A DNA stretch of 30,702 bases, from NCBI GenBank assembly GCA_902765975.1, contig CACXBO010000147.1, forward strand, positions 1 through 30,702. The letters are read 5' to 3'. The stretch comes from Oscillospiraceae bacterium. GTDB taxonomy: Bacteria > Bacillota > Clostridia > Oscillospirales > Oscillospiraceae. A program made the translations under genes and the position numbers. The notes under the pieces are model-generated. The model was not told the origin of the DNA. It was given only the letters and a program-made list of their open reading frames with translations, and searched no databases. Shown here piece by piece: positions 1 to 30,702 of this stretch. Positions within the stretch are counted from its first letter, which is position 1. Each line of letters opens with the position of its first letter.

Positions 1-56
1 GCGCTGTAAAATGACCGGGTGTTAAATCATTTTGCTTTACACAGGCGGTGGATTCA

Positions 57-416
57 ATGAGCGACGGTCCCCTTGAGCTTGCGCTGCTTTTTGATTTCTT
101 CGGCGATCTTCTCACCGACACGCAGCGCGAATACTTCGACCTCTACTACAACGACGATATGTCGCTTGCGGAGGTCGCCGAGCTGAAGGGCGTCAGCCGC
201 CCCGCTGTTCTGGACGCTGTCAAAAAGGCAAAGAGCGCGATGCGCCGTCTTGAAGACAAGACGGGAGTCGTTAAAAGATTTACCGAAATGCGTTTGGGAC
301 TTATGGAGCTTCAGAGAAAGGTCTCCGAGCTTGCGGCAGCCCTGCCGGAGGGCGCTGAAATGCGCCTCGCTCAGGAGATAGCGAACGATATTGAGGAGCT
401 GAAAAATGGCATTTGA
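57..416 (+). CDS. ylxM: YlxM-family DNA-binding protein (SRP-associated, sigma region-4-like HTH)
   Basis: LFDFFGDLLTDTQREYFDLYYNDDMSLAEVAE...VSRPAV matches the YlxM pattern LYDFYGxLLTxKQ...YYxxDxSLxEIA; directly upstream of and overlapping ffh. ATG at 57 chosen over GTG at 48 because GGCGGTGG lies just upstream. Confidence 0.9.
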   Translation: MSDGPLELALLFDFFGDLLTDTQREYFDLYYNDDMSLAEVAELKGVSRPAVLDAVKKAKSAMRRLEDKTGVVKRFTEMRLGLMELQRKVSELAAALPEGAEMRLAQEIANDIEELKNGI

Positions 417-1755
417 ATCTCTATCCGACAGGCTGGGCAACGCCTTTAAAAAGCTTAAGGGCAAGGGTCGGCTCAGCGAAAGCGATATAAAAGAGGCTAT
501 GCGCGAGGTAAGGCTCGCTCTTCTTGAAGCGGACGTCAGCTATAAGGTCGTCAAGGACTTTGTAAAGACGGTCTCCGAGAGGGCGGTCGGTCAGGACGTG
601 CTCGAAAGCCTGACTCCCGCACAGATGGTCATCAAGATCGTAAACGAGGAGCTTATAAAGCTCATGGGCGGTCAGACTGCGAAGCTCAATATGTCGAGCC
701 GCGGGCTTACCGTGGTAATGCTCGTCGGTCTCCAGGGCGCGGGGAAAACGACGAACGGCGCAAAGCTCGCAGCTCTTCTTAAAAAGCAGAACTCGAAGCG
801 TCCCCTTCTTGTCGCCTGCGATATCTACCGTCCGGCCGCGATAAAGCAGCTTGAGACGGTCGGCGGTCAGCTTGGAATACCCGTTTTCCAGATGGGTACT
901 GAGGATCCCGTCAGGATAGCGAAGGAAGCTATCTCCCACGCTAAGAAGCACGGCAACGACCTGGTTCTTCTCGACACTGCAGGAAGGCTCCACATCGACG
1001 AAAGCCTCATGGACGAGCTCAAGCGTATTAAAGCCGAGGTCAATCCGGACGAGATTCTGCTCGTTGTCGACGCGATGACCGGGCAGGACGCCGTCAACGC
1101 CGCCGCAGCCTTCGACGAGGCTCTCGGAATCACGGGCGTTATGCTCACAAAGCTCGACGGCGACGCGAGAGGCGGCGCCGCGCTCTCGGTCAGAGCCGTC
1201 ACCGGAAAGCCGATAAAATTCTCCGGAACGGGCGAAAAGCTCGATCAGATCGAGCCCTTCCATCCCGACAGAATGGCAAGCCGTATCCTGGGCATGCGCG
1301 ATATGCTCACGCTGATAGAGAAGGCGGAGCAGGCGTTCGACGAAAAAAAGGCGAAGGAGCTTCAGGAAAAGCTCAAGAAAAACGCCTTCACCCTCTCCGA
1401 TTACTACGATCAGCTCGTTCAGCTTCGCGGGATGGGCAGTATGCAGGATATAGCCGGAATGCTGCCCGGTCAGGCCGGAAAGGCTCTCGCCGGGGCTAAG
1501 CTCGACGAAAGGGCTATGGCGCGCACTGAAGCGATGATACTCTCAATGACGCCTCAGGAGCGTGAAAATCCCTCGATTATTAATCACAGCCGCAAAAAAC
1601 GCATAGCTGCCGGAAGCGGAGTCACGGTTGTTGAGCTCAACAAGCTTCTCAAGCAGTATGAGATGCTCAAGCAGCTCACGCGCCAAATGCAGAAGGGCAA
1701 AATGCCCAACTTCGGCGGAGGCAAGCGCGGGCGCGGCGGTATGTTCGGATTCTGA
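406..1755 (+). CDS. ffh: Signal recognition particle protein Ffh (SRP54)
   Basis: MAFESLSDRL N-terminus, GLQGAGKTT P-loop, DTAGR, TKLDG GTPase motifs and a Met-rich M domain (SMTPQERENP); GGAG SD upstream. Confidence 0.98.
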   Translation: MAFESLSDRLGNAFKKLKGKGRLSESDIKEAMREVRLALLEADVSYKVVKDFVKTVSERAVGQDVLESLTPAQMVIKIVNEELIKLMGGQTAKLNMSSRGLTVVMLVGLQGAGKTTNGAKLAALLKKQNSKRPLLVACDIYRPAAIKQLETVGGQLGIPVFQMGTEDPVRIAKEAISHAKKHGNDLVLLDTAGRLHIDESLMDELKRIKAEVNPDEILLVVDAMTGQDAVNAAAAFDEALGITGVMLTKLDGDARGGAALSVRAVTGKPIKFSGTGEKLDQIEPFHPDRMASRILGMRDMLTLIEKAEQAFDEKKAKELQEKLKKNAFTLSDYYDQLVQLRGMGSMQDIAGMLPGQAGKALAGAKLDERAMARTEAMILSMTPQERENPSIINHSRKKRIAAGSGVTVVELNKLLKQYEMLKQLTRQMQKGKMPNFGGGKRGRGGMFGF

Positions 1756-1812
1756 TATCGCAAGATATTTGAAATATATTATAATTATTATTTTATTTTG
1801 GAGGTTATCATT

Positions 1813-2052
1813 ATGGTTAAGATCAGACTGCGCAGAATGGGCGCCAAGAAGGCCCCTTACTACAGGATCGTCGTTGCAGACGGACGTTTTCCCCGCGACG
1901 GCCGCTTTATTGAGGAGATAGGCACTTATGATCCTATGGCAGAGCCTTCCAAGGTCACAGTAGACGCCGACCGCGCCAAGGAGTGGCTCAAGAACGGCGC
2001 TCAGCCCACCGATACTGTTAAGACCCTGCTCAAGAACGCAGGCGTTATTTGA
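1813..2052 (+). CDS. rpsP: 30S ribosomal protein S16
   Basis: [41 protein letters not shown]; GGAGG SD at ~1800-1804 supports ATG 1813. Confidence 0.98.
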
Positions 2053-2066
2053 TCGGAGGAGCCGCC

Positions 2067-2306
2067 TTGAAAGAGCTTCTCACCTACATCGCGAAGAACC
2101 TCGTGGATTCTCCCGATGAGGTGACCGTTACCGAGCGGGAAGACGGAGACAAGACCGTTTTCGAGCTGCGCGTTGCCCCCGACGATATGGGTAAGGTGAT
2201 CGGTCGCCATGGGAAGATCGCAAAGGAGATCCGCGTTCTTATGCGCTCCGTTGCCCAGCGCCAGGATCGCAAGATCAGCGTTGACATCATGGACGAAAAT
2301 GAGTAA
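2067..2306 (+). CDS. khpA: KH-domain RNA-binding protein KhpA (YlqC)
   Basis: LRVAPDDMGKVIGRHGKIAKEIR contains the KH GxxG loop; conserved position between rpsP and rimM; TTG start with GGAGGA SD at 2055-2060. Confidence 0.93.
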   Translation: MKELLTYIAKNLVDSPDEVTVTEREDGDKTVFELRVAPDDMGKVIGRHGKIAKEIRVLMRSVAQRQDRKISVDIMDENE

Positions 2307-2310
2307 GTTT

Positions 2311-2338
2311 CAAAAAAGCGGCAGTTGCCGCTTTTTTG
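2311..2338 (+). terminator. Intrinsic terminator-like hairpin after khpA (symmetric A/T tails)
   Basis: CAAAAAAGCGGCA-GT-TGCCGCTTTTTTG is a perfect inverted repeat ending in T6. Confidence 0.8.
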
Positions 2339-2357
2339 AGTATATACGGTGATTTTT

Positions 2358-2840
2358 ATGGAAAAATATCTCGAAGCAGGCAAAATAATCAATACCCACG
2401 GAATAAAGGGCGAGGTAAAGATAGAGCCATGGGCTGACTCGCCGGATTTTCTCTTGGGCTTCAATACGTTTTATATAGACGGCTCGCCCGTCCGCGTCAT
2501 CTCTCAGCGCGTACACCAGCGCTTCGTTATCGCAAAGCTCGGCGGCACAGACGATATGAACTCCGCCGAGAGGCTTAAAAACAAGATAGTGTATATTGAC
2601 CGCGACGACGCCCCGCTATCTGAGGGCGAATATTTCATCTCCGATCTCGTCGGTTTTTCCGCCTTTGACGAGGCCGGCGCCGAGCTCGGTAAAGTTACCG
2701 AGATACTCACTCGACCGGGCGGCGACGTTCTTGTTATAGACGGAAATCGAGAGATACTCGTTCCGCTCATCCCGGAATTCGTTGTCGGCAGGGATATGGA
2801 GGCTGAGAGGCTCACTATCCGGCTCATTGAGGGAATGTGA
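2358..2840 (+). CDS. rimM: 16S rRNA processing / ribosome maturation factor RimM
   Basis: YLEAGKIINTHGIKGEVKI N-terminus and PRC-barrel C-terminus (GEYFISDLVG...EILVPLIPEFV); synteny; ATG 2358 follows a GGTGA SD. Confidence 0.95.
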   Translation: MEKYLEAGKIINTHGIKGEVKIEPWADSPDFLLGFNTFYIDGSPVRVISQRVHQRFVIAKLGGTDDMNSAERLKNKIVYIDRDDAPLSEGEYFISDLVGFSAFDEAGAELGKVTEILTRPGGDVLVIDGNREILVPLIPEFVVGRDMEAERLTIRLIEGM

Positions 2841-2841
2841 T

Positions 2842-4125
2842 ATGTACACTGTTGACGTTCTGACGCTCTTCCCCGATTCCGTCATGGCAACTCTCGGCGA
2901 AAGCATAATAAAAAGAGCCGCCAATAAGAGGCTCGTTGAAGTTAAGGCGCATCAGATAAGAGCTTTCACAGAAAACAAGCAGAATCAGGTGGACGACTAC
3001 CCCTACGGAGGCGGACGCGGCTGCGTCATGCAGGCTCAGCCTCTCGCAGACTGTCTCAAGCACGCCGAATCGCAGCGCGTCGGAAAGCTCAGAAAAATAT
3101 ACCTCTCGCCTGCAGGAAAGCCCTTCACCGAGGCGGACGCGAAAAGGCTCAGCGCAGAATACGACGGGCTCATCCTCGTCTGCGGTCATTATGAGGGAGT
3201 CGATCAGCGCTTTATCGACGCCTGTATCGACGAGGAGATAAGCCTCGGCGATTTCGTTCTGACCGGCGGAGAGATAGCCGCGATGGCCGTAGCCGACGCA
3301 GTTCTCCGCCTCGTTCCCGGCGTGCTCTCCGACTCCGAATGCTATGAAGACGAGAGCCATTGGGACGGGCTTTTAGAGTATCCGCAGTATTCCCGTCCTG
3401 AGGAGTGGGAAGGGCGATGCGTTCCCGAGGTGCTTCTCCGCGGCGACCACGCCGAGGTCGCGCGCTGGAGAAAAAAACAGCAGCTGTTGCGAACGAGAGA
3501 CAGAAGGCCCGATATGTTCTCCGCCCTCACGCTTAGCGAAGAGGAAAAAAAGCTTCTTCATGAGGCGGAACGCGACTTTTTACGGGACAGCTTGAAGAGT
3601 TCAGCTCTGTGCCGCCCTATGCGTGAGGACGATATTCCCGACGTAATAATGATTGCTGAGAGCGCGAAGGAGCTTTTGAAATCGTCCGGTATCGATCAGT
3701 GGCAGGAGGGTTATCCGAACGAGGCGAGCTTCCGCGCCGATATTGAACGGGGCGAGGCATTTGTGCTCACTGTTTCCGGCAAGGTCTCAGCCTTCTTCTC
3801 TCTCTGCTCCGGTCCTGATGCGGCATATGCCGACATTACGGACGGAAAATGGTCGGACGACCTGCCCTATCTCGCTCTGCACAGAATAGCCGTCAGCGCA
3901 GAGTACCGAGGCTGCGGACTCGCCGATCTGATAATCAGCTCGGCGGAGAATCTGGCAAAAGAGAAAGGGATTAAAAGGCTTCGCGGCGATACTCATAAGA
4001 AGAACAAGGCTATGCAGCGGCTTCTCGCAAGAAACGGCTTTCGTTATCGCGGAAACGTGCTTATCCGGGCCGGCGAGGGTCACGACCCGCGCCGTATGGC
4101 ATATGAAAAGAGGATAAAGGACTGA
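2842..4125 (+). CDS. trmD: tRNA (guanine37-N1)-methyltransferase TrmD fused to a C-terminal GNAT acetyltransferase
   Basis: Residues ~1-243: DVLTLFP, DDYPYGGG, LVCGHYEGVDQR, SLGDFVLTGGEIAA, LLEYPQYSRP. Residues ~254-427: GNAT with LHRIAVSAEYRGCGLA (acetyl-CoA motif A) and DTHKKNKAMQRLLARNGF. One continuous frame. Confidence 0.93.
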   Translation: MYTVDVLTLFPDSVMATLGESIIKRAANKRLVEVKAHQIRAFTENKQNQVDDYPYGGGRGCVMQAQPLADCLKHAESQRVGKLRKIYLSPAGKPFTEADAKRLSAEYDGLILVCGHYEGVDQRFIDACIDEEISLGDFVLTGGEIAAMAVADAVLRLVPGVLSDSECYEDESHWDGLLEYPQYSRPEEWEGRCVPEVLLRGDHAEVARWRKKQQLLRTRDRRPDMFSALTLSEEEKKLLHEAERDFLRDSLKSSALCRPMREDDIPDVIMIAESAKELLKSSGIDQWQEGYPNEASFRADIERGEAFVLTVSGKVSAFFSLCSGPDAAYADITDGKWSDDLPYLALHRIAVSAEYRGCGLADLIISSAENLAKEKGIKRLRGDTHKKNKAMQRLLARNGFRYRGNVLIRAGEGHDPRRMAYEKRIKD

Positions 4126-4159
4126 AAATCGCCCGGCGGATGATCCGCCGGGCGAAAAA
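4125..4159 (-). terminator. Hairpin between the convergent trmD and antiporter genes
   Basis: Perfect 12-bp stem TCGCCCGGCGGA-TGA-TCCGCCGGGCGA (4129-4155); a short T-tract follows only on the minus strand. Confidence 0.8.
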
Positions 4160-4161
4160 TA

Positions 4162-5451
4162 TTATTTGAGGCTGACGGGTTTTTTGGGAACATTCGTCTT
4201 TCTGGCGTTCGTGCGTCCCTCGGGCTTTATCTCGCCGGCAGCGAGCAGGCTCCGCTTTGTAAGCGTCGGACCAACAAGCTCGTAGATCAGCACGGAGAAC
4301 AGAACGACGTTTCTTACCACGGCCCCGTCCGAGAGATTCGCCGCGGTTATAGCCATTCCGAGGGCAACTCCAGCCTGAGGCAGAAGCGTTATGCCCAGAT
4401 GCTTTTTTATGCTATCGCTCGTCTGCGTCATGGCGCAGCTCAGATATGCTCCGGATATCTTGCCGAAGGAACGAAATATTATGTAAATCACTCCGATAAG
4501 CAGGACGAGAGGATTTGATAGGACTCTCAGATCAAGCTCTGCACCGGACAGGACGAAGAAGAGGATATTGAGCGGGGCCGTCCACCTCTCCACTCTCTCC
4601 ATAAGCTCCTGACTCGTGGAGCAGATATTGCAGAACACCGTGCCGGTCATCATGGCAACGAGCAGCAGAGAAAAGCCAAAATGTATGCCGCCTATCTCAA
4701 ACTCTATCATACTTATACCGACAACAAGAAAAACCGCCGCAATGGATATCGACATACGCTTGCTTCTGGAGTGGAAGAACTTCTCGATAAAGTTGAGAGC
4801 TATGCCCGCGAGAGCGCCCGCGCCGAGGGATAGTATGATCTCTATTATCGGCTCGACGACTACTCCGACGACGCTGATCGCTCCGACCTCTATGGAGCGT
4901 GAGATGCCGTAGGACAGGGAGAAGAGCATAAGTCCGACTGCGTCGTCTATCGCAACGACCATAAGCAGAAGCTTTGTGAGCGGTCCCTCCGCCTTGTACT
5001 GACGCACGACCATGAGCGTCGCTGCAGGTGCAGTCGCGGCGGCGATGGCTCCGAGGGTTATGGCAGAGGAAAGGCTTATAACGTGAGGCGCTATAAAATG
5101 AAGGGCGATCAGCGCTGCGTCTACCAGAACGGTGGTGATAACAGCCTGGAGTATTCCGACGGTAATCGCCTGCTTTCCCATATTCTTAAGCTCGGAGACG
5201 CGGAACTCGTTGCCTATCGTAAATGCGATAAAGCCGAGCGCCGCCTGAGAAATCACCTTATAGCTTCCGACGCTCTCAAGAGAGTGGAAGCCGAGATACG
5301 GGATCTTCAGCAGCCCGAGCACAAAGGGTCCGATAAGAAGTCCCGCGATAAGATATGCCGTTACTGCCGGGAGATTTGCAAGCTTGGCTAAACGGCTCAT
5401 AAGGAGCCCGGCGATCATTGCCGTTGCTATTAGAATCAGCGTTTCCTGCAT
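4162..5451 (-). CDS. Cation:proton antiporter (Na_H_Exchanger / CPA superfamily)
   Basis: Highly hydrophobic, ~12-13 predicted TM segments; AAATAPAAT and VVAIDDAVG core motifs, FFVLSGAELD and LLPQAGVALG; AGAGG SD upstream. Confidence 0.85.
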   Translation of the reverse strand: MQETLILIATAMIAGLLMSRLAKLANLPAVTAYLIAGLLIGPFVLGLLKIPYLGFHSLESVGSYKVISQAALGFIAFTIGNEFRVSELKNMGKQAITVGILQAVITTVLVDAALIALHFIAPHVISLSSAITLGAIAAATAPAATLMVVRQYKAEGPLTKLLLMVVAIDDAVGLMLFSLSYGISRSIEVGAISVVGVVVEPIIEIILSLGAGALAGIALNFIEKFFHSRSKRMSISIAAVFLVVGISMIEFEIGGIHFGFSLLLVAMMTGTVFCNICSTSQELMERVERWTAPLNILFFVLSGAELDLRVLSNPLVLLIGVIYIIFRSFGKISGAYLSCAMTQTSDSIKKHLGITLLPQAGVALGMAITAANLSDGAVVRNVVLFSVLIYELVGPTLTKRSLLAAGEIKPEGRTNARKTNVPKKPVSLK

Positions 5452-5487
5452 TATATATCAACCTCTTTTTCTTTTATCCAAGTCGAT

Positions 5488-5515
5488 ATGATACCATAAA
5501 AGGCGCAAGTATCAA
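5488..5515 (-). promoter_or_regulatory. Putative sigma-A promoter of the antiporter
   Basis: Minus strand TTGATA-16 nt-TATCAT with a TG extension. Confidence 0.45.
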
Positions 5516-5530
5516 GCGGCAAAAGGGACG

Positions 5531-5556
5531 AAAAAACGCCGTTTTTCGGCGGCGTT
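5531..5556 (-). terminator. Intrinsic terminator of the cad operon
   Basis: 7-bp stem AACGCCG/CGGCGTT followed by a T-tract on the minus strand, just past the cadA stop. Confidence 0.7.
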
Positions 5557-5567
5557 GTAGTTCACTT

Positions 5568-7406
5568 TTATTTTGTTTTCAAAGTGCGCATCGCGTTAAG
5601 CACGCAGATGACGAGAACTCCCACGTCGGCAAATACGGCCGCCCACATCGTCGCCCTGCCCAAAAGTCCGAGGATGAGGACGACAGCCTTGACCGCAAGG
5701 GCAAATATTATGTTTTCGCGCACTATCCTGTTAGTTCGGCGGGAAATGTCAATAGCCTTCGTGAGCTTGTTGAGATCGTCGTCCATCAGCACTATATCGG
5801 CGGCCTCGATAGCCGCGTCTGAGCCGAGCGCTCCCATTGCGATACCGAGATCGGCCCGGGCAAGTACAGGCGCGTCGTTTATCCCGTCGCCGGCAAACAC
5901 TACCTTGCCGTTCGGCGACTTGTTCTTCAGCTCCTCTTCAACGTGCTTCACCTTGTCCGCAGGCAGAAGCTCTGAGTGGACGGCGTCGAGGCCTAACTCT
6001 CCCGCGACGCTCTCTCCCACCTCCGCCCGGTCTCCGGTCAGCATGACCGTGCGTATGCTTCTTTTTTTCAGCTCGGATATCACTGAAGCGGACTCCGGCT
6101 TAATCTCGTCGGAGATAACGATATGGCCGAGATAATCGCCGTTTTCCGCGACGTGTACCACCGTTCCCGCAGCCTTGACACTGCCGCAGTCTATCCCCGC
6201 CTCCTTCATCATAAGCGCGTTTCCCGCTCTGATCACTGCACCGTCCACGACGGCTGAAACGCCTCTGCCCGTATGCTCTTCGACGTTTTCGACTCTCGAC
6301 CTGTCGGCAGCCTTGCCGAACGCTCTCCTTATGCTCTCCGCTATCGGGTGCGTGCTGTCGCACTCCGCGTGAGCTGCGCGGTCGATGAGACGTTCACCGT
6401 CCGCTCCCGCAGAGGCTATCCTCGTTACAGCGAAGCTTCCCTTCGTAAGCGTTCCGGTTTTATCGAACAGAACGGTCTCCGTCTTGCCGAGATCCTCAAG
6501 ATAATTAGAGCCCTTTACAAGTATGCCCTGGCGGCTTGCTCCGCCTATGCCCCCGAAAAAGCTCAGCGGCACGCTCAGTACGAGGGCGCAGGGGCAGCTT
6601 ATAACGAGGAAGGTCAAGGCCTGATGTATCCATTTATACCACTGCCCGTCGAAAAGCGGCGGAACGAGCGCAAGAAGAAGGGCGGCACCTACTACTGCTG
6701 GAGTGTACCACCTTGCAAAGCGGGTTATAAAGCTCTCGCTTTTCGCCTTGTTGGACGCAGAGTTCTCAACGAGGTCGAGTATTTTGGAGACTGTGGAATC
6801 TCCGAACTCCTTCGTCGTGCGGACGCGCAGAGTCGCAGTCATATTGACAGACCCGGAAACTACGGCTTCACCCGGACGTATTCCGCGCGGCAGGCTTTCG
6901 CCCGTAAGCGCGGCTGTGTCAAGCGAGCTCTCGCCCTCTATTACCTCTCCGTCTATAGGCACGCGCTCACCGGGTCTTATAACGATAACGCTTCCCACCG
7001 CCACCTCCTCGGGATCGGTCTCCTCTATTCCGTTCTCCGTTTCAAGGTTTGCAGTGTCCGGCCTGATATCCATCAGCGCGGCTATGCTCCTGCGGCTCTT
7101 GCCGACAGCAAGGTGCTCGAAAAGCTCTCCGACCTGGAAGAAGAGCATTACGAATACCGCCTCCGGATACTCGCCTATCGCAAAAGCTCCAACTGTGGCA
7201 AGCGCCATCAGAAAGCTCTCGTCAAATACCTGCCCCCTTGCGATACCGCGACATGCCTTGAGCAGCACGTCATAGCCGACTATCAGATACGGCAGAAGAT
7301 AGAGGCTGAGCCTTATCCACCCCTCAGCCCGGATAAAATGCAGTATCACAAGCAGGACTGCGGAAACTGTTATCCTGATAAGCGACAGCTTTTCTACTTT
7401 TTTCAT
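5568..7406 (-). CDS. cadA: Heavy-metal translocating P1B-type ATPase (Zn/Cd/Pb, CadA/ZntA-like) lacking an N-terminal metal-binding domain
   Basis: TGES, SCPC, DKTGTLT, xHP (STHPIA), GDGINDAP and ADVGV motifs. Confidence 0.93.
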   Translation of the reverse strand: MKKVEKLSLIRITVSAVLLVILHFIRAEGWIRLSLYLLPYLIVGYDVLLKACRGIARGQVFDESFLMALATVGAFAIGEYPEAVFVMLFFQVGELFEHLAVGKSRRSIAALMDIRPDTANLETENGIEETDPEEVAVGSVIVIRPGERVPIDGEVIEGESSLDTAALTGESLPRGIRPGEAVVSGSVNMTATLRVRTTKEFGDSTVSKILDLVENSASNKAKSESFITRFARWYTPAVVGAALLLALVPPLFDGQWYKWIHQALTFLVISCPCALVLSVPLSFFGGIGGASRQGILVKGSNYLEDLGKTETVLFDKTGTLTKGSFAVTRIASAGADGERLIDRAAHAECDSTHPIAESIRRAFGKAADRSRVENVEEHTGRGVSAVVDGAVIRAGNALMMKEAGIDCGSVKAAGTVVHVAENGDYLGHIVISDEIKPESASVISELKKRSIRTVMLTGDRAEVGESVAGELGLDAVHSELLPADKVKHVEEELKNKSPNGKVVFAGDGINDAPVLARADLGIAMGALGSDAAIEAADIVLMDDDLNKLTKAIDISRRTNRIVRENIIFALAVKAVVLILGLLGRATMWAAVFADVGVLVICVLNAMRTLKTK

Positions 7407-7621
7407 TTTGCTTCTATCTCAAAATCCGAGTCGGCTTTTTTACCCACTCGCTCTATCTCGCGCACTATCGCGCTCTGATCCTCGCAGTCCGTCTCGAGGG
7501 TGAGCTTCTGAGTCATAAAGCTTATAGTGCATTTTTTTACTCCGTCAAGCTTATTGACCGCGTTTTCGACCTTAGCGGCACAGTTCGCGCAGTCGATCTC
7601 TATCTTATAGGTTTTTCTCAT
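7403..7621 (-). CDS. Stand-alone HMA-domain metal-binding protein
   Basis: 72 aa with DCANCA (CxxC) in a ferredoxin-like HMA pattern; 4-nt overlap with the cadA start. Confidence 0.88.
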   Translation of the reverse strand: MRKTYKIEIDCANCAAKVENAVNKLDGVKKCTISFMTQKLTLETDCEDQSAIVREIERVGKKADSDFEIEAK

Positions 7622-7635
7622 CTGACAGTCCCCCT

Positions 7636-8001
7636 TTATATCTCCTCAAGATGTTCCTTCGCCATACCGATTATCGTTGCAACGTGGTCGTCGGCAAGCG
7701 AATAAAGCACGGTCTTTCCGACCCTTCTCGCCTTAATAAGTCTCTCGCCCTTTATTATGCGAAGTTGGTGACTGACCGCGCTCTGACTTGCGCCCAGTAC
7801 CTCTGCAATGTCGCATACGCACATCTCAGACTCAAACAGAACGTACAGTATCTTTATCCGGGTCGAGTCCCCAAAGACCTTGAAAAGCTCAGCAAGATCA
7901 AACAGCTCATCCTCATCCGGCATCTTCTCCCTCACCTTTGAAACGACGTCGTTGTGCAGGACCCGCACGTCGCAGAGCTCCGTGCCGTTTTTATCTATCA
8001 T
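7636..8001 (-). CDS. ArsR/SmtB-family metal-sensing repressor (ZiaR/CadC-like)
   Basis: LFKVFGDSTRIKIL, EMCVCDIA (alpha3 site), SQSAVSHQLR HTH and C-terminal D-x-H-x10-H-x2-E (alpha5 site); GGAGG SD supports ATG 8001. Confidence 0.93.
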   Translation of the reverse strand: MIDKNGTELCDVRVLHNDVVSKVREKMPDEDELFDLAELFKVFGDSTRIKILYVLFESEMCVCDIAEVLGASQSAVSHQLRIIKGERLIKARRVGKTVLYSLADDHVATIIGMAKEHLEEI

Positions 8002-8014
8002 TCTCTCGCCTCCA

Positions 8015-8040
8015 AACATATGAATATCTGTTCATATGTT
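8015..8040. promoter_or_regulatory. ArsR/SmtB operator
   Basis: Perfect 10-6-10 inverted repeat AACATATGAA-TATCTG-TTCATATGTT between the -10 box and the SD; the minus-strand core TGAACAGATATTCA resembles SmtB-type boxes. Confidence 0.85.
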
Positions 8041-8041
8041 C

Positions 8042-8069
8042 ATTATATCACTCATTTCCGAATTGTCAA
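8042..8069 (-). promoter_or_regulatory. Sigma-A promoter of the cad operon
   Basis: Minus strand TTGACA (8069-8064)-16 nt-TATAAT (8047-8042) with a TG extension; consensus hexamers. Confidence 0.85.
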
Positions 8070-8070
8070 C

Positions 8071-8101
8071 AAAAAAAAAGCGGAAGGTTCTGCCCTTCCG
8101 C
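8071..8101 (-). terminator. Intrinsic terminator of the LUD-domain gene
   Basis: 8-bp stem GCGGAAGG/CCTTCCGC followed by T9 on the minus strand. Confidence 0.85.
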
Positions 8102-8107
8102 AAATTA

Positions 8108-8737
8108 TCAAAAGCCCAAATTATCGTTGACAAGGATCACGCTGATCCTGTCCTTATGCCTTGAGAACCGGGTTATGAGGAACTGGCAGCAGATGGTATC
8201 CGGAGACTTGCAGTTCATACAGGAGCCGGTCCTTGCGCATGGAGTTGAAAGACCGAAGCGCTGGGCGTTTATCGGGGCGGCGACGTTTCGAGCCCGCTTC
8301 ATCGCGCTGTCAATATCCGGGCATACCTTGTTCATACCCACGATAAACAGAACATGCTTTGGTCCCTGAGCTATAGCGGAGACCCTGTTTGCGTTGCCGT
8401 CGATATTGACGATGACGCCGTCCTCGGTTATTGCGTTTGCGCTTGCAATAAAATAGTCCGCGTCGTAAGCGGCGAGCATCGCAGCTCTCTTGTCCTCGTA
8501 AGCGTCTCTGTCGATGAAGCTGTAATCCGCGCTTTTTAGTGCAGCGGTAAGCCCTATCTCGTGCGCGCTCATGCAGCCGCCCATAGTTACGGAGCTGCCG
8601 GTCGGGATAAGCTCGAGGGCGAGCTTCAGCGCCTCGGCTCTGTTTGCGGCGTAATAACCCTTCATATTCCTCGATTCAAGCCCCTTGATAACCTTCCCAG
8701 CAAGAAGCCCGTTGCGTTTCATTATAATATCGTTCAT
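8108..8737 (-). CDS. LUD-domain (LutC/YkgG-like) 'lactate utilization' family protein
   Basis: ASANAITEDGVIVNIDGNANRVSAIAQGP and IVGMNKV fit the clostridial LUD family; Cys-rich C-terminus PCARTGSCMNCKSPDTICC; GGAGGG SD. Confidence 0.75.
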   Translation of the reverse strand: MNDIIMKRNGLLAGKVIKGLESRNMKGYYAANRAEALKLALELIPTGSSVTMGGCMSAHEIGLTAALKSADYSFIDRDAYEDKRAAMLAAYDADYFIASANAITEDGVIVNIDGNANRVSAIAQGPKHVLFIVGMNKVCPDIDSAMKRARNVAAPINAQRFGLSTPCARTGSCMNCKSPDTICCQFLITRFSRHKDRISVILVNDNLGF

Positions 8738-8760
8738 TTTCTTTTCCCTCCTTTAAGCAG

Positions 8761-8789
8761 ATTATACCAAATTGATAAGCTCAAGGCAA
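8761..8789 (-). promoter_or_regulatory. Sigma-A promoter of the LUD gene
   Basis: Minus strand TTGCCT-17 nt-TATAAT with a TG extension. Confidence 0.65.
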
Positions 8790-8790
8790 C

Positions 8791-8819
8791 AAAAAACGCG
8801 GAGCAAAAGCTGCTCCGCG
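8791..8819 (-). terminator. Intrinsic terminator of the lipoprotein gene
   Basis: 9-bp stem CGCGGAGCA/TGCTCCGCG followed by T6 on the minus strand. Confidence 0.8.
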
Positions 8820-8836
8820 CCTGTGTTAGGTGCATA

Positions 8837-9220
8837 TTACTTCTCGTAGACGTACTCGCAGGTCCAGATGTCCTCCGGATCGCCGTTGAAGATATCAAGA
8901 ACGCCGTCCTTAAGGGTGCCGGTATACTTAATCTCCATGCCGAGGAAGGTCTCGGTCATAGCGAAGTCCTCGCCGTCGAGAGTCCAGGTAACGTTGAGGT
9001 CGAGGCCGTCGCGGGTGCTTACGCCTTTGCCGCCTGCCTTGAGCTCGAGGGAGAACTCATCGCTTGTGTTCTTCTCTTCATCGCCGACGTACTTGGTGTA
9101 CTTGCCTTCCCACTTGCCGACAGCAGGGCTGGAAGCTCCGCCTCCGCCGCAGGCGGCGAGAAGACCTGCAAATAGCGCGATGCAAAGTACTATGCCTATG
9201 TATCTTGCCATCTTTTTCAT
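8837..9220 (-). CDS. Small lipoprotein of unknown function (predicted all-beta, lipocalin-like)
   Basis: MKK start, hydrophobic core, LAAC lipobox, Gly/Ser linker, then VGKWEG and alternating beta-strand patterns; AGGAGG SD. Confidence 0.8.
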   Translation of the reverse strand: MKKMARYIGIVLCIALFAGLLAACGGGGASSPAVGKWEGKYTKYVGDEEKNTSDEFSLELKAGGKGVSTRDGLDLNVTWTLDGEDFAMTETFLGMEIKYTGTLKDGVLDIFNGDPEDIWTCEYVYEK

Positions 9221-9266
9221 TTTTCAGTTCCTCCTGATTATTATACTGAGCCAATGCTCAAACACA

Positions 9267-9295
9267 AGTTTACCATTCTGTGCAGTATTTGTCAA
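9267..9295 (-). promoter_or_regulatory. Putative sigma-A promoter of the lipoprotein gene
   Basis: Minus strand TTGACA (9295-9290)-17 nt-TAAACT (9272-9267) with a TG extension. Confidence 0.6.
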
Positions 9296-9298
9296 GCA

Positions 9299-10114
9299 TC
9301 AGGCATAGCTGTGTACTCCGGGCAGGAGCGTGTTTACGCCAACATAGGTAAACATAACGCAGATGAAGCCGATCACGGCAAAGATGGCGGCTGATCTGCC
9401 GCGCCAGCCGCGGCGTATTCTGAGGTGGAGATATACCGCGTAAACTATCCACGTTACGAGAGACCACGTCTCCTTGGGGTCCCACGACCAGTAGCTGCCC
9501 CAAGCACGCTCAGCCCAGATAGCTCCGGTTATCATCGTGAACGTCAAAAACAGCATACCGAGAGCTGCGCTTCTGTAGCTTATCAGATCGAGCTTTTCCT
9601 TATTTGGTATATGCTGATCGAGAAAGCCCCTGTCCTTCAGCTTATCGCGCAAAAGGAAGATTATACCGAGCACAAAGGAAACGCCGAAGGAGCCGTAGGC
9701 GATTATCGCCGTTGAGACGTGTACTCCGAGCCAGCCTGACTTAAGCGCGGGCATCAGCGAGTGTATCGTTTTCGACTGCATCGCCGCATAGCCTATTATC
9801 AGAAAGGTTACGGGAGCAGCAAACGCGCCGAGAACGGGAAATTTGAATTTGACAATGAAGAGAAGGCTCACGAGCGACAAGCCCCACGCGAATGCGGAGG
9901 CGAACTCATACTGATTCGTAAGCGGAAGTCTTCCCGCGGCTATTCCACGTACGACTATCGCCGCAGTATGTATGAAAAGCCCGGCTATATGAACCGTTAC
10001 GGCGACCTTGGAAACAGCGTCCTTCTTCGCAGCTATGAATACGAAATAGATGAGCATCGCCGCAAGGTACATTATCAGTGTGATCGTAAACAGAACGTTC
10101 TCCAAATGAATCAT
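9299..10114 (-). CDS. ccsA: System II cytochrome c biogenesis protein CcsA/ResC
   Basis: GRLPLTNQYE, conserved His in VHVSTA, WWD domain WAERAWGSYWSWDPKETW and YLHLR; multiple TM segments. Confidence 0.95.
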   Translation of the reverse strand: MIHLENVLFTITLIMYLAAMLIYFVFIAAKKDAVSKVAVTVHIAGLFIHTAAIVVRGIAAGRLPLTNQYEFASAFAWGLSLVSLLFIVKFKFPVLGAFAAPVTFLIIGYAAMQSKTIHSLMPALKSGWLGVHVSTAIIAYGSFGVSFVLGIIFLLRDKLKDRGFLDQHIPNKEKLDLISYRSAALGMLFLTFTMITGAIWAERAWGSYWSWDPKETWSLVTWIVYAVYLHLRIRRGWRGRSAAIFAVIGFICVMFTYVGVNTLLPGVHSYA

Positions 10115-11379
10115 GCCTCTTTCCTCCCTGCCGCATTCAAAAATCGCTCCTTAAACAGTTTTCCGCCCTTGCGGCATGAGGCGGATACCGTCCAGCCCGC
10201 ATCTTCCCTGACGCCCCATAGCTTCTGCGGCTGGAGATAGAAGGCGAGGAATAGTCCAATAAGCGTTACAACGCCGCCGGCAAGGGCTATAGGAGCAAAA
10301 AAGTCACGCTTTATCTGTATGAGAGTGTAGCTCTGCGGCTCTGAGAAGGCGACAGTATACTCGTCTATCGTCACCACTTCTCCGTCTTTGAGCACGTTCA
10401 TGCCGAGAAGCTCACCGTTGTAGTATACCGAATAAAGGTAGCCCGGATTATTAAGCTGACCTGACGCCGTGCTTGGACCGACGCCGGAGACCATAACGAG
10501 GTCCGGATAGAATGCGTTGAAGTACACTATGAGCTCTGGCTTATCCTTTATTGGCAGAAGCTCTCCGGCGCAGACTACCGCAGAGTCGAGAGGCAAGCCG
10601 TCCTTCAATACGCTCACCTTTGCCGCCCAGCCTGTCGAGTTCTGATAAAAGCGCATTCCGAAAAGATCGGCAGGGTTATTAACGCTCACTGACGCGGTTT
10701 CGCTCGCCCCGCTTTTCAGGTCGGTCACGGTTATCTTCGACTCATACTGCTCCACCGTGTCGTCCTCACGCAATCCGATACTGAAATCGTCTATTGTAAG
10801 CGCAAGTCCTGTGTCTCCGACAGCCCTGGTCTGACCGGGGACACCATAGGCTGTGAACTCCCCGTGCGTCATCTGACCGAGGGAAAATCCGACGATCAGA
10901 AGCAGTATACCGATATGGCAGACGAATGCGCCCCATATTCCCGCCCGGTTCTTAGCGGCGAAAAGGGTCTCTCTGCCCTCTCCGTCCTCTCCCCGTACTA
11001 TTGTCCGCATCCCGAGCTTGACGAACAGCTTTTCCGGGTCGTCTATTCCCTCTGCCTGGGCATCGGGCATTTCCGACGGAAGCTTATGGGCCTTCGTCCT
11101 TTTTATAAGCCCCGGAAGCTGCTGCAGAGTGCAGAGCATTAGATTTAGGCACAAAAAACCGTTTATTGCGATAAACCACGCGCTATGGAATGCGTCGTCA
11201 AGCCTTAATGCTATTATCAGCGCAGCCGTTCGCTCAGAATACCTCTGTGCATACCACTCGTAGCTCTGACCCTGGGTAACGAGGCTTGCAATCGAGCAGG
11301 CTATCGCCAGGACGACCAGAAGAACGATGGCAAATCTCATTGAAATGAGAAATCTCCATATTTTATGAACTGTTTTCAT
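10111..11379 (-). CDS. resB: System II cytochrome c biogenesis protein CcsB/ResB
   Basis: FLISMRFAIVLLVVLAIACSIAS, DAFHSAWF, conserved His in FVCHIGILL, large extracytoplasmic domain with SVNNP and FYQ, C-terminal TM; ATGA overlap with ccsA. Start is ATG 11379 or TTG 11394. Confidence 0.9.
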   Translation of the reverse strand: MKTVHKIWRFLISMRFAIVLLVVLAIACSIASLVTQGQSYEWYAQRYSERTAALIIALRLDDAFHSAWFIAINGFLCLNLMLCTLQQLPGLIKRTKAHKLPSEMPDAQAEGIDDPEKLFVKLGMRTIVRGEDGEGRETLFAAKNRAGIWGAFVCHIGILLLIVGFSLGQMTHGEFTAYGVPGQTRAVGDTGLALTIDDFSIGLREDDTVEQYESKITVTDLKSGASETASVSVNNPADLFGMRFYQNSTGWAAKVSVLKDGLPLDSAVVCAGELLPIKDKPELIVYFNAFYPDLVMVSGVGPSTASGQLNNPGYLYSVYYNGELLGMNVLKDGEVVTIDEYTVAFSEPQSYTLIQIKRDFFAPIALAGGVVTLIGLFLAFYLQPQKLWGVREDAGWTVSASCRKGGKLFKERFLNAAGRKEA

Positions 11380-11397
11380 ACCATGCCTCTTCAAACG

Positions 11398-11423
11398 GGG
11401 CGCGACCTTCGGCCGCGCCCTTG
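11398..11423 (-). other. GC-rich intergenic stem-loop between nrfA and resB
   Basis: Minus strand GGGCGCGGCC-GAA-GGTCGCGCCC is a 10-bp stem with one G-U pair; only a weak T-tract (CGTTTG) follows. Confidence 0.6.
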
Positions 11424-11440
11424 CGTGTTTATTCTTCAGC

Positions 11441-12745
11441 TCATTTATTCAAAAGCGCCATGGCCTCATCGATTTTCGCCTCGGCCGTGTCAAGGCAGCG
11501 GAAGGCAAGCTCTGAGTTATGCGCTCCCTCCGCGTTCTCAACATAGCAGAAGTCGAAGAACCACTGGGCCTCGCGGTGCAGCTTTCTCACAGCGTCGAGC
11601 TCCTCCTCGGTCATTTTTCCCGCCTCGACGGCTGCCGTCAGAGCGTCCTTGAGATCGGAGAGCCTGTTTCCGACCTCCGTCTCTCTCGCAGTAACTCTGT
11701 CCTGAAGCCTGTGAACATACGTAACCATATCTGTATCCTTATGGCACTGAGCGCAGCTCTGAAGCAGGGTCTCGTTCTCAAGCGGGCTTACGAGAAGGTG
11801 GCTGTGATATACCGTGCCGTTCTCCGACATCTCCATAGGCATATGGCAGTCGGCGCAGTTGAGAAGCGAGGCGTGCTTTCCGGTCGAGAAGGTCTCAAAT
11901 TCCGGGTGCTGAGCCTTCAGCATCGGAGTTCCCGTTCCCGGCTGTATCCAGTCGTAAAAACCGACGCCACCGTCCTTGTTGCCGATAGAATCGTAGTATT
12001 CGAGAATTGCCTCGGGAGTCATCGTCTCGAGCCCGGAATACGGCATCATCGTCTCGGCGTTCTCTACAGTGAAGTAGTATTCTATATGGCACTGGGCGCA
12101 TGAGACCGTCGCCGGATCAAAGGAGCTTACGTTCTCTCCGAGAGCCTTGTTGACGTAGGAGTGAGTTACAACGAGTCTGCCTCTGTCTCCCGCCTCGTTT
12201 CCGTGGCAGGTGTAGCAGCTCACGTTCTCCTCCATAAGCGCCATAGCCTCGTCGAAGGGTATCTTATACGCGCTTACGCCCTGATCGTTGACGAGCTTTG
12301 CGAAGTTCGGAGTCTTGCAGGTAAGGCAGTTGGCGTTAGGATGCGGACGGGCGGTTGCAGCGACGTCCTCCAATGTGTACTCGTGACCCCTCGCGCTGCC
12401 GTAGTCCTTGGCGAAACCGTAGCCCTCGTAAATATTTACAAGATACGGATCCGCTTCGAGGTACGAGGTAACGTAGCTGTTTTTAGAGTTGTCGCCCATC
12501 GTGGCGACTATCTCCGGGTAGAGCGCAGCCCAGTCGGAGGCGTTAACCGTTCCGTCGCCGCTCGTTGCGGTCGGTGCGGCGACGCTCAGATAAGTTATGT
12601 CGTCGCGGGTAAGCGGTCCTATCCTGTCGCGGTTTTCAAGGTGATACATAAGGTCGCCGCCTATGAAGCCGCCTAAAAGAATGACGGCAGCGATTACGAG
12701 AGCGGCGGCTAAAGCGATCTTGAGACCGATATGTCTTTTTTCCAT
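11441..12745 (-). CDS. nrfA: Pentaheme ammonia-forming cytochrome c nitrite reductase NrfA (c552)
   Basis: Lys-ligated CLTCK motif (12314-12328) followed by four CxxCH motifs (CYTCH, CAQCH, CADCH, CAQCH); RGHxY...D...R segment, CHIEYYF, KAQHPEFE and ENAEGAHN; N-terminal hydrophobic helix. Confidence 0.95.
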   Translation of the reverse strand: MEKRHIGLKIALAAALVIAAVILLGGFIGGDLMYHLENRDRIGPLTRDDITYLSVAAPTATSGDGTVNASDWAALYPEIVATMGDNSKNSYVTSYLEADPYLVNIYEGYGFAKDYGSARGHEYTLEDVAATARPHPNANCLTCKTPNFAKLVNDQGVSAYKIPFDEAMALMEENVSCYTCHGNEAGDRGRLVVTHSYVNKALGENVSSFDPATVSCAQCHIEYYFTVENAETMMPYSGLETMTPEAILEYYDSIGNKDGGVGFYDWIQPGTGTPMLKAQHPEFETFSTGKHASLLNCADCHMPMEMSENGTVYHSHLLVSPLENETLLQSCAQCHKDTDMVTYVHRLQDRVTARETEVGNRLSDLKDALTAAVEAGKMTEEELDAVRKLHREAQWFFDFCYVENAEGAHNSELAFRCLDTAEAKIDEAMALLNK

Positions 12746-12754
12746 CTCTCAACC

Positions 12755-13558
12755 TCACCTTTCTGCATTCCTCGGCGGAGTGATCACCTTTGCCGGGCAT
12801 TTCTCGGCGCATTTTCCGCACTGTACGCATTTTTCATAGTCTATATGCGCAAGATTGTTTTCAACTGCGACAGCTCCCGATTCACATTGCTTAACGCATA
12901 AGGCGCAGCCAATGCAGCCGGCAGAACAGACCTTTCTGACGGTCGGACCCTTGTCCCTGTTAGAGCACTGAACGGAAACTCTCTTCGATTCAGGCACGAG
13001 CTCGATGAGACCGCGAGGACACGCCTTTGCGCAGAGCCCGCAGCCTATGCACTTTCTTCTGTCGACGGAGGCGACGCCGCCTTTGACCTTGATCGCACCG
13101 GCGGGACATACCGACGAACATGTTCCGAAGCCAAGGCAGCCGTAGTCGCAGTCTGTGACGCTTATGCCGCTGAGTACGGCGCTGCGGCAGTCTCTTATGC
13201 CGATATAGTTGCCCTGGTTATGCGTCACCTCGCAGCTTCCCTTGCAGCGGACGAAGGCTACCCTTCGCTCCGAGGCTTCGGCGGTCACGCCCATGACCTC
13301 GCCAATCTTCGCGGCGACCGGTCCGCCGCCTACCGGGCAGCCGTTCACCGGGGCTTCGCCATTCACTATGGCGGCAGCCATTGCGTCGCAGCCGGCAAAG
13401 CCGCACGCGCCGCAGTTATTGCCCGGCAGGCATTCTCTCACCGCCGCCTCTCGAGCATCGGTCTCGACCTTGAATTTATTATCCGTGAAAACGAGACCTG
13501 CTCCAACGAGAAGTCCTATCAGCGTTATTACGAGAGTTGTAATTAAGATTATTGACAT
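12755..13558 (-). CDS. rnfB: Rnf complex subunit B (polyferredoxin)
   Basis: N-terminal TM, LPGNNCGACGFAGC...CPVG FeS motif and several CxxCxxCxxxCP-type clusters; GAGGAGG SD supports ATG 13558. Confidence 0.95.
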   Translation of the reverse strand: MSIILITTLVITLIGLLVGAGLVFTDNKFKVETDAREAAVRECLPGNNCGACGFAGCDAMAAAIVNGEAPVNGCPVGGGPVAAKIGEVMGVTAEASERRVAFVRCKGSCEVTHNQGNYIGIRDCRSAVLSGISVTDCDYGCLGFGTCSSVCPAGAIKVKGGVASVDRRKCIGCGLCAKACPRGLIELVPESKRVSVQCSNRDKGPTVRKVCSAGCIGCALCVKQCESGAVAVENNLAHIDYEKCVQCGKCAEKCPAKVITPPRNAER

Positions 13559-13571
13559 ATCCGCCCTCCTC

Positions 13572-14150
13572 TCAGAAGCTGAGCCCGGCAAAGCCCATAA
13601 AGGCTATGCTCATAAGGGCGGCGGCGATAAGGACGATGGGCGCTCCGCGCAGAGGCGCGGGTATGTCCTCCTCCTTGATACGGGAACGGATGCTCGCAAG
13701 CAGCACGATAGCGATCGTATAGCCGAGAGCAGTCCCGAAACCGGAGAGTACGCATTCAATGAAGTTGTATCCGTTCTGCACGTTCGTCAGCGCAACGCCG
13801 AGAACGGCGCAGTTCGTGGTGATAAGCGGCAGATAGATACCGAGCGCCTTGTAGATCGCGGGCGACTTCTTTTTCAGGAACATCTCGACGATCTGAACAA
13901 GGGCGGCGATAACGAGGATGAAGATTATCGTCTTCATATAGTCGAGGCCGAGTGGCTTGAGCACGTTATCATAGAGTATGCTCGCTACCGCGGAGGCTAT
14001 GGTAATTACGAATATGACCGCAGCTCCGAGGCTTGCAGACGCCTTCATCTGCTTCGATACGCCGAGGAAGGAGCAGATTCCGAGGAACTGATTAAGCACC
14101 ACATTGTGGATAAGGGCGCTGCCGACTATGATGAGTATGAGGCTCGTCAT
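13572..14150 (-). CDS. rnfA: Rnf complex subunit A
   Basis: NVVLNQFLGICSFLGVS, LGIYLPLITTNCAVLG, PIVLIAAALMSIAFMGF. Confidence 0.95.
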   Translation of the reverse strand: MTSLILIIVGSALIHNVVLNQFLGICSFLGVSKQMKASASLGAAVIFVITIASAVASILYDNVLKPLGLDYMKTIIFILVIAALVQIVEMFLKKKSPAIYKALGIYLPLITTNCAVLGVALTNVQNGYNFIECVLSGFGTALGYTIAIVLLASIRSRIKEEDIPAPLRGAPIVLIAAALMSIAFMGFAGLSF

Positions 14151-14830
14151 TTCTTATCCACCTCCTCGGTTTCGCCGCAGGGCGCGGAGCAGGTTGCGCA
14201 TTCGCCGCCGCAGCCCTCCTCTACCAGCTTGCGCTGCCGTGTCTTAATGCCTATTGCGTTCATTATCGCGATGAACAGAGCGATAACGAGAAATGCTCCC
14301 GGAGGCTGAACAAAAATACCGATGGGCTCAACGCCCTCGGGCAGCACGTTGATTCCGAAAACGCTGCCGTTGCCGAGGAGCTCTCTGACGGCTCCCGCGA
14401 GAGTCAGAGCGACTGTGAAGCCGAGACCCATTCCGAGTCCGTCCATGACGGCGAGACCCGGAGTGTTCTTGTTGGCGTATGCCTCGGCTCTGCCGAGGAT
14501 GATGCAGTTTACGACGATGAGCGGGATGTAGATGCCCAGCGCCTCGTAAAGGGAGGGTATATACGCCTGTATCAGCAGCTCAGTCACGGTAACGAGCGAC
14601 GCCACGATAACGATGTAGGACGGAAGCCTAACCTGGTCTGGTATCAGCTTTCTGAGCGCGGAAATAACGAAGTTTGACAGGATGAGAACGGCAGTAGTTG
14701 AGAGACCCATACCTATTCCGTTCATCGCCCTCGTAGAAACGGCGAGGGTCGGGCACATTCCGAGCATCAGGACGAGAGTGGGATTTTCCTTTATTACGCC
14801 GTTGTAGAGGCGTTCAAAGTATTTGTTCAT
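14147..14830 (-). CDS. rnfE: Rnf complex subunit E
   Basis: ENPTLVLMLGMCPTLAV, LGIYIPLIVVNCIILGRAE, RELLGNG and PPGAF; Cys-rich tail. Confidence 0.95.
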   Translation of the reverse strand: MNKYFERLYNGVIKENPTLVLMLGMCPTLAVSTRAMNGIGMGLSTTAVLILSNFVISALRKLIPDQVRLPSYIVIVASLVTVTELLIQAYIPSLYEALGIYIPLIVVNCIILGRAEAYANKNTPGLAVMDGLGMGLGFTVALTLAGAVRELLGNGSVFGINVLPEGVEPIGIFVQPPGAFLVIALFIAIMNAIGIKTRQRKLVEEGCGGECATCSAPCGETEEVDKK

Positions 14831-14831
14831 C

Positions 14832-16388
14832 TCAGTTTCCTCCCTTCAGCACGTTAGCGTAGAAGTCGACGCCGGCATTTACTGCGTTTACGACCGCCTT
14901 GGAGGTTACGGTTGCGCCCGTGATCGCGTCTATCTCTCCGTCAGACGCGGCGCCGGATTTAACGAGGGTGAATTTTGAAACTTCCTTACCCTCGAACTGG
15001 GACATAAACTCCGGCTCGCCGCAGCGCATTCCCATACCCGGCGTCTCGTTCAGCTCGGTAAAGGCAATGCCGTTAACAACTCCGTCCGCGCTGATTCCCA
15101 CAGAGAGGGTGATGTTCCCGTCGTTGCCCTCGGCTGTGGTGACGCTTATAACGTAACCGACGACAGATCCGTCGGCTCCCCTTCCGACAACGGCGCCGTT
15201 TATATAGACCTTGCCGAAGCCTGAGCCGTAAACTCCGCCGTCAAGCTCCTCGATGAAGCTCTTCGCAGCCTCGCTCGGCTCGAAGCTCACCGCGTCCGGG
15301 CATACCGCCTTGTACGATTCGGTATTCGCCGCGAGCTTCTGCTCCTCTATCGTGTCCTTAGTAAGCGTGAAGACTCCGCTGAGCGCGGCTCCCGCCAAAA
15401 GGGTTATGATTCCGATAGCAACAACTGGCTTGGGAATTCGGAATTTTCTTCTCTCCCTGTTCTGCGCGCCCTTTCTGTAGGCAAAGGGCTTGGGAATGAT
15501 ATACGTGTCTATGAGCGGGACGAGAAGGTTTCCGATTATTATCGAATAGCTGAAGGAATCGGCAGACGAGCCGAAAATGCGGAACAGAGCGCCGAGGACT
15601 CCGATCGTAAGTCCGTAGATAAGCTGTCCGAGCCGGCTCACAGGGCTGGTAACGTAATCCGTCGCCATAAAGAAGGCGCCCATTATTACTCCGCCGCCGC
15701 AGAGATTCGCTGCAAGGAACCGCGGGTCAAAGCCCTGCCCGCCGAAGAGCCCGATAAGCAGCGTGAAGCCGCCGATAACGGAGAAACATATCTCACCGTG
15801 GATGATGTCCATAGCCCAGAGGACGAGACCGCCTGCGAGAAGCGCGATAGCCGAGCTTCCGATGACTCCGTTGGCCGTTCCGAGAAACATCTCTGTGATA
15901 TTGACTGCTCTTCCCGCCATAAGGTCGCCGATAGGCGTTGCCGCCGTCACTCCGTCGACCGTGAACATAGTCATCGTCTTTCCGAAGGAGATAAGCAGGA
16001 AGCATCTGGCGGCAAGCGCCGGGTTTACAAAGTTTTTGCCGAGTCCGCCAAAGCAGCATTTGACTATGAAAATGGCGAATACGCTTCCTATCACGGGTAT
16101 GTAGAGCGGAACGCTCGGAGACAGGGTTAGCGCAAGCATAAGTCCCGTAACTACCGCGCTTCCGTCGAGCCAGGTGTCGGGCTTATGCGCAATCTTATCG
16201 AAAATGAACTCGGTCAGAACTGCCGTTCCTACGGAGGCGAGGATCACCCAGAAAGCTCTCAGTCCGTATGCTAAAACGCCGATGACCGCAGTCGGAAGTA
16301 GGGCGAGAGCGACGACGCCCATTATAAATCTCGTCGTCCACCTGTCTCTTGCGTGAGGCGCGGGAGAAATATTAAGCGTTGTGTTCAT
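14832..16388 (-). CDS. rnfD: Fused Rnf subunit D (N-terminal ~310 aa) and subunit G (C-terminal ~200 aa)
   Basis: RnfD motifs SPAPH, DGSAVVTGL, FGGLGKNFVNPALAAR, DGVTAATP (FMN-Thr), FFMATDYVTSP; then a TM helix and an FMN_bind domain ETPGMG...IDAITGATVTSKAV (RnfG FMN-Thr) in one frame. Confidence 0.93.
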   Translation of the reverse strand: MNTTLNISPAPHARDRWTTRFIMGVVALALLPTAVIGVLAYGLRAFWVILASVGTAVLTEFIFDKIAHKPDTWLDGSAVVTGLMLALTLSPSVPLYIPVIGSVFAIFIVKCCFGGLGKNFVNPALAARCFLLISFGKTMTMFTVDGVTAATPIGDLMAGRAVNITEMFLGTANGVIGSSAIALLAGGLVLWAMDIIHGEICFSVIGGFTLLIGLFGGQGFDPRFLAANLCGGGVIMGAFFMATDYVTSPVSRLGQLIYGLTIGVLGALFRIFGSSADSFSYSIIIGNLLVPLIDTYIIPKPFAYRKGAQNRERRKFRIPKPVVAIGIITLLAGAALSGVFTLTKDTIEEQKLAANTESYKAVCPDAVSFEPSEAAKSFIEELDGGVYGSGFGKVYINGAVVGRGADGSVVGYVISVTTAEGNDGNITLSVGISADGVVNGIAFTELNETPGMGMRCGEPEFMSQFEGKEVSKFTLVKSGAASDGEIDAITGATVTSKAVVNAVNAGVDFYANVLKGGN

Positions 16389-17740
16389 TTCTTACCTCCC
16401 GCCGCAAGGCGCTTGAGCGCCATGATCTCAGCCTTCTTCTCCTTAAAGGTCTGCGTAAGCGGACGCTTTGCAGGGCAGACGTAGGTGCATGAGCCGCAGG
16501 CTATGCACTCAAGGCCGTATAGCTTTTTCTCGTATCTCTCAAGATCGCCTATATAGACGGCGTCCGCCATAAGCTGAGGCAGAAGTCCCTGCGGGCAGAC
16601 GGTGGTGCAGCGACCGCAGTGCAGGCATGCCGTCTCCTGCTTCTCCGCCTTTTCGCAGGCGTCCTCGGCAAATACCGTCACGCCGTTCGTCGTCTTGACC
16701 GCGGGCACGTCGAGAGAAGCGAAAGCAAAGCCCATCATCGGACCGCCGGCGAGGACTTTCTTCAGAGTTTTCCCGTCATTAACGCCGCCGCAGGCCTCCA
16801 AAAGCTCAGAAATGCTCGTTCCGTTCCTAACAATGAGATTTGCGGGCTCCTTCACCGCGTCGCCGCTTACGGTAAGAACGCATCTGAACAGCGGCTCATT
16901 AAACGCCACTGCGCGCTGAACGGCGTAGATAGTGCCCACGTTGTCGACAATGCAGCCGACGTCGGCCGGAAGAGCGGTTATCGGGAAGTCGACCCCCGCG
17001 ATAACGCTGATCAGGCTTCGTTCGCCGCCCTGAGGATATTTCGTTTTGAGAGGGAGCACTCTTATTCTCTCCTCGCCCTCAGACGCCTTTCTCATCGCCT
17101 CAATAGCCTCTGGCTTGTTCTTCTCAACGGCTATAACTCCCTCTGCGTTCGGGAAAAGGCTGAGTATTATCCTCAGACCCTCGACTATCTCCTCAGGTCT
17201 CTCGCGCATCAGCCTGTCGTTTCCGGTGAGGCAGGGCTCGCACTCCGCTCCGTTTGCGATAACGTACTTGATCTTGTCCGGTTCCTTCGGCGCGAGCTTA
17301 ACATGAGTGGGAAATCCCGCCCCTCCGAGTCCGACTATCCCCGCCGCCTTTACCCTTGCGATTATCTCATCGCGGGAAAAACCGGAGTAGTCCTCCCTCT
17401 TGCCAAAGCTGCCCGTCTCGGTGAACTGTCCGTCGTTTTCAATTACGATGCACTCCTGCATAGTGCCGGCGATCGTTCTTCGCTTTTCTATCGCCTTTAC
17501 CTTGCCGGAGCAGGATGATATGACGTTCGCGGAAATAAAACCGTCAGCCTCCGCGATAAGCTGACCTGTCAGTACCGGGTCGCCCTTTTTGACTATCGGC
17601 TTCGCCGGCTTGCCGATGTGCTGGCTGAGCGGCAGGACTATATCCCCGACCGCTTCGTAAACTCGCAGCGGTCTTTTGCTCTGAGGATCCTTCAGGCCCT
17701 TCGGATGCACGCCGCCGCGGAAACTGTCCTTCACTGGCAT
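16385..17740 (-). CDS. rnfC: Rnf complex subunit C (NADH/FMN-binding, 2x[4Fe-4S])
   Basis: FRGGVHP, PLSQHIGKPA, AGIVGLGGAGFPT, NGAECEP, KYPQGGE, LAGGPMMG, CLHCGRCTTVCP, CIACGSCTYVCP; GGGAGGGG SD supports ATG 17740 rather than the ORF-track start 17971. Confidence 0.96.
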   Translation of the reverse strand: MPVKDSFRGGVHPKGLKDPQSKRPLRVYEAVGDIVLPLSQHIGKPAKPIVKKGDPVLTGQLIAEADGFISANVISSCSGKVKAIEKRRTIAGTMQECIVIENDGQFTETGSFGKREDYSGFSRDEIIARVKAAGIVGLGGAGFPTHVKLAPKEPDKIKYVIANGAECEPCLTGNDRLMRERPEEIVEGLRIILSLFPNAEGVIAVEKNKPEAIEAMRKASEGEERIRVLPLKTKYPQGGERSLISVIAGVDFPITALPADVGCIVDNVGTIYAVQRAVAFNEPLFRCVLTVSGDAVKEPANLIVRNGTSISELLEACGGVNDGKTLKKVLAGGPMMGFAFASLDVPAVKTTNGVTVFAEDACEKAEKQETACLHCGRCTTVCPQGLLPQLMADAVYIGDLERYEKKLYGLECIACGSCTYVCPAKRPLTQTFKEKKAEIMALKRLAAGGKK

Positions 17741-17798
17741 TTCCCCCTCCCTGGTTATGTAAAGACCGTATATTATTAAGCATACCTTCACATCTCGT

Positions 17799-17827
17799 AT
17801 TTTATCAGAAACCCGGCTCCATGTAAA
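17799..17827 (-). promoter_or_regulatory. Sigma-A promoter of the rnf-nrf-ccs unit
   Basis: Minus strand TTTACA (17827-17822)-17 nt-TAAAAT (17804-17799) with a TG extension. Confidence 0.65.
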
Positions 17828-17850
17828 CAGCCATTTTTTGCATAAAGCGA

Positions 17851-17887
17851 CAAAAAACCGCTCCCGATAATGATATTCGGGAGCGGT
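17851..17887 (-). terminator. Intrinsic terminator of rny
   Basis: 11-bp stem ACCGCTCCCGA/TCGGGAGCGGT followed by a T-tract on the minus strand; separates rny from rnfC. Confidence 0.85.
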
Positions 17888-17903
17888 ATGAATTATTATT
17901 CGA

Positions 17904-19451
17904 TTATTTTGCGTATTCAACCGCCTTTGTCTCGCGGAAGAGATTGACCTTGATCTGACCTGGATACTCAAGCTCCGCCTCGATCTTGTTTGCGATCTGA
18001 CGGGCGAGTATGACCATCTCGTCCTCGCTGACCTCCTCGGGCTTGACCATTATGCGGACCTCTCTGCCCGCCTGTATAGCGTAGCAGCTGTCAACTCCGG
18101 CAAAGCTCTTGGTGACCTCTTCGAGCTTCTCAAGGCGCTTGATATAATTCTCGATATTCTCGCGTCTTGCTCCGGGACGGGCCGCGGAAATCGTGTCCGC
18201 AGCCTGGACTATAACTGCGATTATGCTGTGAGGCTCAACGTCGCCGTGGTGCGACTCAATAGCATGTACGACCTCTTCGGATTCCTTGTATCTCCTCGCA
18301 AGCTCCACTCCGAGCTGGACGTGGCTGCCTTCCATTTCATGATCCACCGCCTTGCCGAGATCGTGGAGAAGTCCTGCGCGCTTTGCAAGCTGAACGTCTA
18401 CCCCGAGCTCGCTCGCAATCAGGCCGGCGATGAACGCGACCTCCTTCGAGTGGTTCAAAACGTTCTGACCGTAGCTCGTGCGGTACTTCATTCTGCCGAT
18501 AAGCTTTACAATCTCCGGATGGAGTCCGCGGACTCCTGTCTCGAATACGGCTCTCTCACCTTCCGCCTTTATAGTCGCGTCGACCTCGCTCTGGGCCTTG
18601 CGGACCATATCCTCGATCCTCGCCGGATGAATACGCCCGTCGATTATGAGCTTTTCAAGGGCGAGCCTTGCGACCTCGCGCCTTACCGGGTCGAAGCAGG
18701 AGACCGTTATCGCCTCCGGCGTGTCGTCGATTATCAGATCGACGCCGGTCATCTGCTCGATTGAGCGGATGTTCCTGCCCTCGCGGCCGATTATGCGGCC
18801 CTTCATCTCATCGTTCGGGAGGGCGACGACGGATACCGTCGCCTCCGCAACGAGGTCTGCCGAGCAGCGCTGGATCGCAAGAGTTACGATCTCCTTCGCC
18901 TTCTCATCGGCTTCGTCTCTGAGGCGCGCCTCTATCTCCTTGATCTTGACGGCCGCCTCGTGAGTGCACTCGGCCTCCACATTGGCGATCAGGTATGCCT
19001 TCGCCTCCTCTACCGTATAGCCCGAGATGCGCTCGAGCACCTCCATCTGGCTCTTTTTGAGAAGACTTACCTCCTCCTTCTGCGTTTCGATGTCCTGAAG
19101 CTTCTTCGCTATCTGGTCGTTCTTCTTTTCAAGGGCGTCGGTCTTCTTGTCGAGGTTCTCTTCCTTCTGCTGAAGGCGGCGCTCCTGCTTGGAGAGCTCG
19201 GCTCTCCTTTCCTTTACCTCTCGCTCGTATTCGGAGCGATTCTTGTGTATTTCCTCTTTTGCCTCCAACAACGCCTCGCGCTTTTTCGATTCAGCGGATT
19301 TCAGAGCGTCGTTCATTATTCTTTTGGCTTCCTCCTCGGCTGAACCGATCTCACGCTCGGCGACCTTCTTGCGGTAACCGATTCCGAGGAAAAACGTCAG
19401 GGCGGCAAGAACAGCGCCGATCCCAAGTCCAATAAACATCCATGGCCACAT
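17904..19451 (-). CDS. rny: Ribonuclease Y
   Basis: N-terminal TM, long coiled coil, KH domain ([15 protein letters not shown]), HD domain (LLHDLGK), C-terminal [10 protein letters not shown]; GGAGGTG SD favours ATG 19451 over GTG 19463. Confidence 0.97.
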
Positions 19452-19546
19452 CTGAGTATACACACCTCCATTTCCGTTGTATTAAAGTATCAAAAAGGGA
19501 CTACCGGTGGTGCAGAGCATAAATCCCCATAAATACCATATTAGTA

Positions 19547-19575
19547 ATTTTACCTCTTAATGTAAAGGTTGTCAA
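19547..19575 (-). promoter_or_regulatory. Sigma-A promoter of rny
   Basis: Minus strand TTGACA (19575-19570)-17 nt-TAAAAT (19552-19547); the -35 box contains the TGA stop of the upstream symporter gene. Confidence 0.75.
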
Positions 19576-20819
19576 GGTGTTTCTTGACCGCGCAGGCGGT
19601 ATGCGTGAAGCTCGGCGCATATCGAGGGCGCAAGCAGAATAAGAGCGGCAATATTCGGAAGCGCCATCAGAGCGCACATGAGGTCCGACACCGCCACAGC
19701 GGACTCAAGGCTCAAAAAAGCGGACAGTCCGGCTGCTGCGACGAATGCTATCCTGTACAGTTTGATCCGCCTCGAACCGAAAAGGTACTCAAACGCCTTC
19801 TCGCCATAAAACGACCAGCTCAGCACGCTTGAAAAGGCAAAGAGCGTAAGTGACACCGCAGTGAAAATCCGGGCCGATCCTCCGAAGACTGACGAGAGAG
19901 CGCGTGACGGCCACAGCGCCGGATTTTCGGCAGTGCCGCAGGATAAGAGCATCAGTCCGGTAAAGGTCGATATTACGAGGGTGTCGACTGCCGTCTCCAC
20001 GACGCCGAGAGCTCCCTCCTGCCTCGGAGAGGCTCCTCTGTTCTCCGCGTGAGCTATAGGCGAGGAGCCGACTCCCGCCTCATTCGAAGCTATACCCCTG
20101 CGAAAGCCCCAGGCAATCGCCTCCGGTCTGAGCGAGCCCTTCAGTATATCGGCGAAAGCCGCGGGCAGAGCAGCGCTGTTTTTTGCTATCACGGCAGCGC
20201 AGCCGAACAGATAAAAAGCAGCCATAAAGGGCACGAGATAATTCAGCGTTTTTCCCCTTGTTTCGGTCTTCATAGAGATGATCAGAAAAACTGCGACGGC
20301 AAGGCCGCATATGGCGCGGATACCCGCAGAGTCTCCGAAAAGATCTGCCGCCGTTTCTGCTATTGCTCCGACCTGCGCCGCGTTTCCGACCGCGAGGGAT
20401 GCGACTGCGGCAGCTGCGGCGAAAACTCCCGCGAGGTGCGAAAACCCGCTTCCCAGTCCTCTGCTAATATAGAACATCGGACCGCCCCGGTATTTTGAGG
20501 CGAGATACGCCTCGGAATATTTTACCGCCATGCCCGTGACGGCAGATACCCACATCCAAAGAAGCGCACCAGGCCCTCCGAAGTACAGAGCGACAGCGAC
20601 GCCGACTATATTTCCTGTTCCAACAGTGCCCGCAAGAGCGGTGCATAAGGCGGAAAACCCGTTTTTATCCAGTCTTCTCAGCCCGTTTTTTTTAATAACA
20701 GACGGTCTCAGTTCACTAAACGTCCCGCCTCTTATACCGAGCCAAAGGCCGGTAAAGGCGATAAGAAGCGGCATGGGAAAACTCCAGAGCATGCCGGACA
20801 GAGCGGATATAGCGCGCAA
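19572..20819 (-). CDS. Alanine/glycine:cation symporter (AGCS/AlsT family)
   Basis: ALAGTVGTGNIVGVA, GGPGALLWMW, GGPMFYI, GFRRGIASNEAGVGSSPIAHA, DTLVIST, FSSVLSWSFYGE. Start uncertain: TTG 20819 has a GGGGTGA SD; the ORF track gives 20837. Confidence 0.9.
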   Translation of the reverse strand: MRAISALSGMLWSFPMPLLIAFTGLWLGIRGGTFSELRPSVIKKNGLRRLDKNGFSALCTALAGTVGTGNIVGVAVALYFGGPGALLWMWVSAVTGMAVKYSEAYLASKYRGGPMFYISRGLGSGFSHLAGVFAAAAAVASLAVGNAAQVGAIAETAADLFGDSAGIRAICGLAVAVFLIISMKTETRGKTLNYLVPFMAAFYLFGCAAVIAKNSAALPAAFADILKGSLRPEAIAWGFRRGIASNEAGVGSSPIAHAENRGASPRQEGALGVVETAVDTLVISTFTGLMLLSCGTAENPALWPSRALSSVFGGSARIFTAVSLTLFAFSSVLSWSFYGEKAFEYLFGSRRIKLYRIAFVAAAGLSAFLSLESAVAVSDLMCALMALPNIAALILLAPSICAELHAYRLRGQETP

Positions 20820-20827
20820 AAAGATCA

Positions 20828-20853
20828 CCCCGTACAAGCTTATGTGTACGGGG
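20828..20853 (-). other. Stem-loop between the ABC ATPase and the symporter, overlapping the symporter RBS
   Basis: 9-bp perfect stem CCCCGTACA/TGTACGGGG with an 8-nt loop. Confidence 0.55.
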
Positions 20854-20863
20854 CGCCGGTTTA

Positions 20864-21982
20864 TTATTCATTTACGTAGCTTCCGTAGAGAAGATTTTCC
20901 TCTGTCTCCGGGTCGAAGACGTGTATTCTCTGAGGCTCCGGACTGAGGTGGATGGGAGTTCCGACCTGCGGTGCGTGTATATCGTCGTCGGTAAGCTGTA
21001 TGACGGCAGTTACGTCTGCGCCTCCGACGTTTGCGTGGAGGTTGAGCGTGCCTCCATTCAGCTCGGAGACGTCGGCTGAGGCGGGTATGCCGTTTTCGGA
21101 CAAGTGCAGATGTTCAGGTCTTATGCCTATCTTTACCTTGCCGCCCTTGACCTGTCTGCCCTTCAGCAGGGTTTGATGCGTTTCGGTGAGCTCAAGCTCT
21201 GCGCCCGCCGTGAAGAGACGGTAGCCGTTCTCGCTCTCCATAAGCTCGCCGTCTATGAAGTTCATCTGAGGCATTCCGATAAAGCCGGCGACGAACATAT
21301 TCGACGGCTTGCCCCAGAGCTCCTTCGGCGTTCCGACCTGCTGGATAACGCCCCTGTTCATTATTACTATCCGGTCTCCGAGGGTCATAGCCTCGGTCTG
21401 ATCGTGAGTTACGTAGATAAAAGTCGTGTTCAGCTTGCGGCGCAGCTTGATAAGCTCCGTGCGCATCTGGTTTCTGAGCTTCGCGTCGAGGTTTGAGAGA
21501 GGCTCGTCCATAAGGAACACCTTCGGCTCTCTGACTATCGATCTGCCTATTGCGACGCGCTGACGCTGTCCTCCTGAGAGAGCCTTGGGCTTGCGCTTCA
21601 GAAGGTCGCTTATCTCAAGAATTGCCGCAGCCTCCTCAACTCTCTTCTTTATTTCGCTCATAGGCATCTTGCGCATTTTGAGCGGAAATGCGATATTATC
21701 GAAAACCGTCATATGCGGGTATAGCGCGTAGTTCTGGAAGACCATGGAAATGTCCCTGTTTTTCGGCAGGACGTGGTTCATAAGCTGACCGTCTATATAC
21801 AGCTCGCCGCCGGATATCGCCTCAAGTCCCGCTACCATTCGCAGCGTCGTGCTCTTTCCGCAGCCTGAGGGTCCGACGAAGACCACGAATTCCTTATCCT
21901 TTATATGGAGATTAAAGTCCTTGACGGCCTCAAATCCGCTTTCGTATATTTTCCAAACGTGCTTCAATTCAACTTCTGCCAA
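20864..21982 (-). CDS. MalK/MsmX/UgpC-family ABC ATPase
   Basis: [46 protein letters not shown] and a C-terminal OB/TOBE region; TTG start 1 nt after the upstream stop, with a GGAAGG SD. Confidence 0.95.
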
Positions 21983-21983
21983 T

Positions 21984-23054
21984 TTACCTTCCCGCCTTTC
22001 TTTCATACCTTCTCTCGAGAGCGCGCTCCCTGTATTCAGGTATCTTCTCTTTCAGCGTTTTGAGCCCCTTTGAAATAAGCTTTACCGCCGTTATCACAAC
22101 GCAAGCAATGGGGAAAAACGATACAAGCAGCAAAAATGAGATAAGAACGAAAAGCTTATCCTCAACGTATCTTGCCGCGTTTTCCCAATACGGAAAGGCG
22201 ACCGCCTCTTTTATCATAGATCTCGTTCCGCTGTTTTTAGCCAGCTTAAGAATATTCCCCGGCGCAAAACGGTCAGTATTGTTAACAACGACTGCAGACG
22301 GGAAATTATTCTCAACGACGTTCTTCAAGAAGCCTTTAATCGGGTCTGCTCCGACCACCTCATATTCCGTTATCCATCCGCTCTGTGAAAAGTCCGACTC
22401 TTCGCCGCCGCCGAGCATTTCGCTGAGCGCGGAGTAGTGCATGAATATTCCGGGCTCGCCGCTGTACGCCGCCAATGATGCTTCGTCCTTCTCACGCTCG
22501 ACGACTCCGGCGATCGTAAACCGCTTTTCTCCTATCTCCATCGTCATTCCGGTTAGTTCATAGCCGCCGAAGAGCCTCCAAGCCGCCGCCTCGTCGAGAA
22601 TGACAACGTCCTTCATCAGGTCCGTCCCGTTCAGATAGCTTCCCGAGCGCAGCTTCAGCGGATGGAAGAAAAACCAGTCTCCTCCAATGCCGACAGCTTC
22701 AAGATTTGCCGTGCCTCGCAGTCCTTTTGCGTCTACCGTGGACGTCATGCTGTAAGCGTCCTTATAAAGGCTTCCGTTTTTCGGAGTCTCCAGGGATGCG
22801 TTAACGTACTCCGTATCGAGCGCCGCTCTGAAGGAGTAGATATCGTCCTCAGACCCCGTAACGCCCGCCTTGTAGAAGGCGGTGACCTGACCGAACGCGA
22901 GTTTGCTCGTCCCCCTGAACTTCTCCGCAGCGCCTTGAGTTTTTACCATGTCCGAAAGGCCGGAGTATATAACTGCGTCAACTGCAATCAGAATAAGTGA
23001 AAGAACGAAAGCGATAAGCAGTATGAGAACCTTTCTGTTCTTCAAAAGCTTCAT
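21984..23054 (-). CDS. MacB-periplasmic-core-like membrane protein with only two predicted TM helices
   Basis: N-terminal TM; [22 protein letters not shown]...[14 protein letters not shown] and FTIAGVV resemble MacB_PCD; one C-terminal TM and a basic tail. Confidence 0.7.
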
Positions 23055-25327
23055 GTCTCGTCCGCCAATCTGACCTGCATGCCGGAGCTTATCGGCGCAG
23101 AGGTCGTGGTTATAAGGCAGTCGTTATACGAGAGGTCGCTCGTAACGGCTACCATCGTATCATCCTCCGCGACCTTGGTAATGGCGACACGCTCTGCTAT
23201 GTATCTCGTTGAAAGCGGGGTCTGCTTTGTGATAATTCTGAGAACGAAATCACCGTTCGTATCTGAGCGAAGCGCGCTCTTCGGGATTATCGTATCGTAG
23301 TTGCGGCTGCGCTCTCCTATCGCTATGTTTATATTCGCTCCGCTCTCCACATCGGAACCGGTCACCTCGAAAACAAGGATTCTCTTATCTCTCGGGCTCT
23401 GCGGGTCGGCGCGCATGGAAACGAGCTTAGCCTGGATATCGCTTCCGCCCCACCATCCCATGGAAACCTTTGCATTATCGCCTACTGTAACTCTATCGGC
23501 CTGCTCGGTCGTTACGGACATCTCTGCTGAGTAGCCTCTGTCCGGCACCTCTATCGTAGCGATAATCTCGCCCTTCTGCGGTGTAGTCCCCGCGGACGCG
23601 CTGACGGTTTTTACTACGCCGTTGACGTCCGACCTGACCTCAAGGCCGTTCTCCTCAGCTCCTATCGCGAGAGCGTCGAGCTTCTCCTGAGCGTCCGCCA
23701 CCTTGCCCTCCTGCTTCTCAACGGCACGCTCCGCCTTGTCAATGCCGCTGCGCATCGCCTGCAGGTCGAGATCCTTCAGCTTCTTCGAGAGCTGGTCTGA
23801 TTTCTTCTGCTCCGAGAGCTGGAACAAGGCGTCCTCAAGCTGTGTCTGGAGGTTCTCGATTTCACCCGTCAAGGTGTCGTACTTTGTCTGAACTCCGTCG
23901 GCAGCCGTCTTAGCGGCGTCGTATGCGGTCTGCGCCTTCTCCTTCTTCGAGCTTGCAGCCGCGAGAGTGCCGTTCTGGATATAATCGACGTCCTCCTGCG
24001 CGTGCTCGACCGCCTTATCTTTGGCGTTCTTTTCCTTCTGCGCTTCCTTATACGCCGTTTCAAGCGGCTCGAGGGCCTTCTTTGCCTCGTTAAGCTCACG
24101 GCTGAGCCTTGAGTACTCCGAGCTGTCGGCATTTGATTTTGCGTAGACGTCGTATGCGTCGTCGTAGGTTACGTAAGCGCTCTGCTCCCTCAGCTCCGCC
24201 TGCTTGACCTCGTTTTCAGCGTCTAAAATAGCCTGCTCTGCGGCAAGGATAGCCTTATATGCGTCGTAAGCCTCGGTATCGGTATCCTTCAGCTTCTCCG
24301 CGGCGGCCGGGATATAGGTCGGGTACTTCATGTTGAAATATGAGGTTTTATGCTCCGGAGCGGGGAAATCGGTGTCGAACGAGCCTGCGCCCTTCTCCGC
24401 CTCGTAATCGGCTATTATCATCTCCTCAGCCTTTGCGGTAACTCTCGCGTTGCCTGCGTCGTAGAGGATATGCGCGGTCTCAAGGGCAGTCTTCGCGGCT
24501 TCAACACCGTCCTTTGCCTTCTGCGTCTCAGCCTTTGCTGCGTCATAGGCGTCCCTTGCCGCCTGAACGGAGGCATAGCTGGCGTCGCCGCTCGATATCT
24601 TAGCTCTCTCAGCCTCGATCGCTTCAACCTTTGACTTCGCCTCGTTATAAGGCTCTTCGGCTGTATCGAATCTCTCCTTTGCCTTCTTTGCCTCGTTCTT
24701 TGCCTTCAAGAGCGCGTCCTGAGCCTCGTCGTATTTCTTCTGCTCAGCCTCGTAAGCCTTTTCAGCCTCCTCCAGAGCGTCTCTCGCCGTCTTAAGCGCG
24801 GTATCTGAGAAGTCGAGTTCGTCGCGCTCCTTTGTTTTCTCGCTTATTTCTTCCCTCAGCTTCTGGATATTTCGGTTTTCCTTGGTGTAGTCTGCAGCTG
24901 AGGCAGCCTCGAGAAGAGAACGCTGGTAGCTTCTCCTCGAATTCTCAAGCGAATCCTTGAGATTCTGAAGCTCGGTTTCCGCGGCCTCAAGCTCCTGCTT
25001 TGCCGTCTCTATCTCCTGTGAGTCGCCTGCGGCGAGAAGGAAGAGCAAATCGCCCGTCTCGACCTGCTGGCCGACCTTGGCATAGACCGTTCTGACCTTT
25101 CTCGTGTCCTGCATGACGACCTCAAAGCTCTCAGTCGCCTTTATCGTAGCCTGACCTCTTATCTGCGCGCTTATCGTGCCGGAATCGACATACTGCACAG
25201 CAACCTCAGGGAGATTCGCGTTCATAATCGTATTTGAGAAGAATGTAAGCACCAGCATTATCGATAGGAAAATGATAACAGCCGTCTGTACCCATCCTCT
25301 TTTCTTCGTCTTGTTTTCTTCATTCAT
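23051..25327 (-). CDS. HlyD/MFP-type periplasmic adaptor with a very long coiled-coil hairpin
   Basis: N-terminal TM; split lipoyl half-motifs VYAKVGQQVETGDLLF and EVRSDVNGVVKTV...GEIIATI flanking ~450 aa of Ala/Glu/Lys-rich heptads; C-terminal beta-barrel and membrane-proximal motifs (TIIPKSALR). Confidence 0.85.
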   Translation of the reverse strand: MNEENKTKKRGWVQTAVIIFLSIMLVLTFFSNTIMNANLPEVAVQYVDSGTISAQIRGQATIKATESFEVVMQDTRKVRTVYAKVGQQVETGDLLFLLAAGDSQEIETAKQELEAAETELQNLKDSLENSRRSYQRSLLEAASAADYTKENRNIQKLREEISEKTKERDELDFSDTALKTARDALEEAEKAYEAEQKKYDEAQDALLKAKNEAKKAKERFDTAEEPYNEAKSKVEAIEAERAKISSGDASYASVQAARDAYDAAKAETQKAKDGVEAAKTALETAHILYDAGNARVTAKAEEMIIADYEAEKGAGSFDTDFPAPEHKTSYFNMKYPTYIPAAAEKLKDTDTEAYDAYKAILAAEQAILDAENEVKQAELREQSAYVTYDDAYDVYAKSNADSSEYSRLSRELNEAKKALEPLETAYKEAQKEKNAKDKAVEHAQEDVDYIQNGTLAAASSKKEKAQTAYDAAKTAADGVQTKYDTLTGEIENLQTQLEDALFQLSEQKKSDQLSKKLKDLDLQAMRSGIDKAERAVEKQEGKVADAQEKLDALAIGAEENGLEVRSDVNGVVKTVSASAGTTPQKGEIIATIEVPDRGYSAEMSVTTEQADRVTVGDNAKVSMGWWGGSDIQAKLVSMRADPQSPRDKRILVFEVTGSDVESGANINIAIGERSRNYDTIIPKSALRSDTNGDFVLRIITKQTPLSTRYIAERVAITKVAEDDTMVAVTSDLSYNDCLITTTSAPISSGMQVRLADET

Positions 25328-25358
25328 TGAGACGTCTTCCTTTCCTTTTCTTTTACGG

Positions 25359-26240
25359 TCATCCCTTAACGGAGCCCTGATGCGCTATTCCCTCCACAAG
25401 GTAATCCTCGCCGCCGAGGAAGAGGAGGAGCGTCGGTATCATATAAAACGTTGCAACTGCGAAGGCGAGTCCGACTTCTCCCGCGTTTATCTGGGAGAGG
25501 AAAACGCTCAGCGGCTGCTGGTCGGGGTCAGGCAGAAGGATAAGCGCCTGCTCGACCATATTCCAGTAATCGATGAAAACGAGTATCGCGATGGAGAACA
25601 GAGCGGCTCTGCACTGCGGCAGACATACCCTTGTGAAAACCCTCCATTCGCTCGCTCCGTCAAGCTTTGCCGCCTCAATGAGGCTCTTCGGTATCCTGCG
25701 CATAAATTTCGTTAGCAGGAAAACGGAAAACGGCGCGAAGGCTCCCGGCAGTATTATCGACCATCGGGTACCTACTAGCCCGAGCGCGTCGCTTACAAGA
25801 TAGTTCGGAACAAGAGTGACCTGATACGGCATCAACATCAGTATAACGTATGAAAAGAAGATCGCCGCTCTCGCCTTGCCCCTCCAACGCGTAAAGCCGT
25901 AGGCCGCTATGGACGCAACCGCAAGCTGGAAGAGGACAACGGGAATAGTAAGAAGGGCGCTGTTCCAGAACTTGAAAAGAAAATCGGGACTCTTTATAAG
26001 AGCCGTTACATACTGAGAAACAGTCACCTTTTCGGGGATGAATTTCAGGTTGACCTTCTCGGAAACGTAGCTGTGACCTGCCCTCGCCGTGCCGAAAACT
26101 GCGCCGTAGTTCGCCTCTATCTCGCTCTCGGTCATAAACGAGTTCGTAATCGTAAGAATAGTCGGAGTGAGAAAAGCGACGGCAAAGATAAGGCAGGCGA
26201 TGAATACGGCAGTCCTTCCCGCAATATTCTTTTTCTTCAT
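25359..26240 (-). CDS. Carbohydrate-type ABC permease (MalG-like)
   Basis: FWNSALLT, AAYGFTR, EAA loop IPKSLIEAAKLDGAS, WNMVEQ. Confidence 0.92.
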   Translation of the reverse strand: MKKKNIAGRTAVFIACLIFAVAFLTPTILTITNSFMTESEIEANYGAVFGTARAGHSYVSEKVNLKFIPEKVTVSQYVTALIKSPDFLFKFWNSALLTIPVVLFQLAVASIAAYGFTRWRGKARAAIFFSYVILMLMPYQVTLVPNYLVSDALGLVGTRWSIILPGAFAPFSVFLLTKFMRRIPKSLIEAAKLDGASEWRVFTRVCLPQCRAALFSIAILVFIDYWNMVEQALILLPDPDQQPLSVFLSQINAGEVGLAFAVATFYMIPTLLLFLGGEDYLVEGIAHQGSVKG

Positions 26241-27223
26241 CCCTCCACGTCCTTTCCGAACCAGTTCTCCACTATGAACAGGACGGCGATGATGATCACC
26301 ATCGCTATCGCCATCAGCACGGCGGCAGCCGAGAGCTTCTGGTAGTTCAGAGCGTTGAACATATTGTTCATAAAGTGCTGCAGAGTGTACAGCTTTTCAT
26401 AAGGGTAGCTTCCGGCCAGAAGGTAGACCTCGCGGAACACCTTGAAGCTGTTAATAAGGCTCAGTATAGCGACGAAGAGTATGGTCGGCGACAGGTATCT
26501 GAGCTTTATACCGAAGAATTTATAAAGCGGGGACGCGCCCTCGACGTCCGCGACCTCAAGAAGCTCTCCGGGCACGTTCGCAAGCGCGGACATAAATAGG
26601 ATCATATTGTATCCGAGGTTCTTCCAGAGGAAGAGGACTATTACAACCCACTGCGCGTAATCTGAGTTCAGCCAGTCGATCTTGTCCGCCCCGAAAAGCG
26701 CCGTAAAGTCGTTCAGCACTCCGTTATTTGAGAACACCACCTGCCAGATCAGAACTACCGATGCGACAGGCACCATCATCGGGCTCAGGAAAAACGTCCT
26801 GAATTTGCTTTTTCCCGGTATCCTCGCCTCAAGCAGAAGCGCCAGAGTCAGAGAGAGGATAACCGAGAGCGGAACAACGAGAAGCGAAAGAGTTCCCGTA
26901 TTCTTTGCCGCGAGCAGAAAGCCCGGGTTCTGCAAAAGGTTTTTATAGTTATCAAAGCCGGCGAACGACGGATCGAGATTGCTTTTCGTGAAGCTGTAGT
27001 AGATGACCACTCCGAACGGGAGCACGAAGAAAAGCATAACTCCCATAAAGCTCGGTCCGAGGAAGCCTATGCTTGTGAGGAATTCGCGCGTCCTCGTTCT
27101 CTTTATCGCACGCCGCTGCTCAGGCGAAAGCTCTGCGCTCACCTCGCGTATCCGCTCTCTCACCCTCCGCTTTTCAGCGCGGGCTTCCCGCCATTTCTTA
27201 AAAGGATTTGAAATCTCACTCAC
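26237..27223 (-). CDS. Carbohydrate-type ABC permease (MalF-like)
   Basis: FAGFDNY, FFLSPMMVPVAS, WKNLGYNMILFMSAL, degenerate EAA loop VPGELLEVADVEGAS; GTG start with AGAGGA SD. Confidence 0.92.
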   Translation of the reverse strand: MSEISNPFKKWREARAEKRRVRERIREVSAELSPEQRRAIKRTRTREFLTSIGFLGPSFMGVMLFFVLPFGVVIYYSFTKSNLDPSFAGFDNYKNLLQNPGFLLAAKNTGTLSLLVVPLSVILSLTLALLLEARIPGKSKFRTFFLSPMMVPVASVVLIWQVVFSNNGVLNDFTALFGADKIDWLNSDYAQWVVIVLFLWKNLGYNMILFMSALANVPGELLEVADVEGASPLYKFFGIKLRYLSPTILFVAILSLINSFKVFREVYLLAGSYPYEKLYTLQHFMNNMFNALNYQKLSAAAVLMAIAMVIIIAVLFIVENWFGKDVEG

Positions 27224-27231
27224 TTCCTCTC

Positions 27232-29676
27232 TTATCTCTGCTCGTTAACGTATAGGAACGCTCTGGAGTTTATCGCCTTTGCCGCGTCCTGTGCGCTCTG
27301 CTGCCCGGAAAAATATGCGCTTGCTCTGTCGACAATAATCTCATATATAGCGTCGTCAAAGCCGTATATCCTCGTCGTCTCATTTATGAGCGAGGTAATC
27401 TTTTCGACCTGCTCGTCGGTAAGGTGGTAAATCTGTCCGCCGCCTAAGCCAACGCTATCCGAAACCGCGATCTTGGCGTCGTAATAAACTTCCCCGAAGC
27501 CGCCCCATCCCTTCGGCTCCTCGATCTTCTCGCCGTTCTCATCCAGGATATATGCGCCGCGCTCGTCGCGCCTGTAAACCGGAGTCCTTGCCTCAAGAAG
27601 CTTTCTGTCGAACGCCGCCTTGTTGGACGGAAACCCGTACATGGCCCTGGACTGGTAAGACTCAGACAGGAAACGGCTCATAAACTCCCACGCGCCCGCC
27701 TTATCGGCGCAGGTCGCGCTCATGGCAATTCCCATATTGGTTGAAAACGCGCTTCCGACTCCGCTCTCAACGGGATAGCCGACAAAGGTCATATCCCCGC
27801 CCATGCTCATCTCGTTACGGCGCCATTCGATAAAGTCGCCTATATCCAATACCTCAAGAAGCTGGTAGCCCTCAAGTATCGCGCTTGAGCCGGGGAACGG
27901 GTCTCCCTGCTCTTCCCTGTAGTATTTTTCCGCGTCGAAGGTCGCGGGGAACATATTCGCAAATTCCAGTATTCCGACGAAATTCGGGCTGTTGAAGCTC
28001 ACCTGACCGTTAGACCAGTTTACGAAGCCGTCGAGCATTATAGCGCAAACATCGTGCAGAGCGTCGCTCTTCGTGTATTCAACGCTGAATACCGTTGCCT
28101 CCGGCCACAGCGTTTTGTATGCGCGCATTAGCTCCTTCATATTCCAGCCCATATGGTCTCCGACTACGTCCGTCTGACCTGCTACCGTACGCACAGTGAA
28201 GGACGGCGATATCTGATACAGCTTTCCTTCAGTCGACAGGGCGTTGAAGAAGGGCTCGACTACGCCCTGTCTTCCGTAAGTGGATTCTATGTACGGCCAG
28301 AGATCCTCAAGATATCCCTTCGCGCTGAGCTGGCGCATCGGCATATCCGTGCAGGAGAATAAATCCGGTATCTTACCAGACAAAAGCTCAGTTGTAAGCT
28401 TCTTCAGTGCTCCCTCGCTCGAGCCCTTGCCATTGTCGTCGTCGAACTGCGAGTAGTCTATGACCTCAATGCGGTACTTCTGGCTCGTTCTGTTAAACTT
28501 AATTATTTCGCGGCGCACATTGCTGTCGAGTCCGAGGCAAGCATAGGAAAGATACGTCTTCTCCGGCAGGCTCTCCGTTCTGACCTTGTAGATCCTGTAC
28601 ATTCCGGTGGTCTCGCCCTGGTCGTCGTACTGCGTTGAGAATGCAAGAACGCTGCCCTCATCGGTGACTATGAGGTTTTCAAGGTAGTCCGCGTCAACGT
28701 CGCAGTTTGTGAAGTTGAACAGAAGCTCCGACTCTCCGCTGTCCATTTTGAGCCCCATAAAGTTGAGCCCGTTCGTATAGAAATAGTCGTACTCGTCGTT
28801 GCCCATGTATAGCCTGTTTGATGAAATGGACGGAAGCATCTCCGGCTCGTCAAGCTTGCCTGCGGCAATATTGATTCTCGACACCATCATTGTTTCGCCG
28901 CCGTCGCCCCATTCGGTGCTTGTTACGCCTACCGAACCGTCGCTCATCCTTACCGATGAGCTGAACCAGGATTCGCCCGTTATCATTGCCCTGAAGTCGC
29001 CGGACTTGTCAAGGCAGATTATCGTATCTCCTCCTACCAGATAGAGATTACCGAGAGCGTCAGCTATCATATCGTTGACGTAAAAGCCGTAAGCATTCTC
29101 TTCTTCGCCCAGGAACCTGGTCAGATCAGAGGATAATATCTTATTCCCGTCATAATCCAGTTTTGAAAGAGTGTAGCTCTGCTTAGACTCATAGTAGTCC
29201 CAGTACTTATCGCCGACATCCTCCCGTGTCATTCCCTCCGGAAGATTTACTCGGCTCATATATGCCTGCTCGCATATCCACATTCCGTCCGTCGAAGCAA
29301 GAAAAGCCTGAACGTTGTTTCTCCCGTCCCAGCCATCCTCGACCGGCGAAGGGGCAAACTCAGCTATCACCTTCAGGTCCGTTCCGTCAAGCGCCATGCT
29401 GTTCACGTGGTATATACTGTTCTCTCGGTAACTGTACTCGCCCGTTTCCTCGTCAAGCACCTCTTCATAGCCGCTCGTAAACGACAGGTAATACACCCTC
29501 CTTCCGGAGTATGCAAAGCCCCTTATGCTTTGATCCTCGCTCTGCAGCTGGGTAAAGGCGGAGGTATACGTAAATTCCGGTCTCTCCTCAGCTCCCGGGT
29601 TCTCTTTTTTCCCGCAGCCGGTAAAAAGAGATATCGTTATCACGGCGGCAAGAAGAAGCGCCGTCAGTCTCTTCAT
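27232..29676 (-). CDS. Large two-domain extracellular solute-binding lipoprotein (beta-rich N-terminal half plus family-1-like SBP)
   Basis: MKR signal with FTGC lipobox; ~370 aa of beta-repeat-like sequence; SBP half with IIKFNRTSQKYRIEVIDY, GKIPDLF, YLEDLWPYIE, KAGAWEFMSRFLS; AGGAGG SD supports ATG 29676. Confidence 0.85.
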   Translation of the reverse strand: MKRLTALLLAAVITISLFTGCGKKENPGAEERPEFTYTSAFTQLQSEDQSIRGFAYSGRRVYYLSFTSGYEEVLDEETGEYSYRENSIYHVNSMALDGTDLKVIAEFAPSPVEDGWDGRNNVQAFLASTDGMWICEQAYMSRVNLPEGMTREDVGDKYWDYYESKQSYTLSKLDYDGNKILSSDLTRFLGEEENAYGFYVNDMIADALGNLYLVGGDTIICLDKSGDFRAMITGESWFSSSVRMSDGSVGVTSTEWGDGGETMMVSRINIAAGKLDEPEMLPSISSNRLYMGNDEYDYFYTNGLNFMGLKMDSGESELLFNFTNCDVDADYLENLIVTDEGSVLAFSTQYDDQGETTGMYRIYKVRTESLPEKTYLSYACLGLDSNVRREIIKFNRTSQKYRIEVIDYSQFDDDNGKGSSEGALKKLTTELLSGKIPDLFSCTDMPMRQLSAKGYLEDLWPYIESTYGRQGVVEPFFNALSTEGKLYQISPSFTVRTVAGQTDVVGDHMGWNMKELMRAYKTLWPEATVFSVEYTKSDALHDVCAIMLDGFVNWSNGQVSFNSPNFVGILEFANMFPATFDAEKYYREEQGDPFPGSSAILEGYQLLEVLDIGDFIEWRRNEMSMGGDMTFVGYPVESGVGSAFSTNMGIAMSATCADKAGAWEFMSRFLSESYQSRAMYGFPSNKAAFDRKLLEARTPVYRRDERGAYILDENGEKIEEPKGWGGFGEVYYDAKIAVSDSVGLGGGQIYHLTDEQVEKITSLINETTRIYGFDDAIYEIIVDRASAYFSGQQSAQDAAKAINSRAFLYVNEQR

Positions 29677-29721
29677 AAGCTGTATCCTCCTATAGCATAG
29701 TTTCAAAAGTCCACGCTGTTC

Positions 29722-30438
29722 TCAAAGCTTCGAGAACACCTCGCCTATCCTGCCCTTTATCGCAAGGTCGGCTGAATTGTCGAGCCCCGTGGGCGAGAGG
29801 TTTATAACTGCAAGCCAGCGCCCTCCGAAATATCTCACAAGTCCGGCAGCCGGATAAACGACAAGGCTCGTGCCGCCCACTATCAGCATATCCGCTCTCT
29901 CGATGGCGTTAACGCTCTTTCTCAGCACCTTATCGTCGAGCATCTCCTCATAAAGAACGATATCCGGCCTCACTATCCCGCCGCACTCGCAGCGAGGAAC
30001 GCCTGTAGCCCTCTGGCAGAAGTCGGCGGAGTAGCGCATGCCGCATTTTGAGCAATAGTTCCGCAGGAGCGAGCCGTGGAGCTCAAGGACGTTCTTCGAG
30101 CCTGCGGCCTGATGGAGCCCGTCAATATTCTGTGTGATGACAGCCTTCAGCTTGCCTCTCTCCTCCAGCTTTGCGAGATAGAGATGCGCGGCGTTGGGTT
30201 TCGCGTCGCGGACTATGAGCTTGTCTCTGTAGAATCTGTAAAACTCCTCGGGATTCCTTTCAAAAAAGCTTCTCGAAATGATCTCCTCCGGCGGGTATTT
30301 GTATTTCTGGTTATACAAGCCGTCGACGCTCCGGAAATCGGGGATCCCGCTCTCCGTGGACACTCCTGCGCCCCCGAAGAAAACGATGTTTTCAGAGTTT
30401 TCTATCATTTCCCGGAGCCGTGAAATCTTTTCTTCCAC
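29722..30438 (-). CDS. cobB: NAD-dependent protein deacylase (Sir2/CobB)
   Basis: GAGVSTESGIPDFRS, ITQNIDGLH, ELHG, Zn ribbon CSKC...CEC, RPDIVLYEE, GTSLVVYPA; GTG 30438 has an AAAGGA SD (ATG 30447 is the alternative). Confidence 0.95.
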   Translation of the reverse strand: MEEKISRLREMIENSENIVFFGGAGVSTESGIPDFRSVDGLYNQKYKYPPEEIISRSFFERNPEEFYRFYRDKLIVRDAKPNAAHLYLAKLEERGKLKAVITQNIDGLHQAAGSKNVLELHGSLLRNYCSKCGMRYSADFCQRATGVPRCECGGIVRPDIVLYEEMLDDKVLRKSVNAIERADMLIVGGTSLVVYPAAGLVRYFGGRWLAVINLSPTGLDNSADLAIKGRIGEVFSKL

Positions 30439-30493
30439 TATTATCATCCTTTATTTTGTTGTAGCGTTCCGCCGGCAATCAATATACTGTATT

Positions 30494-30521
30494 ATTATAT
30501 CATACGAATTGGAAAAATCAA
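30494..30521 (-). promoter_or_regulatory. Putative sigma-A promoter of cobB
   Basis: Minus strand TTGATT-16 nt-TATAAT with a TG extension. Confidence 0.55.
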
Positions 30522-30550
30522 CAGTTTGCCGCTGATTTGAGCAAAAAAAC

Positions 30551-30584
30551 TGTGTGTGTTTATTAATTGTGTGTGTTTATTAAT
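30551..30584. repeat. Perfect 17-bp tandem duplication
   Basis: TGTGTGTGTTTATTAAT occurs at 30551-30567 and 30568-30584. Confidence 0.9.
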
Positions 30585-30702
30585 GATGTGCGACAGCATC
30601 GAAAGGAACTTATGCGAGGCATAGAGGTATTCTCAGCTTTTGCATTTTCTGTCACACTTCATTGTATAATCTGCACAACGCCGGCTTCAAAAAAAGCAAT
30701 TA

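Follow-up and report, generated by a model that had tools for sequence, protein, structure and literature searches.

Our results indicate that eight genes from an uncultured member of the rumen Clostridia quite likely constitute a single self-contained and horizontally mobile module for the quinone-independent reduction of nitrite to ammonium, in which the nitrite reductase NrfA probably receives its electrons straight from an Rnf complex, without quinones. In the known cases, nitrite ammonification by NrfA relies on NrfH or NrfBCD to oxidise quinol and, to our knowledge, the bacterial Rnf complexes known so far shuttle electrons between ferredoxin and NAD only. The block lies in the window (i.e., the whole stretch of 30,702 nt of DNA that was analysed), which belongs to a host genome of 1.38 Mb with 92% completeness, and is carried by hundreds of uncultured rumen species. 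All carrier genomes are MAGs, and the absences described below hold for incomplete assemblies, the host assembly at 92% among them.

Pfam assigned to each gene, from rny through ccsA, the name given in an earlier note made from the sequence of the window, and the order proposed there after the rny terminator (rnfC, rnfDG, rnfE, rnfA, rnfB, nrfA, resB, ccsA) was borne out by Pfam and by the coordinates, together with the spacings between genes. The block and the features preceding it are all on the minus strand. The preceding gene is rny (17904-19463), whose intrinsic terminator, a strong hairpin with a U-run (17851..17887; fold of -25.4 kcal/mol, z -4.7), marks the upstream limit of the unit. 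The one promoter candidate proposed earlier was recovered at 17799..17827, ~50 nt 5' of rnfC; it is sigma-70-like (TTTACA-17-TAAAAT, with TG) by consensus match only, with 10/12 matches. The first gene, rnfC (16385..17740, 451 aa), has the SD GGAGGGGGAA 5' of its ATG and encodes an RnfC_N domain, a Nuo51-type FMN/NADH domain, SLBB and two [4Fe-4S] clusters. It overlaps by 4 nt an rnfD-rnfG fusion in a single frame (14832..16388, 518 aa; PF03116 and PF04205), followed after a 1-nt gap by rnfE (14147..14830, 227 aa), whose product has a Cys-rich cytoplasmic C-terminal tail, and then, with a 4-nt overlap, by rnfA (13572..14150, 192 aa). A 13-nt gap leads to rnfB (12755..13558, ~267 aa from ATG), encoding an N-terminal TM helix, an FeS domain and ferredoxin-type clusters; its open reading frame extends to a TTG at 13591, and the ATG start was taken for these coordinates. 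Nine nt further lies nrfA (11441..12745, 434 aa), encoding an N-terminal TM anchor, a ~40-aa linker and a pentahaem nitrite reductase; its SD AAAGGTGAGG overlaps the rnfB stop codon, as had been stated, and scanning of the rnfB/nrfA junction revealed neither a promoter-like site nor structure. Between the structural and maturation genes, a 10-bp GC hairpin with a weak U tract is found 3' of nrfA (11398..11420; -21.6 kcal/mol, z -2.5), a possible attenuator or mRNA stabiliser, and the nrfA-resB spacer is structured in 60 of 77 loci. The last two genes, overlapping by 4 nt, are resB/ccsB (10111..11394), of system II cytochrome c maturation, and ccsA (9299..10114), for haem export and ligation, with the motif WGSYWSWD. 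A lipoprotein ORF 3' of ccsA (8837-9220) was considered as a hidden partner and discarded, given that it has no haem motif and that its adjacency to the block is not conserved.

All six Rnf subunit types are encoded together, with D and G as one polypeptide according to Pfam, and rnfD and rnfG are fused in all carriers. The RnfDG alignment shows that the flavinylation motifs VTAATP and ITGATVTS are kept, and a gene for the flavin transferase ApbE was found on C195 of the host genome and throughout the five carriers searched, most of which also have pyruvate:ferredoxin oxidoreductase (PFOR) and ATP synthase. A second, housekeeping rnf was looked for and none was found in the host genome, where the block holds the only one; likewise, 30 of the 32 other carriers checked have a single rnfD. 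The Cys-rich tail of RnfE is kept in 71 of 74 carriers. No feature of RnfG or RnfD qualified as an NrfA docking site by being specific to carriers, as the D-G fusion, an RnfG insert and the RnfE tail are shared with sister rnf operons lacking NrfA.

The NrfA protein looks catalytically complete from its sequence. It contains one CXXCK and four CXXCH haem motifs (CLTCK, CYTCH, CAQCH, CADCH and CAQCH), invariant across 67 homologues, and alignment to 1GU6 located the active-site Arg/Tyr/His and Ca-site residues (RGH, CHIEYYF, KAQHPE). An AlphaFold monomer of moderate confidence (pLDDT 74) confirmed the fold and the TM helix, with a Foldseek TM of 0.66 against 1GU6, and the linker after the anchor is conserved. 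NrfA is the sole ORF of the host with at least two CXXCH motifs, and its sole multihaem protein. Given that ResB/CcsA is single-copy in the host genome, this one system II set would have to serve both the CXXCH and the CXXCK sites of NrfA.

The linkage between rnfB and nrfA was surveyed in the best 80 species genomes, which yielded 78 informative loci. In all 78, rnfB lies directly 5' of nrfA, at a median distance of 14 nt, the two genes overlapping in several loci; in addition, the operon proteins of an independent metagenome contig (L170) are 98-100% identical to those of the window. The adjacency is thus not peculiar to one assembly, and the arrangement is far above chance. Furthermore, the loss of a single stop codon has generated RnfB-NrfA fusions in several lineages (L003/L004, L068, L087, L172, L200 and L216), with consistent topology; these fusions could be nearly neutral, because the nrfA SD and ATG are retained. 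A second type of fusion is found in sister operons (L145, L151, L153, L190, L194 and others), where the slot after rnfB is occupied by an NrfA fused to one to several covalent-FMN domains of RnfG type; 8 of the 10 closest NrfA relatives tested carry 1-3 such FMN_bind domains, which points to a flavin-to-haem route on the outside of the membrane. Other extracytoplasmic reductases have also joined the same Rnf lineage: a Tat-exported FMN_bind+FAD reductase is placed between rnfB and nrfA in L061, and a similar one lies immediately 5' of rnfC in L138. Taken together, the RnfB-NrfA and FMN_bind-NrfA fusions suggest a possible physical association of Rnf with NrfA.

The classical donors of NrfA are missing from the genomes searched. 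The absence of a quinol dehydrogenase, reported in the earlier note, holds for the entire 1.38 Mb of the host genome, where the NrfH/NapC and NrfD families and UbiA-family matches above cut-off are all absent. Among carriers, the NrfH/NapC family (PF03264) was found in 0/5 genomes and NrfD (PF03916) in 0/10. Menaquinone synthesis requires a UbiA-type prenyltransferase, and none scored above cut-off in five carriers, a result that bears on synthesis and remains compatible with the uptake of external quinone; as a positive control, the same search matched 14/14 reference genomes. Hence an NrfH fed by menaquinone made elsewhere in the genome, which the earlier note had named as a competing source of activity, was found in none of these five carriers. 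The five genomes searched also lack haem synthesis genes and molybdoenzymes, including nitrate reductase, so that they must depend on nitrite produced by other members of the rumen community.

Electrons might still reach NrfA from another donor, either a flavinylated membrane protein (NapH-like or otherwise) or reduced shuttles outside the cell, with the rnf link reflecting shared regulation or selfish-operon packaging of two co-expressed systems. NapH-like Fer4_5 proteins indeed occur in 5 of 10 carriers, in one of them adjoining ApbE, and the lack of a carrier-specific docking feature in RnfG is in line with this explanation. Moreover, operon membership alone is no proof of electron transfer by analogy with DhcA, encoded in the rnf operon of Desulfovibrio alaskensis, which has no Rnf-linked phenotype (PMC4215793). 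However, NapH-like proteins cannot be the universal donor, since they are missing in the host genome and four other carriers, and the host has no multihaem protein besides NrfA; both types of fusion and the 14-nt median spacing are also hard to explain in the absence of physical coupling. We therefore consider another donor improbable, and direct transfer from Rnf the preferred reading.

As to its origin, the whole eight-gene block is, by its pattern of sequence identity, a distinct Rnf lineage that has been horizontally transferred and is exchanged among rumen species. In 465 pairs, the concatenated identity of Rnf and NrfA stays at ~71% (sd 2) at any host distance, while that of the host marker Ffh goes from 64% down to 44%. 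The block did not arise by addition of nrfA to the resident Rnf: congeners carry a different Rnf with split RnfD/G, only ~40% identical, and one genus shows two separate acquisitions of the block. The flanks differ among loci (1053 flanking ORFs in 900 clusters); they are ordinary and non-recurrent, and no integrase or transposase was found at the borders as a mobile-element candidate. Since every carrier is a MAG, with several short contigs among those bearing the block, a cross-phylum distribution could in principle arise from mis-binned contigs, the block being inherited vertically within one Clostridia lineage. This is very improbable in view of several observations: in G004 the Ffh marker and the operon share one 168-kb contig; the rny of the window, next to the operon, shares 95% identity with close kin and 79-84% with the remaining genus; in other carriers, flanking genes on the same contig are 30-55% identical to the host genome, against ~70% for the operon; and the block is missing from congeners at 100% completeness, which carry another Rnf instead.

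The quinone-independent chain from Rnf to NrfA proposed in the earlier note is thus supported by the genomic tests, namely the conserved adjacency, the absence of nrfH and UbiA, and the absence of a second rnf, within what such tests can suggest. The genomes themselves document the gene content, its conservation, the fusions, the lack of the classical donors and the horizontal spread, whereas the route of the electrons, their exit at RnfG and any pumping of ions are what we infer. In the proposed mechanism, electrons from reduced ferredoxin would enter at RnfB and pass through RnfA/E of this specialised Rnf, with its fused RnfD and RnfG, and NADH may be an additional source via RnfC and RnfD. 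Electrons would then arrive at the FMN bound covalently to the RnfG domain, on the outer side of the membrane, and be passed to the haems of NrfA. The N-terminal membrane helix of NrfA would keep it beside Rnf, where it would reduce external nitrite supplied by other rumen microbes. ResB and CcsA would solely load haem onto NrfA, and this haem would have to be imported.

Whether such a chain conserves energy admits two readings. Rnf may feed NrfA mainly for the detoxification of nitrite, NO or hydroxylamine and as a fermentative electron dump, with no extra ions pumped on the nitrite branch. The dependence of the carriers searched on nitrite made by others, without a nitrate reductase, and their inability to make haem are compatible with this role, and an exit at RnfG would bypass part of the usual path, as deduced from the published Rnf/Nqr route (PMC8238504). 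Conversely, the block is the only Rnf in 30 of the 32 other carriers checked, its spread over hundreds of species suggests a strong general benefit, and the half-path from ferredoxin to RnfG runs across the membrane and may yet be electrogenic; we regard a mainly detoxifying role as rather unlikely. A bolder proposal, which we hold tentatively and doubt slightly more than we credit, is that Rnf and NrfA are assembled into a single stable supercomplex, an ion-translocating, energy-conserving and quinone-free ferredoxin/NADH:nitrite oxidoreductase. It would represent a complete one-complex respiratory chain that passes, within one operon, from one bacterial order of the rumen to another and apparently even across phyla, and a major unrecognised sink of ruminal nitrite.

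A direct link from Rnf to NrfA, if true, would give quinone-free fermenters a new mode of respiration or electron disposal and would provide a clear bacterial example of Rnf serving a terminal reductase. A mobile block across hundreds of uncultured rumen species is relevant to ruminal nitrite under methane-lowering nitrate feeding, to nitrite toxicity in ruminants, and to the balance of hydrogen and reductant. Furthermore, the eight genes make a compact and portable unit, and the question of transfer from Rnf to NrfA is therefore directly testable.

No description of an rnf-nrfA operon was found in the literature searched (subscription journals lay outside its coverage), so the earlier remark that no bacterial description was known stands for the operon itself; an Rnf with an operon-encoded cytochrome and a second extracytosolic exit each have bacterial precedents (PMC4215793, PMC8238504). 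The catalytic subunit is the same as in NrfHA of Wolinella and Desulfovibrio and NrfABCD of E. coli, with five haems including CXXCK, Arg/Tyr/His and the Ca site; in contrast to these systems, the quinol-oxidising NrfH or NrfB/C/D and the menaquinone prenyltransferase were not found in the carriers searched, and NrfA has its own membrane anchor. A TM-anchored NrfA without NrfH is also found, beside NapGH, in the quinone-free Gram-positive Natranaerofaba carboxydovora (PMC8359318), where it belongs to a nap locus, with a donor that is not known, and Rnf is encoded elsewhere. In Methanosarcina acetivorans (mmcA-rnfCDGEAB), a multihaem c-type cytochrome is encoded within the rnf operon, as here, and MmcA is thought to draw Rnf electrons out at the outer face (10.1101/2023.04.20.537704; PMC12174285); however, MmcA is not an enzyme but serves as a haem wire that leads to methanophenazine or to acceptors outside the cell, and mmcA opens an archaeal operon, whereas here nrfA follows rnfB, encodes a terminal reductase and occurs in bacteria without membrane electron carriers. 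The dhcA-rnfCDGEABF operon of D. alaskensis is a bacterial rnf co-transcribed with a multihaem cytochrome; DhcA, with no Rnf-linked fitness effect, is likewise not an enzyme, and quinones and numerous further cytochromes are present in D. alaskensis (PMC4215793). Finally, Meheust et al. (2021) described multi-flavinylated or multihaem RnfG proteins, partly from Christensenellales, and proposed a second, branched path from RnfG to extracytosolic acceptors, making no link of NrfA or nitrite to Rnf (PMC8238504). In those systems RnfG itself is extended and the terminal enzyme was not identified, whereas here the flavin modules, if present, are fused to NrfA.

The eight genes of the operon lie on the minus strand of the window, where six-frame ORFs and Pfam upheld the gene calls of the earlier note and reproduced its overlaps and gaps. 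On this strand, rny (RNase Y, 17904-19463) is followed by rnfC (16385-17740), an rnfD-rnfG fusion read in a single frame (14832-16388; 518 aa, PF03116 and PF04205), rnfE (14147-14830), rnfA (13572-14150), rnfB (12755-13558), nrfA (11441-12745), resB (10111-11394) and ccsA (9299-10114). Folding gave a strong hairpin with a U-run as the rny terminator, and a promoter-like TTTACA-17-TAAAAT was located about 50 nt 5' of rnfC. The rnfB/nrfA spacer is 9 nt long, lacks structure and contains the Shine-Dalgarno sequence; 3' of nrfA there is a GC hairpin whose U tract is weak (11398-11420). The spacer between nrfA and resB, where one exists (60 of 77 loci), folds at <= -12 kcal/mol every time, judged by folding energy alone, with U-runs being rare; this fold could lower the level of the maturation genes or stabilize the upstream mRNA. 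Elsewhere in the window, Pfam revealed an in-frame fusion of TrmD with a GNAT acetyltransferase domain (2782-4125).

The adjacency of rnfB and nrfA, for which the earlier note had proposed a synteny survey, does recur. Scanning a single genome from each species yielded 328 stretches with a relative of the window NrfA, the best 80 of which were all from ruminant-gut MAGs. Among these best 80 of 328, the order rnfC, fused rnfDG, rnfE, rnfA, rnfB, nrfA, resB, ccsA was constant and on one strand where the contig was long enough, and rnfB was found 5' of nrfA in 78 of 78 informative loci; in two loci (L009 and L027), resB/ccsA were missing 3' of nrfA. The rnfB-nrfA gap has a median of 14 nt (IQR 4.5-22.5), several pairs overlap, and six loci carry insertions between both genes, namely toxin-antitoxin-like cassettes, secreted proteins, or a Tat/flavoreductase set (L061). 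The cassettes lie on the operon strand (L024:9068-9979, L025:8668-9204 and L038:9425-9989), with a ParE-type pair in L024 and L038, DUF4160 in L025, and DUF2442 in L024 and L025. Other variants include a tandem nrfA in two copies (L050:10001-12433), an nrfA split over two frames in the close relative G211 (L101:7120-8362), and the order resB-ccsA-nrfA (L221). The window operon itself was repeated in a metagenome contig (L170) at 98-100% protein identity.

Sampling of the window's GTDB family turned up NrfA in 2 of 200 genomes, and sampling of its order in none of 400; most family members have separate RnfD and RnfG, 36-46% identical to the window fusion. Within the genus, rny is 79-95% identical over complete matches in 38 genomes, and the window contig therefore belongs in the genus. 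NrfA is present in 5 of 37 other genus genomes, 3' of rny as in the window in two (88% identical) and at another location in three (70% identical); this one genus must thus have acquired it at least twice. For 31 carriers of the block (465 pairs), concatenated RnfDG, RnfE, RnfA, RnfB and NrfA were compared with the host marker protein Ffh: operon identity was about 71% (sd 2) in each host-distance bin, Ffh ranging from 44% to 64% (Spearman 0.12). The submitters' labels (Lachnospiraceae, Oscillospiraceae, Erysipelotrichales-like and Spirochaetales) are recovered by the Ffh tree but intermixed in the operon tree, which is star-like. Between lineages, the sequences bordering the block are unrelated, and no mobile-element genes were found in them; genes next to the operon on these contigs share 30-55% identity with the window genome, versus about 70% for the operon itself; in one carrier (G004), Ffh and the operon share a 168-kb contig. 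The block's rnfD is the only rnfD in 30 of 32 other carriers checked. Together, these results argue, at the sequence level, that the block's Rnf is not a resident Rnf that later gained nrfA, and that Rnf, NrfA and the maturation genes move and evolve together.

All carriers are MAGs, and absences apply to incomplete assemblies, that of the window comprising 1.38 Mb in 231 contigs (92% complete). In this genome all eight genes are single-copy, with one nrfA and one rnfD, leaving no sign of the second housekeeping rnf raised by the earlier note, and NrfA is the sole ORF with at least two CXXCH motifs. The note's statement that no quinol dehydrogenase is present agrees with the absence of NrfH/NapC from the window genome and four other carrier MAGs, and of NrfD from 10 of 10; likewise, the suggested check for menaquinone genes gave no UbiA-type prenyltransferase above cut-off in the same five MAGs, the search having hit all 14 reference genomes used as a control. 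NapH-like Fer4_5 proteins were detected in 5 of 10 carriers; the window genome has none. The flavin transferase ApbE was found in 5 of 5 carriers, and pyruvate:ferredoxin oxidoreductase and ATP synthase in most of the five. No molybdopterin enzyme was detected in these five MAGs, hence neither Nap nor Nar, and nitrite must be external. Porphobilinogen synthase was also missing from the five (G000-G004), so that haem must be imported; these MAGs encode a c-type cytochrome nonetheless, and appear to be haem auxotrophs still maturing a pentahaem enzyme.

The window NrfA displays an N-terminal transmembrane helix and the haem motifs CLTCK plus four CXXCH, and retains the RGH arginine, the CHIEYYF tyrosine and Ca ligands, and KAQHPE in the alignment to E. 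coli NrfA (1GU6); its AlphaFold model has a pLDDT of 74 and a TM of 0.66 versus 1GU6. Attachment of the CXXCK haem depends on a dedicated lyase in E. coli and Wolinella; here, the single ResB/CcsA pair (9299-11394) must serve both CXXCH and CXXCK sites. After the helix comes a conserved linker (about 40 aa) in which GPLT, DGT and DW hardly vary. Solved NrfA structures show nothing equivalent, the two FMN-bearing forms examined either lack the linker or have another segment in its place, and it may dock on RnfG.

Fusions bear on the partner of NrfA. A 705-aa RnfB-NrfA fusion is present in two independent assemblies, with others in L068, L087, L172, L200 and L216, and comparison of close relatives traces it to one stop-codon loss (TAA to AAA). 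The fusion is topologically sound because the RnfB C-terminus is cytoplasmic and, at the NrfA N-terminus, a positively charged stretch precedes the membrane helix, which suggests that the NrfA anchor adjoins RnfB. Further, when 1.84 billion cluster representatives were searched without a profile, the nearest NrfA relatives proved to be long proteins whose catalytic domain is 49-71% identical to that of the window; 8 of 10 tested fuse NrfA to 1-3 copies of FMN_bind, the domain that ApbE flavinylates in RnfG and NqrC and that the window NrfA lacks. In metagenome loci (L145, L147, L149-L151, L153, L160, L184, L185, L188, L190-L192 and L194) these genes fill the nrfA slot, 3' of rnfB and 5' of resB-ccsA; L151:9053-12121, for instance, encodes a membrane helix, two FMN_bind domains, three further TGAT-type motifs and NrfA. 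Judged from domain architecture, these proteins are independent evidence that a covalently attached flavin on the outer side of the membrane would supply electrons to this NrfA clade.

According to the published scheme for Rnf and Nqr (PMC8238504), electrons leave the cytoplasm, reach the FMN that RnfG carries on the extracytosolic side, and return. The simplest interpretation would have NrfA tap this FMN. Nitrite would then accept electrons from ferredoxin, through RnfB and RnfA/E, and perhaps also from NADH, through RnfC and RnfD; the gene arrangement is observed, and from it we infer the electron path, its exit point and any ion pumping.

At its C-terminus, the window RnfE bears a Cys-rich tail on the cytoplasmic side (14147-14245; GCGGECATCSAPCG), which is conserved across 71 of the 74 carriers. 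Sister fused-DG rnf operons that lack NrfA have this tail too, an unfused Rnf does not, and it may constitute an additional metal or Fe-S site. Since such NrfA-less operons exist (about 50-56% identity; G171, G175 and G135), both fusion and tail are older than the NrfA link. G135, a family member, encodes a flavoreductase (two FMN_bind domains plus FAD_binding_2) immediately 5' of its fused-DG rnf (L138:1727-6805) and has another, ordinary rnf at a separate site, and in L061, a MAG labelled Lachnospiraceae by its submitters, tatA-tatA-tatC and a Tat-signal FMN_bind plus FAD_binding_2 flavoreductase (690 aa) lie between rnfB and nrfA (6492-9961). Both cases suggest that this Rnf lineage repeatedly pairs with extracytoplasmic reductases.

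No description of an rnf-nrfA operon was found in the literature searched: a 2025 RNF/NQR review mentions neither nitrite nor fusions, and rumen surveys tally nrfA as a marker gene, leaving out its context. A branched RNF path via multi-flavinylated or multihaem RnfG was proposed by Meheust et al. (PMC8238504), with no link to NrfA. Among known systems, Desulfovibrio alaskensis co-transcribes dhcA with rnf, with no Rnf-linked phenotype (PMC4215793), and Natranaerofaba has an anchored NrfA that lacks NrfH and adjoins NapGH (PMC8359318).

Follow-up and report, generated by a model that had tools for sequence, protein, structure and literature searches.

ABC transporters are classed by fold, with type I importers working with binding proteins and type VII (MacB) pumps working with adaptors. 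The locus described here encodes partners of both types, which raises the question of whether it specifies one machine and, if so, in which direction that machine would work. The hybrid combines type I with type VII partners and has given up the MacB motor, so one of the two pairings cannot hold strictly. The locus was analysed within a 30,702-nt stretch of DNA (the window) from a rumen Clostridia bacterium, and the same hybrid operon is common to hundreds of related gut species.

Organization of the six-gene locus

The ORF list of the window placed six tightly packed genes, all on the minus strand, between 29676 and 20864. They encode an SBP lipoprotein, a MalF-type permease, a MalG-type permease, an adaptor, a PCD protein and a MalK-type ATPase. 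The gaps or overlaps in gene order are 8, -4, 31, -4 and 1 nt, in agreement with the tight coupling given in the preliminary description; the 1-nt gap between the PCD and MalK genes assumes a TTG start at 21982, behind GGAAGG. The first gene is led by a ribosome-binding site (AGGAGG at 29691-29686, then ATG). An intrinsic terminator-like hairpin with an 11-bp stem, 7 GC pairs and a T tract (20826..20855, minus strand) lies 9 nt past the MalK stop, and the terminator scan found no site of comparable strength within the six-gene block. With no gap above 31 nt, one RBS-led first gene and one strong terminator after MalK, this anatomy supports the reading of a single operon.

The flanking genes in the window encode Sir2, a Na:alanine symporter, RNase Y and Rnf. 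The earlier observation that MacB/LolD-type ATPases, TolC, glycoside hydrolases and sugar regulators were missing held within the window, where a Pfam family search detected none of them. Glycoside hydrolases, sugar kinases and sugar regulators were also absent beside the operon in the window and in the related loci L047-L051.

Importer-type components

The first gene (27232..29676, minus strand) encodes an SBP-like lipoprotein of 814 aa with a signal peptide and the lipobox LFTGC. The protein had no Pfam or NCBIfam match. Its best solved match, by sequence (E 4.5e-8) and by fold, was CbpC (PDB 7x0o), which was also the best Foldseek match of the AF2 model (pLDDT 85.3). The MalE-type solute-binding domain occupies residues ~373-814, of which 373-812 superposed on 7x0o with a Z of 25.4 (VIA-align); residues 373-814 also aligned to MalE, YesO and BxlE. 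The N-terminal part (~35-370) was not part of the preliminary description. In the model it is predicted to form a six-bladed NHL-like β-propeller, and residues 35-370 aligned to NHL propellers with Z values of 19.4 and 18.6 (VIA-align).

The two permeases follow. The MalF/UgpA-type protein (26237..27223, minus strand, 328 aa) matched PF00528 with an E of 3e-14, with UgpA and GlcT as its best NCBIfam matches, and was 51-87% identical to its syntenic orthologues. The TM scan predicted six helices, and an EAA-type coupling loop is present. The MalG/UgpE-type protein (25359..26240, minus strand, 293 aa; PF00528, E 2.8e-14; GlcU and MalG matches) also has six predicted TM helices, with the EAA loop IEAAKLDGA; the loops of the permeases read EAAKLDGA and EVADVEGA. 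MalG is the most conserved subunit of the set, with a mean column identity of 72% across 57 orthologues. The last gene (20864..21982, minus strand; TTG start at 21982, alternative ATG at 22006) encodes a MalK/UgpC/MsmK-type ABC ATPase with a C-terminal OB/TOBE regulatory domain. Its Pfam matches were ABC_tran, OB_MalK and TOBE_2, and it scored 457.9 bits against UgpC (NF008653), over the cut-off of 432.

These components are those of CUT1 importers such as E. coli MalEFGK2 and UgpBAEC or the Firmicutes systems with a shared MsmX/MsmK: two BPD_transp_1 permeases with six TM helices and an EAA loop each, a MalK/MsmK/UgpC-type ATPase with an OB/TOBE domain, and an extracytoplasmic lipoprotein of MalE fold. 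In CUT1 systems, too, the ATPase is often encoded elsewhere. However, CUT1 importers have neither a membrane-fusion protein nor a PCD protein, and their SBPs are ~400-450 aa long and carry no propeller. Their operons usually lie beside glycoside hydrolases and regulators, whereas the hybrid operon does not.

The adaptor and the half-MacB protein

The adaptor gene (23051..25327, minus strand) encodes a HlyD/MacA-type membrane-fusion protein of 758 aa with HlyD_3 (564-659) and Biotin_lipoyl_2 matches in Pfam, and TIGR01730 RND_mfp (489-754) and MacA (10-122) matches in NCBIfam. An N-terminal TM anchor (17-35) is followed by a split lipoyl domain and a coiled-coil hairpin at ~103-555, and the C-terminal part (~560-758) holds the β-barrel and membrane-proximal domains. 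The coiled coil, at ~450 residues, is several times the length of that in MacA. Orthologues range from 505 to 876 aa, and this is the sole HlyD_3 adaptor in the genome.

The neighboring gene (21984..23054, minus strand) encodes a 356-aa protein whose sole family match is PF12704 (MacB_PCD), and which is the only PF12704 match in the genome. It corresponds exactly to the TM1-PCD-TM2 part of a MacB-type permease, a "half MacB", which extends the preliminary description. In the AF2 model (pLDDT 90.6), TM1 is predicted at residues 7-34, followed by an extracytoplasmic core of Porter and Sabre subdomains and by TM2, modelled as one long helix (289-355) that would run on into a basic cytoplasmic tail. 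A PYWENA motif before TM2 is invariant. Foldseek matched the protein to MacB (3ftj, 5gko, 5nik), YknZ (5f9q) and Spr0695 (5xu1), and to Swiss-Prot MacB models over residues 10-314. The protein has no TM3 or TM4, no nucleotide-binding domain and no PF02687 match; a motor and a coupling element are both missing from it. A genome-wide FtsX search returned only C10 and C125; FtsEX and a fused protein of 1187 aa, the remaining FtsX-type proteins of the genome, have ATPases of their own.

The Porter and Sabre PCD held between TM1 and TM2 and the HlyD/MacA-type adaptor are shared with MacAB-TolC, YknXYZ of B. subtilis and Spr0693-0694-0695 of S. pneumoniae, which are type VII ABC systems that work by mechanotransmission. 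In contrast to these, the hybrid lacks the four-TM FtsX bundle with its coupling helix, having two TM helices only, and the operon holds no MacB/LolD/FtsE-type NBD, fused or adjacent. The sole ATPase is of the MalK type, its membrane partners are folded as in type I importers, and there is no TolC exit duct within the window. The host, as a member of the Clostridia, is presumably monoderm. The preliminary description held that adaptors normally link an exporter to TolC in diderms. This was too narrow, as Gram-positive MacAB-like pumps have been solved with adaptors, and the PCD fold matches themselves included the Gram-positive structures YknZ (5f9q) and Spr0694-0695 (5xu1). Monoderm adaptors have an N-terminal helix anchor and are thought to cross the wall. 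To our knowledge, adaptors and PCD-type envelope proteins are otherwise known only from efflux pumps.

Conservation of the hybrid cluster

The preliminary description had called for a synteny survey, in which the adaptor and PCD genes proved to be conserved with the permeases. The order MalF-MalG-adaptor-PCD was found in 16 of 16 class-level loci and 12 of 12 more distant loci. In related species, the MalG orthologue was followed by the adaptor and PCD genes at all 73 loci with enough downstream DNA (73/73), the 7 exceptions all ending at contig edges. The window shows this order with a CbpC-like SBP alongside, the arrangement by which hybrid clusters were recognized. Hybrid-linked MalG proteins formed one exclusive clade, apart from ordinary CUT1 MalG (100/100). 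At least 575 species-level genomes carry a MalG with the diagnostic motifs M[LM]MP[FY]QVT and [NY]WNMVEQ, both of which are present in the window's MalG. Conversely, every two-TM PCD homologue checked adjoins MalFG. Weak PCD matches without MalFG were ordinary MacB-type permeases with their own ATPase, whose gene adjoins theirs in such loci of the same class. A longer MacB-like form appears to have given rise to the two-helix PCD form. The link of the adaptor and PCD genes to the permeases is not due to chance, and the six genes very probably constitute one conserved functional unit.

The subunits differed in their conservation. Mean column identity was 61-72% for the permeases versus 26-28% for the SBP or PCD protein, and identity among class-level loci was 24-38% for the adaptor and PCD protein versus 51-68% for the permeases. 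Gene order has nevertheless been kept from C. thermocellum to the Oscillospiraceae and Lachnospiraceae. Related loci have one to three paralogous giant SBP genes, and some genomes have many copies, scattered or clustered; several SBP paralogues are a pattern typical of uptake systems. MalK directly follows the PCD gene in the window, in L050 and L051 and in 19 of the 73 related loci, while in most loci the ATPase gene sits outside the operon. This position of MalK, the PCD protein without TM3/TM4 or NBD and the other FtsX proteins with their own ATPases together support MalK as the sole motor.

Transporter C of Clostridium thermocellum

One relative has been studied. Transporter C of Clostridium (Acetivibrio) thermocellum comprises cbpC-msdC1-msdC2 (Cthe_2125-2128 / Clo1313_2783-2786), followed by acrA-like and MacB-like genes. 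Its locus has the same order as the window (SBP, MalF-type, MalG-type, adaptor, PCD protein), its MalF and MalG are 44% and 46% identical to the window's, and its MalG falls inside the hybrid clade. The SBP encoded at this locus matched 7x0o with 981.6 bits over residues 24-460. There are also differences: CbpC is short (460 aa) and has no propeller, the PCD protein is a long form of 473 aa with extra C-terminal TM segments, the short adaptor appears as two ORFs in the examined strain, and the cluster has no MalK. Transporter C belongs to the long-form PCD branch. A sensor pair of the SigI/RsgI type, which includes a GH10 module, lies next to the locus.

The transporter C mutant grew normally on glucose, cellobiose and Avicel, and CbpC bound none of the tested sugars, a loop blocking its pocket (PMC9601137). 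An earlier study reported sub-micromolar binding of sugars from glucose up to cellopentaose, according to the values quoted in PMC11212667; the CbpC binding data are therefore contradictory between studies. In PMC9601137 the system was handled as a plain sugar transporter, with "acra" drawn merely as a neighbour. According to the preliminary description, no functional characterisation of such gene sets was known. This was right in so far as our literature search found no paper that treats the importer-adaptor-PCD architecture as a class, but transporter C has been studied, if only as a "sugar transporter".

Models of the hybrid system

We propose that the six genes constitute a single operon for a single ABC system, a MalK-driven, binding-protein-dependent importer with a wall-spanning accessory structure, and we give this reading a probability of roughly 45%. 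Its core would be a CUT1-type type I importer, composed of the propeller-SBP lipoprotein, the MalF/MalG-type pair and a MalK-type ATPase dimer. Two obligate envelope subunits would have been borrowed from MacAB-type (type VII) pumps: the membrane-fusion protein, anchored by its N-terminus and with a coiled-coil hairpin of ~30 nm that could reach across the Gram-positive wall, and the motor-less half-MacB (TM1-PCD-TM2). The lipoprotein would capture a carbohydrate-type ligand and hand it over to MalFG, with MalK2 as the source of all energy. The two helices of the PCD protein may dock it next to MalFG, where it would seat the adaptor, and the PCD protein and adaptor together might form a scaffold or conduit through the wall that serves uptake. 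The physical association, the import direction and the role of the adaptor/PCD pair are what we infer here.

The strict co-inheritance and the exclusive MalG clade support this explanation. All importer hallmarks are present in the operon, and the 1.38-Mb genome has just two CUT1-type permease sets, of which the hybrid operon is one; both points also favour this explanation. In the alginate "pit" system of Sphingomonas sp. A1 (AlgM1M2SS-AlgQ1/Q2), too, an additional envelope structure accompanies a type I ABC importer and aids uptake of a very large carbohydrate. This system differs in its diderm envelope and its other accessory proteins, and is not known to have an adaptor or PCD. Several observations count against import. 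Sugar-catabolic neighbours are absent in the window and L047-L051, and the null sugar phenotype of transporter C and the non-binding of CbpC point the same way. Permeases more conserved than the SBP are unusual for substrate-diversifying sugar importers, and a closed MacA-like hexamer over the permeases would leave little room for docking of a 90-kDa SBP.

Some of this evidence would fit extrusion. The MalFGK2 core would then not import a nutrient but use ATP to drive a device that works by MacAB-like mechanotransmission. Movements of MalF and MalG would be passed to the PCD protein and adaptor, expelling or extracting an envelope molecule (a lipid-linked glycan, peptide or toxin) through the wall, with the SBP-like lipoprotein as trigger, substrate donor or acceptor. 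The characterised PCD proteins among the fold matches are all outward or mechanical (MacB, LolCDE, HrtBA, BceAB, YknZ). The PCD family has lost its own membrane bundle yet kept an invariant core and PYWENA at the membrane face, which suggests an active role and not a relic. A mechanical role with several partners would be in keeping with the very strong conservation of MalF and MalG, the missing sugar-catabolic neighbours are as expected, and so are the blocked pocket of CbpC and the normal growth of the transporter C mutant on sugars (PMC9601137). We nonetheless consider extrusion unlikely. The ATPase, which carries a regulatory domain, is of the shared MsmK/UgpC type and is mostly encoded outside the operon, as in ordinary sugar importers, and loci with several SBP paralogues are more typical of uptake. 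Moreover, we know of no type I (MalFG-fold) ABC transporter that acts outward or drives an external domain.

The different evolutionary rates of the adaptor and PCD protein and of the permeases would also be compatible with two uncoupled modules in a shared operon, an ordinary sugar-type importer and an independent envelope complex, e.g. a wall tether or protective device, co-expressed to serve the same physiological state. This is improbable, as the linkage is exclusive both ways, stop/start overlaps join the MalF-MalG and the adaptor-PCD genes, and the gene order has survived between C. thermocellum and the two gut families; a motor-less PCD protein with independent activity is not known to us. 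A sensor or "transceptor", in which SBP-MalFGK2 and the MacB-like protein would report ligand or flux to a regulator as BceAB does to BceS, seems highly improbable. Within the basal long-form branch, L052, L057 and L058 have upstream ORFs that by size and TM pattern alone look like a histidine kinase and a response regulator, the sensor pair beside the C. thermocellum locus could be read likewise, and CbpC bound no tested sugar (PMC9601137). However, the short-form clade, including the window, has no regulator nearby, and it is not obvious what a 30-nm adaptor would do in flux sensing.

It is possible, though doubtful, that the hybrid represents a new class of ABC machine, in which type I importer-fold membrane domains, powered by a MalK-type ATPase, have a mechanical link to a MacB-derived extracytoplasmic domain and to an adaptor assembly of ~30 nm that spans the wall. 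If so, either the conduit through the Gram-positive wall would belong to an importer, or an outward-acting device would have taken over the importer fold as its motor. The clusters are spread through gut, rumen and cellulolytic Clostridia, including the biofuel model C. thermocellum as well as the Lachnospiraceae and Oscillospiraceae that are dominant in animal guts. Since one member is genetically tractable, the question can be addressed by direct tests. The usual annotation as "sugar ABC transporter permease", "efflux RND adaptor" and "ABC transporter permease" hides the unit, and this split may explain why transporter C has resisted functional assignment.

Organization of the operon

Reading of the open reading frames (ORFs) in the window gave six co-directional genes on the minus strand between 29676 and 20864. 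They encode, in order, an SBP-like lipoprotein, MalF-type and MalG-type permeases, an HlyD-type adaptor, a PCD protein ("half MacB") and a MalK-type ATPase. The intergenic spacings were 8, -4, 31, -4 and 1 nt, and the coordinates, gene list and spacing of the preliminary description were all reproduced. The last spacing assumes that the MalK gene starts at TTG at 21982, behind GGAAGG; an alternative in-frame ATG is located at 22006. The SBP gene is preceded by AGGAGG, with its ATG start nine bases on. Directly 3' of the MalK gene, a terminator-like hairpin with an 11-bp stem and a T tract (20855..20826, minus strand) was the only strong one in the region. A Sir2-family deacetylase gene (29722-30447, minus strand) ends just 45 nt upstream of the SBP gene. 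Because no promoter-like site was found in this gap, and the nearest one on the same strand (30521-30494) lies upstream of Sir2, the Sir2 gene may be co-transcribed with the six-gene operon.

Protein families and predicted folds

Both permeases belong to BPD_transp_1, with best matches to UgpA/MalF-type and GlcU/MalG-type proteins in Pfam and NCBIfam, and each contains six hydrophobic segments and an EAA loop. The ATPase encoded by the last gene is of the UgpC/MalK type, contains OB_MalK and TOBE_2 domains and exceeds the NCBIfam UgpC cut-off. The 758-aa adaptor has an N-terminal anchor helix, a coiled coil of ~450 residues flanked at both ends by half-lipoyl motifs, and barrel and membrane-proximal domains of the HlyD_3/RND_mfp type.

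The 356-aa PCD protein matched the MacB_PCD family only. Its AlphaFold model (pLDDT 90.6) consists of TM1, a core domain of Porter and Sabre parts, and TM2, which extends as a single long helix into a basic cytoplasmic tail. The best fold matches were YknZ of B. subtilis (5f9q), Spr0695 of S. pneumoniae (5xu1), the MacB periplasmic domain (3ftj) and whole MacB (5gko, 5nik and 5lil). Neither the model nor these matches revealed a third or fourth membrane helix, a coupling helix or an ATPase. The protein corresponds to one half of the membrane domain of a type VII ABC system.

The SBP lipoprotein carries the lipoprotein signal LFTGC. Whether searched whole or as halves, it had no Pfam or NCBIfam match at E values up to 10, so it was identified through its fold. 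In the model (pLDDT 85.3), a six-bladed NHL-like propeller (residues 35-370, Z 19.4) is joined to a MalE-type binding domain (373-814), whose closest solved relative is the C. thermocellum binding protein CbpC (7x0o; sequence E 4.5e-8, fold Z 25.4).

Co-inheritance of the importer and efflux-type genes

The synteny check proposed in the preliminary description was borne out, as the adaptor and PCD genes were conserved with the permeases. In a class-level search, PCD homologues occurred in 29 of 400 genomes, and the order MalF-MalG-adaptor-PCD was kept in all 16 loci enlarged from that search. The reverse search with MalG found matches in 35 of 399 genomes; in each of 12 additional loci at greater distance (MalG 41-51% identical), an adaptor gene and a PCD-bearing gene came directly after MalG. 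We then surveyed one genome per species, picking relatives by two MalG motifs. This picked out at least 575 species-level relatives, and among the best 80 loci MalG-adaptor-PCD was seen in 73; in the remaining seven, the contig edge was reached before the expected adaptor or PCD position. On the basis of this synteny, we rejected the idea that importer and efflux parts are unrelated systems brought together by chance. A giant SBP lipoprotein gene (750-970 aa) adjoins nearly all loci, in two or three copies in some. In 19 loci, as well as in L050 and L051, the gene right after PCD is MalK. An exhaustive HMMER search of 1.84 billion cluster representatives gave 668 PCD-family members at E <= 1e-10, mostly 330-500 aa long among the best 150.

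The weakest PCD matches of the class-level search had neither an adaptor nor MalFG nearby. Those in seven genomes (loci L022-L025, L027, L029 and L030) were rejected as hybrids, since each is a MacB-type permease of the ordinary kind with an ATPase of its own adjacent.

Several loci showed unusual arrangements. In a genome of the same order as that of the window (G379, L063:4171-12437), the module occurs in two tandem copies: MalF-MalG-adaptor (341 aa)-PCD (371 aa), and MalF-MalG-146-aa protein-PCD-like (368 aa), with the small protein in the adaptor's place. In genus g37, one contig has about nine CbpC-like SBP matches clustered in ~20 kb (G436:C126:57878-78406), and there are up to 11 matches per genome, some of which are twin binding domains in single reading frames of ~880-920 aa. 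A record titled Barnesiella intestinihominis and labeled Bacteroidota (L139) contains a hybrid operon nearly identical to that of an Oscillospiraceae contig (L129), with tree branch lengths of 0.025 and 0.009. Mis-binning of the contig probably accounts for this, not a cross-phylum transfer.

Evolution of the hybrid

A maximum-likelihood MalG tree was built from 101 hybrid-linked proteins and an outgroup of two ordinary CUT1 MalG paralogues. All hybrid-linked MalG proteins fell into one clade (100/100). The basal branches, which include C. thermocellum, are loci with a long PCD protein (454-480 aa, three or more extra hydrophobic segments), and the two-helix-PCD loci, the window among them, form one clade of 88 rows (98/98). 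From this arrangement, with the rooting given by only two long-branched outgroup rows, the short form looks derived through loss of the C-terminal membrane part. We did not class the long forms as full MacB permeases: Pfam FtsX was not detected in them, and their profile aligned with MacB 5lil over residues 293-598 only, which correspond to TM1-PCD-TM2.

Within the short-form clade, the permeases stood out by their high conservation, with a mean column identity of 61% for MalF and 72% for MalG, against 26% for the PCD protein and 28% for the SBP. Adaptors were 505-876 aa long in this clade; those next to a long PCD form had 323-559 aa. One PCD protein within the long-form branch (L057:6817-7947, G151) has 376 aa and just two late hydrophobic segments. 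Its locus is sister to L058, which has a 454-aa form, and its short length stems either from another truncation that happened independently or from an assembly artefact. In this basal branch, extra ORFs upstream of the hybrid genes (L057:14166-17387, L058:153-2083 and L052:2972-6056) resemble, by size and TM pattern, a response regulator, a histidine kinase and a ~415-aa SBP-like protein. No such upstream ORFs were found in the short-form clade, including the window.

Relationship to C. thermocellum transporter C

The CbpC-like gene of C. thermocellum ATCC 27405 (G417) scored 981.6 bits against 7x0o across residues 24-460. Downstream of cbpC lie MalF-type and MalG-type genes (44% and 46% identical to those of the window), the adaptor as two ORFs, a 473-aa PCD protein, and then a SigI/RsgI pair with a GH10 module. 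The adaptor ORFs (300 and 152 aa; L174:8634-9987, G417:C1) overlap by 8 nt, which suggests a frameshift in ATCC 27405, and the adaptor may thus be broken in this strain. Such a break could be relevant to the missing phenotype of transporter C, though the experiments used DSM 1313. According to Yan et al. 2022 (PMC9601137), disruption of transporter C left growth normal on glucose, cellobiose and Avicel. In the same study, CbpC bound no glucose, xylose or cellodextrins G2-G5 by ITC and NMR, its pocket was blocked by an extra loop, and "acra" was mentioned only in a figure legend. Values of an earlier study, as quoted in PMC11212667, have CbpC binding G1-G5 at the sub-micromolar level. A member of the hybrid family has therefore already been handled experimentally, but just as a plain sugar transporter without an assigned function.

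Possible mechanism and alternatives

The hybrid is an ABC transporter whose set of subunits is new, and full-text searches found no description of the importer-adaptor-PCD architecture as a class. It is less likely than not to represent a new class in mechanism. The system combines an importer-type core bearing all the hallmarks with two efflux-type accessories that lack their own motor, and co-inheritance is strict. Each of the six genes is single-copy in the host genome (1.38 Mb, 92% complete), where the adaptor is the only HlyD_3 adaptor and the PCD protein the only MacB_PCD. The other FtsX-domain proteins of the host are FtsEX and one 1187-aa fused ATPase-permease; no orphan MacB-type motor was found in this genome, and the PCD protein lacks the part that would bind one. 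Beyond these genes, the host encodes a single CUT1-like permease set (29% identical, contig C100) and a single MalK-like gene (58-59% identical, cut by the end of C89).

We tentatively favor, with a probability of about 0.45, a binding-protein-dependent importer. A carbohydrate-type ligand would be captured by the SBP and taken up through the core. The PCD protein would dock alongside MalFG and seat the adaptor; with arms of ~220 residues (about 30 nm, estimated from helix rise), the adaptor hairpin could cross the wall. Complex prediction for MalF (45-328), MalG and the PCD protein with 57-row alignments scored 0.00, a value that speaks neither way on binding. In the main rival, which we regard as unlikely, MalFGK2 would drive a MacAB-like device that acts outward or extracts a molecule. 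This reading draws on the functions known for every PCD protein, the absence of sugar-catabolic neighbours and the transporter C data. Two uncoupled modules, set against the gene order kept across the loci, seem quite improbable, and a sensing role slightly more so.

Metatranscriptome matches

Among the species-survey matches listed, the nearest public relative was the rumen MAG RUG626 (MalG 94% identical), and four bovine runs contained near-identical sequence or contigs. The only true RNA-seq run of the four was a bovine metatranscriptome (X4), in which DNA carry-over is possible. Its exact contigs, few and 143-200 nt long, covered 24692-24834, 28143-28342 and 28999-29148 in the adaptor and SBP genes, and none bridged a gene junction of the operon. 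Allowing for such carry-over, these matches hint at expression of the operon within the animal.
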